A stretch of DNA of 64,000 bases, from assembly GCA_014816185.1 (NCBI GenBank), contig GCA_014816185.1_4095.1. The stretch is one strand, 5' to 3'. The notes under the pieces are model-generated. The model did no database searches. It was not told the origin of the DNA and saw nothing but the letters and a program-made list of their open reading frames with translations. The DNA is from a phage. Shown here one piece after another: positions 1 to 64,000 of the stretch. Both the position numbers and the translations under genes were made by a program. Numbering within the stretch: the first letter of the stretch is position 1; each line of letters starts with the position of its first letter.

Positions 1-8775: not shown

Positions 8776-9885
8776 TTATTTCGGCATTGTAATTGCAGAC
8801 CATGAGTTCGTGGTAATAGGACCTGGTACATACAAAAAAGAACCACAAGCATAAATTTGATTATTACCATCAAATACTATACTAAAATGTGCACATGTGT
8901 ATAATGATGATTTTTCTGGGTTGTAATTATCTAAAGTTAGTGTATTGGTGAATCTACTCAAACCACCTCCCGAACCATTTCTACCAAATTCACCAGTACT
9001 GTATATCTTTCCTTCGGTTGTTGCGTACATATTAACATATGAAGTCGCACTTGATTTTGATATTTTATGTATCTTACTATCAATAGTAGTGGAGTTAAAT
9101 GCAAATGGATATACTTGTGTGTTCGTTGTAATACCGTTACCAAGTTGACCAATATACTGCCAACCTGCGTTGTATATATTGCTGGCTGAATAAGCAAGAG
9201 TACCAGTACTGTTACCACCAAATAGTTTAACACTTGTTAACCTGCTTACTAGTGTAGTATACTGTCCTGGACTTACGCCAAGTGAACCATACCCACTGCT
9301 CCCGCAACCGAGAAGTTCATTATTTGATGTTAATATTAATGTGTTATTCTGTGTACCCAATATATCAAGAACTGTATTAGCTCCGGTATTAATAACTGAA
9401 ACAAAAGTACTCTGAGCCGTGGAATACCCACCACCGAGTGAATAGTTACCATTCATGCCTCTACCATAAACAATCGAACCACTAGCATCAACGTAGTGCA
9501 TTGTATCTGCACCAATTGATATCATTTTAATATTAGATATATGTGGAAATGAAGAAGTAACATTCAAACCACCCAACGGAATCATAGTATTTCCTGTGCC
9601 TAATTGTGTGGTAACTCCATGCATTATGAATTCTTCACCCTTGAGATAAAGAATATTGTACGCCCCAGCCCATGCATCAGTAACACCTTCTGAAATTAAT
9701 ATCCAAGTATTTCTTGTTGCTGTATTTTCAACGTTTAACTGAAAATACGTATTAACCCCACAACCATAAAGTGAGCCATCACCATAGAGGACGTACAAAT
9801 TATCAAGACCGCACAGTACTTTCTTTATCTTTGGAGCTTCAGGTGCAATATTTCCGTACTTAATCATTCTAACAAAAGGTAACAT
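8776..9885 (-). CDS. MLPF-propeller family protein 2
   Basis: starts MLPFVRMIKYGNIAP at 9885; G-x-N-x-x-G-Q-L-G-like blades. Confidence 0.65.
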   Translation of the reverse strand: MLPFVRMIKYGNIAPEAPKIKKVLCGLDNLYVLYGDGSLYGCGVNTYFQLNVENTATRNTWILISEGVTDAWAGAYNILYLKGEEFIMHGVTTQLGTGNTMIPLGGLNVTSSFPHISNIKMISIGADTMHYVDASGSIVYGRGMNGNYSLGGGYSTAQSTFVSVINTGANTVLDILGTQNNTLILTSNNELLGCGSSGYGSLGVSPGQYTTLVSRLTSVKLFGGNSTGTLAYSASNIYNAGWQYIGQLGNGITTNTQVYPFAFNSTTIDSKIHKISKSSATSYVNMYATTEGKIYSTGEFGRNGSGGGLSRFTNTLTLDNYNPEKSSLYTCAHFSIVFDGNNQIYACGSFLYVPGPITTNSWSAITMPK

Positions 9886-9956
9886 ATTTCCCTCCTTATT
9901 CATTATACTATATTTAATACAAATAAGAAAGCCAGTATCAAGTACTGGCCTATATT
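9886..9956 (-). promoter_or_regulatory. MLPF-family upstream cassette
   Basis: same conserved element as 8698-8775. Confidence 0.55.
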
Positions 9957-10694
9957 TTAGACTGAATTGTTAGGATAATATCTCCCACGTCCCCATATTA
10001 TTCGCACAGCACCACCACCAGCAGCCGTATAAGAAAAATTATCCCATATACTACCACCACCACCATACATCTTACCAGCACCACCACTACCAGCACCACC
10101 ATTATATGAACCATCGTATCTACCGCCAATACCATTAGCACCTTGAACAATGATACCAGTACCACCACCCGTACCAATGAACGAGGTATTATAGAATGCA
10201 CCACCACCACCGCCGCCCCCAGCACCATTTTCACCAGTGATTGCATCTCCGTTACCACCTTTACCAGTGTAGCCACCAGCACCACCACCAATGACTGCAC
10301 CACCACTTACACCAGCGTTGCCCCCATTACCACCACCATCATTAATAGCGTTAGCAGCTTTCCCACCTAGTCCACCAACCCTATATTCACCAGTGAAGCT
10401 AACACATAGTTTTTCAGTTCCACGATATAAACCGTTTTCAACTGGTGTAGTAGTGTTGGGATGTGTAAGAGAAACACTTAAGTACTCACCACTAGTAACC
10501 GGAATATTATTACGCCACGATAAGCCGCCACCAGCACCACGTTGACCACCCGGCGAAATAACACATACTGATATTTCGGTAACGCCAGCAGGAACTGTAA
10601 ATTGTGTTGTTCCTATTGTCGTGATTAATTGTTCACCATGTGGCTTATATTCAATTTTATTCCCGTACTTAACCATTCTTCCAAAAGGTAACAT
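9957..10694 (-). CDS. MLPF-tagged glycine-rich protein
   Basis: MLPFGRMVKYGN N-terminus followed by long Gly-rich low-complexity body (GGGNGGNAGVSGG..GAGGGGGGGA); 245 aa. Confidence 0.6.
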   Translation of the reverse strand: MLPFGRMVKYGNKIEYKPHGEQLITTIGTTQFTVPAGVTEISVCVISPGGQRGAGGGLSWRNNIPVTSGEYLSVSLTHPNTTTPVENGLYRGTEKLCVSFTGEYRVGGLGGKAANAINDGGGNGGNAGVSGGAVIGGGAGGYTGKGGNGDAITGENGAGGGGGGGAFYNTSFIGTGGGTGIIVQGANGIGGRYDGSYNGGAGSGGAGKMYGGGGSIWDNFSYTAAGGGAVRIIWGRGRYYPNNSV

Positions 10695-10765
10695 AATTCC
10701 CCTCCTTATTCATTATACTATATTTAATACAAATAAGAAAGCCAGTATCAAGTACTGGCGTAATG
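10695..10765 (-). promoter_or_regulatory. MLPF-family upstream cassette
   Basis: conserved element. Confidence 0.55.
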
Positions 10766-11908
10766 TCAATAAGTATCCCAAGGTAATGGTGTCTTCCTAA
10801 ATCCATACCTGGTTGTGCTCGCACCATCACCAGCAATGTATCTACCTATACCACATTGGTATAACTCTGTACTACTACATATAGCACCACCTATAGTACC
10901 ACTACTCCACTGAATTATATTAGAATATGTTATTGGTAAATCACTACATTTAGTATATACAGCAACGGTAGAAGCACCACTAATACCACCAAACATACTT
11001 CGGTTAGCACCAGTGTAATATATACCATCTGGACTCATAAATGCAGAGGTGTAAGTTGTACTGCAATCCACTGGACTTCTTATTGTATTAAGATCGCCTG
11101 GGTATGTCCTGACACCAAAGGTGTATACATTACCATCAGTTGTAATACCATTACCTAACTGCCCACTGCTTTGTCCACCACATGTAAGCAACAATGCAGA
11201 ACCAGAAACAATTGCAGTAGCATTATACGAAGTACCCATTGCAATAGAAGCACCAGACAATAGTTTTGGTGTAACGATAGCTGTTGTATTACCCTGGCCT
11301 AATTCACCATTTGTGTTTCGTCCCCATGCGTATATAGAAGTTGTATCCAAGCGACATAGTACTGAACCATAACTAAACGTATATCGCATGTCATTTACAG
11401 CAGAAGGCAAATTAACCTTAGTTGCAACACTAATAACACCGCCAGTAACACCACTGTTTGCGTTCATGTTACGACCATATGCATATAAAGAACCATCTGA
11501 AGTTTTAATATGCATCATACCATCTGTGCAATATAATGCATCGATGCTATCCACCGCAACCGGACCCATACTGGCAGTTATATCGGTCCACCCAAGAGTA
11601 GTAGTACTAGAAATTAAGTTATTTCCTGCATATAGTATTCTATTATTATTAGTAACTACCACTGTATATCTAGCAGTAACTCCAATTAATCGAACATCAG
11701 TATATATCTTAGACCACGCACCTAGTGAATTTGTATTTGCATCCAAAAAGCCTAACTGCCCATCTGTATTGTATCCAATACCCCATGCATCACCTGCACT
11801 GTCCAATAACACTTCATGTGAAAAGCCAATCTTAAAATCTTTTATTGTAGGAACTACTGGAACTGGTGCTATATTCCCGTACTTAACCATTCTTGCAAAA
11901 GGTAACAT
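10766..11908 (-). CDS. MLPF-propeller family protein 4
   Basis: MLPFARMVKYGNIAPVP; motifs YNTDGQLGF, GRNTNGELGQGNTT, GGQSSGQLGNGITT. Confidence 0.65.
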   Translation of the reverse strand: MLPFARMVKYGNIAPVPVVPTIKDFKIGFSHEVLLDSAGDAWGIGYNTDGQLGFLDANTNSLGAWSKIYTDVRLIGVTARYTVVVTNNNRILYAGNNLISSTTTLGWTDITASMGPVAVDSIDALYCTDGMMHIKTSDGSLYAYGRNMNANSGVTGGVISVATKVNLPSAVNDMRYTFSYGSVLCRLDTTSIYAWGRNTNGELGQGNTTAIVTPKLLSGASIAMGTSYNATAIVSGSALLLTCGGQSSGQLGNGITTDGNVYTFGVRTYPGDLNTIRSPVDCSTTYTSAFMSPDGIYYTGANRSMFGGISGASTVAVYTKCSDLPITYSNIIQWSSGTIGGAICSSTELYQCGIGRYIAGDGASTTRYGFRKTPLPWDTY

Positions 11909-11980
11909 AATTCCCCTCCTTATTCATTATACTATATTTAATACAAATAAGAAAGCCAGTATCAAGTACTGGCATTCTTT
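11909..11980 (-). promoter_or_regulatory. MLPF-family upstream cassette
   Basis: conserved element. Confidence 0.55.
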
Positions 11981-13144
11981 TTAAAATGGTGAATCTATTA
12001 CAAATACTAAGCTATTAATACCACCATATGTGACATCAGCCCCAGTACTATATACAAAATTACCATCAGTTATATAAGTACGGTTATACCCACCTGACAT
12101 TTGTGATTTACTATAATCAAAACCATCAGGTACGATTGCTTTGGTATATACTAATGCGTTAGTAGATGTACCAACACCTAACATACCAGCTTGTGTTGAT
12201 TGGTTGTAGCCACAACAATATATACCATCTGTTGTAGCAATAACTTGGTTATAATATGAAGTATTATGGGCCATACTGAGTACATCACCTGGTGGCATTA
12301 GGGAAGCAGTTTGAACAGCAAATGCTCTTATATCAGTACTATTCACTCCATCTGCCTGTGCACCAAATCTTTTCGCCCCACCATTGGCAATTATGGTTTT
12401 TCCATTTGGATCAGTACCAATAGCCATCGCCATTGAATTGTTATTATTTACATAGTACTCGATATTAATTACACTCCTTAGACTCGTAGGAGCACTAGTG
12501 TATACTGTATATAGAGAAGTACCACTAGTGCTAATTGCATTGACACGGCCTGTATAGTATAACCAACCGTTAGCAGTAACATAACCATGCATTAGATTAC
12601 TTGCAAACAATTTAAATGGTAATTGGTCTTCTTCAGTAGAGACTGTGCTCTGGACGAATTTAGTATTAACGTTGTTAGTTGTTGTCCCATTACCTAACTG
12701 ACCTTCTGCCCCTGCCCCAGTACTCCATATTGTTCGATCTGAAAGTAATACACTTGTAGTCTGATTACTAACTGCCATATCTAATATTGGTAATGTTAAT
12801 GTATTGAATGTTGGCATAGCAGAAGTCCACACTGATACGGCTGCCCCTGTCATACCAACAGTAGTTGACGAACCACTGTACCATATTTCATTGTTGAATT
12901 TCTTAATAACCAAAGAAGTGGTACTTAACCAAAAATCTTCAACACCAGAAGTACTTAACGTCCATGTAGTAACGGTTTCTTTGTGACCTAAACCCAAAAG
13001 ACCATTTGAATTCTGACCACGTACATATAAATCCCCACTGCTTGTTAAAACTGCAACGTTGTAGTTATTGGCGAGTATTTTTTTAAATTTCGGTGGTGCT
13101 GGTGCTATATTCCCGTACTTAACCATTCTTGCAAAAGGTAACAT
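11981..13144 (-). CDS. MLPF-propeller family protein 5
   Basis: MLPFARMVKYGNIAPAPP; GQNSNGLLGLG, GAEGQLGNGTTT motifs. Confidence 0.65.
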   Translation of the reverse strand: MLPFARMVKYGNIAPAPPKFKKILANNYNVAVLTSSGDLYVRGQNSNGLLGLGHKETVTTWTLSTSGVEDFWLSTTSLVIKKFNNEIWYSGSSTTVGMTGAAVSVWTSAMPTFNTLTLPILDMAVSNQTTSVLLSDRTIWSTGAGAEGQLGNGTTTNNVNTKFVQSTVSTEEDQLPFKLFASNLMHGYVTANGWLYYTGRVNAISTSGTSLYTVYTSAPTSLRSVINIEYYVNNNNSMAMAIGTDPNGKTIIANGGAKRFGAQADGVNSTDIRAFAVQTASLMPPGDVLSMAHNTSYYNQVIATTDGIYCCGYNQSTQAGMLGVGTSTNALVYTKAIVPDGFDYSKSQMSGGYNRTYITDGNFVYSTGADVTYGGINSLVFVIDSPF

Positions 13145-13216
13145 AATTCCCTCCTTTATTCATTATACTATATTTAATACAAAAAGAAAAGCCAGTACTG
13201 AGTACTGGCTATTATA
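13145..13216 (-). promoter_or_regulatory. MLPF-family upstream cassette
   Basis: conserved element. Confidence 0.55.
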
Positions 13217-14404
13217 TTATAATTGTCGGGGTGTATCTAGTACATATCTAGTTGTACTAGGACCACCATCATCATAAGTTCCGGTTGAATATATATTTTT
13301 CATATCAGTTAGAAATGTACGATATGAACCTCTATATATTTTTATTTTATCATACATAGAATATGTTATTTGTGTAGGCATTGGACATGCAGTAAACTTA
13401 CCAACAGTTGCACTAGTACCAATACCCAATGAACCAGCATAACTACTGGCATTTAAACCAGTTGCATATACACCAGTACTCGTAATTAGTATACTAGATT
13501 GTGGTGGGTATCCAGTATGAATTGAATACAAAGTACCGGGTGGTAACGTAGTACTGTTATTTCCTAAAACTCCATTAACAGAGCTAGATGTAGTGTTATT
13601 TCCCCATGCCCCATTATTAGCTAACCCACCGACAAGGAACTGACGTGCTCCTGTATTTGGATTTTCAACTAAAGCACTTACTGCACCAGTTGAGCATCCT
13701 GTGTATTGTAACGTTTTTGTGTATGTTGTACTTGGTTGATATAAAGTATATTCATTATATGAAGTCCATGTAGTCGCGGAACTTATACCGGATGTAACAC
13801 CACCAATATATAAATTATTTTGTTTATCAAACATCAATACACAGTTATTTGTTGACTGTATTTGTGCAATATCAACATTAGGTGTGACCGCTTTTACAAA
13901 TGAACCATCGGTTATTTCATAAGTAGTTCCCGTTCCATCGGCGAATTGTCTAGCACTGTTCCACCCTGTACTCCATATTGTATTATTATCCATTAATACC
14001 GTAAACCACGTAGTACCTCCATACATCTGTTTAATTGAAGTACTTGAACTTTGTGTGTACAAATTTTCAATATATTGGTTATAACTTAAAAACGTAGTAG
14101 TACTTGTTGGTAAACCAATATGAGAACCATATCCACAATAAAAATAATTTAAGTCATTGTCTTTTACTAATAAAGTTCCTTGTGTAAGCCAGCAATCGTT
14201 AACGTTTTCTCTAATTAATGTCCATGATTTTAATGCAGTGTTGTTTCCTCTACCGAATTTCCCAAAACTATTATTCCCACGTGCATATAGTTGACCATCC
14301 GTATACAGAACCACAACATCTAAATCAGTTGGGATTATTTTCTTAATTTGAAGTGGTACTGGGGCAATATTCCCATAATTCATCATTCTTGCAAAAGGTA
14401 ACAT
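13217..14404 (-). CDS. MLPF-propeller family protein 6
   Basis: MLPFARMMNYGNIAP; G/S/T/N-rich. Confidence 0.6.
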   Translation of the reverse strand: MLPFARMMNYGNIAPVPLQIKKIIPTDLDVVVLYTDGQLYARGNNSFGKFGRGNNTALKSWTLIRENVNDCWLTQGTLLVKDNDLNYFYCGYGSHIGLPTSTTTFLSYNQYIENLYTQSSSTSIKQMYGGTTWFTVLMDNNTIWSTGWNSARQFADGTGTTYEITDGSFVKAVTPNVDIAQIQSTNNCVLMFDKQNNLYIGGVTSGISSATTWTSYNEYTLYQPSTTYTKTLQYTGCSTGAVSALVENPNTGARQFLVGGLANNGAWGNNTTSSSVNGVLGNNSTTLPPGTLYSIHTGYPPQSSILITSTGVYATGLNASSYAGSLGIGTSATVGKFTACPMPTQITYSMYDKIKIYRGSYRTFLTDMKNIYSTGTYDDGGPSTTRYVLDTPRQL

Positions 14405-14475
14405 AAATTCCTCCTTTATTCATTATACTATATTTAATACAAATAAGAAAGCCAGTATCAAGTACTGGCATTAAA
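14405..14475 (-). promoter_or_regulatory. MLPF-family upstream cassette
   Basis: conserved element. Confidence 0.55.
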
Positions 14476-15624
14476 TCATTGTATAAATGACATATCAACT
14501 TCTGTATAACTAAGAATGTTTTGTCCAGCAATTCCCCCCATTACTACCATAGCATACCCACAATAATATAATTGCTCAGTGTCCGTAAGTATAAGTGAAC
14601 CAGATGGAGTGCGTACCAAATTACACGAACTATTAAACGAAGTATACGAAGGAGTATATGAGTACTGATTAATATTATTACCAACACCTAATTGACCAAA
14701 TCCATTCGACCCAGATGCGTATAGAACTTCATCACCTTTAGCTATATGTGATGCCATGTTACTAACACACGTATATAGAGTATAAACTCCTGAACTCAAT
14801 AATGTCGGAGTTTTGTATTGTATATCGGTAGATGAAGAAGTACCACCTGTGCCAAATTCGTTCCCGTATTGTGCACCGAACTGTTTACCACAAGCGTACA
14901 AATTATTATCCGATTTAATAAAAAATGTACTTTGATAACTTACATCAAAATCTATAACATCCGAAGCAATCATCGTCACCCCAGTAATAGAAGTTTGATT
15001 ACCTGTACCTAACTGATAGTAATAGTTAAAACCACAACCCCATAAAGTATTATCTTCTTTTAGGTATATGTTACCAACTGCCTTTTTAACCGAAGTTATA
15101 GTATCTACCCTTTTGAATGTGTTAAAAGAATTAATGTTTGTACCATCACCAAATGATGATAGGTTCGAGTTATTGTTAACTCCACAACAATACAACGTAC
15201 CATCGTTTGTTATCAAATTCACCTTCATATCATTAAAACTACTCATGTATTTTATATCAGAAACATTAATACCACCTGATGTTATCCACGTAGTACAGTC
15301 CGTCCACAAAGTTTTTGTATCAGTTACACCAGTGAATGCCTTCGTGTTACCAGTGATAAAAACTTTTCCAGTACCTTTCTCTTCATACAATTGACAACTA
15401 CTACTGTTATCTTCCAATAGAACTCGTTTAACATTCTCCGCACAAAGAATAAATTTACTCGATGCTACACCTGTACCAGTACCCCAATTCGTCGCAGAAG
15501 ATGCATACAACTTATTAGTATAAGTATCATGAAGATACATAGAATCACTTGAATATATTTTAAAACGCCTATCCTTACCAGGGGCAATATTCCCATAATT
15601 CATCATTCTTACAAAAGGTAACAT
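14476..15624 (-). CDS. MLPF-propeller family protein 7
   Basis: MLPFVRMMNYGNIAP; GSNGFGQLGVGNN motif. Confidence 0.6.
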   Translation of the reverse strand: MLPFVRMMNYGNIAPGKDRRFKIYSSDSMYLHDTYTNKLYASSATNWGTGTGVASSKFILCAENVKRVLLEDNSSSCQLYEEKGTGKVFITGNTKAFTGVTDTKTLWTDCTTWITSGGINVSDIKYMSSFNDMKVNLITNDGTLYCCGVNNNSNLSSFGDGTNINSFNTFKRVDTITSVKKAVGNIYLKEDNTLWGCGFNYYYQLGTGNQTSITGVTMIASDVIDFDVSYQSTFFIKSDNNLYACGKQFGAQYGNEFGTGGTSSSTDIQYKTPTLLSSGVYTLYTCVSNMASHIAKGDEVLYASGSNGFGQLGVGNNINQYSYTPSYTSFNSSCNLVRTPSGSLILTDTEQLYYCGYAMVVMGGIAGQNILSYTEVDMSFIQ

Positions 15625-15695
15625 ATTTCCCTCCTTTATTCATTATACTATATTTAATACAAATAAGAAAGCCAGTACAGTGTACTGGCATTATA
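15625..15695 (-). promoter_or_regulatory. MLPF-family upstream cassette
   Basis: conserved element. Confidence 0.55.
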
Positions 15696-16835
15696 TTATT
15701 TCCACGGTAGAAGTGAATCAGGAACCCTTGTTGGTACAGTAGTTGAAGACATTCCAGTAAGATTGGGTACACCACATGTGTATAAATTATTATATTCGTC
15801 AACTAACATCGTATAAGAATAGCTCTTACAAAAACTACTAAGATTACTACCTTCTAATGCAGTAAGATCCATTTCAGCGAATGATGTTATATACATATCA
15901 GTTGTACCAATACCACATTGACCATTTGAATTAAGGCCACATGAAAATAACTTATTATTATTATTAATTATACAGGATGGTCCGGTAAGGTTTGTCCCAA
16001 GCTCACCCACCAACTCCACTTCTCCTTGGAATGATAAATTTGGAATTAATGTACTCATTGGGGCTACTGACCTATTTCCTGTACCTGCTTGTCCATAGTC
16101 GTTAATAGATGCAACTTTAACATTACCATCATTAAGAAATATATAAGAAGTTTCATTTGTATTGACTGCTTTAATTGCATTACTAATCGAAGTATCTTGT
16201 GTAAATGTGAGCAAGTTTTGTGTCGTCGTTCCTGATACAAACGTTCTACCTGCATACCAATATGAACCATCATTTAGTACTAATCCAGTACTATATATTG
16301 CACAACCAGCACTGATAACATTTTCTATTGTACTATAGGTGAATCGTGAAACGCTTGAAGTTGATCCATTCCCAAAAACACCACCAGTACCAGCACCACA
16401 GTAGAACCACTTTCCATTTTTTAAAAATACACGCATACACGAAGATATCACAACACTATCAATATCATCTGCACTGACACCGAAATCAGTAAAGTTCTGT
16501 GTTATATCAACCCAAACGCCGTTAGTGTTTGAAGATAGTATTGGAATAACAGTACGTCTACCAGTGTACCAAATAGTACCATCTTTCTTTATAGCAATTG
16601 TTCCTTGTACCCCACCCCAATATCGTGTAACATTTGAGTTGACAAGAGTCCATTCAGTTGAAGAGTCCAATGAACCATTACCACTTTGTCCATATGCTGA
16701 AGAACCAAACCAATATAGATTGCCATTTGTGTGTAAATAAAATTTGGCATCAGCAGAACATTGTAACCTGTTTTTAGGTAGAATCAGTTCAGGTGCGATA
16801 TTCCCGTACTTAACCATTCTTGCAAAAGGTAACAT
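15696..16835 (-). CDS. MLPF-propeller family protein 8
   Basis: start moved to MLPFARMVKYGNIAPE at 16835; GLNSNGQCGIGTTD motif. Confidence 0.6.
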   Translation of the reverse strand: MLPFARMVKYGNIAPELILPKNRLQCSADAKFYLHTNGNLYWFGSSAYGQSGNGSLDSSTEWTLVNSNVTRYWGGVQGTIAIKKDGTIWYTGRRTVIPILSSNTNGVWVDITQNFTDFGVSADDIDSVVISSCMRVFLKNGKWFYCGAGTGGVFGNGSTSSVSRFTYSTIENVISAGCAIYSTGLVLNDGSYWYAGRTFVSGTTTQNLLTFTQDTSISNAIKAVNTNETSYIFLNDGNVKVASINDYGQAGTGNRSVAPMSTLIPNLSFQGEVELVGELGTNLTGPSCIINNNNKLFSCGLNSNGQCGIGTTDMYITSFAEMDLTALEGSNLSSFCKSYSYTMLVDEYNNLYTCGVPNLTGMSSTTVPTRVPDSLLPWK

Positions 16836-16905
16836 ATTCCCTCCTTTATTTGTTATACTATATTTAATACAAATAAGAAAGCCAGTACTCTGTACTGGCA
16901 TTATG
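16836..16905 (-). promoter_or_regulatory. MLPF-family upstream cassette
   Basis: conserved element. Confidence 0.55.
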
Positions 16906-18015
16906 TTATTTTGGTAAATCAATTTTAGTAAAGACTGCAACATCCTCGATTGCACCTGGAATGGCGTAATACGATCCAGTACTATACACATCTCCATTTT
17001 TGGTTAATATCGATGTCAAACCATCACTAAAAAGAACATCCCTAATCTCACTAACTTCAACGGGTAATTGTAAATTGGTAGCACTATATATAGCACCAGT
17101 TTGAGAATTGTTTAATCCCAAACCACGGTTCGCCCCAACACCCTTCTGATATGTACTAGTAATTACCATTTGTGTAGCAGTATTTAAGGCAGGTGAATTC
17201 GTCATAAACAACGGAGAACTATTAGGCAAAGTACTTAAAGGAACTGCACGGAATGTAGTCGTACCTGAACTAAGAAAGTTTGGAGTTTGACCACATACGA
17301 AATATGATGTACCATTATAGTAATTTAATGCATTACCACCAATGGCTGCATCGATTACACCAGAACTACGCAATCCCCAAGTGTTAATTTGTGTTTGGTT
17401 CCCCGTACCATGCTGCCCACTACTATTCCATCCAGAACTATATAGCTTATTATCTAATGTAAGATACATACTATCATTCGCATTGGTCATTACTTTACGA
17501 ACGTTCGTAGCACATTGAGTTAATGTGTAAATTGATGATGAACCAATACCCAAAGAACCACGATATCCATTATCTCCTGCACCATAGAGTACTGAATTAG
17601 TGCTAAGTACAAATATTAAACCATTTGTACATACAATATTAGCAATTTCACTTACTGGTATAGCATTGGTAAACCAATTAGTTCTTTCAACTAATACAGT
17701 ACTGTAAGAAGTAGTTGTAGAAGATGAGAACCAGTACGTTTGACCTGATGTCCATATCGTATTATCATTTTTAATAATAACAAGTGTACGATCACCCACG
17801 AAAAAATTAGAAACATCTGCACTTACTAATGTCCACGAAGACACCGTGTTGGTATTACCATTTCCAGATTCACCACCTTGATTTCTACCTATGTAATATA
17901 AATCATGTGAATCAGTCAATAAGAATTGGCCTTGGGTAGAAGCACCAACTTTAATTATTTTTTTAGGACCAGGGACAATATTTCCATACATAATCATTCT
18001 TCCAAAAGGTAACAT
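16906..18015 (-). CDS. MLPF-propeller family protein 9
   Basis: start at MLPFGRMIMYGNIVP (18015); no cassette upstream, only 8 nt after stop of 18024..19226, so co-transcribed; GWNSSGQHGTGNQT motif. Confidence 0.6.
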   Translation of the reverse strand: MLPFGRMIMYGNIVPGPKKIIKVGASTQGQFLLTDSHDLYYIGRNQGGESGNGNTNTVSSWTLVSADVSNFFVGDRTLVIIKNDNTIWTSGQTYWFSSSTTTSYSTVLVERTNWFTNAIPVSEIANIVCTNGLIFVLSTNSVLYGAGDNGYRGSLGIGSSSIYTLTQCATNVRKVMTNANDSMYLTLDNKLYSSGWNSSGQHGTGNQTQINTWGLRSSGVIDAAIGGNALNYYNGTSYFVCGQTPNFLSSGTTTFRAVPLSTLPNSSPLFMTNSPALNTATQMVITSTYQKGVGANRGLGLNNSQTGAIYSATNLQLPVEVSEIRDVLFSDGLTSILTKNGDVYSTGSYYAIPGAIEDVAVFTKIDLPK

Positions 18016-18023
18016 ATTCCCTC

Positions 18024-19226
18024 CTATTGTTGCCATAACTGCGATGGCATTAATGTTAGTGTAGTAATACTATAAGTGCCATCTGGCAATCTACCACCAT
18101 TTCCATTCCAGCCACCACATGCATATAATTTATAATCTTTAGTAATTATTATGGTTCTGCTCCAATCTTTAGATGCCATAAGAACATTGTCATAACCACC
18201 ACTTATTGCACTAAGATTAAAAATATTCCAAGTTCTAACTAATGTATTAGTTCCATTACCTTCTTGACCATATGAGTTAGCACCACTACTTCTAACATAT
18301 GGTGCGTATTGTGCCATAGGTGCACCAATTGATGCATTTCCCATATTACTTGGACAAATAAAAGTACTGTACTTACTTACATCAACCGTGACCGATGTGT
18401 TCCTAATTGGTGTTAGCTGATTTACCGATGTAGTCGTACCATTACCAGCTTGTCCAGAACTGTTAGCCCCGCTATAATATACAGACCCACCAGTAGTAAA
18501 CCACCAAGTAACATCGTATGTAGTACTAATATGTTCTACATTACTAATCACGAATTTGTTCAAATATACAACAGAACTACCACCACATCCACTTTCACCA
18601 AAGTTATCCTTACCACAAAACCATGCATCTTTATTTGATTTGATATAGTGCGTTCCTTGTAATGAACATGCCATATGTGTAACTTCACCCATATTAGTCA
18701 TAACTGTGAGTGTAGGGATGGAATTTTTATTCCCAGAGCCACATTCACCATTAGTATTTCTTCCACACGCAATTACTCTACCATCGGTTAATAATATTCT
18801 AGTACTTTCACCTATATATACACTCTTGATCATATTAGCCATAACACCTATTTTATTAAATGCAACAGTAACATCAGTCCATGTTGTCAAATAACCATTA
18901 ACAGGTGTTGCATCTCCATAATCAGAAAATGCACCAACCGACCCAGTGTAGTATATTTTATTATCCAAATCAATCATCAATGAACCTTGAACACCAAGCC
19001 AAAAGGCTGCACAGTTCCTTGCAAGTACTGTAAATGACGAAACTGCTGCTGAATTCCCAAGACCAAATTGATAAAAGTTATTACTACCATAACCATATAA
19101 AGTATTAGTTGGGTTATGGAGATACATACAGTTTGTATAATGTTGTTGTAAAACATCTGAGAACTCTACAGGTTCTGGACCTGGTGCAATATTTGCGTAC
19201 TTAACCATTCTTCCAAAAGGTAACAT
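18024..19226 (-). CDS. MLPF-propeller family protein 10
   Basis: MLPFGRMVKYANIAP; GANSSGQAGNGTTT motif. Confidence 0.6.
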   Translation of the reverse strand: MLPFGRMVKYANIAPGPEPVEFSDVLQQHYTNCMYLHNPTNTLYGYGSNNFYQFGLGNSAAVSSFTVLARNCAAFWLGVQGSLMIDLDNKIYYTGSVGAFSDYGDATPVNGYLTTWTDVTVAFNKIGVMANMIKSVYIGESTRILLTDGRVIACGRNTNGECGSGNKNSIPTLTVMTNMGEVTHMACSLQGTHYIKSNKDAWFCGKDNFGESGCGGSSVVYLNKFVISNVEHISTTYDVTWWFTTGGSVYYSGANSSGQAGNGTTTSVNQLTPIRNTSVTVDVSKYSTFICPSNMGNASIGAPMAQYAPYVRSSGANSYGQEGNGTNTLVRTWNIFNLSAISGGYDNVLMASKDWSRTIIITKDYKLYACGGWNGNGGRLPDGTYSITTLTLMPSQLWQQ

Positions 19227-19297
19227 ATTTCCCTCCTTTATTCATTATACTATATTTAATACAAAAAGAAATGCCAGTATCAAGTACTGGCATAATA
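19227..19297 (-). promoter_or_regulatory. MLPF-family upstream cassette
   Basis: conserved element. Confidence 0.55.
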
Positions 19298-20476
19298 TTA
19301 TCGGTTAAATTTAAAATCTGTTATGTGTGTCCATGTATGATTTAATGGTGTACTCAATGGTGTAAAGCCAGCAGGGTCTGACCACGTTGAACCACATGCG
19401 TACATAAATTGATTGCCAGTACAATCCATTATAGCATAAGAACGTGTTGCTGTACCACATTTGAATCCAACTGCACTACTTGGGGTCGGTAATACTTCAA
19501 ATGTAGGTGCATTTGAAGTATTACCCCCATTTTTTGTTCCAGCTATGTACAGAACTCCATTAGTATCAATGATTAAGTTAGTCCAATATGCTTGTTCTCG
19601 ACCAGCATAAAAATATGTTAAATCACCGGGTACAAATGGTAACGTACCTTTATATAGTGTAGTATTAACATCCACTGGTGCTCCAGATACACCCCATGAA
19701 CTCATATAGTTTCTCCCACTTGCGTAGAATGTAGTTCCTTTACCGTAAAGTATTAATGATGCATGACTTGTTCGCATTGCATTATATTCAAACTCAGGAT
19801 CATCAGTAGCGTCCTTAAAAATCTGTGTCCATGTTGTTATATAGCCAGTAGTTGTAACACCCATTTGATAATAATAATTATCACCAGTAGCATAGAATTG
19901 TTTAGGGCCAGTTTGTACAATTGCATTCCTATTAGTTAACCAAAAATCTAATGTATTAGTCATGATCTTGGTGGGTGTGAAATTCGCCACGGTATTTCCT
20001 TTTCCGAAATAACCCTTAGCGTTATCTCCATGACCCCATAAATCACCATTAGTTGTGCGTAGGAATAATGTACCAGAATTGAATACAACTTTTTCTATAG
20101 TACTTATATCAATACCAACAGAAGTGTAATTCGTTGTAAAATCTTGAAAAGTACCCCAAAAATTAGATGAACCATTAAACATGACTTGACTACCAGTGTA
20201 CTTCACTTTATTATCTTTAGTGATAAGTAATGTCCCCCACGATGCCGCGAACATTAACTTAACATTTTCCATAACAAAGTATGGCTTACCGTATGCTGAC
20301 GCGGTAGAGTTCAAACCTAATAGTTGTCTATTATTACTACAACCCCATACTTCGCCGTTATCCAAAAGCATCAACATAGTAGGTTTACCAGATAATACAG
20401 ACAAAAAGAAATCTTTTGGTGTTGGTACACCAGGTGCAATATTCCCATAATCAAACATTCTAACAAAAGGTAACAT
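19298..20476 (-). CDS. MLPF-family protein 11
   Basis: MLPFVRMFDYGNIAP; body Trp/Tyr/Thr-rich and more divergent. Confidence 0.6.
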   Translation of the reverse strand: MLPFVRMFDYGNIAPGVPTPKDFFLSVLSGKPTMLMLLDNGEVWGCSNNRQLLGLNSTASAYGKPYFVMENVKLMFAASWGTLLITKDNKVKYTGSQVMFNGSSNFWGTFQDFTTNYTSVGIDISTIEKVVFNSGTLFLRTTNGDLWGHGDNAKGYFGKGNTVANFTPTKIMTNTLDFWLTNRNAIVQTGPKQFYATGDNYYYQMGVTTTGYITTWTQIFKDATDDPEFEYNAMRTSHASLILYGKGTTFYASGRNYMSSWGVSGAPVDVNTTLYKGTLPFVPGDLTYFYAGREQAYWTNLIIDTNGVLYIAGTKNGGNTSNAPTFEVLPTPSSAVGFKCGTATRSYAIMDCTGNQFMYACGSTWSDPAGFTPLSTPLNHTWTHITDFKFNR

Positions 20477-20579
20477 AATTCCCTCCTTTATTCATTATAT
20501 CATATTTACCTCCTAAAGAAAACCCTTGACACCCTTTCAGTACTGGTGTACTATAGAAGGAATATAAGGAGAACTGTAC
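20477..20579. promoter_or_regulatory. divergent promoter region (partial MLPF cassette on minus; TTGACA-17-TACTAT on plus)
   Basis: plus-strand TTGACA ccctttcagtactggtg TACTAT then AAGGAG and ATG 20580. Confidence 0.4.
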
Positions 20580-20807
20580 ATGACAACTACACTTAAGTAC
20601 TACATTAATACTCTAAATGAACTAGAGTACGCGAAGTTTCTCGCGGATAGTTCGTGGCTAATTGAGCTAAAAACACATAACAGTACTGGATGTAACCTTA
20701 TGCTGAACAATGCACTTGATACCCTTGTAGTGAGTATTTTACACAGCAACATCTGCGGGAATAGCAATAAACAATTATCAAAAATCTTAGTACTGGTAGC
20801 TCTATGA
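20580..20807 (+). CDS. small protein, divergent first member of ~60-aa tandem family
   Basis: 75 aa; KYYINTL N-term, LVLVAL C-term. Confidence 0.5.
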   Translation: MTTTLKYYINTLNELEYAKFLADSSWLIELKTHNSTGCNLMLNNALDTLVVSILHSNICGNSNKQLSKILVLVAL

Positions 20808-21016
20808 ACACTATGAACATTGAACAGTACTACATCGATGCACTACCAACAAAAGGTCTACGAGAAAGCCTACTGTATACACAAAATAATTATATAAACT
20901 TCAAACATTGTCCTAAACTCTTGAACTCGTACAGGAATAATAAAATAAGAAATGCTGTACAAGGGGTAGAAAGTATGCAATACTATTACATCCTAACCCT
21001 TTTAATCGAGCACTAA
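20804..21016 (+). CDS. ~60-aa family member
   Basis: N-term QYYIDALP, C-term YYILTLLIEH; ATGA overlap. Confidence 0.55.
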   Translation: MNTMNIEQYYIDALPTKGLRESLLYTQNNYINFKHCPKLLNSYRNNKIRNAVQGVESMQYYYILTLLIEH

Positions 21017-21017
21017 T

Positions 21018-21203
21018 ATGTATAAAGAATTCTACTGTAGTAAGCTGCACAAACAATACAGAGATTCATTTCCAAATGAACCTATGGATATGAATAGTCC
21101 CTTTTATAAATTTGACTTCAGACTGGAGACACGTTATGCAATAGAACATCAATTTCCTGAAACTAAGTACTTATCTATCATGAACCTCATCTTTAAGTTC
21201 TAA
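21018..21203 (+). CDS. ~60-aa family member
   Basis: MYKEFY..; C-term YLSIMNLIFKF. Confidence 0.55.
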   Translation: MYKEFYCSKLHKQYRDSFPNEPMDMNSPFYKFDFRLETRYAIEHQFPETKYLSIMNLIFKF

Positions 21204-21214
21204 AAGAGTACTAT

Positions 21215-21427
21215 ATGAAAACTATGAACATACACCAGTACTACTTAGATATTCTCCCTAAAGATGTACAGTTCATCCTTAAACAAGAATACAGTACTTT
21301 AAAAAACCTTAAAAGAACCGCACCGAATGTATTAATCCTGCACCAAGAAAATGTAGTTGATAATATTCTACAAGGTGTACCAGGGACCGAGTACTTTAAC
21401 ATAATAAGGCTAATTACATTACCATGA
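21215..21427 (+). CDS. ~60-aa family member
   Basis: QYYLDILP..YFNIIRLITLP. Confidence 0.55.
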   Translation: MKTMNIHQYYLDILPKDVQFILKQEYSTLKNLKRTAPNVLILHQENVVDNILQGVPGTEYFNIIRLITLP

Positions 21428-21609
21428 ATCATATATTATACTATTACCAAAATCTATCCGACAGGGACAAGTACACCCACAACTCCAATGTATGGTACTA
21501 CAAACGCGGTAGTATAAGAGACAAACAACATTACTTCTGTATTGCTATAAAAGAAGCACTAACAACTAAGTACACGTACAGAGCAGTACTGAAACTTATT
21601 GATATGTAA
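21424..21609 (+). CDS. ~60-aa family member
   Basis: C-term YTYRAVLKLIDM. Confidence 0.55.
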   Translation: MNHILYYYQNLSDRDKYTHNSNVWYYKRGSIRDKQHYFCIAIKEALTTKYTYRAVLKLIDM

Positions 21610-21619
21610 AGAGAATACT

Positions 21620-21802
21620 ATGAGCATTGAATTGTACTTAAGTAAATTACAGCCTGGCGATAGATTCATCTACAATAAGTTCGAATTCAACTACAAGAAC
21701 GGGAGCAACAAATATCGTCGAGGATACCTATATACAAGCACAAGAGATGCACAAAACGAAAAGTACACATACAGAGAAGTACTTAAACTAATCTCTATTT
21801 GA
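21620..21802 (+). CDS. ~60-aa family member
   Basis: start at ATG 21620 (MSIELY); track start 21599 is TTG; C-term YTYREVLKLISI. Confidence 0.5.
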   Translation: MSIELYLSKLQPGDRFIYNKFEFNYKNGSNKYRRGYLYTSTRDAQNEKYTYREVLKLISI

Positions 21803-21810
21803 GGTAATAT

Positions 21811-21996
21811 ATGAATACATTTGAGTACTATACCAATAAACTATCTATGCCTGAAAGATCTCATCTCTATGTGTGGAGAAATGCGTATAAAAGCGGCAAT
21901 AAACTTATACAAAGAAATTCCCTTACAGTGTGTACAAATTTAATTAAAGCAGAGTACCGCACATATATTGAAGTACTCAAACTGATAGCAATATAA
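21811..21996 (+). CDS. ~60-aa family member
   Basis: MNTFEYYTNKLS..YIEVLKLIAI. Confidence 0.55.
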   Translation: MNTFEYYTNKLSMPERSHLYVWRNAYKSGNKLIQRNSLTVCTNLIKAEYRTYIEVLKLIAI

Positions 21997-22004
21997 GGTA
22001 CTCT

Positions 22005-22172
22005 ATGCAAGAATTCTATATCTATAACCTCCAGCACAAAGATAGATACAACTATAATAAATTCCAAAGGTACTACACAGTCGGGAACAAAAGAGATAAA
22101 AAACGTTATCTACTCTCGTGTACAGTAGAAGCACAAAACGAAAAGTACACGTACAGAGAAGTACTTAAACTA
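22005..22172 (+). CDS. ~60-aa family member with 1-nt deletion near 3' end
   Basis: MQEFYIYNL..; aaaacgaaagtac here vs aaaacgaaaagtac in paralog 21620..21802 shifts frame and removes the conserved YTYREVLKLISI tail. Confidence 0.35.
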
Positions 22173-22191
22173 ATCTCAATCTAAGGTAGAC

Positions 22192-22380
22192 ATGAACACT
22201 TTTGAGTACTACTTCAATAAACTAAACCACATAGAACAAAGTATGCACAACTCATTTATTCAGCACCATCAATCATCTGCACATGGAATTAAAAATATAT
22301 CGATTGAGATTATCACTACCCGTGTACTGTCATCTGAACGTTATATGTATATTGATGTACTGAAACTCATCTCTATGTAA
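22192..22380 (+). CDS. ~60-aa family member
   Basis: MNTFEYYFNKL..YIDVLKLISM. Confidence 0.55.
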   Translation: MNTFEYYFNKLNHIEQSMHNSFIQHHQSSAHGIKNISIEIITTRVLSSERYMYIDVLKLISM

Positions 22381-22388
22381 GGAATAAT

Positions 22389-22568
22389 ATGCAAGAATAC
22401 TATATAGAACACATAAGCATTAAAGACCGTTTCATGTACGACACCTTCGTGAAGTACTACAACCTGGCAACTAATAGTACTAAAAATATTAATCTCAATA
22501 GCTGCATTCATCACGCACTAACAAAAGATAATCCCTTCAGGGAAATCCTCGCTCTCGCATCTGTATAA
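22389..22568 (+). CDS. ~60-aa family member
   Basis: 59 aa MQEYYIEHIS..; below track threshold, read from sequence. Confidence 0.45.
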   Translation: MQEYYIEHISIKDRFMYDTFVKYYNLATNSTKNINLNSCIHHALTKDNPFREILALASV

Positions 22569-22578
22569 AGGAAACCAA

Positions 22579-23238
22579 ATGAAACTTAATGCACACAGCA
22601 AACAATACCTTAAGCACTTTAAGTACCTCAACAGTATTCAAGCAGAATCTATTACATCTGCATATACGTATCACCCAAATGTACTAAAGAAACGAAATAA
22701 AAAGAAAAAATCCAGAAATGTTCTCGTATCTAAGAACCTCAAATCGTACTTGAAGAAAAATAATATAGCTCTTGCTTTTATTAATATCTATAATACTGAT
22801 TTAAAAGTATTGAGTACTAATACCAGCACAAAAGCACTAAAGAATGCATCTATCTATATACACATGGATAATATCCCGTGCACTATAATTCTATCTTTCG
22901 GGAATGTATACTTCTTCGGGAATTGTAATAGCACCCATGATATCAGTACTGCACAATTCCAAATCGGCGATATGTACTGCATGGGTTCAGAAAAAATACA
23001 CGATAACATGCACTTCTTCCAAAAGCAACGTACTAACGAAACTGATACAGTACTGCAATTCCTAAAAGAACTACAAAACAAAGAATTAACACCAGAAGAA
23101 GAATTCATGTACAGTACTGTAATCGATAATCCAGAACTCTATAAAAACGCGTACAATCTAACAAAACATGTACAGGAACTTATCAGTACTGATAAGAAAT
23201 TTCATCACCTCATTACGTATATTTCAAACTATGTATAA
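22579..23238 (+). CDS. hypothetical protein (219 aa) embedded in array
   Basis: longer Lys-rich ORF, not obviously a family member. Confidence 0.5.
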   Translation: MKLNAHSKQYLKHFKYLNSIQAESITSAYTYHPNVLKKRNKKKKSRNVLVSKNLKSYLKKNNIALAFINIYNTDLKVLSTNTSTKALKNASIYIHMDNIPCTIILSFGNVYFFGNCNSTHDISTAQFQIGDMYCMGSEKIHDNMHFFQKQRTNETDTVLQFLKELQNKELTPEEEFMYSTVIDNPELYKNAYNLTKHVQELISTDKKFHHLITYISNYV

Positions 23239-23404
23239 AGAATTCTACCTCTCGTACCTTAATTCCGATATAGTAACATCCAATACCTTCAGTACTAAAA
23301 TTATCTATAATGAAGTAATGAAAGAATGTATTAAAGGTGCTATTAACCCTAAAGATACGTATGACTTGTACTATGCAGTACTAACCCTTGTTTTCACGAA
23401 ATAA
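23231..23404 (+). CDS. ~60-aa family member
   Basis: MYKEFYLSYL..YYAVLTLVFTK; overlaps previous stop. Confidence 0.5.
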   Translation: MYKEFYLSYLNSDIVTSNTFSTKIIYNEVMKECIKGAINPKDTYDLYYAVLTLVFTK

Positions 23405-23412
23405 CACATAAT

Positions 23413-23604
23413 ATGAATAACCACAAAGAATACTACATAGAGAAACTCCCAATGTATCTCCAACACCTTGTACCAACAGAACCATTGCGTATAGAAAAAG
23501 ACTACGAAAAAGACTACTTCGTTAAGTGCACTAAATCCTCGATAGATATTGAGGACTATAATCGAGTACTGTATCACATCCTTTTACTAATATATAAGTA
23601 CTAA
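23413..23604 (+). CDS. ~60-aa family member
   Basis: MNNHKEYYIEKLP..LLLIYKY. Confidence 0.55.
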   Translation: MNNHKEYYIEKLPMYLQHLVPTEPLRIEKDYEKDYFVKCTKSSIDIEDYNRVLYHILLLIYKY

Positions 23605-23605
23605 T

Positions 23606-23794
23606 ATGAATAACCACAAAGAATACTACACACAATTTCTCCCCAGTATTTTTGAACACTACGCCAGATATAAAGTCCCTCTGGATAACGATTTGGCAGT
23701 ACTGGGATTCAATAATTGCATAGAACGCAGTATAGAAAATAGTAGTAGCTATGACCAATTATATAACACTATCCTACTTATATTCAGGTACTAA
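23606..23794 (+). CDS. ~60-aa family member
   Basis: MNNHKEYYTQFLP..ILLIFRY. Confidence 0.55.
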   Translation: MNNHKEYYTQFLPSIFEHYARYKVPLDNDLAVLGFNNCIERSIENSSSYDQLYNTILLIFRY

Positions 23795-23795
23795 T

Positions 23796-23984
23796 ATGCA
23801 TAAAGAATACTACACAAAATATTTCCCAATGTACCTCAGTACTAATCTATTAGATAAACCTCGCGGTATCAATGCTCAAAACGATAAAGTGTACTTTACT
23901 ATGTGCACTAAAGCATGTATACTAGATTTTGATAGCTATCATCGAGTACTGTATCATACACTGTACCTAGCTTTCGTGTACTAA
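23796..23984 (+). CDS. ~60-aa family member
   Basis: start at MHKEYYTKYFP (23796). Confidence 0.5.
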   Translation: MHKEYYTKYFPMYLSTNLLDKPRGINAQNDKVYFTMCTKACILDFDSYHRVLYHTLYLAFVY

Positions 23985-23994
23985 AGAGGCCAAT

Positions 23995-24201
23995 ATGAAC
24001 GAACAGAAAGAATTTTACACCAAACACCTCAGTGCATCAGAACAAATGTTTCTAAGGAGTGTATCACCTTTACGTTTAGATACACCACACGCCAGAGATT
24101 GCTTTAATAATTGTATACGTATTACTCTAGAAGCTTTAGAAAACAATAACAAAAATATTCAGTACTCAGGCGTAATGGGACTAATATTCTTCTATGAATA
24201 A
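23995..24201 (+). CDS. ~60-aa family member
   Basis: MNEQKEFYTKHLS..GLIFFYE. Confidence 0.55.
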   Translation: MNEQKEFYTKHLSASEQMFLRSVSPLRLDTPHARDCFNNCIRITLEALENNNKNIQYSGVMGLIFFYE

Positions 24202-24382
24202 CAAAGAATTCTACTTAAACCATCTGGAACTAAACTCCCAAATGCTTATACCACTAAACCCAATAGATATCAAGGATAAGAAAAATACCAAACAATTCCA
24301 CTACCACACACTATGTGCTATCAACCCAGATTATAATACATATAAACTGTACTACATTCTCGCCCTAATATACAGGTACTAA
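24194..24382 (+). CDS. ~60-aa family member
   Basis: MNNKEFYLNHL..LALIYRY. Confidence 0.55.
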   Translation: MNNKEFYLNHLELNSQMLIPLNPIDIKDKKNTKQFHYHTLCAINPDYNTYKLYYILALIYRY

Positions 24383-24383
24383 C

Positions 24384-24569
24384 ATGCATAGAGAATACTA
24401 CACACAATTTGTTAAAGGGAACTACAAACACGCCGTCCCCGTAAACCCCTTAAATTCTAATGACCCAAGTACTATATTCTTGTTCCATGACGCAATACGT
24501 ACAGTACTCAATACTAAAGATGAACAGGTGCAGTACGTATTCTTACTATTACTTATATACAGACACTAA
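24384..24569 (+). CDS. ~60-aa family member
   Basis: MHREYYTQFV..LLLIYRH. Confidence 0.55.
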   Translation: MHREYYTQFVKGNYKHAVPVNPLNSNDPSTIFLFHDAIRTVLNTKDEQVQYVFLLLLIYRH

Positions 24570-24574
24570 CTAAT

Positions 24575-24784
24575 ATGAATACAGAACATAAAGAATTCTA
24601 CTCCAAACACCTCAGCCCATCAGAACAAATGTTTCTAAGGACTACAGCACCTTTAAGTACTGATACATATTTCGGCAGAGTATGCTACAATAATTGTATT
24701 CAAATGACTTTAAACGCAAACGCCAATAATAACAGTACTAATATGTACTCCGGCATCATAGGTATACTATTTCTATATGAATAA
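24575..24784 (+). CDS. ~60-aa family member
   Basis: close paralog of 23995 (KEFYSKHLSPSEQMFLR). Confidence 0.55.
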   Translation: MNTEHKEFYSKHLSPSEQMFLRTTAPLSTDTYFGRVCYNNCIQMTLNANANNNSTNMYSGIIGILFLYE

Positions 24785-24959
24785 AGAACATAAAGACTTC
24801 TACATAAGAAAACTGACATTCGTCCCCGTAAAAATATATAAAGAATGCGACCCAAGATTATACCTATGGCACTTCAATGAGTGCATAAAAGATTCTATAT
24901 ACCCTAAGAACTACAAAGAACAATTGATCTCAGTACTAACACTAGTACTATCATATTAA
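24777..24959 (+). CDS. ~60-aa family member
   Basis: MNKEHKDFYIRKL.. Confidence 0.55.
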   Translation: MNKEHKDFYIRKLTFVPVKIYKECDPRLYLWHFNECIKDSIYPKNYKEQLISVLTLVLSY

Positions 24960-24972
24960 TAGAGATAATACT

Positions 24973-25164
24973 ATGCATAAAGACTATAAAGAGTACTATA
25001 TAAGTAAACTAAAAGAAAACGAACAAGCATGGGTTAACAATTTAATCCCCCTGGCAATGACTCAATACGAATTTAATATGTGTACAAAGATTGTTTTAAC
25101 TAGTAATGATATCTCTAATACGTACTACTTCCTATTAAGAGTACTATATGGTACTTTGAAATAA
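24973..25164 (+). CDS. ~60-aa family member
   Basis: MHKDYKEYYISKL.. Confidence 0.55.
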   Translation: MHKDYKEYYISKLKENEQAWVNNLIPLAMTQYEFNMCTKIVLTSNDISNTYYFLLRVLYGTLK

Positions 25165-25175
25165 TAAGGTATACT

Positions 25176-25382
25176 ATGCAGAACATAAAAAACTATAAAG
25201 AGTACTATATAAGTAAACTACCACCGACTGACCAAGCATGGATTAGATCTATAATAGTACTGGCATTTAATAGATATGCATTTAATAGATGTACCGAGAT
25301 TGCTATAGACCCTTATAATATTAAAGAGAATGTACAGCATAATCAGTACTACTATATGTTAATGCTTATATATAGGAAGTAA
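25176..25382 (+). CDS. ~60-aa family member
   Basis: NYKEYYISKLPPTDQAW.. paralog of 24973. Confidence 0.55.
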   Translation: MQNIKNYKEYYISKLPPTDQAWIRSIIVLAFNRYAFNRCTEIAIDPYNIKENVQHNQYYYMLMLIYRK

Positions 25383-26049
25383 TTCAACATATAGACAGGG
25401 GAAGCTCCGCAGGGAAAGCATTGGACAGGCTTTAACATATGTTATATATGTTAAAATTCAGCCTGGACAAATGCGATCACTAGGATTCTCCCCAGGCTAA
25501 ACCCCGTAATCATATGTAGTCATAAGTAATCATATATAAACATTTAAGTAATCATTTATAATCACAGTAGTGATCAGTATTGAGTACTAGAGTGTAATAG
25601 AGTACAGGAATGTGCACGTTTAATCAAGAACGTAGCAGTACTGCCCCAAAAGTATTCAGTACTGAAGGTGGCGATATCCCACTAAGTAGGCAGAGGAAGT
25701 CTGCCGTACTTTGTAGTTTCCAAGCTCCTTTTCCATTTTGCAAATTACATCAAATGTAATCAAAAGTAATCACGCAATGATTAGTACTGAATTATTACTT
25801 TCACCTTAATTTCAATTACCCTTTTACCCTTCGGGGTAAAATTCAATTACCCCTTGAGGCTCCAGCAAAAAGTTGGTTAGTACTCCATCCTAAATCTCGA
25901 TCCTAAAAATTTTGGAGTACCTATGAAATAAAAGTTGGATCTTCGAAAGTTGAAATTTACGTTGGGACGTTTATGATTTGTGGGATATAATGATGTTTGT
26001 AGTCGGGTAGTTCTCAAGAATATCAGTACTGAAAGATGAAAGAAAGTTA

Positions 26050-26077
26050 TTGACTTTATGATTCAGTACTGTATAAT
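26050..26077 (+). promoter_or_regulatory. orphan sigma70-like promoter TTGACT-16-TATAAT (no ORF downstream)
   Basis: TTGACT 26050-26055, TATAAT 26072-26077; no ORF of 60 aa or more on plus strand until 27368. Confidence 0.4.
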
Positions 26078-26439
26078 GTTCTACATAGCTTCAAGGGGTG
26101 ATGAGTTGCTGCGAACAATTCATTTACTCTACCTCCTGTCGTGAGACAGTACAGAAAAGATAGTTCCTCCTGTGGTGGTACATCTTTTTGAACCTCATAT
26201 GAAAATCGTAATAACAGTACTGATATTAACAGAATGGTATCAGTACTGATTTTAATCTAAAGCATTATGCCACCAGCTTGTGCTGGTGGATTCCCTCTAA
26301 CAGTATTCAGTACTACATGATAGTCTTCATCCTCCTAGGGTAACATAGTGAGGGCTATGATGGCAGTACTGAATACTCCCTTTCAAAAGATAGATCTATG
26401 GTATAGTACTGACGGATTTTGGGTGTAGTTACCCTGGAT

Positions 26440-26600
26440 GGATTTTGGACGTAGATATGTCTAGCCCTCCAGAAGTCTGGAAGTAAAGATGGCTATCCAT
26501 CTAGACGGCTAAACGGCTAGATTTCTGGATGGCTGGATGGCTAGACGTTTGGACGGCTAAACGTCTAGATGGTTACACGTCTGGAAGTATAGACGGCTAA
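26440..26600. repeat. cluster of short direct repeats (iteron-like)
   Basis: repeated words CTAGACGG, GACGGCTAAAC, TCTGGAAGTA(A/T)AGA(T/C)GGCTA (two copies ~104 bp apart), tandem CTGGATGG. Confidence 0.5.
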
Positions 26601-27113
26601 ATCAAAATTTTATTTTGTTTTTTCCAATAGTTCCCCTACCGCGTGGGGATAGTTTCCCCGCAGTATCTGGAGTTAGATTTTTCTGAATCTGGAATCATTA
26701 TCTTATAAACTGGGGGCAATGTCAACGGCCTGGACGGATATTTTTAAAAATTTTTTCAGTACTGAATTTTGGGCGTAACTATGCACCCGGTGGGCTTGAG
26801 TCTTTCTCGACTTGATGGAACTATTATACAGTACTGGAAAAATAAAGCAATACCCTGGATGAAAAAAGTTTTAATTAATTTGCTTGCTATCCTGGGCCGG
26901 ACTATGGTACTATATTTCAGTACTGAGAAAGTGCGTTAACCTGCTAGGGTGCGGGAGTGTATCCTTTTTAAATTTTATGAATTTTGGACGGATCTTCCCA
27001 CCCCCTGGGGTATCCGCTTTCTCGCGTCTATGTAGTAATTATACGCTTTTTTAGTACTGAGTCAATAGCTAAAAACAAAATAATTGAAAATAATTTAACG
27101 CGTTTAAACGGCC

Positions 27114-27198
27114 TGTAACGCCCTGGATTGTTGGGAGTGGTGCAAATGTATAGCTTAGGTGTATTAATGCGTTAGAATGCGATTGAGGCCGTTTTACG
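27114..27198. repeat. inverted-repeat-bracketed segment containing CGTTAGAATGCGATTGAG motif
   Basis: AAACGGCC ... GGCCGTTT flank; motif recurs at ~33266 and ~37812. Confidence 0.35.
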
Positions 27199-27341
27199 GG
27201 GTGTAGTAGTGATTTGGTTGATTCAGTACTGAATAATAGTACTCCTATATAGAAAGATAGTTCCCCTGGATGGTTGCAGTACTGAATAATAGTACTCCTA
27301 TATAGAAAGAAAACTATTTTAAAAGTATTTGTAGAAAGTAC

Positions 27342-27401
27342 TTGCACCGTACTGATAAAAGCGTATAATGTTTTACATCGAGAGCGGGAACACTTCCCGC
27401 T
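27342..27401 (+). promoter_or_regulatory. PeSL-like cassette (early promoter + GGGAA/TTCCC stem-loop)
   Basis: TTGCAC 27342-27347, TATAAT 27364-27369, stem AGCGGGAA-cac-TTCCCGCT 27383-27401. Confidence 0.55.
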
Positions 27402-27424
27402 ACACATTAAGAGAGATTAAAACG

Positions 27425-27787
27425 ATGGCGACTCAAATCAATAAAATCATGCTTAACCTGGTAAACTTCCGCGAAGAGATGAAAGGTCTTCCGGCTGAAA
27501 CTGTAAAAATTCACATTGCAGCTTATCGGGAACTTATTGCAATGTTGCCGCTTAAGCGTGAACAATACGCCGCTACTTTGATGCTTGATTCAATGATCCA
27601 TGTAATGATCTCAAATGATTTAACGATGGTTTATCAGTACATGGGAGAAAATTTCGCGGTGTGTAGTAAGCCAGTACCAGGGATGGCAACTACTGAGGAA
27701 TTGCACGGTTTAAATTTAAAGCAAGATGCATGGGATAATATGCCTCGTTTCCTGGTATGGGCTGACAGTGGCAAAATTTACAAATAA
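27425..27787 (+). CDS. hypothetical protein
   Basis: start at ATG 27425 (MATQINK) after GAGAGA RBS; 120 aa. Confidence 0.5.
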   Translation: MATQINKIMLNLVNFREEMKGLPAETVKIHIAAYRELIAMLPLKREQYAATLMLDSMIHVMISNDLTMVYQYMGENFAVCSKPVPGMATTEELHGLNLKQDAWDNMPRFLVWADSGKIYK

Positions 27788-27801
27788 GTTTAATAAAGTA
27801 C

Positions 27802-27860
27802 TTGCATACTAAGTTAAAACAAGTATAATACTTTCTATCAGGTGGGGAATAGTTCCCCAC
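27802..27860 (+). promoter_or_regulatory. PeSL-like cassette
   Basis: TTGCAT 27802-27807, TATAAT 27824-27829, stem GTGGGGAA-tag-TTCCCCAC. Confidence 0.55.
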
Positions 27861-27879
27861 TATATAAGAGGATTAAAAA

Positions 27880-28119
27880 ATGGCTAAATCAAAAATGTTC
27901 TTAGGTCACAAAAACAAAACTCATTGGAATGTAAGCCTGTGGATTAATAACGATGAGGGATTGTATCGGTTGGCCCTGGATTTTATTAACGACAACACTA
28001 ATCGCAATGATGCGGCCCGTCATATGATGTTATTTTTAGAACAGACTGGACAAGATAAAACACCGGACGGATTCAAATATAGCACTACTGCGATCCGTGC
28101 GGCGATGGTTGGAATGTAA
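27880..28119 (+). CDS. hypothetical protein (paralog of 29918..30157)
   Basis: shares GHKNKTHWNVSLWINN..LYRLA and C-term TPDGFKYSTTAIRAAMVGM. Confidence 0.55.
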   Translation: MAKSKMFLGHKNKTHWNVSLWINNDEGLYRLALDFINDNTNRNDAARHMMLFLEQTGQDKTPDGFKYSTTAIRAAMVGM

Positions 28120-28204
28120 TAGAATTTATTTAAAGTACTATCATTTTTTGCGATAGTACTTTATAATAGTGTTTTATTCATACACCAACGATAAGGGTAA
28201 CAGC

Positions 28205-28471
28205 ATGAATATTAAGTATTTTGCGACGCGTGAACAAGCTCGGATCGCCGCACGCCAGGACGGGGCAACGTTTAAAGATATGGGCGTACAATCGGAACGT
28301 GGTAAACGTTGGGCCATTGTAAAGCGTAGTACCGCCAGATCATTACAGTACTGGTTAGCGGCCTTAAAAAGACCCGATAGTGTATCGCGACGAGTGGTAG
28401 AAATAAAGCTCGACCGAAAGGGCAACCGCGTGACCGTGTACCGTACTAAAAAGATTGCAGTACTTGAATAA
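28205..28471 (+). CDS. hypothetical protein (paralog of 41730..42125)
   Basis: start MNIKYFATRE; shares ATRE.ARI.AR..GA.FKDMG and DRKGNRVTVY. Confidence 0.55.
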   Translation: MNIKYFATREQARIAARQDGATFKDMGVQSERGKRWAIVKRSTARSLQYWLAALKRPDSVSRRVVEIKLDRKGNRVTVYRTKKIAVLE

Positions 28472-28478
28472 AAAGTAC

Positions 28479-28537
28479 TTGCAAACTATGTTTAATGGCG
28501 TATAATGTTTTACATCGAGAGCGGGAACACTTCCCGC
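28479..28537 (+). promoter_or_regulatory. PeSL-like cassette
   Basis: TTGCAA 28479-28484, TATAAT 28501-28506, stem GCGGGAA-cac-TTCCCGC. Confidence 0.55.
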
Positions 28538-28558
28538 CTATAACCTGGAGTAATAAAA

Positions 28559-28789
28559 ATGACTAATATGTATATGACTGAAGTTAAAACCGTAAAAGAT
28601 ACTACCACTAATAAAACTACTTACTTACAGCGGATCTGTGGTGTATGGCAACGTATCAGCAAATCAAAGTACTTTAAATTAACATCATATGCCAATCGTT
28701 CGGATTCATTCAGTACTGAAATAAAAGGTAATAAAGTACACCAATACGGCACTTATTATTATTATAGCCTGGACGCGATTGCAGTATAA
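28559..28789 (+). CDS. hypothetical protein
   Basis: 76-aa ORF. Confidence 0.45.
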   Translation: MTNMYMTEVKTVKDTTTNKTTYLQRICGVWQRISKSKYFKLTSYANRSDSFSTEIKGNKVHQYGTYYYYSLDAIAV

Positions 28790-29065
28790 GCAGTTTACAA
28801 ATCTTTACAATTGCCGGTATTGACTTATTTTGTCAGTACTGGCATAATGTATTCATTGGCAGATAAGCCGTAGCCCATAGGGTGCGGGAGTGTATCTATA
28901 GAAAAAGTAGTTTATTACAGTTACAATTGTGCACCCGGTGGGTTAGCTGTTGTCATGGGGTATATTATGCCAGTACTGGATAGTGCTGTCAATACCTTTT
29001 TACTATTCAGTACTGAAAACTATTTGATAAAAAGTACTTGCAAACTATGTTTAAAGGCGTATAAT

Positions 29066-29155
29066 GTTTTACATCAGGACGGGGAACGAAATAAGTAACT
29101 TCCCGTTAAGTAGCCCAGGAGTAAGGCACACGAAAAACTCCCCTGATAAAATAGT
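29066..29155 (+). ncRNA. candidate small structured RNA / long structured leader (copy 1)
   Basis: transcribed from promoter TTGCAA 29038-29043 / TATAAT 29060-29065; no ORF; ~85% identical to 40538-40614; followed by second promoter TTGACA 29156-29161 / TATAAT 29178-29183. Confidence 0.35.
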
Positions 29156-29215
29156 TTGACAAATGTTTTTAAAAGCGTATAATACTTACATCAACTACTG
29201 AATGAGGGTTACAAA

Positions 29216-29827
29216 ATGAAAACTATCACTACTACTACTTTCGTTATGGATTTTTCTGAATTGAACGCAGAACAACAAACGTCAGCTATCGAACTGGTTC
29301 GGGAACGTGAAAAAAACTTAAACGATGATTATTTTTCTGAAAGTGAAATTGAATACTATAAAGAAACAGTACTACCGGAATATGGCATTAATGACGCTGA
29401 TTTACGATTCAGTGGCTTTTGGTCCCAGGGTGACGGTGCATCAATCAGTACTGACCACGTTGACGCAGTGAAGTTTTTACGCAAGGTAAGAGCATTAACT
29501 AAGTATCGCTCAATCCGTCACCTGCTGAATGAAGATGATTTGGCGATGAGTGTAAAGCGTTCGCACTCCCACTACTCGCATGAGAACACTGTAAGCGGGT
29601 ACATTGAATCGGCTTACACTGATTTAACAGCAAAACAAGAAACGTTAGTTAATGAGCTTGAGGAACTACTCACTGACACTATTCGTGAATTGTCCCGCAA
29701 GTTGTACCGTGATTTAGAGAATGCATATGAGGATCAATTCACTACTGAAAACATTACGGCACTGATTGAGGGTAACGAATATCAATTCAATGTTATTGAT
29801 GGCGTAGTAGAATCAATCGAATATTAA
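29216..29827 (+). CDS. hypothetical protein
   Basis: 203-aa acidic protein; motif FSGFWSQGDGASIS. Confidence 0.55.
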   Translation: MKTITTTTFVMDFSELNAEQQTSAIELVREREKNLNDDYFSESEIEYYKETVLPEYGINDADLRFSGFWSQGDGASISTDHVDAVKFLRKVRALTKYRSIRHLLNEDDLAMSVKRSHSHYSHENTVSGYIESAYTDLTAKQETLVNELEELLTDTIRELSRKLYRDLENAYEDQFTTENITALIEGNEYQFNVIDGVVESIEY

Positions 29828-29839
29828 TTTAAAAAGTAC

Positions 29840-29899
29840 TTGCAAACTAAGTTTAAAAGCGTATAATACTTTATATCGAGGCGGGGAGTGGTTCCCCGC
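29840..29899 (+). promoter_or_regulatory. PeSL-like cassette
   Basis: TTGCAA 29840-29845, TATAAT 29862-29867, stem GCGGGGA-gtggt-TCCCCGC. Confidence 0.55.
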
Positions 29900-29917
29900 T
29901 CAAACGAGGATTTAAAA

Positions 29918-30157
29918 ATGGCTAGTACTAAAACTTACAACGGTCACAAAAACAAAACTCATTGGAATGTTTCCTTATGGATTAATAACGGTGAGTCATT
30001 GTATCGGCTTGCACAAAGTTGTATCGCACAAAGTAGAACTAAAGATATTGCAGCGGAATGTATGTACCGCAGATTAAAAGCCAACGGTACTACTACAACG
30101 CCGGACGGCTTTAAGTATAGCACTACTGCGATCCGTGCTGCAATGGTTGGAATGTAA
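29918..30157 (+). CDS. hypothetical protein (paralog of 27880..28119)
   Basis: start MASTKTYNGHKNKTHWNVSLWINN. Confidence 0.55.
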   Translation: MASTKTYNGHKNKTHWNVSLWINNGESLYRLAQSCIAQSRTKDIAAECMYRRLKANGTTTTPDGFKYSTTAIRAAMVGM

Positions 30158-30214
30158 TATTCAGTACTGAGATAATGGCGGGTAATAGTTCCCGCCTTTA
30201 CTGAGGGTTATCTA

Positions 30215-30502
30215 ATGAGTAAAGTAATAAAGTACAATGTGTTAAGCAAATCATTGTCTATCAGTGAATGCACCGATGGTTTTTGGCTATTTGATGAAAC
30301 GCGTGGAATGAATTTAGCTATGCGTGAGAAAACGGCTGAGGCCGCATATGTTGAGGCACTGGAATACTACCAGGAACGTTTAAAGGAAGTAGAAGAAGAT
30401 TATAAAAGCCTCAAAGCGAAAGTAGATCATTTCGTCGGTCAATTAGTGGAAGACAACGACGAGGACGGGCACTACTGCGACCGTTGCGGATCTTACAGTT
30501 AA
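30215..30502 (+). CDS. hypothetical protein
   Basis: 95 aa; C-terminal HYCDRCGSYS. Confidence 0.45.
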   Translation: MSKVIKYNVLSKSLSISECTDGFWLFDETRGMNLAMREKTAEAAYVEALEYYQERLKEVEEDYKSLKAKVDHFVGQLVEDNDEDGHYCDRCGSYS

Positions 30503-30519
30503 GTACTAAGGATTATATA

Positions 30520-30732
30520 ATGAGTGATTTAATTGAACGTATCAAAGAGCTTGAAGAAAAAGAATTGCAGTTGATCGGGTTACGGAATAAAGTATTCCAT
30601 GATTTAGGTGGCTTTATTAATGCCTGGGATAGTGGCGATCCTGATGCGTTACCTGCTAACCGCCAGGCGATGATCAATGATGTGCGTGGTGTCTTTGAGT
30701 ATGTTTTAAAAGTACTAGACACTAAGCAATAA
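30520..30732 (+). CDS. hypothetical protein
   Basis: start MSDLIERIKELEE at 30520. Confidence 0.45.
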   Translation: MSDLIERIKELEEKELQLIGLRNKVFHDLGGFINAWDSGDPDALPANRQAMINDVRGVFEYVLKVLDTKQ

Positions 30733-30793
30733 AGGCGTATAATACTTTATATTGGTACTGACAAACATTATAAGCGATTCAGGAGCTTTAATC

Positions 30794-30979
30794 ATGACAA
30801 CATTATCTGAGGTTATCCGCGAGCAAGCTGCAAAGGCTGGAATGACTGTTATCAATGTAGGGATCAAGATTGAGATCTCCCCTAACGAGTTGCAAGGGAT
30901 TCCCGATCCTACTAGCTGGGATCGTGCTGGGCGAATGATGCGTAATGCTTCATTACTGGACGGTACAAAATTTAATTAA
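30794..30979 (+). CDS. hypothetical protein
   Basis: start MTTLSEVIRE at 30794 after AGGAG. Confidence 0.45.
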   Translation: MTTLSEVIREQAAKAGMTVINVGIKIEISPNELQGIPDPTSWDRAGRMMRNASLLDGTKFN

Positions 30980-31063
30980 AAGTACTTGCAATTAGTTTTC
31001 AGTACTGTATAATGGTTTACATCAAAGGGAGAAATGGTTCTCCCTGGTAATGAGGAAAATACA

Positions 31064-31285
31064 ATGGCTAATATCACTACTCTTTCCCAACTGGAAGCAC
31101 TGGTTAAATCTATGCGGGAACATGCCGACAAAATCGGCGTACAAGATCCAGCCGTTTGCTTCTGCGACGAATTGAATGATGATACACTGGTAATAGCAGA
31201 AGTCCAGGACGTTTCTAACTATTCCTCGCGTTACACTGGCGGCGTAGCAAATAAAGGCGACTTCTGTTTATACCTTACAAAATAA
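31064..31285 (+). CDS. hypothetical protein
   Basis: start MANITTLSQ at 31064. Confidence 0.45.
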   Translation: MANITTLSQLEALVKSMREHADKIGVQDPAVCFCDELNDDTLVIAEVQDVSNYSSRYTGGVANKGDFCLYLTK

Positions 31286-31453
31286 CAACGCGGGGAGATA
31301 ATAACTCCCCGTTACTTTTTCAGTACTGAATCATTTAATAGACGGATATATGCACCCGGTGGGTTAGTGACTGTTTCGTCTTGATGTAGTAATTATGCCA
31401 GTACTGGATGCAGTTGTCAACAATTATTTTTCAAATACTTTTTATTAAAATAC

Positions 31454-31507
31454 TTGCAATTAGTTTTTAAACGCGTATAATGTTTTGCATAGGGGAGCGG
31501 TTCCCCT
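31454..31507 (+). promoter_or_regulatory. PeSL-like cassette
   Basis: TTGCAA 31454-31459, TATAAT 31476-31481, stem AGGGGA-gcggt-TCCCCT. Confidence 0.55.
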
Positions 31508-31527
31508 GGTAACTAAGGAATAAGAAA

Positions 31528-31764
31528 ATGCTCGAACAAATCAAATCAACGTCTGCGAATGTAACGGGAACGGTATCACACTTTACTAGTGATGAATCGC
31601 GTGGTGTTCCTTATTGTGCTGTACATGTAAACACTGAGGGTAACTACTGGTTTACGGTTTACGGATCATATTCATTTGGTCGGCCTGGACATCAAAAAAT
31701 CCTGGATAAAGTACAGCCAACGGGTAAAAATATCACTGCTGAAATGTTTTATAAAAAATCATAA
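31528..31764 (+). CDS. hypothetical protein
   Basis: 78-aa ORF. Confidence 0.45.
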   Translation: MLEQIKSTSANVTGTVSHFTSDESRGVPYCAVHVNTEGNYWFTVYGSYSFGRPGHQKILDKVQPTGKNITAEMFYKKS

Positions 31765-31847
31765 AGTACTTGATAATAGTTTTTAGTACTGTATAATATT
31801 TTACATCGCAAGGGGGAGCGGTTCCCCTGGTAACTAAGGATAATCAA

Positions 31848-32147
31848 ATGAAAATTGCAATCATCGCCCTGGCTTTATCTGTTTCCTCTTTCGCTGTTAA
31901 TGCGTCGTTAGATGTAAGTAGTGAAAAATTCATTCAGTGCACTGTAGCGATGACCAATGAAAGTACTGGCGAGATTGTTTTAAAGGATTTAGAGATCCAG
32001 CCAGAAGCATTTAAAAACGGGCCGTTCCATGAAGAAGACGAAAAAGGTAGCACGACAATTTATTACGATGCAAGTACTAAACGCGGTTCGGTTACTGTTA
32101 TGGATACTGAGAAAGTAACGCATTCCGGCGTTATTAATTGCCGTTGA
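31848..32147 (+). CDS. secreted/periplasmic small protein (signal peptide)
   Basis: N-terminus MKIAIIALALSVSSFAVNA then SLD, a typical Sec signal. Confidence 0.5.
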   Translation: MKIAIIALALSVSSFAVNASLDVSSEKFIQCTVAMTNESTGEIVLKDLEIQPEAFKNGPFHEEDEKGSTTIYYDASTKRGSVTVMDTEKVTHSGVINCR

Positions 32148-32168
32148 TAGATACTACGGGGTAACATC

Positions 32169-32399
32169 ATGACAGCACGAATAGTTTTACTTAACGAAAG
32201 CAGTACTACACAACTCCTTAACGCCGTGCATTATGATATTGAAACGAGCGTTAATCTTATCAGTACTGTCGTACTGTTGGACACTGGAAAGGTCGCCAAT
32301 GATAAAGCGATTGCAGGTATACTAACGGATCTTGAGCCTGGTAGCAGTGCATCAATAACGTTAAATGGTAAAGTGTTTAACATTTTACTTACTGATTAA
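32169..32399 (+). CDS. hypothetical protein
   Basis: 76-aa ORF. Confidence 0.45.
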   Translation: MTARIVLLNESSTTQLLNAVHYDIETSVNLISTVVLLDTGKVANDKAIAGILTDLEPGSSASITLNGKVFNILLTD

Positions 32400-32405
32400 G
32401 TACAT

Positions 32406-32431
32406 AGCCCACCTGGTGGGCTTTTTTGTTT
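32406..32431 (+). terminator. intrinsic terminator
   Basis: GCCCA-cctgg-TGGGC followed by TTTTTTGTTTTT. Confidence 0.6.
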
Positions 32432-32632
32432 TTATAGTATCGTAGTACTGAGATACTTTGAAAATAGTTTTAAGAAAGTAGTTGACATTACCACAGAAAA
32501 GCGTAGAATGTATTACATCAAGACGGGGAGCACTAAGTAGACCGCCAGTAAGTCGAACGAAAAACTGGACACGTCGAGAAAACTTTGATACACTAATAAA
32601 CGTAAACTAAACTTTAATTGAGGATTTATAAA

Positions 32633-33115
32633 ATGGCTAATGTAAAATCATTCATCAAAGCACTGGTAGCAAATGAAACTAACGTCGCGGCTGAGATCCT
32701 GGCTGAACTGGATAACGATACCATGAAAGCGGTACGCAATAATTTTAACATCGCGTACAGTACTGCGAAAGAACTACAAGCAAATAAAGCGGCAGAAATT
32801 GAAGCGGCAAAGGCGGCCCGTGAAGCAGAACTACAAGCAACAATCGAAAGTATTCAGGCGGCAGTAGTTGGATTGGATCTGGAAGTAGTTACAGAGATGG
32901 CACAAAAAGCCCTGGCGGTTAAGTATGGGGAAGACAAGCCAGAAGTAAAAGCCAAAAAATGGATTCAGGAACGCGTAGCGGTAGTACTGGACAACGGGGA
33001 AGAATATCTGATTCCGGTGCGTGGTAACTGCATTGCGGTAGTACTGGATGCGATTAACTCCAGTGGTATGACTCGCGAGGAATGGATCGAAGCTCATCGC
33101 AAAGTTGAAGCATAA
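32633..33115 (+). CDS. hypothetical protein
   Basis: start MANVKSFIKA at 32633; Ala/Glu-rich helical middle. Confidence 0.5.
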   Translation: MANVKSFIKALVANETNVAAEILAELDNDTMKAVRNNFNIAYSTAKELQANKAAEIEAAKAAREAELQATIESIQAAVVGLDLEVVTEMAQKALAVKYGEDKPEVKAKKWIQERVAVVLDNGEEYLIPVRGNCIAVVLDAINSSGMTREEWIEAHRKVEA

Positions 33116-33136
33116 CAATTAAAGTACTGAATCACT

Positions 33137-33165
33137 AGCCCACTGTATAAGTGGGCTTTTTTGTG
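33137..33165 (+). terminator. intrinsic terminator
   Basis: AGCCCAC-tgtataa-GTGGGCT followed by TTTTTTGTG. Confidence 0.6.
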
Positions 33166-33389
33166 TTTATCGTTTACCAGGCCACCAGCACCGCCTAGAA
33201 TCGATTCTAACGCATTAAACTGATTATCTGATGCATTGCCCTAGCTGGTGGCGTTAAGGTCGTTAGAATGCGATTGAGAGCGTTTAAAGTATTTTGCAAA
33301 AAGTAATAAAAAGTACTTGCACGATTAAGAGATTAGCGTATAATTAATTACATCAAGGCGAGACACCTTAACTAACTGAGGATATAAAG

Positions 33390-33542
33390 ATGAATACTTA
33401 TGAACTGGATTGTTTTACTTTACAAGTAATGTCAGTATGCAGTAAGAAAGATTGGTCATCAAAGGAATTTAAAGCAGTTATCGCGTGTGCAAAACACGGC
33501 AAGACTATCAATGAAACGGCATCAATCATTGATAAACTTTAA
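33390..33542 (+). CDS. small protein (50 aa)
   Basis: MNTYELDCF..; below track threshold; preceded by promoter-like TTGCAC..TATAAT. Confidence 0.35.
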   Translation: MNTYELDCFTLQVMSVCSKKDWSSKEFKAVIACAKHGKTINETASIIDKL

Positions 33543-33550
33543 AAAATAGT

Positions 33551-33579
33551 TTGACAATAGTTTTAAGTACTGGCATAAT
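33551..33579 (+). promoter_or_regulatory. early-type promoter TTGACA-17-CATAAT
   Basis: TTGACA 33551-33556, CATAAT 33574-33579. Confidence 0.45.
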
Positions 33580-33611
33580 ACATACATCAACTACTGAATA
33601 GGAATTAAAAA

Positions 33612-33839
33612 ATGGCTATTATCATTACTCGCGTATCTGGTACTACTGGCAACGAACAAGTAGTTGCAGTCATTACCAACAAGGAAGGTGCGGAATTGCA
33701 AAATGCAATGAATACCTGGGCCGTTAATGAGTTCGGTCAGTGGGCAAGTGTAGCATACATTGAAACCTATCAAGTGCCGTCGATTAGTTTAACTGATTTG
33801 GGCGTTGAGCGTATCCTTTGCCTTGATGAATTAAATTAA
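33612..33839 (+). CDS. hypothetical protein
   Basis: 75 aa MAIIITRVSG. Confidence 0.5.
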   Translation: MAIIITRVSGTTGNEQVVAVITNKEGAELQNAMNTWAVNEFGQWASVAYIETYQVPSISLTDLGVERILCLDELN

Positions 33840-33924
33840 AAAAGTACTTGCAAAGTAAATCGAATAAAGTATAATACATTACATCAAGGGGAGAAATGGT
33901 TCTCCCCACTACAAGGAAACTAAA

Positions 33925-34068
33925 ATGAAAACTTGTCAATGTGGTCAGAAATCTATTACGGGTTTAAAGCGGGGCGTTGCACTTTGCCAGTACCATTATA
34001 ATTTACAAGTATGGGGTAAAGAATGGGCCGACCAGGTGGAAGCAGCAAAGAAAGAAAAAAGTAAGTAA
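33925..34068 (+). CDS. small Cys-containing protein (47 aa)
   Basis: MKTCQCGQKS..ALCQYHY; read from sequence. Confidence 0.35.
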   Translation: MKTCQCGQKSITGLKRGVALCQYHYNLQVWGKEWADQVEAAKKEKSK

Positions 34069-34087
34069 AAATATTATCACAGTACTA

Positions 34088-34116
34088 TTGACATAGTTTG
34101 ATAGTACTGGCATAAT
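34088..34116 (+). promoter_or_regulatory. early-type promoter TTGACA-17-CATAAT (copy 1 of 70-bp direct repeat)
   Basis: 34065-34135 nearly identical to 34359-34429, including the 3' codons of the preceding gene. Confidence 0.45.
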
Positions 34117-34149
34117 AGATTTTATCAAGACAACTAAGGGGAAACAATA

Positions 34150-34362
34150 ATGGCTATCATTACTAAAATCAAAGTTAACAAGACTATCGTTAAACTGGCA
34201 GAAGTGAAAGAAGGTTATAAAGTATCTTGGTGCGGTATGTATCGGACGTTCGCAGATATAGATGATGCAATCAATTACTACACTGACACGGTTAAAAACT
34301 TTGTTCGTGCTGATGTGGTTATGGCAGTGGCAACATATAAAGCAGCGAAAGAAAGTAAGTAA
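34150..34362 (+). CDS. hypothetical protein
   Basis: 70 aa MAIITKIKVNK. Confidence 0.5.
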   Translation: MAIITKIKVNKTIVKLAEVKEGYKVSWCGMYRTFADIDDAINYYTDTVKNFVRADVVMAVATYKAAKESK

Positions 34363-34381
34363 AAATATTATCACAGTACTA

Positions 34382-34410
34382 TTGACATAGTTTGATAGTA
34401 CTGGCATAAT
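34382..34410 (+). promoter_or_regulatory. early-type promoter TTGACA-17-CATAAT (copy 2 of direct repeat)
   Basis: TTGACA 34382-34387, CATAAT 34405-34410. Confidence 0.45.
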
Positions 34411-34453
34411 AGATTTTATCAAGACGACACATATTAATTTAAGGAATACTAAA

Positions 34454-34777
34454 ATGGCTAAAACTATCATCAACACCGTTTCCCTGGCTGCAATCCGTGC
34501 AATCAATGTTGACGGTAAACGTTGGTCTGATTCATATGGCAATACTTATCATTCTTGTCATGTAAGCGTTGAACTGGATAACGGTTTGAATGATCTGGCG
34601 GTTGAATCATTTACTTATGGCTATGAAGATGCATATCAACAAACGGCGTTTGATCTCTTAAAGGAATCAGTAGACGGGCTTGATACTATTGAAACCTCCC
34701 TTACTCGTTTATGTAATGATTTGTCTATCCCGTTGCATTGTACTGTACAGGATGTAAAACGTAAAAAAGATCTTTAA
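34454..34777 (+). CDS. hypothetical protein (paralog of 41311..41634)
   Basis: shares RW.DS.GNTYHSC.VS, FTYGY and C-term VKRKKD. Confidence 0.55.
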   Translation: MAKTIINTVSLAAIRAINVDGKRWSDSYGNTYHSCHVSVELDNGLNDLAVESFTYGYEDAYQQTAFDLLKESVDGLDTIETSLTRLCNDLSIPLHCTVQDVKRKKDL

Positions 34778-34857
34778 TTAGCTTTACTTTATGCAGATAC
34801 TTTGGTACAGTGTCTGCATAGGGGAAAGAAATTAAATTAACTTAAGAGGATCGTATA

Positions 34858-35127
34858 ATGAAAAATATCAGTACTTTAATCGACGCAGGTACACATGTTC
34901 GGCGGTCTATGGTTGCAACCAGTACTACAAAACAAGTAGCGAGCGGTTATCTTGTATTTGTGCACGATGGTAAACTCCTGGAACGTTCAATCAATTTTGA
35001 TGTTAAAAACAATTGCCGTTTTATTATCTTTAAGCGTGAACAATATAAAATCGATTTGCCAGCAAAGCCCATTAGCGGGGCGTACAACGTGCAATCATTG
35101 TTTGAGCGTCAACCTTACACCTATTAA
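34858..35127 (+). CDS. hypothetical protein
   Basis: 89-aa ORF. Confidence 0.45.
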   Translation: MKNISTLIDAGTHVRRSMVATSTTKQVASGYLVFVHDGKLLERSINFDVKNNCRFIIFKREQYKIDLPAKPISGAYNVQSLFERQPYTY

Positions 35128-35178
35128 TCAAAACATCGTTAGCGGTCGTTTTAGGCCGCTTATATTGGGGATTATACC

Positions 35179-35451
35179 ATGAACGTTAATCAAGTACTGA
35201 ATGAGATCGAAAGCATCATTAAACCGATGAAGCGTACTGATGCTATGTTAACACCGGAAGAATGCCGCCTTTATGAGCGTTACAGCGTCGAACAAGTCCA
35301 GGCAATGGCTATGGCTACCCCAGCCGTTAAACCGCCTGAGAATGCGTTACAGGACGTTACAGGGGATTATATCATCAATCCAGTACTAGGGAAGATGGCG
35401 GCAATCACCGAAGATCAACAAGACTACTTAAGCCAGTACTTAAAAGGTTAA
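35179..35451 (+). CDS. hypothetical protein
   Basis: 90-aa ORF. Confidence 0.45.
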   Translation: MNVNQVLNEIESIIKPMKRTDAMLTPEECRLYERYSVEQVQAMAMATPAVKPPENALQDVTGDYIINPVLGKMAAITEDQQDYLSQYLKG

Positions 35452-35456
35452 TTAAT

Positions 35457-35666
35457 ATGCTTACTGTACAGGATAAGATCGACATCTTAAAGGTTAATAT
35501 GTATGTGATTGATGCAGTACCTGGGAAAGTATTTGCATACGATGACACCACTGTAAGCGATTTCTACTATAGCCAGGACGTGGGGGATCTTTCTGTACAG
35601 TCGGTTATTGAAAACGTAGTTAATGCAGCGTATGAGCATTTACTTTCAAATAGTACTTGCAATTAG
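35457..35666 (+). CDS. hypothetical protein
   Basis: 69-aa ORF. Confidence 0.45.
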   Translation: MLTVQDKIDILKVNMYVIDAVPGKVFAYDDTTVSDFYYSQDVGDLSVQSVIENVVNAAYEHLLSNSTCN

Positions 35667-35735
35667 TTTTTAAACGCGTATAATGTTTTACATGAAGGGG
35701 AAAAATGATTCTCCCCACTAATTAAGGAATATGAA

Positions 35736-35882
35736 ATGAAAGCATCAAAAAAGAGTACTAACAAGAAAGCACGTTCAACCTTAGATGGGGTATTCCCTTT
35801 ACGTTTCGTTGATGAAGTGGTTTCCTACCCGCCTGGCCTTACTCCTGAGATGGTAGAAAGTTTGCGTAAATCTAAAAAATAG
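35736..35882 (+). CDS. small basic protein (48 aa)
   Basis: MKASKKSTNKKAR.. after PeSL stem-loop and AAGGA. Confidence 0.35.
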   Translation: MKASKKSTNKKARSTLDGVFPLRFVDEVVSYPPGLTPEMVESLRKSKK

Positions 35883-35963
35883 TACTTGCAATTAGTTTTT
35901 AGTACTGTATAATAGTTTACATGAAGGGGAGAAATGTTTCTCCCCAATAACAGGAGAAACAAA

Positions 35964-36116
35964 ATGAAACAATACAACGCTCGGTTTGATGTTACTATCG
36001 GTAACGGCAAAGGTCAATTCTCTTTCAGTACTCGCCGCAGTTATACAGAAAACTTCCTGCGTAATTGTGCACTGACCGCCGCACAAATTAAACATTACTT
36101 TCAGGCTAAAAAATGA
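35964..36116 (+). CDS. small protein (50 aa)
   Basis: start MKQYNARFDV at 35964 after PeSL and AGGAGA. Confidence 0.4.
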   Translation: MKQYNARFDVTIGNGKGQFSFSTRRSYTENFLRNCALTAAQIKHYFQAKK

Positions 36117-36202
36117 GATCATTAGCTTATTACAGTTCGGCCCTGGTCGGTGCATTGATCGCGGCGTTGTTAGTAACCTATCTATTCTTTATGGTGATTT
36201 AA
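36113..36202 (+). CDS. putative 29-aa hydrophobic peptide
   Basis: MRSLAYYSSALVGALIAALLVTYLFFMVI; ATGA overlap with upstream gene. Confidence 0.25.
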   Translation: MRSLAYYSSALVGALIAALLVTYLFFMVI

Positions 36203-36346
36203 ATGAATCCAACAGGTTTAAACTATAAAAGTTGTTCGGCGTTTACGAAAGCAAATAAAGCGAATGCACGTAAAGCGAAAGTACAGGAATACATCAAGCA
36301 AGGCATGACGCGAAAGGCGGCGATTCTAAAAGCTAAAAATAAATGA
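36203..36346 (+). CDS. putative small basic protein (47 aa)
   Basis: MNPTGLNYKS..; TAAATG junction. Confidence 0.25.
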   Translation: MNPTGLNYKSCSAFTKANKANARKAKVQEYIKQGMTRKAAILKAKNK

Positions 36347-36351
36347 AAAAA

Positions 36352-36445
36352 GTGGTTGACTCCGGTCAGCCATTTTGCTATTATATATTCATTGAGAGAT
36401 AGCTCACTAGCCCACAGGGTGCAGGAGTGTATCTATTGTATAATG
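36352..36445 (+). promoter_or_regulatory. composite element: UUCG-type hairpin/promoter + conserved CCCACAGGGTGCA segment
   Basis: related copies at 40379, 43645, 46399. Confidence 0.5.
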
Positions 36446-36488
36446 TTTGAGTACTGAAAACTATTTTAAAGTATTTGATAAAAAGTAC

Positions 36489-36548
36489 TTGCAAACTATC
36501 TCAATAGGCGTATAATGTTTTACATCGAAAGGGGAAACGGTTTCCCCT
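36489..36548 (+). promoter_or_regulatory. PeSL-like cassette
   Basis: TTGCAA 36489-36494, TATAAT 36511-36516, stem AGGGGAAA-cgg-TTTCCCCT. Confidence 0.55.
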
Positions 36549-36567
36549 GGTAATAAGGAAACAAATC

Positions 36568-36909
36568 ATGACTATTGCAATTGCTCAATCTAACTTTGAA
36601 AATGAAATCATCGCTCAGACACTGCGTTTAAGTGATGGTCGGGCCGAAATTAATTACGGTTTCAATTCAGGCGGTTGTGAAAAATATCAGTACTTTGTAA
36701 CGGCTGATGGCGGTGTCCTGGGTATCAATACAGTTATTGTAAACATCCAGAAAATTAATTTCAATGATCCAGACGATAGCCAGTTTTACATCACTGGCGT
36801 AGACGTGAACTATGAGGATGACTCACTAACTGATGACCACACTGGCGAGAAGTTAGAAAGTGCATACGGTGAAGATGATTATCAGTCCGGTCCAGAAGAT
36901 TTCGAATAA
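36568..36909 (+). CDS. hypothetical acidic protein
   Basis: 113-aa ORF. Confidence 0.5.
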   Translation: MTIAIAQSNFENEIIAQTLRLSDGRAEINYGFNSGGCEKYQYFVTADGGVLGINTVIVNIQKINFNDPDDSQFYITGVDVNYEDDSLTDDHTGEKLESAYGEDDYQSGPEDFE

Positions 36910-37004
36910 TATAAAAAAAATAGTTTGACAATAGATTATAGTACTGTATAATAGTTTACATCAAGGGGAGAAAAACTTCTCCCCACTAACAGAGAGAAAA
37001 CAAA

Positions 37005-37217
37005 ATGGCTAATATCCGGTCGAAATTAAAAAATGCAAAACAAGTTTTATTTTCAGATCATGAATACTTTAATAAAGATATTACAGGAGTTACAAGTATC
37101 AAGGAAGTAAAAGAAAAAACCGGCGTTTTGTGTGATGTGCGATTAGTTGGAACATTTGGGAATAACGTGCTATATCGCTGTGGTGATTACAATTTTACAC
37201 TGACTATCATTAACTAA
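37005..37217 (+). CDS. hypothetical protein
   Basis: 70-aa ORF. Confidence 0.45.
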   Translation: MANIRSKLKNAKQVLFSDHEYFNKDITGVTSIKEVKEKTGVLCDVRLVGTFGNNVLYRCGDYNFTLTIIN

Positions 37218-37310
37218 AAATATTATCACAGTACTATCAAAGCTATTGACAATGATTGATAGTACTGGCATAATAAGTTTTATCAACTACACTACTAAGG
37301 AATTAAAAAA

Positions 37311-37490
37311 ATGGCTATCATCGCAAAAACTGAAATCGTTGGTCTGGATTCTATCATCATGACGTTTGAAGATCAAAAAGGTATGTATGTAGTTTCCTAT
37401 GGTGATTATGTTCGGGAGTATGAAACGGTAGACGAAGCCTTTGAAAGTTACATTCGCCAGGTGAATAAAGCATACGACGATTACCGCTAA
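37311..37490 (+). CDS. small protein (59 aa), MAII-type
   Basis: MAIIAKTEIVG..; N-terminus like 33612 and 34150. Confidence 0.4.
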   Translation: MAIIAKTEIVGLDSIIMTFEDQKGMYVVSYGDYVREYETVDEAFESYIRQVNKAYDDYR

Positions 37491-37589
37491 AATATATTAC
37501 CAGTACTATTAAATATATTGACAACGTTTGATAGTACTGTATAATAAGTTTTATAAACAGTAGTTAACTTAACCTAAGAGAGAAACAAA

Positions 37590-37733
37590 ATGATCGCACT
37601 GGATTCATTCATCGACGCAGTACTGGCAAAAACTGGCGAGGATCTGACCGCAGAACAATACGCAATGATCGAGCAATGCCAGCAAGACGGTAAATCGGTG
37701 AAAGATACTGTTAAGATTATCCGCAAGATGTAA
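37590..37733 (+). CDS. small protein (47 aa)
   Basis: MIALDSFIDAVLAK.. after AGAGAGA RBS. Confidence 0.35.
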   Translation: MIALDSFIDAVLAKTGEDLTAEQYAMIEQCQQDGKSVKDTVKIIRKM

Positions 37734-37832
37734 GATTATAGCCCACTGGTTAACGCTGGTGGGCTTTAATTCATTACCCTATACAATGCCAGTACTAAAC
37801 CGTTTATCTCGTTAGAATGCGTTACAGGACGT

Positions 37833-38036
37833 TTGACAATGATTAGCATGAAATCAGTACAAAAACAAATAGAAACATTATCAAAAATTAAACGTAAACA
37901 GTACTCGTTAGAATATACAATCAATGGTAACTATCATCTAATGAAAGAGAATAATTTCATTGTCATTGATGAATCATTGCAAGTTATTAGTATAGTACTG
38001 AAAGCATTAATCAATGACAGAAAAAAATTAAAATAA
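37833..38036 (+). CDS. hypothetical protein
   Basis: 67-aa ORF. Confidence 0.4.
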   Translation: MTMISMKSVQKQIETLSKIKRKQYSLEYTINGNYHLMKENNFIVIDESLQVISIVLKALINDRKKLK

Positions 38037-38365
38037 TCTATTGACAATATCCTCCAGTACTGGCATAATACTTACATCAAGACGAGAACGTCACTAACCC
38101 ATAGGGTGCACAAATGTAACTATATAATATCGATCAATAAATGATCAAAAAAGTACTGGATTAATTTAGCATAAGGCGTATAATTCTGATCAATTCTTGA
38201 TCAAAGGCAATATACGCAGTTGAATTTATATAGACAGTACAAAGGCGTTACTATCCGTGGTAATGCTGATGGATATGTAGTATCATATGGTTTGAATAAG
38301 ATAAACACTAGTAGTATTATTGTAGCATTACAGTACTATAGTATTTTTATAATGAGGTTAAAATA

Positions 38366-38623
38366 ATGGCAGTAGGATACGCGAAAGACGGGGCCGAACA
38401 AGACGAGATTCACGCAGTGATTCAGGCCGCCGTTAACCACGCTAGAAAGCAAATTAACGCACAAAGAGAATCACTAGTACATTGCCTCGACTGCGGCGAT
38501 AAAATCCCTGAGAATCGACGCCAGGCCGTTATAGGGTGCATGTATTGTATTACTTGCCAGGAGGATCATGATAGTACTTTTAAAAGAGATCCGCGTAATT
38601 GTTGGCATAGATCTATGAGATAA
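38366..38623 (+). CDS. TraR/DksA-family C4 zinc-finger protein
   Basis: HCLDCGDKIPENRRQAVIGCMYCITCQ fits the C-x2-C ... I-P ... R ... C-x2-C DksA/TraR signature. Confidence 0.55.
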   Translation: MAVGYAKDGAEQDEIHAVIQAAVNHARKQINAQRESLVHCLDCGDKIPENRRQAVIGCMYCITCQEDHDSTFKRDPRNCWHRSMR

Positions 38624-38687
38624 AAAGTAATTGACAGTACTGAAAGATAGTGTATAATGTTTTATATCTTAACTGAGGATAGTAATC

Positions 38688-39044
38688 ATGGGAATACAAC
38701 ATATCACGCGTACTACTGACAATGGCGAGATCACTGGCTATCAAGTACAGGGCAAAGTAGCACAATTGCAGTACTGGTTTGTTAAACGTGGAATCATTGC
38801 ACCGGATCTTGATTATGACCGTGTAGCGTTTATTGATTCTCTTTATGTTGATCCTGATAGTCGGGGCAATGGTGAAGGTAACGAATTAATGAATGCCTTT
38901 ATCGATGCCGCCGATGATTCAGATTGTATCATCTTAGAATGCGATACGGGAGAAGATAACGCCTTTAATCTTAAAGAATGGTACGAAGGATTCGGATTCG
39001 AGGTACTGATCGATAGTGAATATCCTATCATGATTTTATCATAG
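38688..39044 (+). CDS. possible small GNAT-like acetyltransferase
   Basis: LYVDPDSRGNGEGNELMNAFIDAA resembles GNAT motif A (R-x-x-G-x-G); 118 aa. Confidence 0.35.
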   Translation: MGIQHITRTTDNGEITGYQVQGKVAQLQYWFVKRGIIAPDLDYDRVAFIDSLYVDPDSRGNGEGNELMNAFIDAADDSDCIILECDTGEDNAFNLKEWYEGFGFEVLIDSEYPIMILS

Positions 39045-39116
39045 TACTTGCAATTAGTTTTCAGTACTGTTATAGTACTTACATCAAGGGGAAACGTCTT
39101 CCCCTACTAAGAGGAA

Positions 39117-39311
39117 ATGAAAATGGAAAACTTATCAAGTATTTTAGTACAAGATGATTTCGGTAATCCTGGAAGTGCTATCATAGTTCGGGGCAATAAA
39201 GCAACGTTTGTTATTGCTGGTGGACCCGTACAGCGTAGCATTAAAAATAATGCTGTTACCATTAATAATGTACGCTATCGCTTAGATAAAGAATTGATTC
39301 ATAAACTGTAA
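39117..39311 (+). CDS. hypothetical protein
   Basis: 64-aa ORF. Confidence 0.45.
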   Translation: MKMENLSSILVQDDFGNPGSAIIVRGNKATFVIAGGPVQRSIKNNAVTINNVRYRLDKELIHKL

Positions 39312-39338
39312 TATTAATTTAATAGAGGATAACAATAA

Positions 39339-39662
39339 ATGTACATTCATACTACTATCACAAAGGAAGTCCGTTGCCAGTTCGAAAGTATTCCGGGCGT
39401 ATGTTTCATCACTGGTACGTTTTCCCCTGGTGATCGTGATAATCCAGTACTGTTACAGTTACGCCATCCATTATGGGATAAAGCATTTGATCTGCCGTTG
39501 AATGAATTCGCAACTACTGCTGAAAAGTACATTAAAAATATTCGCGAGAATGATCGACTATTCATTAATGCTTTTAGTGATGTCGCGTTAAGTGAGATCC
39601 ATGCTGTATTGGTTGCAATCATGGAATCAATGGAGAAAACTAAATTCAAACAAGGTGAATAA
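39339..39662 (+). CDS. hypothetical protein
   Basis: 107-aa ORF. Confidence 0.5.
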   Translation: MYIHTTITKEVRCQFESIPGVCFITGTFSPGDRDNPVLLQLRHPLWDKAFDLPLNEFATTAEKYIKNIRENDRLFINAFSDVALSEIHAVLVAIMESMEKTKFKQGE

Positions 39663-39745
39663 AAACTATTGACAAGATAATCTAGTACTGTATAATAGTT
39701 TACATGAAGGGGAGAAATGATTCTCCCCACTAAGAGGAAAGAAAA

Positions 39746-39958
39746 ATGCAAGGTCAACTAATCGTTCGTAAATGGTCTGATACTAACGAAAAACCGTGGG
39801 ATGTACAATACATCGCCCCAAATGGTGAATCCAGATATCAACCAGGTGTAACGCATAGTACTGAGCAATTCGCTGCCGCCCATCGTGAACGTCTGTTACA
39901 GTCAATGCAGCAAGGTTCCGGCGAAAAATTCATTCAGGATCATTGGCTGAAAGATTAA
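39746..39958 (+). CDS. hypothetical protein
   Basis: 70-aa ORF. Confidence 0.45.
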   Translation: MQGQLIVRKWSDTNEKPWDVQYIAPNGESRYQPGVTHSTEQFAAAHRERLLQSMQQGSGEKFIQDHWLKD

Positions 39959-40044
39959 AAAGTACTTGCACAGTACTGAATAAAGTGTATAATGTTTTAT
40001 ATCGAGAGGGGAATAGTTCCCCTCCTAACAAAAAGGAAAGTATA

Positions 40045-40218
40045 ATGATCCAAGTAGAATTATCAGTACTGAAAGATCTGTTTTATCGGTTAGGTACTAA
40101 TGGCGAGTATCCTAAAAGTGATACCGCAAAACTTTTTGTATCACTCGACTTATGGCAACGCGAACAATTAGTAATGTCCTGGCGTAAAGGTAAAGCAGAT
40201 CGCGAGGTGAAAGCATGA
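40045..40218 (+). CDS. small protein (57 aa)
   Basis: start MIQVELSVLKD at 40045 after PeSL and AAGGAAAG. Confidence 0.4.
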   Translation: MIQVELSVLKDLFYRLGTNGEYPKSDTAKLFVSLDLWQREQLVMSWRKGKADREVKA

Positions 40219-40364
40219 AAGAATTCTTATTCGAAGTAGTGTTTCAAGGTGTCGGTAGTAACCAACTGATTCGCTCAAGTGGTTACAATGTTAGCCAGGC
40301 ATGGAATAACATTAAACAAATGTACCCGAACGCCATCACCTATCGCAACCCGAAAGAAGTTTAA
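40215..40364 (+). CDS. small protein (49 aa)
   Basis: MKEFLFEVVFQGVG..; ATGA overlap. Confidence 0.35.
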   Translation: MKEFLFEVVFQGVGSNQLIRSSGYNVSQAWNNIKQMYPNAITYRNPKEV

Positions 40365-40378
40365 AAATAATTGAAAAA

Positions 40379-40465
40379 GGGATTGACTCCGGTCAGTCCC
40401 TTTGCTATTATATACGCATAGAAACAAATCAGCCCACAGGGTGCATAAATGTATCTATTATATGC
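40379..40465 (+). promoter_or_regulatory. composite element: UUCG hairpin / TTGACT-17-TATTAT promoter + conserved segment
   Basis: GGGATTGAC-TCCG-GTCAGTCCC; TTGACT 40383-40388, TATTAT 40406-40411. Confidence 0.5.
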
Positions 40466-40537
40466 TGGTGGCTAGTACTGAAAACTATTTTTAAAAAAGT
40501 ACTTGCATTGTACTTAGAATCAAGTATAATGTTTTAC

Positions 40538-40614
40538 ATCAGGACGGGGAACGAAACAAGTAACCCCGTTAAGTAGTCCAGGAGTAAGACATAAGAAAAC
40601 CTCCCCTGATAAAA
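40538..40614 (+). ncRNA. candidate small structured RNA / structured leader (copy 2)
   Basis: ~85% identical to 29066-29155; flanked by promoters (TATAAT 40525-40530 upstream; TTGACA 40619-40624 / TATAAT 40641-40646 downstream). Confidence 0.35.
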
Positions 40615-40678
40615 TAGTTTGACAATAGAAAGTAAAAGAGTATAATACTTACATCAACCACTGATAAGGAAACATAAA

Positions 40679-40954
40679 ATGCGGATTCTACTGACAGCTA
40701 ACGAAATCGAGCAAGTACTGACTACTAACCTGGAAGACTGGAAACGTGAAGCAGATATCCAGGCGGTTCAACAGCTTAACGATGAGTTAACGCCGGATGA
40801 CTTAAGCAAGATTGTAGATCCTCAATTCTACGAAGATATCCACGACACCGCGTTAAGCGTCGAGGATGTACTAGATAAGCACTACATTGATATTGATTTG
40901 CAGGTGTACGGTCGTAAAAACTTTATCACTATTCACGACATTTACAACAATTAA
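40679..40954 (+). CDS. hypothetical protein
   Basis: 91-aa acidic ORF. Confidence 0.5.
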   Translation: MRILLTANEIEQVLTTNLEDWKREADIQAVQQLNDELTPDDLSKIVDPQFYEDIHDTALSVEDVLDKHYIDIDLQVYGRKNFITIHDIYNN

Positions 40955-41039
40955 GTATTGACAAAGTATCTTAGTACTGTATAATAGTTTACATCGAGAG
41001 GGGAATGGTTCCCCTCCTAACTAAAAGAGAGAAATAAAA

Positions 41040-41222
41040 ATGGCTAAGTGCACTATCTGTAATAAAGAAATAGTATTAGTTCCAAGTGCCCGTGAACGTG
41101 CCGCTCGGTTCGGTGGCAAAGCGTCAGACTATACAAAAATGTTTACTGCCCATACAGCTTGCCAGGTAGCAAAACGTTCACAAGAAAGCGTAGAATTAAT
41201 GCGTAAACTTTCCAAAAAATAA
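41040..41222 (+). CDS. small Cys-containing protein
   Basis: MAKCTICNKEIV..TACQ; 60 aa. Confidence 0.45.
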   Translation: MAKCTICNKEIVLVPSARERAARFGGKASDYTKMFTAHTACQVAKRSQESVELMRKLSKK

Positions 41223-41310
41223 GTATTGACAAAGTATCTTAGTACTGTATAATAGTTTACATCAAGTGAGGGGAAACGGTTCCCCTCCTAACAAAGAGAG
41301 AGAAATAAAA

Positions 41311-41634
41311 ATGGCTATGATCCTTGCCCAGAAAGTAGAACTGAAAATTGTAACCTCCTTTGACATTAAAGTTAATCGGTGGACTGATTCACACGGCAAT
41401 ACTTACCACTCTTGCTACGTGTCTGCGTTAATTGGTGATCGTTGGGAAGACCTGGGACATGAAACCTTTACATACGGTTACGGCACACAAGGAGAATACA
41501 CGGGCTTGGAGATCATTAAAGAAACCGTTATAGGTTTCAACCCGAAAGAAAACGTTATTCACCGCATCGAGGAAGAGATCAACAAAGAAATAACAGTTCG
41601 ATACTACGATGTAAAACGTAAGAAAGATATGTAA
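41311..41634 (+). CDS. hypothetical protein (paralog of 34454..34777)
   Basis: start MAMILAQK; shared NTYHSC motif. Confidence 0.55.
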   Translation: MAMILAQKVELKIVTSFDIKVNRWTDSHGNTYHSCYVSALIGDRWEDLGHETFTYGYGTQGEYTGLEIIKETVIGFNPKENVIHRIEEEINKEITVRYYDVKRKKDM

Positions 41635-41729
41635 TAGAATCCATTTAAAGTACTATTTGACATTGCCCAGATAGTACTTTATAATAGACTCTAACTTGTA
41701 GTACTAACTTAACTAATAGGATGTATACC

Positions 41730-42125
41730 ATGATTACTAAATTCTACGCTACCCGTGAAGCTGCCCGTATTGTTGCACGCGAGGAAGGAGCAGCATTTAA
41801 AGACATGGGCAAAGATGCACCGAAAGGCCAACGCTGGGCCGTACAGTTCAAAGAAATCTCTGATATTGTGAATTCACCGGAGCCAGTACTAACAGCATCA
41901 GAACTAAAACGAGCGGATTTACTGGCGGCAGTACTTAACGCACAAGATGAATTTATCGCTGATTCTGATATCAAAGTACAGACAAACCATACCGCTTGGA
42001 CTCACGCGGATCACCTGGCAAACCTTAAGCGTCCAAGTGAACTGGTTCGCAACCAGAAAGAGATCCGACACGACCGTAAGGGTAATCGTGTAACAGTATA
42101 CAGTAAACGCCGCCAGGTTATCTAA
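41730..42125 (+). CDS. hypothetical protein (paralog of 28205..28471)
   Basis: start MITKFYATRE 9 nt after AGGA. Confidence 0.55.
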   Translation: MITKFYATREAARIVAREEGAAFKDMGKDAPKGQRWAVQFKEISDIVNSPEPVLTASELKRADLLAAVLNAQDEFIADSDIKVQTNHTAWTHADHLANLKRPSELVRNQKEIRHDRKGNRVTVYSKRRQVI

Positions 42126-42147
42126 TAACTTGCAGTACTAACAACAC

Positions 42148-42172
42148 GGCGGGATCAGTTCCCGCCTTTTTT
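42148..42172 (+). terminator. intrinsic terminator
   Basis: GGCGGGA-tcagt-TCCCGCC followed by TTTTTT. Confidence 0.55.
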
Positions 42173-42187
42173 ATAGGATAAACTAAA

Positions 42188-42442
42188 ATGATTAAGGTAC
42201 AACTATCTAAAGATAATATCTTGCGGGTACACTATAAAGCACCACAGAGAATCATCACAAAGGCCGTACAGCTTGCTAATGAGTTTATTAATGGTAACCT
42301 ATTACCAAGGAAGTTAAGCAACGGAAAACTGCGTGTAATCGATGTAGACACTAACAACAGAATAGTAATTGAGAACACAGGAAAGATAAACCTATATGAA
42401 CACCAACAATATAATAAGAAAATAAAACTAATATCACGTTGA
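42188..42442 (+). CDS. hypothetical protein
   Basis: 84-aa ORF. Confidence 0.45.
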   Translation: MIKVQLSKDNILRVHYKAPQRIITKAVQLANEFINGNLLPRKLSNGKLRVIDVDTNNRIVIENTGKINLYEHQQYNKKIKLISR

Positions 42443-42495
42443 CAGTACTCAATTGTTTTAGTATTATGTACACATACCAACACGGGAGAAACAAA

Positions 42496-42714
42496 ATGAA
42501 ATTATCTAAAATCGAAAAGAAAACTATTGATGAAGCAGTTAAGCACGGTTATACCTTTCGTAATGATTCACATTTTACCAATTTTCAACAAGGCCAAAGG
42601 ACTATTAAAAAACTAATTGACAAAGGTTTATTAGTTAAAGTAGATAACGGTAACGGCATTGAGTATCAGCCAACCCAAGACGCATTATCTTTAAAGAAAT
42701 ATGCAATTATCTAA
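42496..42714 (+). CDS. hypothetical protein
   Basis: start MKLSKIEKK; upstream promoter region duplicated before next gene. Confidence 0.45.
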   Translation: MKLSKIEKKTIDEAVKHGYTFRNDSHFTNFQQGQRTIKKLIDKGLLVKVDNGNGIEYQPTQDALSLKKYAII

Positions 42715-42771
42715 TTGACAGTACTCAAATGTTTTAGTACTATATGTACATACCAACACGGGGAAAACAAA

Positions 42772-43014
42772 ATGATTACTTTAGAAAAACGTATCAAAGA
42801 AACTACATCGCTGGTGGAACTGTTAACAGTACTGAAATGCCGTACTACTCGGTTTAGTACACCGGACTTTATTAATATGGTTGATGTTAACGGTCGTTAT
42901 CGCATTGCAGTAGAACATGGAACAGCGAAAGTATTCAGTACTAAAAACACTAAGGAAGTGATTCACGCGGTTAGTGTGAAAAAAGTGGTTGCCATTGATA
43001 GTAAAGTACTGTAA
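42772..43014 (+). CDS. hypothetical protein
   Basis: start MITLEKRIKE; same upstream promoter repeat as previous gene. Confidence 0.45.
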   Translation: MITLEKRIKETTSLVELLTVLKCRTTRFSTPDFINMVDVNGRYRIAVEHGTAKVFSTKNTKEVIHAVSVKKVVAIDSKVL

Positions 43015-43045
43015 GATAGTTTCATTAACTCAAGGAGAACATGCA

Positions 43046-43630
43046 ATGCGTAATTATACTAAATTCATCCGTACCCTGTCAGAAATGGAAACCAACAAAG
43101 AGATCCTTTCAGCTTGTCGGTTAGCTGGTCTGGAGATCATCGGTGCGGGTTCTTCCCGTATTGTATTCGCTTTAAATGTTCGGTTAGTGATTAAGGTCGC
43201 CAATTGTGATGCGGGTGTAGAACAAAATGAAACTGAATGTAAGGTATGGAATTTTTTAGACTATGACCGCCCTCAATTGAAACAGTACTTTGCAAAGGTG
43301 CATATGCATTTATGCGATCCTGATAATATGTTTATCGTTATGGATCGGTTGAGTACTGCAAGTAAAGGCAGTGTGAAGCACGTTAACGCGTGCAACGAAT
43401 TAAAGTACAATATTAAACGTAATGCCATTGAACGCCAGCACCGCTTTGCTGATGCACTACAACACGTCGATGATACATTATCAACACTAACGATAAGAGA
43501 TATCAGAAAACAGAATATCGGCCAGGATCGTAATGGACTTATTAAAGTACTTGATTACGGTTTAACCCGCAATATCTGGAATCAGTACTATAAAAAGCGT
43601 GATGTGGCAGCAAGTAAAGTAACACGATAA
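43046..43630 (+). CDS. minimal eukaryotic-like protein kinase (ePK-fold) candidate
   Basis: Gly-loop IIGAGSSRIVF, beta3 Lys in LVIKV, catalytic loop IRDIRKQN (RD..N spacing as in HRDLKPxN), IKVLDYG matching the DFG region; only ~195 aa so C-lobe truncated. Confidence 0.5.
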   Translation: MRNYTKFIRTLSEMETNKEILSACRLAGLEIIGAGSSRIVFALNVRLVIKVANCDAGVEQNETECKVWNFLDYDRPQLKQYFAKVHMHLCDPDNMFIVMDRLSTASKGSVKHVNACNELKYNIKRNAIERQHRFADALQHVDDTLSTLTIRDIRKQNIGQDRNGLIKVLDYGLTRNIWNQYYKKRDVAASKVTR

Positions 43631-43644
43631 AAAAGATTAAAAAA

Positions 43645-43735
43645 GGGATTGATTTCGGTCAGTCCCTTTGCTATTATATATTCATTGAGAGATAGCTCAC
43701 TGACCCACAGGGTGCATAAATGTATCTATTATATA
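43645..43735 (+). promoter_or_regulatory. composite element: UUCG hairpin/promoter + conserved segment
   Basis: GGGATTGAT-TTCG-GTCAGTCCC; downstream ATTCATTGAGAGATAGCTCACTGACCCACAGGGTGCA. Confidence 0.5.
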
Positions 43736-43852
43736 AGTATTCAGTACTGAAAACTATTTTTAAAAAGTACTTGCATTGTACTTAGAATCAAGTATAATGT
43801 TTTATATCGAGAGGGGGGGGAACGGTTCTCCCTGGCAATAAGGAATAAAATC

Positions 43853-44074
43853 ATGACTACAATGACTTGCATTTACGCTTCCAATCTTCTGAATGATGCG
43901 GCCTTTAATGTTGATTCAGAATATCAATGTTATCGGGATGAAAATAAAAAAGTTTTTGTAGTTGATAATAATGGTTTCCATATTGAATTACAATCCGGCT
44001 TCACTGGTGTTGATGGTAAATCAGTATGGGGCGTACAGGATGATAACGGTACATATCATTTTAAACGTAATTAA
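43853..44074 (+). CDS. hypothetical protein
   Basis: 73-aa ORF. Confidence 0.45.
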   Translation: MTTMTCIYASNLLNDAAFNVDSEYQCYRDENKKVFVVDNNGFHIELQSGFTGVDGKSVWGVQDDNGTYHFKRN

Positions 44075-44157
44075 GTATTGACAAAGTATATTAGTACTGT
44101 ATAATAGTTTACATCAAGGGGAGAACTATTCTCCCCGATACTAAAAGGAATAAAATC

Positions 44158-44565
44158 ATGACTACTACTAATCAAGCTCGGTCCATCGCCAACGATAAAA
44201 ATCATGCTGCAATGGTCGCTGGTTACATTGAAGCTATGCAATTCAGTACTGTACACAATGAGAACGGCGATTACCTGGAAGATTATGAATTATCAGAGCA
44301 AGCCCATCAAGCGGCAGTGATTGCATGTTCACGTTTCCTTGCTGTACATGGTGAAGATATGGAAACAGTACAAAAACACCATAATCCTGATTATACTTAT
44401 AGTCATGCAGGTCATGATCTATTTCTTACTCGCGAAGGTCACGGCACTGGTTTTTGGGATCGTGATATCGGTCACTATGATGATATATTCACTAAGTACT
44501 GCGAAGAAATCAACGTTTGCGATCCCTATGTAGGCGATGATAATTTAATCTATATGGGCGAATAA
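44158..44565 (+). CDS. hypothetical protein
   Basis: 135 aa; motif HAGHDLFLTREGHGTGFWDRD. Confidence 0.5.
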   Translation: MTTTNQARSIANDKNHAAMVAGYIEAMQFSTVHNENGDYLEDYELSEQAHQAAVIACSRFLAVHGEDMETVQKHHNPDYTYSHAGHDLFLTREGHGTGFWDRDIGHYDDIFTKYCEEINVCDPYVGDDNLIYMGE

Positions 44566-44652
44566 AAGTATTTGACAAAGCATATCAGTACTGTATAATA
44601 GTTTACATCAAGGGGAGAATAGTTCTCCCCGATACTAAAAGGAAACAAAATT

Positions 44653-44925
44653 ATGTCTAGCTACTCCGCTACTATGATCATTAAAGATATGAACGGTAAT
44701 CCTACTTCTGCTGGTGGATCATTTGGAAACATTAACTTAGATGGTCGGTTATCAATTGAATCAGCCATCAATGCAGCGAAAGAAGTTTTTAAGAATGAAT
44801 GTACTGTTAGTAAGCTGGATTATATGGGATTCGCTATCGAGAAAACTAATCGTTTTGTGAACTACAAAAATCCACTGATGATTGATACTAACCTGAAAGC
44901 TAACGAAGTGGAATACTTATTATGA
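44653..44925 (+). CDS. hypothetical protein
   Basis: 90-aa ORF. Confidence 0.45.
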   Translation: MSSYSATMIIKDMNGNPTSAGGSFGNINLDGRLSIESAINAAKEVFKNECTVSKLDYMGFAIEKTNRFVNYKNPLMIDTNLKANEVEYLL

Positions 44926-45113
44926 CAGTTGAAGAAGTTAAAAAAGTACTGGCAGTACTACGCTATCATAACCATTGCAAGGTTAAGAATGATCCTGATT
45001 ATGTTGATTCATCCCTGGAGGAAGACACATTAAACGCAATAAGCCATATGCAAACATTAGCAAAGCGTATGACCGAAAAGAATAGACCGGACTATATCGG
45101 AAATAAAATTTAA
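44922..45113 (+). CDS. hypothetical protein
   Basis: 63 aa; ATGA coupling. Confidence 0.4.
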   Translation: MTVEEVKKVLAVLRYHNHCKVKNDPDYVDSSLEEDTLNAISHMQTLAKRMTEKNRPDYIGNKI

Positions 45114-45199
45114 AAAGTACTTGCATTGTAGTTAGATTAACGTATAATGTTTTACATAGAGCGGGGGAATAGTTCTCCCGCCAGTCCGGGAGATACACC

Positions 45200-45463
45200 A
45201 TGAACACTATCGAAATCACTATCAATGCACACGTATACGACAACGTAGTACTGCAAACTACTATGACCGCTAATGATACCAGTACTTTGCGGAATACCGT
45301 TGTAAGTGCTGTATGTGCTGCAATCGGTGATGTAGCCCTGGAAAATGCAAAACACGTAAACGATGGTTTCACTATGTGCAAACGTGATAACGCAAAACAT
45401 ATCATCGTAGAAGGTTACGGCGGTGTAGAATTTAATGTTTATTTGAAAAAAGTACTTGCATAA
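45200..45463 (+). CDS. hypothetical protein
   Basis: 87-aa ORF. Confidence 0.45.
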   Translation: MNTIEITINAHVYDNVVLQTTMTANDTSTLRNTVVSAVCAAIGDVALENAKHVNDGFTMCKRDNAKHIIVEGYGGVEFNVYLKKVLA

Positions 45464-45530
45464 TAACTAAAACAAAGTATAATGTTTTGCATAGGGGGAG
45501 ATATCCTCCCCCACTAAAAGGAGTACTAAA

Positions 45531-45755
45531 ATGGCTAACTTTGATGAACTGATGCGGGAAGTAGCTAACCTGGCAGAAGAGAAGAAATCATTCGATTCTA
45601 TCTATAACACCGCTCACCGTGATTCAGTACTGTCATGTACTCAGGATCAAAAAGATGAACTAATCGCCACATATCATGAAGCATGGAAGTACTACCGCCA
45701 ATGGGAGAAAGAAGAAAGTGAGTCTATCATTGACGGCCTCAATAATCTAATCTAA
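45531..45755 (+). CDS. hypothetical protein
   Basis: 74-aa ORF. Confidence 0.45.
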   Translation: MANFDELMREVANLAEEKKSFDSIYNTAHRDSVLSCTQDQKDELIATYHEAWKYYRQWEKEESESIIDGLNNLI

Positions 45756-45830
45756 AGTTTTATTTCAGTACTATTGACATAGCTTGATAGTACTGATGTA
45801 ATAACTTTACTAACTACAAGGGGAAACATA

Positions 45831-46088
45831 ATGGAACAGTTCACACAATATCGGGTAAATCCTCAAGCTATGGCCTACGTAGAAGACCATAAAACGTTAC
45901 CAGTACTGCAACCAGTTAAAGGCCATATCTATCGTGCAATGTCGTGGAGTACGGCCCAGGATGGCTATAAAACCGTAGCTGTCGGTATGTACTGCGGTAA
46001 TGGTGAATGGTTTGATCCAAATAATCCGGTCGCCGTTGACAGTACTGAAAAAATGAAATGGGCCGACTACATCGAAGATATTTCATAA
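45831..46088 (+). CDS. hypothetical protein
   Basis: 85-aa ORF. Confidence 0.45.
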   Translation: MEQFTQYRVNPQAMAYVEDHKTLPVLQPVKGHIYRAMSWSTAQDGYKTVAVGMYCGNGEWFDPNNPVAVDSTEKMKWADYIEDIS

Positions 46089-46178
46089 AAACTATTTGAC
46101 AGTACTAACCAGTAATGTATAATGTTTTACATCGAGCGGGGGAATAGTTCTCCCGTCAATAGTTTGGAGTAAAACATT

Positions 46179-46379
46179 ATGTCTATCGCTATCGCCCTGG
46201 TCGAAGTACTGAAAGAAGCTAAAGCCAACCTTATCGATGTACAGATTAAGGAATTGCAAAACGGCTTAATCGGCTGTACTTGTACCGCTGGTGGAGCGGC
46301 AGACTATCGGGAATTCGAATCACTTGAATCGATGGTCCGGTATCTTACAATCATCGTAGAAGATTGGAGAATCATCTAA
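46179..46379 (+). CDS. hypothetical protein
   Basis: 66-aa ORF. Confidence 0.45.
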   Translation: MSIAIALVEVLKEAKANLIDVQIKELQNGLIGCTCTAGGAADYREFESLESMVRYLTIIVEDWRII

Positions 46380-46398
46380 CAAAAAAGAATAAAAAAAA

Positions 46399-46480
46399 GG
46401 GATTGACTCCGGTCAGTCCCTTTGCTATTATATACGCATAGACAAAAACTAGCCCACAGGGTGCATAAGTGTATCCAAAA
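46399..46480 (+). promoter_or_regulatory. composite element: UUCG hairpin/promoter + conserved segment
   Basis: GGGATTGAC-TCCG-GTCAGTCCC; CCCACAGGGTGCATAAGTGTATC downstream. Confidence 0.5.
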
Positions 46481-46646
46481 TATATAGTTAATAACGGTGA
46501 GTAACTATCTGCTGGTGGATGTACTGCCAGTACTCAAGGGAACTAAAACTATTAATAAAAAGTATTGACAAAGTATATCAGTACTGCAATAATGTATCTC
46601 GTAGGGCGGCAATGGTGCGACGGTCCACAAAGTTAGGAGATTCAAA

Positions 46647-46979
46647 ATGAGTACTTCAATCGCTATCGTTAAAGCTTTCATCCGTACCAATGTTTCATCT
46701 GTATTCATCGACGGTCTGGATCGGGAAGTAGAATACTCAATCATTATCGCACAGACTGCAAACGGTGCTCGGTATATCCTTAATGATAGTGAAGCAAATC
46801 ACTACTACTTCACTAAAGCTACTGGCTTTAAACGCATCGATGCTGACGTAGTATACGCTAAGATGAATAAGCTGGTAGACAAGATTAACGCGAAAGGTAC
46901 TATCGATTTACAGTACTGGACCGAAACCGATCCAGAATATGGTTCTCACCGCTATCTGAATCCAGGTATTAAAATGTAA
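46647..46979 (+). CDS. hypothetical protein
   Basis: 110-aa ORF. Confidence 0.5.
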   Translation: MSTSIAIVKAFIRTNVSSVFIDGLDREVEYSIIIAQTANGARYILNDSEANHYYFTKATGFKRIDADVVYAKMNKLVDKINAKGTIDLQYWTETDPEYGSHRYLNPGIKM

Positions 46980-47068
46980 AAAGTACTTGCATAGTACTTA
47001 GAATCAAGTATAATGTTTTACATAGAGAGGGGGAAATGGTTCTCCCTCCTAAATTAAGGAGTTTTATC

Positions 47069-47470
47069 ATGACCTTCTCAATCAATTCCTTCGCTGACGT
47101 TTTAGTACTGGCTCGGACTTTTGGTAAAGATGCACTGGAGTACGCTGTAAGTAATGGTACTATCCAACCGGAACAGTGCCGCATCATTGGAAACTGCAAA
47201 CGTTGGGCGGTATCCAATACTATTGCACTGGAAAACTTCCACGATGGCAACAATGAATATTCTGTTGATGTAGTATTCGAAGCCGTTGATCTCGGCGGTA
47301 TCTATAATACTAACCTGAATGATGTGCGTATCGTTCGCACGGGGTTCGGTGCTTATGATGTATCTATCCGTGAAGCTATGGACAACGGATACATTAGCAA
47401 GGACTTACTTGCTCACATCATGCAGCTGTGTACGGAACGTAACGAAGCACGCACTATCTTAGGACTGTAA
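47069..47470 (+). CDS. hypothetical protein
   Basis: start MTFSINSF at 47069. Confidence 0.5.
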   Translation: MTFSINSFADVLVLARTFGKDALEYAVSNGTIQPEQCRIIGNCKRWAVSNTIALENFHDGNNEYSVDVVFEAVDLGGIYNTNLNDVRIVRTGFGAYDVSIREAMDNGYISKDLLAHIMQLCTERNEARTILGL

Positions 47471-47538
47471 GCGTTACACATCACCAAACATCATAGGCCG
47501 CCTTGTAGCGGCCTTAACTATATCAGGAGGGCATACAT

Positions 47539-47748
47539 ATGTTCTATACAGTATACAGCGTTCTAGGTACTATTGCAGGCGTACATGATAACGTCAATGA
47601 TGCTATGCGTACAGTACTGCAACAGGTTCCACTAAAGCCTAAGACCATTAAGCAGATGACAGCACGACTAACCAGGGCGACCGATGGCGTGGAAGTATGG
47701 CAGGACTACGGGGATACACAGATAATCGTTAGCGTAACGAAGGATTAA
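47539..47748 (+). CDS. hypothetical protein
   Basis: 69-aa ORF. Confidence 0.45.
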   Translation: MFYTVYSVLGTIAGVHDNVNDAMRTVLQQVPLKPKTIKQMTARLTRATDGVEVWQDYGDTQIIVSVTKD

Positions 47749-47997
47749 TGCGTAAAGGGATCTAGTACTGATTCAGAAAAAAGTCAAGGCGTTTTTAAAA
47801 TTATGCGTTAAAAAAATGCATAGGTAATCCCTTGACTTTTTTGAAATAAAAGGGATTGGACTATGGCAAAATGCGTAGGGGGCTAAAGGGCGGGTAACCT
47901 TAGCGACTTCGATAAAGGGGTATTACGAATAAAATGTTATTGACTTTTTATATGAATCGTATAAAATATGATCGATAATAATTTTAAGGGAGTCCCT

Positions 47998-48195
47998 ATG
48001 CGTATTTTAACTAAAGAACAGCACCACGAAAGACTTATCAATAACATGGCTATGATAATGTATAAGTCCCATGACCGTGGTATTGCCTATAAGCGTGAAT
48101 TAATTATGGCACTATTCATTGGAACTAACTTTCAGGAAAGGTATGTCAACGATTGGATTTGGTATTTAATTGAAGATATAACGAGTAAACTATGA
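47998..48195 (+). CDS. GTNYQE-family small protein (first member)
   Basis: start MRILTKEQ; motif IGTNFQERYV; C-term ITSKL. Confidence 0.55.
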   Translation: MRILTKEQHHERLINNMAMIMYKSHDRGIAYKRELIMALFIGTNFQERYVNDWIWYLIEDITSKL

Positions 48196-48392
48196 AAATG
48201 CGTATTTTAAATAAAGAAGAATATCAATCACTGTTACGTAAAAACTTCACAAAGATTTATAATACAGACACACACGTAGAACGAATGGAGTTATACCTTT
48301 TGATTACTTTGGGAACTAACTATCAGGAAAGATGGGTGATTCAATATATGGATACATTGAAAAATAAAATATTGTCCACGAGGAAACAATGA
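48192..48392 (+). CDS. GTNYQE-family small protein
   Basis: LGTNYQERWV; ATGA overlap. Confidence 0.55.
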   Translation: MKMRILNKEEYQSLLRKNFTKIYNTDTHVERMELYLLITLGTNYQERWVIQYMDTLKNKILSTRKQ

Positions 48393-48598
48393 AAACTATA
48401 ACACGAACCCAATCATACGGTCTTATCTTGAAATACATGGACTTAATGGTGGATATCAGCAAAGACCTTCCTAAAACTGAAATTGAAGTTGCAAGAGCAG
48501 AGATCCGCATGTTGGCTGTACTGAACACAAACCATCAGGAAGATTATGTTGAAGAATGGATTCGATTTTTAATTCAAGATATAAAGAGTAAATTATGA
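48389..48598 (+). CDS. GTNYQE-family small protein
   Basis: LNTNHQEDYV..IKSKL. Confidence 0.55.
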   Translation: MKTITRTQSYGLILKYMDLMVDISKDLPKTEIEVARAEIRMLAVLNTNHQEDYVEEWIRFLIQDIKSKL

Positions 48599-48810
48599 TT
48601 ATTATAGAAAACTCATATCAATATACTGAACGCATCGCTGCCAGACAACTTGAAATCCTCATAATATACGAAGAGACTTCTGATTTAAACTTAGCCGAGG
48701 TATTGGAAAATGATATACTATTGGGTGCATTCTTAGGAACAGACTATCAGAAGTATTATGAGGAAAAGTATTTGTCATCTCTTGAGAAATATATCAGGAG
48801 CAAATTATGA
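48595..48810 (+). CDS. GTNYQE-family small protein
   Basis: LGTDYQKYY..IRSKL. Confidence 0.55.
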   Translation: MIIIENSYQYTERIAARQLEILIIYEETSDLNLAEVLENDILLGAFLGTDYQKYYEEKYLSSLEKYIRSKL

Positions 48811-49019
48811 TTTTTTTAACACCAGAAGAATATAAGAAACGTTTCAATTCCGCACAGGGTGAAATCTTACTTATATACCTTTCAAATGCAGACCTTAACT
48901 TATCAAGGGTATTAGAAAAAGATTTACTTATGGGTGCATTCCTTGATACAGACTTTCAGGTGTATTATGTAGGGGAATACTTAATTGCACTTCAAAATTA
49001 TATCAGGAGTAAACTATGA
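48807..49019 (+). CDS. GTNYQE-family small protein
   Basis: close paralog of 48595. Confidence 0.55.
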   Translation: MIFLTPEEYKKRFNSAQGEILLIYLSNADLNLSRVLEKDLLMGAFLDTDFQVYYVGEYLIALQNYIRSKL

Positions 49020-49234
49020 AACATTTAAGTAACTCCGAGAAGAATAAAATTATCGTTGCTGCAATAAACAAATATTTTACACTTCCTCACACAGAAGGTT
49101 TATGTGTAAGGGAACACAGGATAAACACCACCGATATACGCATGATGGCTGTACTGGGGACGAACTTTCAGGAAGAGTATGTTGTTGCACACATAGTTGC
49201 CCTCACTGATTTAATAAGGGACAAATGCAAATGA
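49016..49234 (+). CDS. GTNYQE-family small protein
   Basis: LGTNFQEEYV. Confidence 0.55.
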   Translation: MKHLSNSEKNKIIVAAINKYFTLPHTEGLCVREHRINTTDIRMMAVLGTNFQEEYVVAHIVALTDLIRDKCK

Positions 49235-49539
49235 AACACTTAACTGATGATGAATTTGAAACTATAATTCGTAAACTAACCCCCATCACAAGGATAGTCT
49301 ACGGTGACCCCAGCCTTACATGGAACCAAATGCGAGCTAAAGTTAATGAGCTATGGTTGCTGTACTTTATGGGGACTCAATATCAAGATAAGTTTTGCAC
49401 AGAATATATCGAACAATTAACGAATGTTATACAGGATAAACTAGATGATTATTTGCTCACAAAACATGAAGATTTTATCAGGAGTGGAGTATCAGACTGC
49501 CCTCTTCTCTCTTCTAAACACCCTCCGCACGAACAATAA
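49225..49539 (+). CDS. GTNYQE-family protein with C-terminal read-through extension
   Basis: MGTQYQDKF; junction reads aaactaGATGA where the family pattern would be aaactATGA, so the stop is lost and the ORF runs 31 codons into the next gene. Confidence 0.45.
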   Translation: MQMKHLTDDEFETIIRKLTPITRIVYGDPSLTWNQMRAKVNELWLLYFMGTQYQDKFCTEYIEQLTNVIQDKLDDYLLTKHEDFIRSGVSDCPLLSSKHPPHEQ

Positions 49540-49717
49540 ACTTTATAATTCCCGTGAAGCTGATATCGTCAACGCTGATGTATATCTTAATAAATTCATA
49601 GGGACTAACTATCAAGAACTGTTCACTCTACGATATATCGCTGCATTGAGAAACGAAATATCAGATAAAACCCGTCAAGCCAGAAGAGAATGGAATAAAC
49701 AATGCGACACAGACTAA
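49445..49717 (+). CDS. GTNYQE-family small protein
   Basis: IGTNYQELF. Confidence 0.5.
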   Translation: MIICSQNMKILSGVEYQTALFSLLNTLRTNNKLYNSREADIVNADVYLNKFIGTNYQELFTLRYIAALRNEISDKTRQARREWNKQCDTD

Positions 49718-49953
49718 ATCACAAAATGTATTGTAAACTATTACAGACACTGGCACAGAAACACTATGACACTGTATCTGAAATATTACCCTATGATATC
49801 ATGCGTTTAATTCATAGTGAGGCAGAGATGCTTGTACTGATGACAGGCACTGATAAAAAAGCAATTGCCAAATCAATAGATATGTTCATCGAAGCACAAT
49901 GTCAACACATTAGAACCGAGATATGGAGACGAGAGAATGATAACACTAAATGA
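49702..49953 (+). CDS. GTNYQE-family-like small protein (divergent)
   Basis: MTGTDKKAI in place of the motif. Confidence 0.45.
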   Translation: MRHRLNHKMYCKLLQTLAQKHYDTVSEILPYDIMRLIHSEAEMLVLMTGTDKKAIAKSIDMFIEAQCQHIRTEIWRRENDNTK

Positions 49954-50152
49954 GTTTCAGTATCATTGGAGGTTACAAACTATCAAATCAAAAGTGTATA
50001 GTATTGTGTTAAACAAATCTATTGCACAAGAGGACAAATGTGTTATAATAGCTGAAATGAAGTTGGGTGCTTTCGTAGGGACAAACTATCAAAACATCTA
50101 CACTGACGTATTGTTAAGTGCCTTACGTAACAAGGTGGTATCCAAAATATGA
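49937..50152 (+). CDS. GTNYQE-family small protein
   Basis: VGTNYQNIY. Confidence 0.55.
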   Translation: MITLNEFQYHWRLQTIKSKVYSIVLNKSIAQEDKCVIIAEMKLGAFVGTNYQNIYTDVLLSALRNKVVSKI

Positions 50153-50367
50153 GAAATTTACAAGGCTTTGAATACATCAGACTCCTGAAAACATGTGGAA
50201 GCAGAAGGAGAATGATATCAAGCGATAAGAGCATCCAAGCTAACCTTAAGCACGCACTAGTAACTGAACTCTATGTAGGTGCACTCTTAGGCACAAACTA
50301 TCAACAAATGTATGTGGATCTATGGATTGACGCTCTACAGAAAGAGGTTAAAAGTAAATGCAAATGA
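50149..50367 (+). CDS. GTNYQE-family small protein
   Basis: LGTNYQQMYV. Confidence 0.55.
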   Translation: MRNLQGFEYIRLLKTCGSRRRMISSDKSIQANLKHALVTELYVGALLGTNYQQMYVDLWIDALQKEVKSKCK

Positions 50368-50576
50368 TTAATTTAAGTAAAGACGAATTTTATGTTATAC
50401 TGGCGAAAACTTATCCAGCACGTAAGGCCGTTTATGATAGTCACATTATTGAACCCTCAAAGAAGTTGATTTTAGTAAATGAGATAAAGATGCTTTCAGT
50501 CTTAGGAACAAACTATCAAGAGAATGCTGTACTGATGTTAATTGATGCCCTCCAGCGAGAGGTTAAACGTAAATGA
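50358..50576 (+). CDS. GTNYQE-family small protein
   Basis: LGTNYQENAV. Confidence 0.55.
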   Translation: MQMINLSKDEFYVILAKTYPARKAVYDSHIIEPSKKLILVNEIKMLSVLGTNYQENAVLMLIDALQREVKRK

Positions 50577-50803
50577 AAATGATTAATTTAACTTACCATG
50601 AATATCAAAAACGTTTAAATGCATCCAGAGATATAAGGATTCAAATATTCAATAACAAAAGATTGAAGCCTGATATCAGGAAAATCAAAATCATAGAAGC
50701 CGTGTTGTGCAACTTCCTAGGGACTAACTATCAGGAAGGTAAGGTAGAAAACTATCTTATAGAACTCATGAATAGTATTGAAAATAAATGTAAGGGTAAT
50801 TAA
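50573..50803 (+). CDS. GTNYQE-family small protein
   Basis: LGTNYQEGKV; 3' end duplicated at 51038-51076. Confidence 0.55.
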   Translation: MKMINLTYHEYQKRLNASRDIRIQIFNNKRLKPDIRKIKIIEAVLCNFLGTNYQEGKVENYLIELMNSIENKCKGN

Positions 50804-50804
50804 C

Positions 50805-51044
50805 ATGAAAATGATTAAATTATCTCAAGCAAAATATAAAGAACGCCTGGTAAAAATTGCACCTGGACTTAATGAAATCCATCACGGAGAAGTCATTAAA
50901 CACGGAAATAAGATGATTATGAAACTTGAGTTAAAGGTGGGTGCATTCATAGGAACAAACTATCAGGAGTATTATGTAGATGAATACATAATCGCACTTA
51001 AGAGATACATTGGAAGAAAACTATATCTACAAACTAAAGAATAG
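50805..51044 (+). CDS. GTNYQE-family small protein
   Basis: start MKMIKLSQ; IGTNYQEYYV. Confidence 0.55.
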   Translation: MKMIKLSQAKYKERLVKIAPGLNEIHHGEVIKHGNKMIMKLELKVGAFIGTNYQEYYVDEYIIALKRYIGRKLYLQTKE

Positions 51045-51073
51045 TATTGAAAATAAATGTAAGGGTAATTAAC

Positions 51074-51394
51074 ATGCAAATGATCAATTTAAGTAAAGAT
51101 GAATATACCGAGCGTATGACAAAAATTACGCACAAACGTAATACAATCTATCACAACCCAGAAATTCAACACAGTAAGAAAATGATTATGATGCGTGAGT
51201 TAAAGATGGGTGTATTCTTAGGAACAAACTATCAAGATACAGAAGTAAATCGCTTAATCGCGGAGTTGCTACTGGAAATCAGAGGTAAGCTGTACTTTCA
51301 TCAAATGACCCAACCACTGAGGTGTACTAAGAAATGTTCAACATCACATTGCAAGAAAGATTCATCCGAATCAACTATGCAATTACCAAATTAG
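51074..51394 (+). CDS. GTNYQE-family protein with C-terminal extension
   Basis: start MQMINLSK; LGTNYQDTEV; extends ~40 codons past family length into next gene. Confidence 0.45.
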   Translation: MQMINLSKDEYTERMTKITHKRNTIYHNPEIQHSKKMIMMRELKMGVFLGTNYQDTEVNRLIAELLLEIRGKLYFHQMTQPLRCTKKCSTSHCKKDSSESTMQLPN

Positions 51395-51549
51395 ATGCTA
51401 CTATAGGATTCCAAAGTCTACCATACAAAACCAGATTGTTATTAGAGTGTGAAGCTAAGTTGGGTGTACTGTTAGGGACGCAACACCAACAACGATATGT
51501 GGAAATCTGGATTGACCTTTTAACCCAAAATATATATGAGAGAATGTAA
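51334..51549 (+). CDS. GTNYQE-family small protein
   Basis: LGTQHQQRYV. Confidence 0.5.
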   Translation: MFNITLQERFIRINYAITKLDATIGFQSLPYKTRLLLECEAKLGVLLGTQHQQRYVEIWIDLLTQNIYERM

Positions 51550-51780
51550 ATGCAAAATGAAATGATATACTTAACGAATGAAGAATTTCAAGAGAAGATG
51601 TTAAAAACCAAAAACATTACTCTTAAGTTCGTTCCAAATCAATCAATATCTGAAGTATCTGCAAATGTATTGTTTCAGAAGCTACCATACGTTCTTGGAA
51701 CTGATAAACAAGAATTTATGGTTCAAAATATGATTGAACATCTTATAATGAGTATTAAGGAAAAAGTAAATGCAAAATGA
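51550..51780 (+). CDS. GTNYQE-family small protein
   Basis: LGTDKQEFMV. Confidence 0.55.
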   Translation: MQNEMIYLTNEEFQEKMLKTKNITLKFVPNQSISEVSANVLFQKLPYVLGTDKQEFMVQNMIEHLIMSIKEKVNAK

Positions 51781-52024
51781 AATGATATACTTAACCTATA
51801 ATGAATACGTCGAGAGATTAGTTCGTGCCAAGAGATATACCAATAAACGTCCAATTGACCTAAACCAAACCCCAGCAGAAAGGAGTGCAGAAGTATTATT
51901 CCAATCACTACCATATCTTCTGGGAACTGATAGACAAGAGGAATATGTTGCACGTATGATTAGATATCTTAAAATCACTATTAAGGAAAAAGTAAATGCA
52001 AATGAAATACTTAACAGACGATGA
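51770..52024 (+). CDS. GTNYQE-family small protein
   Basis: LGTDRQEEYV; paralog of 51550. Confidence 0.55.
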   Translation: MQNEMIYLTYNEYVERLVRAKRYTNKRPIDLNQTPAERSAEVLFQSLPYLLGTDRQEEYVARMIRYLKITIKEKVNANEILNRR

Positions 52025-52247
52025 GTTAAAAGAACGACTAATTAAATCAAGAAAACATACAAATCAACTTCCAAACGACACAAACAAGTCTCCAGCGGAA
52101 AGGAGTGCAGAAGTTTTATACATTCAACTCATGTACTTTCTTGGCACTGACAGACAAGAGTATTACATTGAAAGTATGCTTCGATATCTTAAATTCTCTA
52201 TAAAGGAAAAGATACATGATCAAGTATTTAAAAATCCTAACTGCTAA
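51996..52247 (+). CDS. GTNYQE-family small protein
   Basis: LGTDRQEYYI. Confidence 0.55.
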   Translation: MQMKYLTDDELKERLIKSRKHTNQLPNDTNKSPAERSAEVLYIQLMYFLGTDRQEYYIESMLRYLKFSIKEKIHDQVFKNPNC

Positions 52248-52458
52248 TGAATATCATAAGATTGTAATGAAGACTAATAGTGCTTACGCTAAAAAATCAA
52301 ACCCCAAGTACATACTGGAACACACATTTGAAGAACGTCAATTAGCTTTAGTTGAAGCAAAACTTCTTGCACTATTAGGAACAAACTATCAGGAAGAATA
52401 CAATAGAAAACTAATATACCTTTTAACTAAACATATAAGAAAAAGAAAAAATGCATGA
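52216..52458 (+). CDS. GTNYQE-family small protein
   Basis: LGTNYQEEY. Confidence 0.55.
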   Translation: MIKYLKILTANEYHKIVMKTNSAYAKKSNPKYILEHTFEERQLALVEAKLLALLGTNYQEEYNRKLIYLLTKHIRKRKNA

Positions 52459-52685
52459 AACACTTGACAGATGATGAACATGGGCTTATAGTAATGGATG
52501 TAATCAACATCGAATACAAAAAGTTGATACGCTATCGTTGTTATGAAGATAAGCAACTCGTTCTAGCAGAACAGAAGTTGTTTCGACTCTTAAACACAAA
52601 CTACCAAGCACAATACGAAGAATCGTATATGTACCTTTTGGCGAGGAAAGCAAAAAGAGATTATGAAAATTTTAAGCAAAGGTGA
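52455..52685 (+). CDS. GTNYQE-family small protein
   Basis: LNTNYQAQY. Confidence 0.55.
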   Translation: MKHLTDDEHGLIVMDVINIEYKKLIRYRCYEDKQLVLAEQKLFRLLNTNYQAQYEESYMYLLARKAKRDYENFKQR

Positions 52686-52884
52686 TTCAGTAATATTACT
52701 TATAGAGAGTTCAAGTAAATTCTTAAACATAACACTGTCTGATATAGATGAAGATGATAAAGAAGTACTGAGAGCAGATTTAAGAGTACTGTTACATATC
52801 GGAACAAACCTACAAGAAGAATATGTAGAGTGCTACATTAATGAACTTAAAGAATCAGTACTGAGAAAATGCAAATGCAAATGA
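52663..52884 (+). CDS. GTNYQE-family small protein
   Basis: IGTNLQEEYV. Confidence 0.55.
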   Translation: MKILSKGDSVILLIESSSKFLNITLSDIDEDDKEVLRADLRVLLHIGTNLQEEYVECYINELKESVLRKCKCK

Positions 52885-53108
52885 AAATCATTTCACCCAC
52901 AGAATACAACCAACTATTAAGTAGTTTAATTCTAAAGCTGTTTATAACAAAAAGCATGAAATTACCAGATGATGAAATAAGTATTCTAGTAAGTGAAATC
53001 TATGTTCAAGCTACACTAGGGACTAACTATCAAGAATGCAATATTAATGATTACATCAATGAACTAAAAAGGTTTATCCAATGCAAATGCGAATCATTAC
53101 CGAAGTAG
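52869..53108 (+). CDS. GTNYQE-family small protein
   Basis: LGTNYQECN. Confidence 0.55.
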   Translation: MQMQMKIISPTEYNQLLSSLILKLFITKSMKLPDDEISILVSEIYVQATLGTNYQECNINDYINELKRFIQCKCESLPK

Positions 53109-53323
53109 AATACCTAACAATCATAAATGGACTGTTTTCGAAGTTATTTGCCATTAACACATCAAAACTTCCAGATTCTGATAAAATTATTAAGTTAAAT
53201 GAAATCTACGTTCAAGCTACTCTAGGAACAAACTATCAAGAAGCCAATGTGTATAATTACATTAATACACTCAAAAGGGTAATACAATTAAAATGCACAG
53301 ACAGCACACACACAAACCCCTAG
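53081..53323 (+). CDS. GTNYQE-family small protein
   Basis: LGTNYQEANV; close paralog of 52869. Confidence 0.55.
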   Translation: MQMRIITEVEYLTIINGLFSKLFAINTSKLPDSDKIIKLNEIYVQATLGTNYQEANVYNYINTLKRVIQLKCTDSTHTNP

Positions 53324-53523
53324 GAACAGCAGAATACATTGAACTAATGGCTGCAAACTTCTCATCCTTTAAGAAACTGATGCAAGAATCAAAGAATGAT
53401 TTAGAATATCACATCAAAAGTTCAGATTTAAGATTGCTACTCACTCTAGGAACAGATTCCCAAGAGCGATTTGTCAATGAGCATATTAGAGCACTTTTAA
53501 ATGGCATCAGGAATAAACTATGA
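53293..53523 (+). CDS. GTNYQE-family small protein
   Basis: LGTDSQERFV. Confidence 0.5.
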   Translation: MHRQHTHKPLGTAEYIELMAANFSSFKKLMQESKNDLEYHIKSSDLRLLLTLGTDSQERFVNEHIRALLNGIRNKL

Positions 53524-53735
53524 AGGAAATATCAAATCAAGAGTACTTGGCACTATTCAGGAAGAATAATCACAAATATATGGCACTTGATTCAAGAACT
53601 GATATAAGTGAACTTGAAAAAAATCTTTTGCGTTCAGAGATGATAGTACTGACACTCTTAGGAACACAGCATCAAGAGAGAACTGTTAATTCACACATAG
53701 GGATTCTTATGCAGATAGTTCAGGAAAAGATATGA
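53520..53735 (+). CDS. GTNYQE-family small protein
   Basis: LGTQHQERTV. Confidence 0.55.
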   Translation: MKEISNQEYLALFRKNNHKYMALDSRTDISELEKNLLRSEMIVLTLLGTQHQERTVNSHIGILMQIVQEKI

Positions 53736-53953
53736 GAATCATAACACAACAAGATATTCTTAAGTTCACAAGGGTTCATGCATCTGAATTTGATGCTATA
53801 TTATCAAAAAGTTACAACAACCCTTATACACAAGATGTACATTACAGTGAATTATGGATGTATATACTTTTAGGTACAAATAAGCAAGAGCAAGCCGTAC
53901 AGAAGTATTTGACAGCTTTACGTGATGCTACTGCTAATGGAGTATGTGTTTAA
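53732..53953 (+). CDS. GTNYQE-family small protein
   Basis: LGTNKQEQAV. Confidence 0.55.
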   Translation: MRIITQQDILKFTRVHASEFDAILSKSYNNPYTQDVHYSELWMYILLGTNKQEQAVQKYLTALRDATANGVCV

Positions 53954-53954
53954 T

Positions 53955-54197
53955 ATGAAAGTACTGACAGAACTAGAAATGTATCATAGATTTAATAAGT
54001 ACTATCATTTACTTAAGCCTATACAGAGGATTAAATGTCCATTTGAAGAGAAACAGGTTTTAATCTATGAGCACAAGTTCTTTGTATCATTAGGTACAGA
54101 TCAACAAGAGTACTATTTGACGTTGTACTTGATTACATTAATAGATTTAATTCACTATAAAACCAAACAAGCTAATAAAGAGAAATATGAAAACTAA
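53955..54197 (+). CDS. GTNYQE-family small protein (last in array)
   Basis: start MKVLTELE; LGTDQQEYYL. Confidence 0.5.
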   Translation: MKVLTELEMYHRFNKYYHLLKPIQRIKCPFEEKQVLIYEHKFFVSLGTDQQEYYLTLYLITLIDLIHYKTKQANKEKYEN

Positions 54198-54531
54198 TAT
54201 ACAACTCAAGGTATATAAATCATTTGAACATACATATATCAAAAGTAGTCTATGTAGAGATGTAATGGATTACAAGGGTAAGCCATTCACAATTACCTAT
54301 GATTCTTATGTTAGTGATTTATATATATCATTTGTTAATTACGAAAATAAAATATACAAGCACGTTGATATTAAAGATTTAAGTACTTTATCACCAGAGG
54401 AATACTTTCAGGAATCATTAGTATGGGATTTAGAGTTTCCTATGCCATTAGTACATAAGATGATAGTACTAATGAAAGAATCTAAACAGGAGCCTAATGG
54501 TGATTATGAAGAACACACAGTTGAGTACTGA
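54187..54531 (+). CDS. FQxSL-family protein
   Basis: LSPEEYFQESLVWDLEFP. Confidence 0.55.
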   Translation: MKTNIQLKVYKSFEHTYIKSSLCRDVMDYKGKPFTITYDSYVSDLYISFVNYENKIYKHVDIKDLSTLSPEEYFQESLVWDLEFPMPLVHKMIVLMKESKQEPNGDYEEHTVEY

Positions 54532-54892
54532 TAATATTAAGAGTTATACAAGCTCAAGTACTGTGACAATCGAAGTGAATTCTATTAATGCTGGTAATGC
54601 AGTAGATAAGTTCTTTATTGCTCAAGGGTACAGGAAAGATATTCATCAATATTGTTCAGTATATGGGGAGTACAATAGTACTGAAGATATAATTTATTGG
54701 TCAACACATCAAGATTATCTAACTAAAATTGGAGTTCCAGATGTTAGTACTTTATCTGAAGAAGAATACTTTCAGTACAGCTTAGTACATGATGTACCTA
54801 TACCTTTAGGGTTAATCAAGGGTATACAGGAAGAGGTTCATAAGCTTAAATCCATGAGTAAAGGTACTTTCATTAGAACAGTGCAATACTAG
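54497..54892 (+). CDS. FQxSL-family protein
   Basis: LSEEEYFQYSLVHDVP; start may be 54506. Confidence 0.55.
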   Translation: MVIMKNTQLSTDNIKSYTSSSTVTIEVNSINAGNAVDKFFIAQGYRKDIHQYCSVYGEYNSTEDIIYWSTHQDYLTKIGVPDVSTLSEEEYFQYSLVHDVPIPLGLIKGIQEEVHKLKSMSKGTFIRTVQY

Positions 54893-54951
54893 CTTGACAG
54901 TACTTTTCATTACTGATATAGTACACTAACGTTAATCATAGGGTAAAAATT

Positions 54952-55197
54952 ATGTTAAATTTTTTAAATTTCCTTATCGTTTTGTGTATTGTTCTTGGGA
55001 TTGCACCATTTGTATTGTATTTCATGGATTCAGATGAAATGCAGAAGATGAATTGCACAAGGACAGGACAGAGTAGAGTAGAGACGATTCTTATGCCTGT
55101 TACGGTTATTGTTAACAACATGCCCATTACGAACATGGTCCCTACCCTAACGACAACGTACCAGTACTCTTGTGCTGACGGTGAGAGGTGGAGATGA
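54952..55197 (+). CDS. small membrane protein
   Basis: 81 aa; hydrophobic N-terminus. Confidence 0.45.
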   Translation: MLNFLNFLIVLCIVLGIAPFVLYFMDSDEMQKMNCTRTGQSRVETILMPVTVIVNNMPITNMVPTLTTTYQYSCADGERWR

Positions 55198-55505
55198 AAT
55201 TTAATATAGCAAAAACATCGAGTATATGTATTTTTGGTTATGCTGATGAGTTAGGTGATATTGACATTCTTTTGTACAAAAAGGATGGTGTTATGCATTT
55301 CAAGTACCAGGATGAAGAGGCAGACAATTATCCTTTACCTAATTTAGTACAAATGCAGGAAGATGAATTATTCCAGTACAGCTTAGTATACGACATTGAT
55401 ATTTGCACGATGCCAGTACTAATTAGTATTCAAAAAGTGATGCTCGATATGTATGATAAGCTAATACAAGGTACATCAGGGAGAATCATTGAAATTGACA
55501 TATAA
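55188..55505 (+). CDS. FQxSL-family protein
   Basis: QEDELFQYSLVYDID. Confidence 0.55.
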   Translation: MEMKFNIAKTSSICIFGYADELGDIDILLYKKDGVMHFKYQDEEADNYPLPNLVQMQEDELFQYSLVYDIDICTMPVLISIQKVMLDMYDKLIQGTSGRIIEIDI

Positions 55506-55701
55506 GAATATACCTAATGCATATGAAATGAAGTACAGGGAGTTTATTAAAAATGTACACACCGATCCTTTTAATATCAAAATATCAGATTTTGATGTAT
55601 TATTTTATCTAGGGACAATAGCACAGGATCAATGCGTTGATAAGCTCATATGGTCCTTGAAAATGGAGATACAATGCAGACCCAAATATATAAAAAGGTA
55701 G
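55489..55701 (+). CDS. GTNYQE-like small protein embedded in FQxSL array
   Basis: FYLGTIAQDQCV. Confidence 0.45.
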   Translation: MKLTYKNIPNAYEMKYREFIKNVHTDPFNIKISDFDVLFYLGTIAQDQCVDKLIWSLKMEIQCRPKYIKR

Positions 55702-55937
55702 ATTCTTTATTGTACGCTTCAAAGTACAGGGATTTTTGTTTACGAGGGGGAGAGGAAGATTTCTCTCTGAGATTATCTGAATTTAATATGTTATTTTATC
55801 TTGGTACAAAAGATCAAGAAGATACAGTACAGAAATTTATCAAGCACCTTGAACAAAAAATTCATATGCAAATTTTTATGCTTAAGGTACATAATGAGAT
55901 AAACAAATATGAACCCAACAATAGTACAGGATCTTAA
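55674..55937 (+). CDS. GTNYQE-like small protein embedded in FQxSL array
   Basis: start MQTQIYKK; FYLGTKDQEDTV. Confidence 0.45.
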   Translation: MQTQIYKKVDSLLYASKYRDFCLRGGEEDFSLRLSEFNMLFYLGTKDQEDTVQKFIKHLEQKIHMQIFMLKVHNEINKYEPNNSTGS

Positions 55938-56295
55938 ACAAGTAATATTCCTTTTGAATACCAGAAGTGAATTGTATACAGAGTTAAAAGAGATTAATGC
56001 ATTTTATCAGAATTTTGTAATCCAAGAGTTCAGTGATTTAATTACAGATGCATTATTTGAATTCTCGGAGAAATACAAAGGAACAGAGTTCAGTGTTAAG
56101 AATGTTATTCGTCCAAGTACAAGGAAAATTATATTATCACATTTTACATTTGACAATAAAGATTTATTCAGTCATAATCCAAGTACAGCTTTATATTTTA
56201 TTCCTGATTCAGATAAAAATCATCCTATTCATTACGGATGGATTTTGTCATATATAGTACAAGGAAAGGAGTATCCTATTAAATGGAAAGATTAG
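55909..56295 (+). CDS. hypothetical protein
   Basis: 128-aa ORF. Confidence 0.5.
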   Translation: MNPTIVQDLKQVIFLLNTRSELYTELKEINAFYQNFVIQEFSDLITDALFEFSEKYKGTEFSVKNVIRPSTRKIILSHFTFDNKDLFSHNPSTALYFIPDSDKNHPIHYGWILSYIVQGKEYPIKWKD

Positions 56296-56443
56296 GGCGA
56301 TTAGATTATTACACAATTAATACAAATTATTTGTTGCGTAATATAAAATCCGATTACAAAATATGGATAAAGAACAGAGATAGCATGTGTTATGAATTTT
56401 ATTTAGATTATGCTATCAAACGATTTTTAAGAGAAGAACATTA

Positions 56444-56647
56444 ATGCAAAAGATTAATACGATAACATTAAATGCATTACAGGATTCATTATTAGATAGT
56501 ATTAAGATGTATTACAATATACATTTGAAGGGTGGTATTGATGATTACGATTATTATTTGAGTTTAATTACATTTGAGCACCTTTCAGTACAGGACAGGA
56601 TTTTACATCCTACAAATCCTAGGTATCCATCGATAGGTAAATTATGA
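56444..56647 (+). CDS. hypothetical small protein
   Basis: 67-aa ORF. Confidence 0.4.
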   Translation: MQKINTITLNALQDSLLDSIKMYYNIHLKGGIDDYDYYLSLITFEHLSVQDRILHPTNPRYPSIGKL

Positions 56648-57198
56648 ATGAGATAGAGTTATTAGCACACAAGATAAGTACAATAATGCTTATCCTCAAT
56701 AACAACCATCCTATATCGCAGATAGATGGAATCCTGAGTCAGAGGACAGGTGGTAGTTTATATTTGTCCATAAACGCAGATATCGCAAGGAAATACATTG
56801 ATATTGACATTGATGTTGAAATCGAATATGATACAACGGGGATTGTTGGTGTAGGTGCATTAATCAGTTCAAATCCAGTATCAGCATCCCCATTGACCAA
56901 AGATGTTAGTACAGGATTCGAAGGGTATTTGTGGTACAATACCAATGATGATTATTTTATATATCAGCATTCCAATACAAATTATGATGAAGACAAATTT
57001 CAGTTCATAGACCCTTATGATGAAGCTGAAGTATTTCAAAAATCATTAATCACAAAACCGCATGAGATGATGTATCTAATTTTATTCAGTACAATGCATT
57101 TGAATCCATTAATTAAAGGTTTAAAATTTTATATTCAATTAAATTTAGTCCATGTAGTTTATGATTTATTAATGCAAGGATATAGTTATGAAGTATAA
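56644..57198 (+). CDS. FQxSL-family protein
   Basis: DEAEVFQKSLITKP. Confidence 0.5.
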   Translation: MNEIELLAHKISTIMLILNNNHPISQIDGILSQRTGGSLYLSINADIARKYIDIDIDVEIEYDTTGIVGVGALISSNPVSASPLTKDVSTGFEGYLWYNTNDDYFIYQHSNTNYDEDKFQFIDPYDEAEVFQKSLITKPHEMMYLILFSTMHLNPLIKGLKFYIQLNLVHVVYDLLMQGYSYEV

Positions 57199-57499
57199 AA
57201 TGATGTATACCCCAGATATGATTTATGTTGAATTAGAAGATGATGACGATGGGTGGAATTTGATTTATTCAAGAAGTTCAGGTTGGTACATGGCACATTT
57301 AAATGATTCGATAGTTACAGATTATTTTGTAGATTTCAATACATTATCCGATGAAGAATTGTTCCAACAGCAATTAGTGATTGACACGGGTGGTTATGAT
57401 GTCTTATTATTAAAAAAGATACAGAAAGCTGTTATTGATTTTAAGCCCATGATATGGCAAAGGAAATATTATGACCTCGAAGTACCGTACCAGCAATGA
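57188..57499 (+). CDS. FQxSL-family protein
   Basis: SDEELFQQQLVIDTG. Confidence 0.5.
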   Translation: MKYKMMYTPDMIYVELEDDDDGWNLIYSRSSGWYMAHLNDSIVTDYFVDFNTLSDEELFQQQLVIDTGGYDVLLLKKIQKAVIDFKPMIWQRKYYDLEVPYQQ

Positions 57500-58037
57500 T
57501 ATTCAGTACACCTACGCTAATGCAATCCTTATGGGACAAAAGTTAGCTTGTATTGTTGCAGCCTTATATAATGCACAGAAATATCACAAGCGTCATTTCC
57601 ACAAATGTATTGGTATTATTCCATCGAAGTACAATACATATATTGCGTGCACGAGTCATTTTGATAAACGATTCAATACACCAGATACACCAAATGCCCG
57701 TAGTGTTATTGGTCTTTTGGATTTCGCACCTGGTGCTGTTATTGGAAAGAATGATTTAGAGTACGCATGGTATAATAAAAATGCCCCGTTAGTAATGGTA
57801 ACATATGATAACGAAACGAACAACGCAATAGAGTACAATACATATAAATCAGAGGAAGAATTTTTCCAAGGTTCATTGCTTGTACCAGTGCGTTTATTGT
57901 TTTATAATGTCCTTATTAGTACAGTACACAATAGTCCATTACACAAGAATCACAAAATTAATTTCAATTTTTGTGCTTATGCGATTGATGGTGTGTATGA
58001 GTGTTTAATGGAGGTATTGAGTTATGAAGCTGAATAA
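57471..58037 (+). CDS. FQxSL-family protein
   Basis: SEEEFFQGSLLVP. Confidence 0.5.
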   Translation: MTSKYRTSNDIQYTYANAILMGQKLACIVAALYNAQKYHKRHFHKCIGIIPSKYNTYIACTSHFDKRFNTPDTPNARSVIGLLDFAPGAVIGKNDLEYAWYNKNAPLVMVTYDNETNNAIEYNTYKSEEEFFQGSLLVPVRLLFYNVLISTVHNSPLHKNHKINFNFCAYAIDGVYECLMEVLSYEAE

Positions 58038-58365
58038 TACATTTGATATTAATAAGTTAAGAGAATGGTTTTATAGTATTGAAATTGAAGCCATCCCGTA
58101 TCATAGATATGAACAATATAATTTAACCAGTATTGATATCAGTGAGTTGTACGCGTATTATCAAAGTGCATTAGAGATGCATAAGTTATTTTTGAGTACA
58201 GATTTTGTTCTAAATTACAATTTTGAGGAATTTAATAATTATAATTTAGTACAGAAATATGTAGTAGCAAAGTACATGTACCTTCAAGGAATTACAAGTA
58301 TAGTGGAATTCAATACAGTCCTTGCTTTAGTTGAGGTAATTTTATGCAGTACATGTATGATTTAG
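58024..58365 (+). CDS. hypothetical protein
   Basis: 113-aa ORF. Confidence 0.45.
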   Translation: MKLNNTFDINKLREWFYSIEIEAIPYHRYEQYNLTSIDISELYAYYQSALEMHKLFLSTDFVLNYNFEEFNNYNLVQKYVVAKYMYLQGITSIVEFNTVLALVEVILCSTCMI

Positions 58366-58850
58366 AGTTCAGCTTAGATGCTGCATTTAAATATGTTCAC
58401 AAGATAGAAACAATATACAGTACATTATGTGCAATAAAATCAGTAACAGAAGAGCTTGATGTTGGTGAAAAATATCAGGTATGGAATAATACATTTTTAA
58501 ATAAAGAACGTTGCTCTACGGGGTTTAATATTTTAACATTTAATCCCAGCAATTGTTACCCAGAGAAGCATGAACGTTATCCGAATGACGACATGTGGTT
58601 TGAGTACAAAGAAGATTGTGATATGTCGTTCATTGAAGTTCCTGATGATTTTAATGCACAAGATTTAACAGACGAGTGGTGGTTCCAGCAGAATTTAGTC
58701 CACGATGATATTGATTTATTTTTTTATGTAGTATTTAAAATGCTTTATCACAACAATATAGTACAAGATAGTGTATTTTTTTCATGTCTATATATTGATG
58801 ATTTGTACAATGAAATTCAAATCAACATGCCCAGAACGCCTGTATCGTAA
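58344..58850 (+). CDS. FQxSL-family protein
   Basis: TDEWWFQQNLVHDDID. Confidence 0.5.
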   Translation: MQYMYDLEFSLDAAFKYVHKIETIYSTLCAIKSVTEELDVGEKYQVWNNTFLNKERCSTGFNILTFNPSNCYPEKHERYPNDDMWFEYKEDCDMSFIEVPDDFNAQDLTDEWWFQQNLVHDDIDLFFYVVFKMLYHNNIVQDSVFFSCLYIDDLYNEIQINMPRTPVS

Positions 58851-58902
58851 GATATGGGCTTTTTTCGTTTTGGTATTGACATAGAAGACCAAAGCTGTTA
58901 TC

Positions 58903-59445
58903 ATGTGTATTCATTTTAAAGGAGAACATATAGTGAGTTTCATAATCCCAAGTACATACGAAGATGCATCAAGTGCAGTTCATAAGATTCATTATATTTT
59001 TAATTTAATTATTAAATCTGCAAAAATTAAAATGTATGCACCTCTTGTGACAAATAATCGAAATGAAGAAATTTTTATTAGCACAGACAAAATTATTTTT
59101 CCATATTTCAATGAAGATAGATTGTGGTTCATACATTTAGCTGCATTACAAAAATATAAGATGTCAATTCGTAATAATTTGGTTATACCGTTATATCATC
59201 CCGATATTGGAGAGGATGAATATTTTCAGTACAGCACAGTACACCGCCATGAAGATATCTTTGCTGCTATGCTTATTGCTAAATTGAACACCGTTGATTT
59301 GGAGCAGTACAAATACAATAATAAATCATGTAAGATCATAATCCCTGCATTCATAGCTCTTTATGATTATGTGGTGCATAACAAAAAAGATGATACATAT
59401 GCTTTCAATGAAGAGTATTTGAATTTTTTTAAGGAGAACATATGA
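58903..59445 (+). CDS. FQxSL-family protein
   Basis: GEDEYFQYSTVHRHED; possible GTG start at 58933 after AAGGAG. Confidence 0.5.
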   Translation: MCIHFKGEHIVSFIIPSTYEDASSAVHKIHYIFNLIIKSAKIKMYAPLVTNNRNEEIFISTDKIIFPYFNEDRLWFIHLAALQKYKMSIRNNLVIPLYHPDIGEDEYFQYSTVHRHEDIFAAMLIAKLNTVDLEQYKYNNKSCKIIIPAFIALYDYVVHNKKDDTYAFNEEYLNFFKENI

Positions 59446-59969
59446 GCAGTGAAGTGCAGAAATCAATGACATTCAATGAAATTGGTGCATTTAAAGATAA
59501 GATTATTGATTGCATTGAATACATGATTTGTAGTAATATCGAAAGTATTGAGATATTTAACAAGACAAATCGCTCTTACCATATGATGTACATTGCAAAC
59601 AATAATGGTATCATTCCATTTATTTCGGATAGTACAATATGGTACGCATGTGATACGAAAAAATACACAGCAGGTTCGTATAGCTTAGGGTCACATACGG
59701 AATTGATTATTCCTGAGCATTGTATGCAAGAAGAAGAATATTTTCAAATGCAATGTATACATTCACCATTAGTGTTGTTTAGTTTATATATTATACCTTA
59801 TATCACCAAATGTGTTCATGAGAATAAAGCTCCGTGGAATCATGAATTTGTATCGTTGAAGTTATTGTATAATGTATTAGTAGAATATTATGATTACAGG
59901 CACAATGGTACAATCAGTGATGTATGGGATTTTGAATCGCTAAGGGTGAAAACATACACAGGTGAATGA
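59442..59969 (+). CDS. FQxSL-family protein
   Basis: QEEEYFQMQCIHSP. Confidence 0.5.
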   Translation: MSSEVQKSMTFNEIGAFKDKIIDCIEYMICSNIESIEIFNKTNRSYHMMYIANNNGIIPFISDSTIWYACDTKKYTAGSYSLGSHTELIIPEHCMQEEEYFQMQCIHSPLVLFSLYIIPYITKCVHENKAPWNHEFVSLKLLYNVLVEYYDYRHNGTISDVWDFESLRVKTYTGE

Positions 59970-59970
59970 T

Positions 59971-60585
59971 ATGACCAGAATTAAAATGTATGATTTGATG
60001 CAGTACAGTAAAATTGCCATTCCGGTGCTTAATAAAGTGCTGGATGCATTCATTGCCAAATACCCTGAGAATTCAGTGTTATGTATTCCATTTAGTGTTC
60101 CAGATAAAGATGATATATTCCAAGTGAATGTCAGTACACGTGGTATTACATTACAGCAGAAATACATGGATACGGAATATTATGGAATAAAGTTGGATTC
60201 AGTACAGGGTTCAAAATCAGCCTATGATTTTTTTGTTCCTAATAATATAGAGTCATGGGAAACAAACATTTCAAAGAAAGATGAAAATGATGTTCCTATT
60301 AGTGGTGTGTTCAACAATAAAGTTTTTTATTATTACGAAACCGACAAATTCCCTGAAGAGTTATATTACAATTCAGAAATGAATGAAGATGTAGATGCAT
60401 TCATGTTTCAATTATCGTTAGTACATGATATCATTGATGTTCAAGAGTTAAGAGCAGAAATCAATTTAGCTAAAGAGTTATCGGACATGCTGCCACCGTT
60501 TAGTATGCTTTTTTGTGAAGGTGGTTATTTTTCAAAAGAAGTGTTTGAACATTTCGTAGATGTTGTAAAAGGGTTGGATATATAG
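59971..60585 (+). CDS. FQxSL-family protein
   Basis: start ATG 59971 (MTRIK); VDAFMFQLSLVHDI. Confidence 0.5.
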   Translation: MTRIKMYDLMQYSKIAIPVLNKVLDAFIAKYPENSVLCIPFSVPDKDDIFQVNVSTRGITLQQKYMDTEYYGIKLDSVQGSKSAYDFFVPNNIESWETNISKKDENDVPISGVFNNKVFYYYETDKFPEELYYNSEMNEDVDAFMFQLSLVHDIIDVQELRAEINLAKELSDMLPPFSMLFCEGGYFSKEVFEHFVDVVKGLDI

Positions 60586-60586
60586 T

Positions 60587-60781
60587 ATGCTTACAGTTGA
60601 TGTTAAACAAAAATACCGTAAGTTTGATTGGTTCACCGACAGTTTCCAGCTTGAATTATTACATTTGAATATCTGTGAAACATTATGTGCAGAAACACAA
60701 GATGAATTTGATGATAGAGTGATGAACATAGTAATGCTTTCTTGTTTTAAACATTTTGGTTATTTTTTCGGACAGAATTGA
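60587..60781 (+). CDS. hypothetical small protein
   Basis: 64-aa ORF. Confidence 0.4.
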   Translation: MLTVDVKQKYRKFDWFTDSFQLELLHLNICETLCAETQDEFDDRVMNIVMLSCFKHFGYFFGQN

Positions 60782-60789
60782 GGTAAAAA

Positions 60790-61305
60790 ATGCATCAACA
60801 CAAGCATCATTCATATGATTTTGCAATTAACATTATGAAGTTCATTCGAGCGTTGGAGGATGGTAAGCTTAGTCATAAGTACAAGAAAGAGGGTAACAAT
60901 TGGTTCAGAAATGATTCCGAGTTCAGTTGTCATAAAATCGTGTATAGTAATCAGTACAGTGCCAATTACCTACAAGATGTAGTGATGTGTTTTGAATATG
61001 TGTTGCAGTTCAGGGGTTCAATCCAAGATGAGTTGATGGAGAACATGTACATCCGATACCTTCCAATGCTCAAAGATGAAAATGTATTATTAAATTCAAT
61101 ATACCAACGAGTTCGTGAAATTGAGTGCAGGGATATATTAGATACAGAAGAATCGTATTTCCAGCAATCCCTGATTTATGCACCTGATTTATTACAGGTA
61201 CATAATTTGTTTAATACATTACGTCAAAACATCGGTACAGACATATTTTTGTCATTATCGGATTATGATACATTTGTCAAAGATTTAGAGGAAATAGGCT
61301 TATGA
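60790..61305 (+). CDS. FQxSL-family protein
   Basis: TEESYFQQSLIYAPD. Confidence 0.5.
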   Translation: MHQHKHHSYDFAINIMKFIRALEDGKLSHKYKKEGNNWFRNDSEFSCHKIVYSNQYSANYLQDVVMCFEYVLQFRGSIQDELMENMYIRYLPMLKDENVLLNSIYQRVREIECRDILDTEESYFQQSLIYAPDLLQVHNLFNTLRQNIGTDIFLSLSDYDTFVKDLEEIGL

Positions 61306-61646
61306 GTCGATTTTCGGTTTATATAGTAAACGTCAGTAAAGATGGTAGTTTAATTGAATTTGATGTAGTTGATAACAATGATAATTCATATGGTATTAAG
61401 GTACAGGACAATGATGTGCAGTTCAGTACAAGGACAAATTTTGAGAATCCAGTCCAAGTTCCGAATTTCATAGAAGATGAAGCTGCACGATTCCAATACG
61501 AAACGGCATATGACAATGTACATATGCATATTATTATGCAAACGAATTTAGTTCAATTAGTTCCTTTGTTCAGACAAAATATATATGTACATGAAGTCTC
61601 GATTAATGGCATTCAAAGTTCCGTTTTGTTTGGTACAAATATGTAA
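61302..61646 (+). CDS. FQxSL-family-like protein
   Basis: DEAARFQYETAYDN. Confidence 0.45.
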   Translation: MSRFSVYIVNVSKDGSLIEFDVVDNNDNSYGIKVQDNDVQFSTRTNFENPVQVPNFIEDEAARFQYETAYDNVHMHIIMQTNLVQLVPLFRQNIYVHEVSINGIQSSVLFGTNM

Positions 61647-61656
61647 GGAAAGTACA

Positions 61657-62208
61657 ATGAGTTCAATGAGTTTATTAGATACATTAGAAAAAGACAGAAG
61701 TGCCATTAAGCGTTTAAAAGAGCAAGTACAAAAGATTGTATACAACGTTGATAAGTTTGAAGTCCCAGGAAGATTTGGTGATATTTCCCATACGGAGATC
61801 AAATCCCTTAAGTCAGATTTGTTGATTAAAAATAAAAATGGGTTGATTTTAGTTTTGAGTTCAGATATGATGGGGGCAACACATAGTTATAATGCCGTAT
61901 CGGTGCGTTCCGAGTGTGAAGGTATATATCTATCACAGGGTTTCAATAGCGAGACACAGGTTTGTTTTTGTGATGCAGTACATGACCCTATGAAGTTCAC
62001 GAGAAGTGAAGCCCAAGCGTTATTAGAGCTATCAGACGAGAGTTTGTTTCAGTACAGTACAATGTATGACAATGATAAGCTTCGTTGTATGTACGCTGTA
62101 AAGCATTATACACAGGAGTTCTCTGGATTTGCATACCTTTTAGTTAGAACCAATACCAGATATATTGATATGTTAGAAGATTACATCGATAAAGTTGTTA
62201 ATGTATGA
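61657..62208 (+). CDS. FQxSL-family protein
   Basis: start MSSMSLLD after AGGA; SDESLFQYSTMYDND. Confidence 0.5.
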   Translation: MSSMSLLDTLEKDRSAIKRLKEQVQKIVYNVDKFEVPGRFGDISHTEIKSLKSDLLIKNKNGLILVLSSDMMGATHSYNAVSVRSECEGIYLSQGFNSETQVCFCDAVHDPMKFTRSEAQALLELSDESLFQYSTMYDNDKLRCMYAVKHYTQEFSGFAYLLVRTNTRYIDMLEDYIDKVVNV

Positions 62209-62230
62209 TGTATTATTATGTGATGGGATA

Positions 62231-62398
62231 ATGCTGATGAAAGAGTTATTTGAAGATCAGTTCAATACATATGTGGATAATATTCTTTATTCCAGCCGTG
62301 CTAGTCAACGAGGAAATCGTGCTTACAATATAGATTACCTATTAGTGGTGCTGAGTTCACAGTACACCTACGCTGTACAGAGGACATATTATGAATAA
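62231..62398 (+). CDS. hypothetical small protein
   Basis: start uncertain (track 62195). Confidence 0.3.
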   Translation: MLMKELFEDQFNTYVDNILYSSRASQRGNRAYNIDYLLVVLSSQYTYAVQRTYYE

Positions 62399-62594
62399 TT
62401 TTAGAGATGTTGCTAAGGAGAAGTTCAAGTGCAGTTTAGATTTTGGGTTAAATGATTTTCTTACATGCACAATGTACAGGAATGATGATTATGAGCAATC
62501 CGTAATTTCGTTGCACAGATATTTCGAAATAATTTACGCAAGATATCTTAGAAGGTTAGAGGGAATAGGGGATTGGAATTATGATTACGTTTGA
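62391..62594 (+). CDS. hypothetical small protein
   Basis: 67-aa ORF. Confidence 0.4.
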   Translation: MNNFRDVAKEKFKCSLDFGLNDFLTCTMYRNDDYEQSVISLHRYFEIIYARYLRRLEGIGDWNYDYV

Positions 62595-62817
62595 AGAACC
62601 AGAAACAATGAGTCCATATACGATGAAAGGTTTTGAATTCATGATGGATTCGATTTTGAAGAATTCGTGTTTAGTACACAATCCTGAGCGTGCAACAGTG
62701 AGGGAATATCAGGACAATGCATTACAGCGTGTAATGAATATGTACAGGAATACGAGTCGCAAGCTTTGTGCGTTGAAAAGGATTGAAGAAATCAAGGTTT
62801 CTAGGCTGAATAAATAG
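62581..62817 (+). CDS. hypothetical small protein
   Basis: 78-aa ORF. Confidence 0.4.
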   Translation: MITFEEPETMSPYTMKGFEFMMDSILKNSCLVHNPERATVREYQDNALQRVMNMYRNTSRKLCALKRIEEIKVSRLNK

Positions 62818-63015
62818 AGACGTTTCATTTTGACAGGCCGCAGGGGGGGGTCAAAAAAATTTCCGCTGAAAAACATGCTAAGGTATATGTTTAATATAAA
62901 GTTTTATATTGTGTTTTTCAGAGTACAGTTCATGTTTCCTTAAACAAAAAATACCCCGCCGCCGAACGTGCTCCTTATATTGGAGTTTACCTTATTAATT
63001 ATAGTAGAGATTAAG

Positions 63016-63393
63016 ATGGAAATAAAATATAATGAATTTTGTGCAAGGACATGGATGTACACTGGTGAGTTAGTTACGCACTCTAACTTATACAAGGGTG
63101 ATTTAAACTACGCTAGGGACAAGATTTTAAAGTACTGGAATGCTGACTTTTATTTGATGGATTTTAGTACTGGGTTTAGGGGTAAAGCAACCGAGATGTT
63201 GGACTATACAGTACTTGATGATGCTGCACTGTTTCAGGCGGCATTAGTATTTGATAAGAAGTACATCTGTACATTAGAAGAGATGATTGAATTACAGCGT
63301 AGAATTAAATGTATTCACAGGGAATGTATAGATATCTGGTGCAGTACTGGTGAAGATGATTTTTGTAATCATTTCAATCTAGGGGAAGTGTGA
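63016..63393 (+). CDS. FQxSL-family protein
   Basis: start MEIKYNEF; DDAALFQAALVFDKK. Confidence 0.5.
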   Translation: MEIKYNEFCARTWMYTGELVTHSNLYKGDLNYARDKILKYWNADFYLMDFSTGFRGKATEMLDYTVLDDAALFQAALVFDKKYICTLEEMIELQRRIKCIHRECIDIWCSTGEDDFCNHFNLGEV

Positions 63394-63554
63394 TGGAATT
63401 TGATTTTTTAATATCAGTACATTCTTTTAAGCACAGTTATCAGTACTTTTGTAATTTAAACAAAGGTGATTTGATTATGGATACAGATACAGAGGCTGTA
63501 TACAGTTCTAATATTCTGTACAAATTCAGTACTAATCTGAAGGAGATTTTATGA
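63393..63554 (+). CDS. small protein (53 aa), copy 1
   Basis: MEFDFLISVHSFKHSYQYFCNLNKGD; near-identical 5' part at 63922. Confidence 0.35.
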   Translation: MEFDFLISVHSFKHSYQYFCNLNKGDLIMDTDTEAVYSSNILYKFSTNLKEIL

Positions 63555-63922
63555 AAAAAGAAATTAGAATTCAATTCGGTATGAGGAAAAAAGAGGTCAT
63601 CTGTACACTGAATCATGCGGTCGTGGAAAGCCTTGGTGGTGCATTACAAAAATTCTCCCATTTTGTTCTTGTACTATATGAAAATGGGTCTTTTAAAATC
63701 TTCACATATGATGATTCAAAAAATTACCGTAATGATTTTGTAAATCTGACAGTACTGTCAGAAGAGGAATTCTTTCAGGAAAGTACTGTCTGGAATTTAC
63801 CAGGAGCACCAATTGAATACGTCCGTGCTACACAGGCAGAAATGATCAAAGTAATGCAGAACTATCCAGAAGATTATATGACTAAGTTTCCTGAATCTAT
63901 TTATGTAGAGGTTGAGTACTGA
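63551..63922 (+). CDS. FQxSL-family protein
   Basis: SEEEFFQESTVWNLPGAP. Confidence 0.5.
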   Translation: MKKEIRIQFGMRKKEVICTLNHAVVESLGGALQKFSHFVLVLYENGSFKIFTYDDSKNYRNDFVNLTVLSEEEFFQESTVWNLPGAPIEYVRATQAEMIKVMQNYPEDYMTKFPESIYVEVEY

Positions 63923-64000
63923 TGGAATTTGATTTTTTAATATCAGTACATACTTTCAAGCACAGTTATCAGTACTTTTGTAATTTAAACAAAGGTGATT
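63922..64000 (+). CDS. small protein, copy 2 (truncated by window end)
   Basis: MEFDFLISVHTFKHSYQYFCNLNKGD; partial. Confidence 0.3.
   Translation, partial: MEFDFLISVHTFKHSYQYFCNLNKGD

Follow-up and report, generated by a model that had tools for sequence, protein, structure and literature searches.

Gene content of the array

The window, a stretch of 64,000 nucleotides, derives from an Asteriusvirus, a jumbo coliphage of the 121Q/PBECO4/phAPEC6 type, and is 98% identical to phAPEC6. The ORF listing and a six-frame motif scan revealed 28 small plus-strand ORFs (64 to 104 amino acids), which lie contiguously between positions 47998 and 54197 with no intergenic gap exceeding 35 nt. The motif [LIVM][GND]T[NDQ]x[QK]x is present in 27 of the 28. 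A family HMM searched against the six-frame translation of the window matched 30 ORFs, all on the plus strand between 47965 and 55937, and no match at E<0.01 was obtained elsewhere in the window. This clustering far exceeds chance. Two additional family members are located beyond the array (55489–55701 and 55674–55937, leave-one-out E 5e-9 and 9e-10). The genes and flanking elements are as follows.

47777..47842, +: plausible terminator, stem-loop followed by a U-run, 3′ of the last gene of the terminal repeat region (RNA fold)
47940..47967, +: sigma-70-like promoter TTGACT-16-TAAAAT, about 30 nt upstream of the Shine–Dalgarno (SD) sequence of the first gene (promoter scan)
47998..54197, +: array of 28 small genes, 27 clear members and one doubtful (ORFs, motif scan, HMM)
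47998..48195, +: member 1, 65 aa (HMM E=1.7e-19; SD AAGGGAG)
48198..48392, +: member 2, 64 aa; starting at 48192 instead would create an ATGA overlap (HMM 8.4e-20; PHROG 4148 1e-19)
48389..48598, +: member 3, 69 aa, LNTNHQE (HMM 1.7e-22)
48595..48810, +: member 4, 71 aa, acidic, pI 4.4 (HMM 8.8e-19)
48807..49019, +: member 5, 70 aa, 53% identity to member 4 (HMM, paralog identities)
49016..49234, +: member 6, 72 aa, ortholog missing from 121Q (HMM, ortholog comparison)
49231..49539, +: member 7, 102 aa, C-terminal tail of about 30 aa, 74-nt overlap with the next gene (HMM, junctions)
49466..49717, +: member 8, 83 aa (HMM)
49702..49953, +: doubtful or degenerate member, 83 aa, MTGTDKKA (size and position)
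49937..50152, +: member 10, 71 aa (HMM)
50149..50367, +: member 11, 72 aa (HMM; PHROG 4148 1.2e-21)
50364..50576, +: member 12, 70 aa, the protein modelled (AF2 pLDDT 97.6, pTM 0.82)
50579..50803, +: member 13, 74 aa (HMM)
50811..51044, +: member 14, 77 aa, 226-nt DNA repeat with member 15, 76% (HMM, DNA repeats)
51080..51394, +: member 15, 104 aa, C-terminal tail, 61-nt overlap with the next gene (HMM, junctions)
51334..51549, +: member 16, 71 aa, LGTQHQQ (HMM; leave-one-out E=2e-12)
51562..51780, +: member 17, 72 aa, LGTDKQE, IKEKV end (HMM, paralog identities)
51782..52024, +: member 18, 80 aa, 54–55% identity to members 17 and 19 (HMM, paralog identities)
52002..52247, +: member 19, 81 aa (HMM, paralog identities)
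52216..52458, +: member 20, 80 aa, pI 9.9 (HMM)
52455..52685, +: member 21, 76 aa, LNTNYQA (HMM)
52663..52884, +: member 22, 73 aa (HMM)
52881..53108, +: member 23, 75 aa (HMM, paralog identities)
53087..53323, +: member 24, 78 aa, 53% identity to member 23 (HMM, paralog identities, DNA repeats)
53293..53523, +: member 25, 76 aa, the sole member found at ≥78% identity in 7/7 phages compared (ortholog comparison)
53520..53735, +: member 26, 71 aa (HMM)
53732..53953, +: member 27, 73 aa (HMM; leave-one-out E=2.6e-12)
53955..54197, +: member 28, 80 aa (HMM; PHROG 4148 4e-22)
55489..55701, +: outlying member 29, 70 aa, LGTIAQD, intermingled with a second gene family (leave-one-out E=5e-9; PHROG 4148 1.7e-6)
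55674..55937, +: outlying member 30, 87 aa, LGTKDQE (leave-one-out E=8.7e-10)

The ORF at 49702–49953 matched neither the leave-one-out HMM nor PHROG 4148. Its hhalign alignment with the family was colinear (E=0.0018, probability 15%), and orthologs with 82–97% identity are present in five relatives.

Using the family-consensus starts, 12 of the 27 junctions in the array are exact ATGA overlaps, and the others are overlaps of 16 to 74 nt or gaps of 1 to 35 nt. A sequence-only reading of the locus had described a row of about 28 small genes with a common motif, almost all joined by ATGA or TAATG. The contiguous row was recovered, with 27 clear members and a doubtful one, and so was the tight, uninterrupted packing, but the ATGA junction applies to the 12 cases only. 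The helix ends IRSKL and IKEKV, noticed in the same reading, are real; their codons contain the SD sequence of the following gene (e.g., ATC AGG AGT AAA CTA TGA), which partly explains why they are conserved. For 20 of the 28 starts, the calculated anti-SD duplex reached −4 kcal/mol or lower, compared to 15–19% of background positions. According to the ORF coordinates, overlapping junctions also occur at downstream genes outside the family, so that the array does not stand out by its coupling.

Selection and duplication history

All 30 DNA strings encoding the motif are different, and G48, T49, Q52, and L63 are each encoded by two to five synonymous codons. The dN/dS ratio of the array genes among orthologs is 0.33–0.35; resolved by alignment column, it amounts to 0.17–0.19 in the core versus 0.39 at the surface and does not exceed 0.06 at G48, T49, E40, and L63. 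Each paralog is now under purifying selection, and these data bear out the sequence-only reading in that a real protein family, not a nucleotide-repeat artefact, is encoded here. Roughly counted across 29 ortholog groups, no column displayed a dN/dS above 1 (maximum 0.90), so that these counts do not establish an ongoing arms race. The dN of the array is 0.077 versus 0.022 in the adjacent genes of the direct terminal repeat (DTR), and dN/dS is also higher in the array. Such fast and patchy evolution is typical of accessory genes.

The closest relative is the adjacent gene for 15 of 28 members (7% expected), and adjacent members share 32% protein identity compared to 25% overall (permutation p<5e-5). 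Growth of the family by tandem duplication, as suggested earlier from the resemblance of neighbors, is supported by these values, but the duplications are old rather than recent: even the closest paralogs share only 47–55% of their amino acids (maximum 55%), and orthologs of particular paralogs occur in other phage species. At the DNA level, the array contains weak direct repeats with periods of approximately 209–232 nt and 60–78% identity. A recent gene amplification ("accordion") was rejected because near-identical DNA copies are absent, the best repeats being 76–78% identical over 132–226 nt.

Relatives and taxonomic range

Copy number varies between 19 and 30 among the Asteriusvirus relatives. 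Phage 121Q contains 23+2 members at the syntenic site, and 13 dispersed copies were found in Klebsiella phage K64-1. Relatives have retained 19–25 of the 30 paralogs of this phage at ≥70% identity, the divergent clade only one, and between 5 and 11 are absent from close relatives. The variable copy number and the patchy orthology argue against the fixed stoichiometric set envisaged in the sequence-only reading, as does the absence of the products from the 62 virion proteins of phAPEC6 (see below). The family is rare (94 cluster representatives among 1.84 billion), and the named matches stem solely from Asteriusvirus phages of E. coli and Salmonella and from Klebsiella Alcyoneusvirus phages. 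A single orphan family of restricted taxonomic range has undergone a lineage-specific expansion here.

Family assignment and predicted fold

PHROG 4148 ("unknown function") matched nine of the ten members tested over the full length (E 1.7e-6 to 4e-22), and relatives in Klebsiella phage K64-1 and phage UB also match it. Judged by sequence similarity, PHROG 4148 is the same family as the array proteins; the entry has no function, structure, or description, and it misses the ORF 49702–49953. In Pfam, NCBIfam, and PADLOC, we looked for scores exceeding the curated cut-off or for recurrence of one weak family in several paralogs; every match was below the cut-off, and each family was matched by only one of the 30 members. 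The PADLOC profiles of defence proteins gave no meaningful match. No relative was found in the PDB by structure or by sequence, including helix–turn–helix regulators, AsiA-like anti-sigma factors, and MIT domains. The UniRef label "DUF3885" of one ortholog was not reproduced. That the motif fits no known family, as had been stated from the sequence, is thus correct with the exception of PHROG 4148.

The AlphaFold (AF2) model of member 12 comprises a four-helix domain (pLDDT 97.6, pTM 0.82) with helices at residues 6–15, 17–25, 31–45, and 52–69 and a bridge linking residue 2 to residue 49. It is matched by independent models in BFVD for paralogs from 121Q, UB, slurp01, and other phages (five full-length matches, TMq 0.73–0.93). 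The approximately 30 soluble proteins of about 8 kDa are confidently predicted to share this domain. The hydrophobic core and the turn between helix 3 and helix 4 are conserved, and the motif maps to that turn. Outside the core, column entropy is high, and the paralogs differ widely, with net charges from −6 to +9 and pI values from 4.4 to 9.9 (≥7.8 in 20 of 30 members). The proteins are poor in cysteine and contain no metal-binding motif. From its position in the model, we infer that the motif determines the fold and is not catalytic. In (L)GT(N/D)xQE, the glycine would serve as a helix C-cap, the threonine as the bridge to residue 2, the asparagine or aspartate as an N-cap, and the glutamate as a capping box. 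Alternatively, the invariant polar residues T49, Q52, E40, and E8 may make up a functional site common to the paralogs and not be purely structural.

Genome position and putative expression

The array starts about 100 bp past the DTR, just inside one genome end; in vB_Ec-M-J, the DTR is annotated at 1–21525, and the first array gene begins at 21624. In fEgEco12, restriction digests bore out a DTR length of about 21 kb (PMC13070987). The putative promoter at 47940–47967, which lies immediately past the point corresponding to the DTR end of vB_Ec-M-J (21525), agrees with the consensus at 10 of 12 positions. Its −35 box and −10-like box are conserved across six phages, being retained in phAPEC6, 121Q, vB_Ec-M-J, and the divergent Turkey5 and JNE01. 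In the scan of 44–58 kb, which contains the array, the total of promoter-like sites corresponds to chance, and neither a perfect promoter nor a convincing plus-strand terminator was detected inside the array. The region from 26 to 45 kb contains 104 promoter-like sites (64.5 ± 7.4 expected), among them 11 perfect TTGACA-16/17-TATAAT sites on the plus strand. The RNA of positions 47750–47860 folds with −27.1 kcal/mol (z=−3.4; none of 200 shuffles was as stable). The 13-bp arms of the hairpin at 47777..47842 are AAAAAAGUCAAGG and CCUUGACUUUUUU, and it is plausible that this hairpin isolates the transcription unit of the array as a terminator.

The array would be transcribed from the promoter at 47940–47967 by the host sigma-70 RNA polymerase into one long polycistronic mRNA. 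Transcription early in infection is likewise assumed, since the array adjoins the terminal repeat, whose genes each have a consensus sigma-70 promoter and are early in the related phage PA5oct according to RNA-seq (PMC7318152). [quoted passage not shown] The array products gp467c–489c are not among the 62 published virion proteins of phAPEC6, the region being 98% identical; this set includes a 4.7-kDa protein, and a gel-based proteome may miss proteins of 8 kDa. The array proteins would accordingly remain in the cell and not enter the virion.

Possible functions of the array

We tentatively favor, at slightly less than even chances, a battery of small, diversified binding proteins, produced early and kept out of the virion, that would serve host takeover or counter-defence. 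Each paralog would bind a different macromolecule of the host or of a competitor through its own surface, and the whole panel would serve these ends with a logic like that of viral multigene families. A bolder version, which we regard as rather unlikely, assumes about 30 specific inhibitors or adaptors on one miniature four-helix scaffold unseen before, each neutralizing a different defence or housekeeping target of the host, with paralog cassettes swapped by recombination to tune the host range.

Several other functions were considered. The proteins might act as regulators by binding nucleic acids, whether as a set of specific factors for transcription or translation or as proteins that coat DNA. 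The basic character of 20 of the 30 members would fit this, DNA is often bound by small helical domains, and the same proposal was made for a lineage-specific expansion of about 35 Zn-ribbon copies in Bacillus phage G, suggested to encode specific factors (Iyer et al., 2021, PMC7824862). We consider this improbable. Both cases concern a jumbo phage with tens of tandemly expanded copies of a small domain without known function, but the array encodes a cysteine-poor four-helix domain without a metal-binding motif, the sequences are unrelated, and phage lineage and host differ.

Still less probable is the idea of the sequence-only reading that the paralogs together build one hetero-oligomeric assembly, intracellular or in the virion, as subunits made in ratios fixed by translational coupling. 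The tight packing with its ATGA overlaps would suit such an assembly, and the conserved polar residues of the common scaffold could mediate self-association; however, copy number is not constant in Asteriusvirus, the copies of K64-1 are scattered, paralogs are missing even from close relatives and all products from the phAPEC6 virion proteome, and overlapping junctions also occur at downstream genes outside the family.

Equally doubtful is an array of largely dispensable filler with little function today, that is, duplicated DNA gathered after capsid enlargement in the ratchet of Hua et al. These authors cited an array in 121Q for genome growth via tandem duplication (Hua et al., 2017, PMC5646251), and gene content is patchy with dN/dS above that of the neighboring DTR genes. 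In contrast, every paralog group is under purifying selection (core dN/dS 0.18), G48, T49, E40, and L63 are nearly frozen despite accumulating synonymous changes, ORFs and SD sequences are still intact although identity has dropped to about 25%, and two phage genera have maintained the family. That the motif is a nucleotide repeat without protein meaning, or the ORFs untranslated, is effectively refuted: the weak direct repeats are just 60–78% identical, the motif DNAs are unique with synonymous variation at invariant residues, dN/dS is well below 1, SD sequences are enriched at the starts, and the fold was confidently predicted from covariation among the paralogs.

Comparison with known systems

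An array of this kind has already been mentioned in passing, in one sentence on more than 30 similar genes arrayed in 121Q (Hua et al., 2017, mBio, PMC5646251), which gives no coordinates, family definition, structure, or function. It most likely refers to the same locus in this sister phage; an array of RCC1-like paralogs, also carried by 121Q-type phages, could be meant instead, and "very similar" does not describe paralogs averaging 25% identity.

The favored battery of binding proteins can be compared with two groups of viral genes. Host-takeover modules consisting of small early genes transcribed by the host RNA polymerase are located in or next to the terminal repeats of SPO1 (gp37–60) and T5 (pre-early region). 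The 26–47.9 kb region of the window has such an architecture, and the array adjoins it. The SPO1 and T5 modules contain unrelated genes with their own promoters, whereas the array would express one family about 30 times from a single promoter with a presumed early timing. The Bcl-2-like proteins of poxviruses and the MGF families of ASFV are multigene families of small helical host antagonists with demonstrated function. They share with the array a conserved helical scaffold, low paralog identity, an origin by duplication, and strain-variable gene content; they belong to eukaryotic viruses, their folds and sequences are unrelated, and host antagonism, demonstrated for them, is inferred for the array. 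If the bolder version above is true, the array would represent in phages what the multigene families for immune evasion are in large eukaryotic viruses, and it would amount to a natural collection of small binders.

Array membership and gene junctions

The ORF listing, a six-frame motif scan and the family alignment delimit 28 successive ORFs on the plus strand (47998-54197), 27 of which contain the motif [LIVM]-[GND]-T-[NDQ]-x-[QK]-x. Run against all six translated frames of the window, an HMM built from the alignment retrieved exactly 30 ORFs and nothing else at E<0.01. The two outlying members found by this HMM are:

55489-55701, plus strand, outlying family member
55674-55937, plus strand, outlying family member

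All 30 aligned sequences have T49 (alignment column numbering), and conservation reaches 90% or more at G48, Q52 and L63. One ORF, 49702-49953, aligned colinearly with the family in hhalign (E=0.0018, probability 15%), but was not recovered by a leave-one-out HMM search and did not match PHROG 4148. The sequence-only reading of about 28 coupled genes with a shared motif thus holds for the block as such, while the membership of this ORF is doubtful.

The same reading had almost all junctions formed by ATGA or TAATG, which proved too strong: counted from family-consensus starts, ATGA occurs at only 12 of the 27 junctions, with overlaps of 16-74 nt or gaps of 1-35 nt at the remaining ones. Duplexes with the anti-Shine-Dalgarno (SD) sequence of ≤-4 kcal/mol were found at 20 of 28 starts, compared with a background of 15-19% at the array's remaining positions or ATGs. 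The SD of a gene lies within the final codons of the gene before it (ATC AGG AGT AAA CTA TGA, read as I R S K L and stop); the conserved end of the C-terminal helix is therefore partly dual-coded. Two genes carry C-terminal tails that look like read-through after stop-codon loss:

49231-49539, plus strand, tail of about 30 aa reaching 74 nt into the next gene
51080-51394, plus strand, tail of about 30 aa reaching 61 nt into the next gene

A search for a conserved nucleotide junction able to drive unequal crossing-over revealed conservation only of the ATG and of codon-level signals. The window had no matches in Rfam and tRNA scans.

Conservation and predicted fold

The possibility that the motif is a nucleotide repeat artefact was dismissed because its codons vary, the DNA repeats inside the array are only 60-78% identical, and dN/dS is low. 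All 30 copies of the 21-nt motif differ from each other; four codons are in use for G48, three for T49, and five, from both leucine codon families, for L63. Pooled dN/dS of orthologs was 0.33 for phage 121Q and 0.35 for phage vB_Ec-M-J. By column class, it was 0.17-0.19 for core and motif, 0.39 for the surface and highest (0.63-0.66) for the tails. Among 29 ortholog groups from eight phages, omega was 0 for G48, 0.03 for E40, 0.04 for L63 and 0.06 for T49, and no column exceeded 1 (maximum 0.90). The array had a dN of 0.077 versus 0.022 in the adjoining genes of the direct terminal repeat (DTR); dN/dS was 0.35 in the array, 0.16 in the DTR genes and, similar to the array, 0.39 in the downstream region.

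Mapped on the secondary structure of the four-helix domain (AlphaFold model of member 12, 50364-50576, pLDDT 97.6), conservation covers a heptad-like hydrophobic set (positions 13, 36, 41, 43, 47, 56, 59/60, 63 and 67), the start of helix 1, L-(T/S)-x-x-E, and the turn L47-G48-T49-(N/D)50-x-Q52-E53 between helices 3 and 4. Positions outside this set are highly variable, with pI values of 4.4-9.9 and net charges of -6 to +9. Based on sequence and DSSP, the turn would consist of a C-capping glycine, a threonine bridge and an N-cap/capping box; on this reading the motif would determine the fold. This is a new, uncharacterised protein family with a predicted orphan fold.

Distribution of the family

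Nine of ten members tested matched PHROG 4148 ("unknown function"). Scans of all 30 members against Pfam, NCBIfam and PADLOC yielded scattered sub-threshold matches, each confined to one member, and the family profile had no match among all PDB sequences. The earlier failure to match the motif to a family is thus borne out, PHROG 4148 being the only consistent match. Searched with a profile, 1.84 billion cluster representatives yielded 94 proteins; all named relatives belong to Asteriusvirus (among them contigs of approximately 350 kb from "E. coli" assemblies) or to the Klebsiella Alcyoneusvirus phages RaK2, K64-1, KP13-7, RCIP0023 and phiKp_21. A broader profile including K64-1 and Turkey5 members added neither a new lineage nor an annotated relative.

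In K64-1, the HMM detected 13 members in six scattered small groups across 18 kb, starting right behind a kinase gene, the marker of the DTR-proximal region. Two of them are C-terminally extended (K64-1 coordinates):

20564-20929, member of 121 aa with C-terminal extension
23909-24256, member of 115 aa with C-terminal extension

Both share about 50 aa past the four-helix domain (…Y.KF.F……E….A…K.NNY), without a Pfam or PHROG match; the domain can therefore combine with another module. A fusion of the domain with the downstream "EEYFQxSLV" family, considered for a 269-aa protein of phage UB (P0074) and for the K64-1 proteins of 115-121 aa, gave no match. A 176-aa protein of phage CMSTMSU (P0095), considered as a natural tandem-domain fusion, is a frameshifted chimera of three genes from a record labeled "UNVERIFIED" and was left out of modelling. 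The UniRef label "DUF3885 domain-containing protein" on P0008, an Ecwhy_1 ortholog, appears spurious, as no DUF3885 was found in a Pfam scan with E up to 10. Fragmented or fused ORFs at this locus also occur in the public records of UE-S1 and UB, the latter with only 23 annotated CDS across the region. Like the chimera of CMSTMSU, they are probably sequencing frameshifts, and these records are therefore unfit for evolutionary counts.

Duplication and gene content

Pairs of the 28 array members are on average 25% identical and adjacent genes 32% (permutation p<5e-5), and the nearest relative is a neighbor for 15 of the 28 (7% expected), which supports the proposal of tandem duplication drawn from the similarity of neighbors. 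Even the best paralog pairs are only 47-55% identical. According to the HMM, 30 copies are present in the window, phAPEC6, ph0011 and vB_Ec-M-J, 28 in SP27 and UE-S1, 25 in 121Q, 20-21 in Turkey5 and 19 in JNE01. Five relatives have counterparts of 19-25 of the window's 30 members at ≥70% identity, the divergent Turkey5/JNE01 clade has one, and only member 25 (53293-53523) is kept in all phages compared. The identity pattern is mosaic: for member 14, identity is 100% to SP27, 96% to UE-S1 and about 50% to three further phages, which suggests cassette replacement by recombination. Reciprocal best matches with Turkey5 (30-78% identity) are roughly colinear; part of the expansion is therefore older than that split. 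The array fits an old lineage-specific expansion.

Genomic position and expression context

The 9-kb stretch around the array is 98% identical to Escherichia phage vB_EcoM_phAPEC6. Phages slurp01, SHEFM2K, UB, UE-S1, ph0011 and 121Q cover 84-100% of it at 88-97% identity, and PBECO4 matches 76% at 95% identity. All of these phages belong to Asteriusvirus, the Rak2-like jumbo myophages with genomes of about 350 kb. In the annotation of vB_Ec-M-J, the DTR spans 1-21525, with 21624 as the start of the first array gene. A DTR of about 21 kb was detected by PhageTerm in Sharanji and, confirmed also by restriction digests, in fEgEco12 (PMC13070987). The equivalent region of the window is approximately 26.0-47.9 kb, and GC skew switches sign at about 26 kb. 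Since the DTR equivalent ends at about 47.9 kb, the array comes first in the unique region. The block GGGATTGGACTATG...ATGCGT(A/G)GGGGG...GGGTAACCTTAGCGACTTCGA (about 47850-47925), conserved even in Turkey5 and JNE01, straddles the position equivalent to the annotated DTR end of vB_Ec-M-J and is a candidate terminus or packaging recognition sequence.

Within the DTR equivalent (26000-47900, plus strand), about 50 small genes each lie behind an intergenic gap of 60-100 nt. Promoter-like sites number 104 between 26 and 45 kb (64.5±7.4 expected); perfect TTGACA-16/17-TATAAT matches on the plus strand occur eleven times in this interval, with a twelfth at 46096. This is the architecture of a putative immediate-early host-takeover module. 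A 28-nt hairpin, AAAGGGATTGACTCCGGTCAGTCCCTTT, is present in four copies (36349-36376, 40376-40403, 43642-43669 and 46396-46423); it has a TTGACT box in its 5' arm, is followed by GCTATTATAT, and may serve both as terminator and as promoter between early genes.

The scan of 44-58 kb, which contains the array, found promoter-like sites at chance number and no perfect match inside the array. The first array gene is preceded, in this order, by a hairpin with U-run, the conserved block across the DTR boundary and a candidate promoter:

47777-47842, plus strand, stable hairpin with U-run (z=-3.4)
47940-47967, plus strand, TTGACT-16-TAAAAT, candidate promoter of the array, with the same -35 box in six phages, the divergent clade among them

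A literature search found no published Asteriusvirus transcriptomics; in the related phage PA5oct, DTR genes belong to the early class by RNA-seq (PMC7318152). We infer that the array would be expressed early, as a polycistronic unit driven by the host RNA polymerase. The virion proteome of phAPEC6 comprises 62 proteins, none of which is an array product (gp467c-489c), though a 4.7-kDa protein was detected.

Neighboring paralogous families

Two further paralogous families lie in the window:

54187-63922, plus strand, second family directly downstream, interleaved with the two outlying members
7528-20476, minus strand, eleven RCC1-like beta-propeller repeat paralogs (PF25390, PF13540) in tandem

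The second family has at least 15 ORFs of 103-207 aa with the common motif (D/E)-E-x-(Y/F)-F-Q-x-S-L-V-x-D. Its members fall into several PHROGs, all "unknown function", and lack a Pfam match; it evolves fast (dN/dS 0.39), and many members have no vB_Ec-M-J ortholog. [quoted passage not shown]

Possible roles of the array

The array is real and well delimited, and of a kind already known, namely tandem multigene families in large viruses; the expansion in phage G is of a Zn-ribbon family with about 35 copies (PMC7824862). Its existence has been mentioned in passing: Hua et al. (PMC5646251) probably refer to the same locus, giving no details, and none of the Asteriusvirus genome papers checked describes the family.

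We favor an old expansion in which the paralogs, built on one shared miniature scaffold, would each have a role of their own that is maintained. The proteins would be produced in the infected cell without becoming part of the virion, and would bind different host or competitor macromolecules in takeover or counter-defence. We put this reading a little short of an even chance, in part because no positive selection was detected. That the paralogs are nucleic-acid-binding regulators is our first choice among the alternatives, albeit an unlikely one. Less probable still is a hetero-oligomeric assembly, the stoichiometric set that the sequence-only reading had proposed from copy number and coupling: copy number is variable, orthology is patchy, and overlapping starts are not special to the array but also occur at downstream non-family genes. 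Near-neutral filler is given the same low probability.

About 83% of the genes in these 350-kb phages are without known function (PMC7247149), and the four-helix family alone makes up about 5% of the phage gene count; its locus is the first in unique sequence from the genome end and adjoins a probable early region. If the array is dispensable, it would be a clean case for jumbo genome growth by duplication. If the paralogs individually target the host or its defences, they would provide some 30 ready probes for E. coli takeover and immunity. Such a panel of antagonists would supply a compact, confidently folded scaffold tolerating almost any surface, and would help to account for the ability of a jumbo phage that forms no nucleus to deal with varied hosts.

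Follow-up and report, generated by a model that had tools for sequence, protein, structure and literature searches.

The small-gene array described here lies in a 64,000-nucleotide stretch of DNA (hereafter, the window) from an Asteriusvirus jumbo coliphage, and has probably been shaped by recombination and gene conversion at recurrent gene-boundary modules, together with two separate single-base stop losses. The oddities flagged in the original prediction, an irregular junction, a duplicated junction and two over-long genes, are ordinary tandem-array evolution and involve no new mechanism. Thirty-five Asteriusvirus-like records match the window, whose identity to phAPEC6 is 99.5%.

The array consists of approximately 28 paralogous small genes arranged head to tail on the plus strand at 47998-54197 (all features described below are on this strand), encoding proteins of 65-106 aa that carry the motif LGT[ND]xQ and belong to family phrog_4148. 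An HMM built from window members returned 27 contiguous matches and two weak ones, the latter corresponding to outlying members at 55489-55937. Of nine genes tested, eight (49225, 49445, 50573, 50805, 51074, 50358, 48192 and 51334) gave significant, near-full-length profile matches to phrog_4148, with E values from 1.3e-7 to 9e-27; gene 49702 and the outlying 55.5-55.9 kb members were too diverged to match or matched only weakly. The paralogs align with a mean identity of 28%, with T51 invariant and G50, Q54 and L65 at least 90% conserved. The array is a polycistronic, tandem set of about 30 diverged paralogs, three-helix proteins of roughly 70 aa with no assigned function; phrog_4148 carries none. 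A promoter and terminator scan found no excess over shuffled sequence, with a single weak plus-strand terminator match inside the array. The locus is syntenic, being collinear with 17 relatives and with an IMG/VR contig taken as 121Q. By tblastn the family was found only in 36 Asteriusvirus-like records, and a profile search of 1.84 billion representatives matched only 91 small proteins.

At 25 of the 28 array junctions, neighbouring genes overlap by 0-32 nt or are separated by a 1-nt gap. The outliers are a 74-nt overlap (gene 49225), a 61-nt overlap (gene 51074) and a single 29-nt non-coding gap after gene 50805. Stop/start overlaps of the 4-nt ATGA form occur at 10 of the 28 junctions, and ATGCAAATGA-type junctions at four. 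Translational coupling of overlapping phage genes is well established, and it is on this basis that the ATGA overlaps are read here as coupled.

An exact 38-nt direct repeat, GAATAGTATTGAAAATAAATGTAAGGGTAATTAACATG, is present at 50770-50807 and 51039-51076, with a spacing of 269 nt. No other exact direct repeat in the 8.1-kb array is as long; in 200 shuffled versions, the longest one had a mean length of 13.4 nt and a maximum of 18. Copy 1 comprises the 3' end of gene 50573 (50573-50803), whose product terminates in ENYLIELMNSIENKCKGN, followed by one spacer base and the start codon (ATG) of gene 50805. The original prediction had described this duplicated junction as a recombination scar, and it does appear to be a genuine recombination footprint, but the string reported there is 34 nt long and is actually located at 50774-50807 and 51043-51076, placing the earlier first-copy coordinates off by approximately 4-8 nt. 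The scar is not new in the window genome, as at least nine relatives have both copies. Copy 2 is polymorphic among them, matching copy 1 at 38/38 positions in five of nine relatives, 34/38 in three, and 27/38 in one (UE-S1). The state of copy 2 does not track overall relatedness: it is 38/38 in PBECO4, which is 93.5% identical to the window overall, but 34/38 in phAPEC6, at 99.5%.

The unit bounded by this repeat carries gene 50805 (50805-51044), which encodes a normal body up to ...IGRKL. The six residues that follow, YLQTKE, form a fused tail reading into a remnant (51015-51073) of a 50573-type gene's 3' end. In its own frame, the remnant reads NYIYKLKNSIENKCKGN followed by a stop, and it aligns with the ends of the WPEC3, Turkey3 and TH47 orthologs. 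It begins at a 10-nt microhomology, AGAAAACTAT (51015-51024; partner at 50746-50755), and contains the only non-coding gap of the array (51045-51073). Beyond the upstream edge of the exact 38-mer, the two copies resemble each other little except at AGAAAACTAT, with about 8 of 15 positions matching in the intervening stretch, so that the outer boundary of the remnant is uncertain.

Gene 50805 behaves as a variable cassette. In tblastn searches it was 100% identical in 19 records, 96% in one and 71% in four, with 12 further records containing only paralogs of at most 55% identity. It is absent from UB, the contig taken as 121Q, Turkey3, TH47, Ecwhy_1 and vB_Ec-M-J, and in WPEC3, CMSTMSU and fEgEco12 a 70%-identical version is found at another array position, upstream of the 50358 ortholog. 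UB and the contig taken as 121Q are shorter than the window by exactly 269 nt, the length of the gene 50805 unit, and retain a single 38-mer; in the latter, the AAGGGTAATTAAC junction already lies directly upstream of the 51074-type gene. The 269-nt difference could mean either that a 121Q/UB-like array gained the unit or that a window-like array lost it. We also considered whether the scar arose by microhomology deletion of an intact paralog, 'Z', between genes 50805 and 51074, and rejected this candidate, given that no relative retains such a gene.

A second repeated junction at 51546-51795 displays the same arrangement: cassette gene 51550 lies between two exact copies of a 30-mer, at 51546-51575 and 51766-51795, spaced by 220 nt. 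BF17, PBECO4, E9.1 and JP4 each lack exactly 220 nt and have one 30-mer left. Relatives that are 98-100% identical in the flanking genes differ by exactly one 269-nt or 220-nt cassette with repeated junctions at its borders. Per-gene identities across relatives are mosaic, ranging from 30% to 100%, and the 15 differences between phAPEC6 and the window over approximately 6 kb are clustered, seven of them falling within 20 nt and five within 63 nt. The former cluster, at 50196-50215, separates the window from both phAPEC6 and BF17, and the protein encoded by the gene containing it is 100% identical in SHEFM2K, G17 and UB; judged from its sequence, this patch looks like a conversion or recombination tract. 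Breakpoints of identity blocks were mildly enriched near gene starts (median 43.5 versus 55.3 nt, p ~0.04), a marginal effect at approximately 20-nt resolution. The unit-length cassette differences and the patchy differences from phAPEC6 bear out the earlier suggestion that rearrangement of the array is ongoing, on the timescale of the sequenced isolates.

The two over-long genes have a different origin. Gene 49225 (49225-49539) is listed as an ORF of 104 aa ending at TAA 49537-49539, and the same 315-nt CDS is annotated in phAPEC6 as gp483c. At 49441-49448 the junction with its neighbour reads CTAGATGA, with the neighbour's ATG at 49445, and the ORF continues for 31 codons beyond this ATG. 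Both of these features had been reported correctly, but the accompanying interpretation of the extra G as a recent event that removed a stop does not hold, since the register is common to all relatives and involves no new insertion: AAACTA[G/A]ATGA was found in 17 of 17 relatives examined (14 with G, 3 with A). Past ...QDKL, gene 49225 instead carries a conserved 14-aa tail (DDYLLTKHEDFIRS), which is conserved across four alleles, including NERIVEKYENFIKH, DEYIHAKYEDFIRS and NESIIAKYKNFIKH, and is followed by 17 new residues derived from a stop loss. The lost stop is at 49486-49488, where the window has GGA and 13 of 17 aligned relatives have TGA. The T-to-G change at 49486 is common to a sub-clade formed by the window and the other four (phAPEC6, BF17, SHEFM2K and ECO103), and is synonymous in the overlapping downstream frame (GTT to GTG, Val). 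This site is also a recurrent allele-switch point, with identity blocks ending at approximately 49475 in E9.1, JP4, WPEC3, CMSTMSU and Turkey3. The next array gene (49445-49717) starts either at 49445, a conserved ATG after AGGA, or at 49466, which gives the family-typical MKIL...; its phrog_4148 match starts at residue 8, and in the contig taken as 121Q the second ATG is absent (NIKTLSS).

Gene 51074 (51074-51394) was likewise noted as over-long, and this was confirmed. Its product is 106 aa and comprises a conserved 14-aa tail (YFHQMTQPLRCTKK) and 19 extra residues, with a 61-nt overlap between the gene and gene 51334 (51334-51549), compared to 87 aa and termination at an ATGA overlap for its counterpart in relatives. 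The cause is a private A-to-T change at 51337, which converts the stop at 51335-51337 from TGA, the state of every compared relative having this junction, to TGT. All eight aligned relatives have A at this position, none of 18 full-length phage records was 100% identical over an 86-nt query, and no 21-mer covering 51337 is common to any relative. The substitution also alters codon 2 of gene 51334 from Ile to Phe and breaks the ATGA-overlap coupling that is usual in relatives with this junction, phAPEC6 among them; this would be expected to make coupled translation of the downstream gene weaker. When IMG/VR and JGI metagenomes were scanned for exact patterns, neither the T nor the A version of 51337 turned up, so these scans are uninformative on whether the T version circulates.

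It might be argued that this assembly is simply wrong at the odd junction, at the repeat and in the over-long ORFs, and the change at 51337 could indeed be a sequencing or consensus error, as it is private to the window and approximately nine private single-base variants of this sort occur in 11.8 kb of it. However, the private variants are of mixed types, and the 51337 change is a substitution outside any homopolymer. Moreover, independently sequenced phages from several countries carry the junction at 49441, the GGA codon at 49486 and the two repeat copies, and the recurrence of the same states in independent genomes excludes sequencing error for these three features. As a general explanation, assembly artefacts are therefore improbable. 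Selection for the extensions as functional features, such as programmed overlaps or fusion tails with a regulatory effect on the gene downstream, is very unlikely. The 49486 stop loss does persist in at least five isolates and the ancestral 14-aa tails are conserved as protein, but the 17 and 19 residues gained come from reading the neighbouring gene out of frame and are missing in most relatives, one of them being private to the window genome. In addition, the change at 49486 leaves the product of the overlapping gene unaltered, as expected of a hitch-hiking neutral change, and no slippery or recoding motif was seen.

A recent tandem duplication in this genome could in principle have produced genes 50805 and 51074 together with their junction, the 38-mer being identical because it is young, and in-register similarity does extend from AGAAAACTAT over 226 nt (76%) at the 269-nt spacing. 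We nevertheless regard this as unlikely. The bodies of the two proteins share only 48% amino-acid identity, orthologs of gene 51074 from phages without gene 50805 are 93-100% identical to it, a 50805-type gene occupies another array position in WPEC3-like phages, and UE-S1 carries both copies of the 38-mer at only 27/38 identity. Collectively, these observations imply that the duplication is old and that the perfect 38-mer reflects later homogenisation or re-acquisition.

The preferred account, recombination at boundary modules combined with independent stop losses, would operate as follows. A module is short and conserved and comprises the 3' codons of one gene, which also serve as a ribosome-binding site, the overlapping stop and start, and a conserved 5' end. 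This anatomy, the states found in relatives and the exact unit-length polymorphisms are direct observations. We infer that such modules provide the sequence homology at which unequal recombination and gene conversion take place, both within a genome and between co-infecting relatives, so that whole one-gene cassettes may be inserted, deleted or swapped. The 38-nt duplicated junction and the 3'-end remnant would be what one exchange of this kind, affecting cassette gene 50805, left behind, with the joint at AGAAAACTAT; since then, homogenisation has probably acted on the repeat copies in some lineages, and other lineages lack one unit. The over-long genes are separate from this process: both already possessed conserved tails of approximately 14 aa, and each lost its stop by one substitution, predicted to extend translation out of frame into the next gene by 17 codons for gene 49225 and 19 codons for gene 51074. 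A more speculative extension, which we consider doubtful, is that the modules are maintained as recombination sites, with cassette exchange diversifying a host-interaction or counter-defence repertoire of three-helix proteins across the phage population. As an alternative to such maintenance, the array may be passively decaying from old duplications.

Tandemly arrayed gene families evolve by unequal crossing-over and gene conversion. Examples of such families are treated in PMC1855330 and PMC4232551. The present array resembles this general class in that direct repeats bound a variable unit, copy number differs by exact units, homogenised tracts are short and the arrangement is polycistronic. 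It differs in its boundary repeats of 30-38 nt, in its paralogs of approximately 28% identity and in residing in a lytic phage, where exchange probably also occurs between co-infecting phages. [quoted passage not shown] 2017, mBio, PMC5646251), and the contig taken as 121Q has this gene series in common with the window, along with the 38-mer junction. The 121Q paper does not cover junction anatomy, cassette polymorphism, conversion patches or stop losses, and its characterization of the genes as very similar contrasts with the 28% mean paralog identity measured here. No description of the array was found in the phAPEC6, Sharanji, fEgEco12 and CBB papers or in the review by Iyer et al., leaving Hua et al. 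2017 as the only one of these sources to mention it. In another jumbo phage, Bacillus phage G, one small-protein family has likewise undergone a large lineage-specific expansion, in that case to approximately 35 zinc-ribbon genes (Iyer et al. 2021, PMC7824862), but the fold is unrelated, the family here being a three-helix bundle with no metal-binding motif.

These results correct what appeared to be frameshift or assembly problems in a jumbo-phage genome, and provide a nucleotide-level view of a 30-gene phage array gaining, losing and swapping single-gene cassettes via boundary repeats of 30-38 nt. The array is a tractable natural case of viral tandem-array dynamics, and the analysis should be useful for annotation of Asteriusvirus genomes. 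Among the Asteriusvirus records, gene calls within the array vary widely from record to record.

The window matches Asteriusvirus jumbo coliphages (35 records in total, with phAPEC6 99.5% and BF17 99.3% identical), and an HMM built from local genes gave 27 consecutive matches on the + strand at 47998-54197, a head-to-tail array of small paralogous genes named here by their start coordinates, along with two weak family members at 55489-55937. The array genes match PHROG family phrog_4148, which is without assigned function (E down to 9e-27), and have no above-threshold match in Pfam, NCBIfam, or PADLOC. Mean identity among 30 aligned paralogs is only 28%, with T51 invariant, G50, Q54, and L65 nearly invariant, and a shared motif, LGT[ND]xQ. 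AlphaFold2 applied to this alignment returned a confident three-helix bundle (pLDDT 96.6), and none of its structural neighbors was informative. The family was detected in 36 phage records by tblastn and in 91 representatives among 1.84 billion proteins by profile search, and is essentially restricted to the Asteriusvirus-like phage group. An array of >30 very similar genes has been noted in phage 121Q (Hua et al. 2017, PMC5646251); we found no further description of the array in the literature. Within the array, the gene at 49702-49953 has a family-like length and helical pattern (…LMTGTDKKAIAKS…) and matches neither phrog_4148 nor the window-built HMM, which makes it either a strongly diverged member of the family or a gene that replaced one.

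The 28 gene junctions of the array served as a baseline. Ten are 4-nt ATGA overlaps, four are 10-11-nt ATGCAAATGA-type overlaps, eight are overlaps of 16-32 nt, and three abut or leave a 1-nt gap. The others are a 29-nt gap after gene 50805 (1/28) and overlaps of 74 nt for gene 49225 and 61 nt for gene 51074 (2/28), so the junctions flagged in the original prediction are true outliers, although the cta-tga arrangement that it took as the family pattern is just one of several normal types.

An exact 38-nt direct repeat, with copies at 50770-50807 (copy 1) and 51039-51076 (copy 2) spaced 269 nt, is longer than any other in the array; the maximum in shuffled sequences was 18 nt. Copy 1 consists of the genuine 3' end of gene 50573 (...NSIENKCKGN*) and the ATG of gene 50805, and copy 2 lies between genes 50805 and 51074. 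From the 10-mer AGAAAACTAT (51015-51024), which also occurs within gene 50573 at 50746-50755, down to copy 2, the sequence reads NYIYKLKNSIENKC... in its own frame, a C-terminus of a 50573-type gene that is typical of the family, so that gene 50805 ends in a fused 6-residue tail. Directly after this tail lies the sole non-coding spacer of the array.

The repeat is polymorphic among relatives. Two copies identical at 38/38 positions are present in PBECO4, BF17, E9.1, ECO103, and JP4, at 34/38 in phAPEC6, SHEFM2K, and G17, and at 27/38 in UE-S1. Copy 2 of the 34/38 group carries GAGGTTGATGAAC, a junction that also precedes the 51074 ortholog in WPEC3, CMSTMSU, fEgEco12, Ecwhy_1, and UE-S1. UB and the contig taken as 121Q have one 38-mer, lack gene 50805, and are each exactly 269 nt shorter, representing either the pre-insertion state or the product of deletion between the repeats. 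Gene 50805 is also absent from Turkey3, TH47, Ecwhy_1, and vB_Ec-M-J, and in WPEC3, CMSTMSU, and fEgEco12 a 50805-type gene, 70% identical, lies upstream of the 50358 ortholog. These states are not congruent with overall relatedness, phAPEC6 being 99.5% identical to the window yet 34/38 and PBECO4 93.5% identical yet 38/38, and are what would be produced by cassette exchange with short-tract homogenization. The original reading of the duplicated junction as a recombination scar is supported, and the original observation as a whole is correct except for minor slips in coordinates. The gene 50805 product (50805-51023) is 100% identical in 19 phage records, in which neighboring array genes range from 50% to 100%, suggesting recent spread or strong constraint. 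The CMSTMSU record (L010, MH494197, UNVERIFIED) has 39 fragmented HMM matches and broken ORFs across the array, likely frameshift-type sequence errors, and is therefore a poor reference for junction states.

A second, independent case is the exact 30-mer pair at 51546-51575 and 51766-51795 (spacing 220 nt) flanking gene 51550; BF17, PBECO4, E9.1, and JP4 have only one copy of the 30-mer and are shorter by exactly 220 nt. Along the array, identity per gene to each relative swings from 30% to 100%. The window and phAPEC6 differ at only 15 positions in ~6 kb, 12 of which cluster within two short stretches (50196-50215 and 51008-51070). There is a mild enrichment of block boundaries close to gene starts (median 43.5 nt vs 55.3 nt expected, p ~0.04, at coarse resolution). 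Another breakpoint lies at 51328, just 5' of a gene boundary, where the exact match ends in nine relatives, including SP27, BAU.Micro_ELP-22, CRJP21, vB_Ec-M-J, Ecwhy_1, WPEC3, WPEC5, fEgEco12, and EC.P1; beyond it, those examined have a different gene (MNAMN...) replacing 51334. Between the 49016 and 49225 orthologs (window region 49016-49234), PBECO4, JP4, and G17 have two additional array genes that are absent from the window and phAPEC6, another cassette-level difference.

At the 49441 junction (49441-49539), the sequence is as originally described, with an extra G proposed to remove the stop of gene 49225, a reading that is not supported. AAACTA[G/A]ATGA is present in 17/17 aligned relatives (G in 14, A in 3), so the register is ancestral and reflects neither a recent insertion nor an error. 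Thirteen of these relatives end the upstream gene at a TGA matching 49486-49488, which leaves a 14-residue tail after ...KL whose protein sequence is conserved among diverged alleles (DDYLLTKHEDFIRS, DEYIHAKYEDFIRS, NERIVEKYENFIKH; NESIIAKYKNFIKH in the contig taken as 121Q). The true cause of the stop loss, in a gene with ancestral register and tail, is a T->G change at 49486: the window, phAPEC6, BF17, SHEFM2K, and ECO103 have GGA in place of TGA, so that the ORF runs 17 codons further, to 49537-49539 (TAA). For the overlapping downstream frame the substitution is synonymous (GTT->GTG). It coincides with the point at which the window passes from an E9.1-like allele upstream to a G17-like allele downstream, where high-identity blocks recurrently end (~49475 in five relatives). 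Two starts are possible for the downstream gene: 49445, a conserved ATG preceded by AGGA and the sole one available in the contig taken as 121Q, and 49466, which yields a family-typical N-terminus.

Gene 51074 is over-long, as proposed. Its product in relatives is 87 aa, including the conserved tail YFHQMTQPLRCTKK, and all relatives carrying this junction read ...AAGAAATGA... with the standard ATGA overlap. In the window, a T at 51337 converts TGA to TGT, which adds 19 codons (to 51394) and makes the second codon of gene 51334 Phe instead of Ile. Over this segment all 18 full-length phage matches differ from the window, and 21-mers spanning 51337 are shared with no relative. Scans of IMG/VR and JGI metagenomes for the exact pattern detected it in neither form, T or A. 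With about nine private single-base variants in 11.8 kb, of mixed types and including 51337, the change is plausibly real, although it may instead be a consensus error. The other variants, private relative to the genomes examined and likewise mixed in substitution type, are at 44984, 45443, 45633, 45727, 46202, 46624, 48995, and 54733. Rearrangement can fairly be called ongoing in the phage population, but apart from the private 51337 change the events are not unique to this genome.

The anatomy, the exact unit-length polymorphisms, and the clustering of substitutions are directly shown. We infer that conserved boundary modules, in which 3' codons double as a Shine-Dalgarno sequence next to an overlapping stop/start and a 5' end that is itself conserved, supply the homology on which unequal recombination and gene conversion act, with exchange taking place both inside concatemeric genomes and between phages that co-infect a cell. 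Both stop losses would be simple substitutions, tolerated because the added residues prolong tails that were under loose constraint to begin with. Coupled translation of gene 51334 is probably reduced without the ATGA overlap, the only Shine-Dalgarno-like sequence upstream of this gene being a GAGG ~12 nt away. The case is one of ordinary tandem-array evolution in an array already noted; its practical use lies chiefly in annotation, and it cleanly illustrates the dynamics of cassettes in a jumbo phage.

A sigma-70-like site (47940-47967, TTGACT-16-TAAAAT, 10/12) lies directly upstream of the first array gene, the sole + strand terminator-like match within the array is weak (53780-53796), and terminator-like sites did not exceed their frequency in shuffles. 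This pattern is consistent with a single long transcript, but promoter-like sites likewise showed no excess over shuffles. A second, unrelated small paralog family lies 3' of the array at 54187-55505, comprising genes 54187, 54497, and 55188, which share '...EEYFQ(Y/E)SLV.D...'. The SHEFM2K annotation places this family in phrog_13866, and the direct-repeat families D12 and D13 derive from it.

What the first reader, a model, noticed from the sequence alone, without database searches (positions are those of the whole stretch)
55489..55937. Two GTNYQE-like genes inside the FQxSL array
Genes 55489..55701 (FYLGTIAQDQCV) and 55674..55937 (FYLGTKDQEDTV) carry a recognizable variant of the GTNYQE core more than 1 kb past that array's end, surrounded by FQxSL genes. 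The two families may be functionally linked or the arrays exchange members.
Basis: seen in the sequence. Interest (0 to 1): 0.4.

Follow-up and report, generated by a model that had tools for sequence, protein, structure and literature searches.

The report
Two stray members of a phage gene family
Two small overlapping genes in a giant E. coli phage are genuine but divergent, fast-evolving and dispensable copies of a 28-gene tandem family of unknown function; they lie a little beyond the main array, among genes of a second, unrelated family, which is ordinary gene-array turnover rather than a new system.

Summary
The window comes from a PBECO4-like jumbo coliphage (Asteriusvirus). ORFs 55489..55701 (A) and 55674..55937 (B) carry the quoted motifs. 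A profile built only from the 28 tandem LGTNYQE genes (47968..54197) hits A and B and no other ORF of 350 in the window (E 3e-7 and 4e-8; 2000 shuffles of each reach at most 12 bits against 25 and 28 observed). Both also match only phrog_4148, the PHROG of the array genes. A and B are each other's closest paralogs (38% identity, 196/200 bootstraps) and have good ribosome-binding sites. They are intact in 11-12 of 14 fetched relatives, with dN/dS about 0.4-0.5. They evolve fastest among nine neighbouring genes, show allele replacement against a 98-100% identical background, and are deleted in some relatives. AlphaFold models place the conserved G-T..Q at the junction of the last two helices of a small helical bundle that has no informative structural relative. 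The FQxSL family is unrelated in sequence, but the two families are interleaved again in other Asteriusvirus genomes and in a distant uncultured lineage, are co-oriented and overlap. The array starts 68 nt right of the inferred left terminal repeat. Function is unknown; I infer early accessory host-interaction proteins. Interest is low.

The parts
55489..55701 (+). Gene A: 70-aa divergent member of the LGTNYQE family (phrog_4148); core FYLGTIAQDQ
   Evidence: ORF. GGAGA at 55480-55484, 5 nt before the TTG start. Array profile 25.0 bits, E 3e-7. phrog_4148 E 1.7e-6. Intact in 11 relatives, median dN/dS 0.44.
55674..55937 (+). Gene B: 87-aa divergent member of the same family; core FYLGTKDQED and a longer C-terminal helix. 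Overlaps A by 28 nt and the next gene by 29 nt.
   Evidence: ORF. GGAGA at 55665-55669, 5 nt before the ATG. The 87-aa product is in the database with exactly this sequence (P0098). Array profile 27.9 bits, E 3.8e-8. phrog_4148 E 6.1e-5. AF2 model pLDDT 92.7, helices 11-23, 30-41, 48-79. dN/dS about 0.40.
55583..55628 (+). Copy in A of a 46-nt direct repeat across the motif-coding core (partner in B at 55774-55819, 76% identical, 191 nt apart)
   Evidence: the repeat finder family D4. A and B are 38% identical over 58 aa, E 3e-10, and form a clade in 196/200 bootstraps.
55774..55819 (+). Copy in B of the same 46-nt direct repeat
47968..54197 (+). Main tandem array of 28 LGTNYQE-family genes (66-115 aa, mostly overlapping stop/start)
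   Evidence: ORFs and alignment. Every member scores 61-92 bits against the family profile. A canonical member was modelled at pLDDT 96.4.
54187..55505 (+). Segment separating the main array from A/B: FQxSL genes 54187..54531, 54497..54892 and 55188..55505, plus 54952..55197 (81 aa, phrog_8826)
   Evidence: ORFs, FQ profile hits, phrog hits. Gene content of this segment differs between relatives.
56644..63922 (+). Continuation of the FQxSL array (12 profile-positive genes), interspersed with genes of neither family
47601..47900 (.). Last 300 nt homologous to the end of the 20,993-bp direct terminal repeat of phage fEgEco12; the inferred repeat boundary is at about 47,900, 68 nt before the first array gene
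   Evidence: Termini of fEgEco12 were confirmed experimentally (PMC13070987). The last 200 nt of that record equal its positions 20794-20993, and these positions align to window 47601-47900.

Best explanation
A (55489..55701) and B (55674..55937) are two real, co-transcribed protein-coding genes. They arose from each other by tandem duplication and form a divergent branch of the same small-protein family as the 28-gene LGTNYQE array (PHROG 4148).

The shared G-T-x-x-Q core is a fold-determining element, not a catalytic site. In the models it forms the loop and first turn between the last two helices of a small helical bundle, and in canonical members the Thr bridges to the N-terminal strand.

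The pair lies outside the main array because this part of the genome, the unique DNA immediately to the right of the left direct terminal repeat, is a hot spot of duplication, deletion, insertion and allele exchange between phages. That turnover interleaves members of the GT family with members of the unrelated FQxSL family.

Shown here: homology, coding status, relaxed but real purifying selection, dispensability, mosaicism, and the position next to the terminal repeat.

Inferred (my estimate about 0.35): the proteins are early-expressed, non-enzymatic binders used for host takeover or counter-defence. On this view the paralogs are diversified against variable host targets, and A/B are the most rapidly changing members.
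For: Homology:
- The array-only profile hits only A and B outside the array.
- The shuffle control gives at most 12.4 bits against 25-28 observed.
- The reciprocal profile hits 24 of 28 array genes.
- Both match only phrog_4148.
- In the 30-sequence alignment T is invariant and G, Q and L are conserved in at least 90%.
- BFVD fold search returns Asteriusvirus small proteins first, with probability 0.8-0.98.

Tandem pair:
- 38% identity, E 3e-10.
- 196/200 bootstraps for an A+B clade.
- A 46-nt DNA repeat joins the two cores.

Real genes:
- Shine-Dalgarno sites precede both starts.
- The ORFs are intact in 11-12 of 14 relatives despite dS up to about 1.
- dN/dS is 0.40-0.54.

Fold:
- AF2 pLDDT 92.7 for B and 96.4 for a canonical member.
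- Both have the same helix order, with the motif between the last two helices.

Plasticity:
- Identity to phAPEC6 drops to 62-77% at 55500-55800 while the flanks are 98-100%.
- A and B are the fastest evolving of nine neighbouring genes.
- A is deleted in EC.P1 and fEgEco12 (and, by the same partial-coverage blast pattern, WPEC3); the A/B core is deleted in frame in Salmonella phage SD-15_S21.
- Other relatives carry extra GT genes and a GT-domain fusion among the FQ genes.
- A distant uncultured lineage repeats the interleaving.

Position:
- The repeat boundary maps to 47,900 and the first array gene starts at 47,968.
- Called ORFs of the repeat-equivalent stretch read so far (from about 39.9 kb) and of both arrays are on the + strand, and GC skew turns positive at about 26 kb, near the mapped left end.

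The early-gene inference rests on established knowledge. Phage SPO1's host-takeover module lies in its terminal redundancy, and phage T5's pre-early genes lie in its left terminal repeat.
Against: - No direct evidence exists for expression time, binding partners or any phenotype.
- No Pfam, PADLOC or PDB relative was found, so the physiological role is an analogy.
- Injection polarity and the early transcription programme of Asteriusvirus are not documented in the papers I could read.
- The terminal-repeat boundary is transferred from fEgEco12, not measured for this phage.
- Pairwise similarity of A or B to single array members is weak (E 0.001-0.02); homology rests on profiles.
- Placing A/B next to the last array members in the NJ tree has no demonstrated support.
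Confidence: 0.8

Rival explanations
1. GT-family and FQxSL-family proteins are functional partners, for example heteromeric pairs or effector/modulator pairs. On this view A/B sit where they do because they work with the adjacent FQxSL genes.
For: - The two families are adjacent and interleaved in every Asteriusvirus genome examined, and again in a distant uncultured lineage whose DNA no longer aligns.
- Both have the same narrow distribution (36 and 30 phage records, all Escherichia/Salmonella Asteriusvirus; profile searches).
- The stop of FQxSL gene 55188..55505 overlaps the start of A by 17 nt, which suggests translational coupling.
Against: - SD-15_S21 lost the A/B core but keeps the upstream FQxSL gene intact.
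- Copy numbers do not match: 30 GT against 15 FQ genes in the window.
- No GT-FQ fusion exists; the C-terminal part of the 269-aa GT-domain protein does not match the FQ profile.
- Conserved gene order is common in phages without any functional coupling.
Confidence: 0.15
2. A and B are decaying remnants of array genes. They are no longer functional and are merely not yet interrupted.
For: - They have the highest dN/dS and the lowest amino-acid identity among nine neighbouring genes.
- They have been deleted, singly or together, in several relatives.
- They are poorly annotated in the PBECO4 reference: A is missing and B is truncated to 49 aa.
Against: - The ORFs are intact in 11-12 relatives although dS reaches about 1.
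- dN/dS is about 0.4-0.5, clearly below 1.
- Start codons, Shine-Dalgarno sites and the family's invariant residues are conserved.
- The fold prediction is confident.
Confidence: 0.07
3. The proteins are small helix-turn-helix-like DNA-binding regulators, with LGTxxQ as the turn plus recognition helix.
For: The pattern hydrophobic-L-G-T-x-x-Q-x-x-V between two helices looks superficially like an HTH turn (sequence only).
Against: - The inter-helix loop is 6 residues and the last helix is 20-32 residues, unlike an HTH.
- There is no Pfam HTH match.
Confidence: 0.05
4. The resemblance is chance or convergence caused by the AT-rich, Lys/Ile/Asn/Tyr-rich composition of this genome.
For: The proteins are short, and pairwise E-values to single array genes are only 0.001-0.02. 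A score of 25-28 bits would be marginal in a search of billions of proteins.
Against: See the observation check: no other ORF of 350 scores, shuffles score at most 12.4 bits, and the reciprocal profile, the independent PHROG profile, the same helix order and the same invariant positions all agree. The 121Q-type allele of A scores 36-40 bits.
Confidence: 0.03

Closest known systems
PHROG phrog_4148 (unknown function): the LGTNYQE small-protein family of Asteriusvirus (e.g. 121Q gp319-341)
   Same: A and B match this profile and no other. They share the invariant G-T..Q..L positions, the size class and the helix order.
   Different: - The N-terminus is Y-K-x-(I/V)-(P/N)...K-Y-R-(E/D)-F instead of M-K-x-I-x-L-(S/T)-x-x-E-Y.
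- N-Y is replaced within the core.
- B has a longer C-terminal helix.
- The pair lies 1.3 kb outside the main array.
- They score 25-28 bits, against 61-92 bits for array members.
Host-takeover or pre-early gene blocks at phage genome ends (SPO1 terminal-redundancy module; T5 pre-early genes in the left terminal repeat)
   Same: Many small genes of one orientation at or next to a long direct terminal repeat. The comparison itself rests on my own knowledge of those phages.
   Different: There is no sequence or fold relationship. The array lies just outside the repeat, not inside it. Timing of expression and injection polarity are unknown for Asteriusvirus.
Terminal multigene families and gene 'accordions' of large DNA viruses (African swine fever virus MGF families; poxvirus K3L amplification)
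   Same: Tandem paralog arrays near a genome end whose copy number and content vary between close relatives, with fast-evolving members. The analogy is from my own knowledge.
   Different: These are eukaryotic viruses with unrelated proteins. No link to host range or immune evasion has been demonstrated here.
FQxSL family of the same phage (split over phrog_13866, 33987, 19795 and others)
   Same: Same operon-like block, same orientation, same narrow taxonomic range.
   Different: No detectable sequence relationship. The proteins are larger (103-207 aa) and only F and Q are invariant.

Membership tests
LGTNYQE family (phrog_4148) | Significant match to the family profile built without the candidates | tested here: met
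   27.9 and 25.0 bits, E 3.8e-8 and 3e-7 among 350 ORFs. phrog_4148 E 6.1e-5 and 1.7e-6. Shuffles reach at most 12.4 bits. The reciprocal profile hits 24/28 members.
LGTNYQE family (phrog_4148) | Conserved core G-T-x-x-Q followed by a hydrophobic heptad pattern with a conserved L | tested here: met
   In alignment A1, T45 is invariant and G44, Q48 and L59 are at least 90% conserved across 30 sequences including A and B.
LGTNYQE family (phrog_4148) | Small helical bundle with the core motif between the last two helices | tested here: met
   B: helices 11-23, 30-41, 48-79, pLDDT 92.7. Canonical member: helices 8-17/19-27, 33-47, 54-73, pLDDT 96.4. No superposition of the two models was possible with the tools.
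LGTNYQE family (phrog_4148) | N-terminal M-K-x-I-x-L-(S/T)-x-x-E-Y segment, which in the canonical model contacts the core Thr through a beta-bridge | tested here: not met
   A and B have Y-K-x-(I/V)-(P/N) and K-Y-R-(E/D)-F instead. No strand is predicted in B. This marks a subfamily; it is not a reason to exclude homology.
LGTNYQE family (phrog_4148) | Position inside the contiguous head-to-tail array right of the terminal repeat | tested here: not met
   The pair lies 1,292 nt beyond the last array gene, separated by three FQxSL genes and one other gene. A and B are themselves a head-to-tail pair.
FQxSL family | Match to the family profile, with the invariant F-Q motif | tested here: not met
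   The FQ profile hits only its 15 members. A, B and all GT genes are absent even at E<10. hhalign of GT against FQ gives probability 0.24%.
Helix-turn-helix DNA-binding domains | Structural similarity to a known HTH domain | tested here: not met
Known anti-defence or defence proteins | Match to a PADLOC, Pfam or PDB entry with such a function | tested here: not met
   PADLOC gives only sub-threshold noise. Pfam gives none. PADLOC holds defence systems, not anti-defence proteins, so this is a weak test.
Early / host-takeover genes | Transcription in the first minutes of infection | not testable with these tools
   No Asteriusvirus transcriptome was found in the paper library. Only position next to the terminal repeat and uniform orientation are available.

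The most novel reading that the evidence does not exclude
The GT and FQxSL families together form one conserved two-component early module next to the terminal repeat of Asteriusvirus-like jumbo phages. In this reading small GT helical proteins act as partners (adaptors, inhibitors or chaperones) of specific FQxSL proteins. The interleaving, including A/B behind FQxSL gene 55188..55505, would then mark cognate pairs that diversify together against host targets, making this a new kind of phage host-interaction system.
Probability: 0.1. Interest if true: 0.6.

Novelty: new member of a known kind. Interest (0 to 1): 0.22.

Why it matters
On its own it matters little. It corrects and extends the annotation of a catalogued but uncharacterised phage protein family: in the PBECO4 reference, A is unannotated and B is truncated. 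It defines a divergent 'YK/KYRxF' subfamily. It also shows that the region just right of the left terminal repeat of Asteriusvirus is a hot spot of paralog turnover and allele exchange.

If the arrays are host-takeover or counter-defence genes, A and B are the most variable members and have been lost naturally. That would make them convenient first candidates for deletion and host-range experiments in a group of jumbo phages that are being considered for therapy.

Tried and rejected
- Pfam, PADLOC and PHROG scans gave no function.
- I tested whether the two families are distantly related, because N-Y-Q-E and Y-F-Q-E look alike: hhalign probability is 0.24%, rejected.
- I tested whether the 269-aa GT-domain protein of EC.P1/UB is a GT-FQ fusion: its C-terminal part does not match the FQ profile, rejected.
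- I tested whether A/B belong to the same subfamily as the 'YK..P' genes that dominate the array of a distant uncultured lineage. A profile that included those genes said yes, but that test was circular. With a profile of Asteriusvirus A/B orthologues only, the scores are about equal to those of the general family profile, so the assignment is left open.
- The promoter/terminator scan found no more sites than shuffled sequence gives.
- There are no tRNA genes in the window.
- Literature searches found no description of these families and no Asteriusvirus transcriptome.
I made a phylogeny of the GT family alone instead.

Full report
**Source of the window.** Window 54000-58000 is 99.1% identical to Escherichia phage PBECO4 and 91-98% identical to about 20 other Asteriusvirus jumbo phages of 350-385 kb. 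No Pfam family matches any of the small proteins discussed here.

**The observation.**
- The + strand carries 28 head-to-tail ORFs of 66-115 aa from 47968 to 54197, all with an L-G-T-N-Y-Q-E-like core.
- From 54187 onward there is a looser array of 103-207-aa proteins with an (E-E)-x-F-Q-x-S-L motif: 15 profile-positive members up to 63922, interspersed with genes of neither family.
- Gene A (55489..55701, TTG start, 70 aa) reads ...DVLFYLGTIAQDQCVDKL....
- Both starts have GGAGA 5 nt upstream. The 87-aa B product is present in the public protein collection with exactly this sequence (P0098).
- A overlaps the stop of the upstream FQxSL gene by 17 nt, B overlaps A by 28 nt, and the next gene overlaps B by 29 nt.
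- No minus-strand ORF of 40 aa or more overlaps the pair.

**Is the resemblance more than chance?**
- I built a profile from the 28 array genes only and scored all 350 ORFs of at least 40 aa in six frames. Array members score 61-92 bits. The only other ORFs reported, even at E<10, are B (27.9 bits, E 3.8e-8) and A (25.0 bits, E 3e-7). The alignments run through helix 2, the core and the last helix.
- Two thousand shuffles of each protein reach at most 10.2 bits (A) and 12.4 bits (B).
- A profile built only from A/B orthologues of other phages hits 24 of the 28 array genes at E<1e-4.
- Independently, both proteins match only phrog_4148, the PHROG that the array genes match.
- In the joint 30-sequence alignment the Thr is invariant, and Gly, Gln and a downstream Leu are at least 90% conserved.
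- The 121Q-type allele of A scores 36-40 bits against the array profile.

**What A and B are.**
- They are each other's closest relatives: 38% identity over 58 aa, E 3e-10. They form a clade in 196 of 200 bootstrap replicates. A 46-nt DNA repeat (55583-55628 and 55774-55819, 76% identical) covers the motif-coding core. Together these indicate a tandem-duplicated pair.
- They share an N-terminal Y-K-x-(I/V)-(P/N) and K-Y-R-(E/D)-F signature in place of the canonical M-K-x-I-x-L-(S/T)-x-x-E-Y.
- Orthologous ORFs are intact in 11 (A) and 12 (B) of 14 fetched relatives, although synonymous divergence reaches about 1. Median dN/dS is 0.44 and 0.40. They are therefore real genes under purifying but relaxed selection.
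- Among nine neighbouring genes compared in the same ten phages, A and B evolve fastest. Median amino-acid identity is 52% and 76%, against 87-97% for most neighbours (72% for the gene just downstream). dN/dS is 0.54 and 0.48, against 0.07-0.32.

**Fold.**
- AlphaFold2, using only the window's paralogs as the alignment, gives confident models.
- B has pLDDT 92.7 with helices 11-23, 30-41 and 48-79.
- The canonical member 50573..50800 has pLDDT 96.4 with helices 8-17/19-27, 33-47 and 54-73, plus a one-residue bridge between residue 4 and the core Thr51.
- In both, L-G-T-x-x lies in the loop before the last helix and the conserved Gln starts that helix. I read the motif as a structural element of the fold (inference).
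- Foldseek against BFVD returns uncharacterised small proteins of slurp01, 121Q and PBECO4 first, and nothing annotated.

**Distribution.**
- A profile search of 1.84 billion cluster representatives finds only 96 clusters. All are 49-122 aa, except one 269-aa protein with the GT domain at its N-terminus.
- Among cultured phages, single-sequence tblastn finds a GT member in 36 records and an FQxSL member in 30. All are Escherichia or Salmonella Asteriusvirus.
- An FQxSL profile search returns only Asteriusvirus-like proteins.

**Relation of the two families.** The FQxSL profile hits none of the GT genes and neither A nor B. Profile-profile comparison gives probability 0.24% over 7 columns. The families are unrelated in sequence, and the C-terminal 200 aa of the 269-aa GT-domain protein do not match the FQxSL profile.

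**Plasticity of the locus.**
- Against phAPEC6 the window is 98-100% identical from 54000 to 55500 and from 55950 to 57900. Identity falls to 62-77% between 55500 and 55800, that is gene A and the 5' part of B. With dS of about 1 for A between the two allele types, this is allele replacement by recombination.
- In EC.P1 and fEgEco12, gene A is deleted and B keeps a new Shine-Dalgarno site and ATG; WPEC3 shows the same partial blast coverage.
- In Salmonella phage SD-15_S21 (and, by blast coverage, its three sister phages) a deletion joins about the sixth codon of A in frame to the C-terminal tail of B. This removes the whole conserved core of both and leaves the flanking genes. Both genes are therefore dispensable, at least on Salmonella.
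- Ecwhy_1, A4, Turkey3, UE-S1 and fEgEco12 carry an extra canonical GT gene (TVGTNYQADSV) between FQxSL genes. EC.P1 and UB carry the 269-aa GT-domain protein just upstream of the FQxSL gene that precedes A.
- In a distant uncultured lineage only one gene of a 6-kb stretch still aligns at the DNA level to Asteriusvirus, and tblastn finds no cultured phage. Its contigs are L016, L018 and L019. There, GT-type and FQxSL-type genes alternate repeatedly.
- Many GT genes of that lineage have the 'YK..P' N-terminus of A/B. With a non-circular profile their subfamily assignment is ambiguous.

**Position in the genome.**
- The termini of phage fEgEco12 were determined by PhageTerm and confirmed by restriction digests; its direct terminal repeat is 20,993 bp (PMC13070987).
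- Its position 1 aligns to window 25,685, where GC skew and coding strand switch.
- The last 200 nt of its record equal its positions 20794-20993, and that repeat end aligns to window 47,900. The first array gene starts at 47,968.
- The GT array, then the FQxSL array, therefore fill the unique DNA immediately right of the left terminal repeat, all on one strand.
- Records that include both repeat copies hold the array region only once, but hold a repeat-internal gene twice.

**Mechanism.**
- Shown: A and B are a tandem pair of divergent family members. They are translated from their own ribosome-binding sites within a tightly packed co-oriented block, and they are accessory, fast-evolving and subject to recombination and loss.
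- Inferred: the position next to a long terminal repeat, the small size, the lack of enzymatic features, the copy-number variation and the rapid change recall known cases. These are the host-takeover module of SPO1, the pre-early genes of T5 and the terminal multigene families of large eukaryotic DNA viruses (my own knowledge). I therefore favour early-expressed binding proteins aimed at variable host targets, with a probability of about one in three.
- A functional GT-FQxSL partnership remains possible (about 0.1-0.15) but is not required by the data.

**Verdict.** This is a new, divergent subfamily of an already catalogued family of unknown function, in a plastic array region. It is useful for annotation and as an experimental lead, but it is not a new kind of system.

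Noticed in passing
window 25,685 and 47,900: Window position 25,685 aligns to base 1 of phage fEgEco12, whose termini were determined experimentally, and coincides with the GC-skew and coding-strand switch. Window 25,685-47,900 corresponds to its 20,993-bp direct terminal repeat. The window therefore probably spans a physical genome end in a circularly permuted assembly.
   Followed up: partly
window 54187-63922 (FQxSL genes): The only invariant residues of the FQxSL family are F-Q, within (E/D)-E-(Y/L/F)-F-Q-x-S. This resembles the P3-P1 residues of TEV/3C-type protease sites (Y-F-Q | S/G). I did not look for a cognate protease or for any evidence of cleavage.
   Followed up: no
L004 1989..2798 (EC.P1) and L014 989..1798 (UB): A 269-aa protein has an N-terminal LGTNYQE domain (LYLGTNYQEAAQEQYINALKEEI) and about 200 further residues with no significant Pfam match, only a weak PHROG hit (phrog_21447, E 0.007), and no FQxSL match. 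It sits just upstream of the FQxSL gene that precedes A. It is the only multi-domain member of the family that was found.
   Followed up: partly
L016 (ENA ERZ14189038 NODE_1, 101 kb), L018, L019: An uncultured jumbo-phage lineage, not represented in the phage collection, carries a 13-gene GT-type array dominated by 'YK..P' N-termini and interleaved with FQxSL-type genes. A ParE-like gene lies a few kb upstream in L016.
   Followed up: partly
L003 about 3090-3180 (Salmonella phage SD-15_S21), equivalent to window 55509-55841: An in-frame deletion fuses the first codons of A to the C-terminal tail of B, leaving a 37-codon remnant without the conserved core. The four Salmonella-infecting Asteriusvirus records all show this reduced coverage. 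They are close siblings, so this is probably a single event.
   Followed up: partly
window 50778-50806 and 51047-51075: Two adjacent array genes are preceded by the same 9-codon stretch (MKINVRVIN from a TTG), and each coincides with a promoter-like TTGAAA-17-TAACAT site. This is probably a repeated non-coding or regulatory segment inside the array rather than a true N-terminal extension.
   Followed up: no
window 58838-58904: A terminator-like hairpin with a T-run (58838-58859) is followed directly by a strong promoter-like site (58876-58904, TTGACA-17-TATCAT with TG). It lies in one of the few intergenic gaps of the FQxSL array and may mark a transcription-unit boundary.
   Followed up: no
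L001 10492..10940 (PBECO4 KC295538 / NC_027364): In the PBECO4 reference annotation gene A is not annotated and gene B is truncated to its last 49 codons (AGC34890.1). Several array genes are also missing.
   Followed up: yes
window 54894-55197: An intergenic gap holds a near-consensus promoter-like site (54894-54922, TTGACA-17-TATAGT with TG) upstream of 54952..55197. That 81-aa, strongly conserved protein (phrog_8826, dN/dS 0.07) has a hydrophobic N-terminus and is embedded among the FQxSL genes.
   Followed up: no
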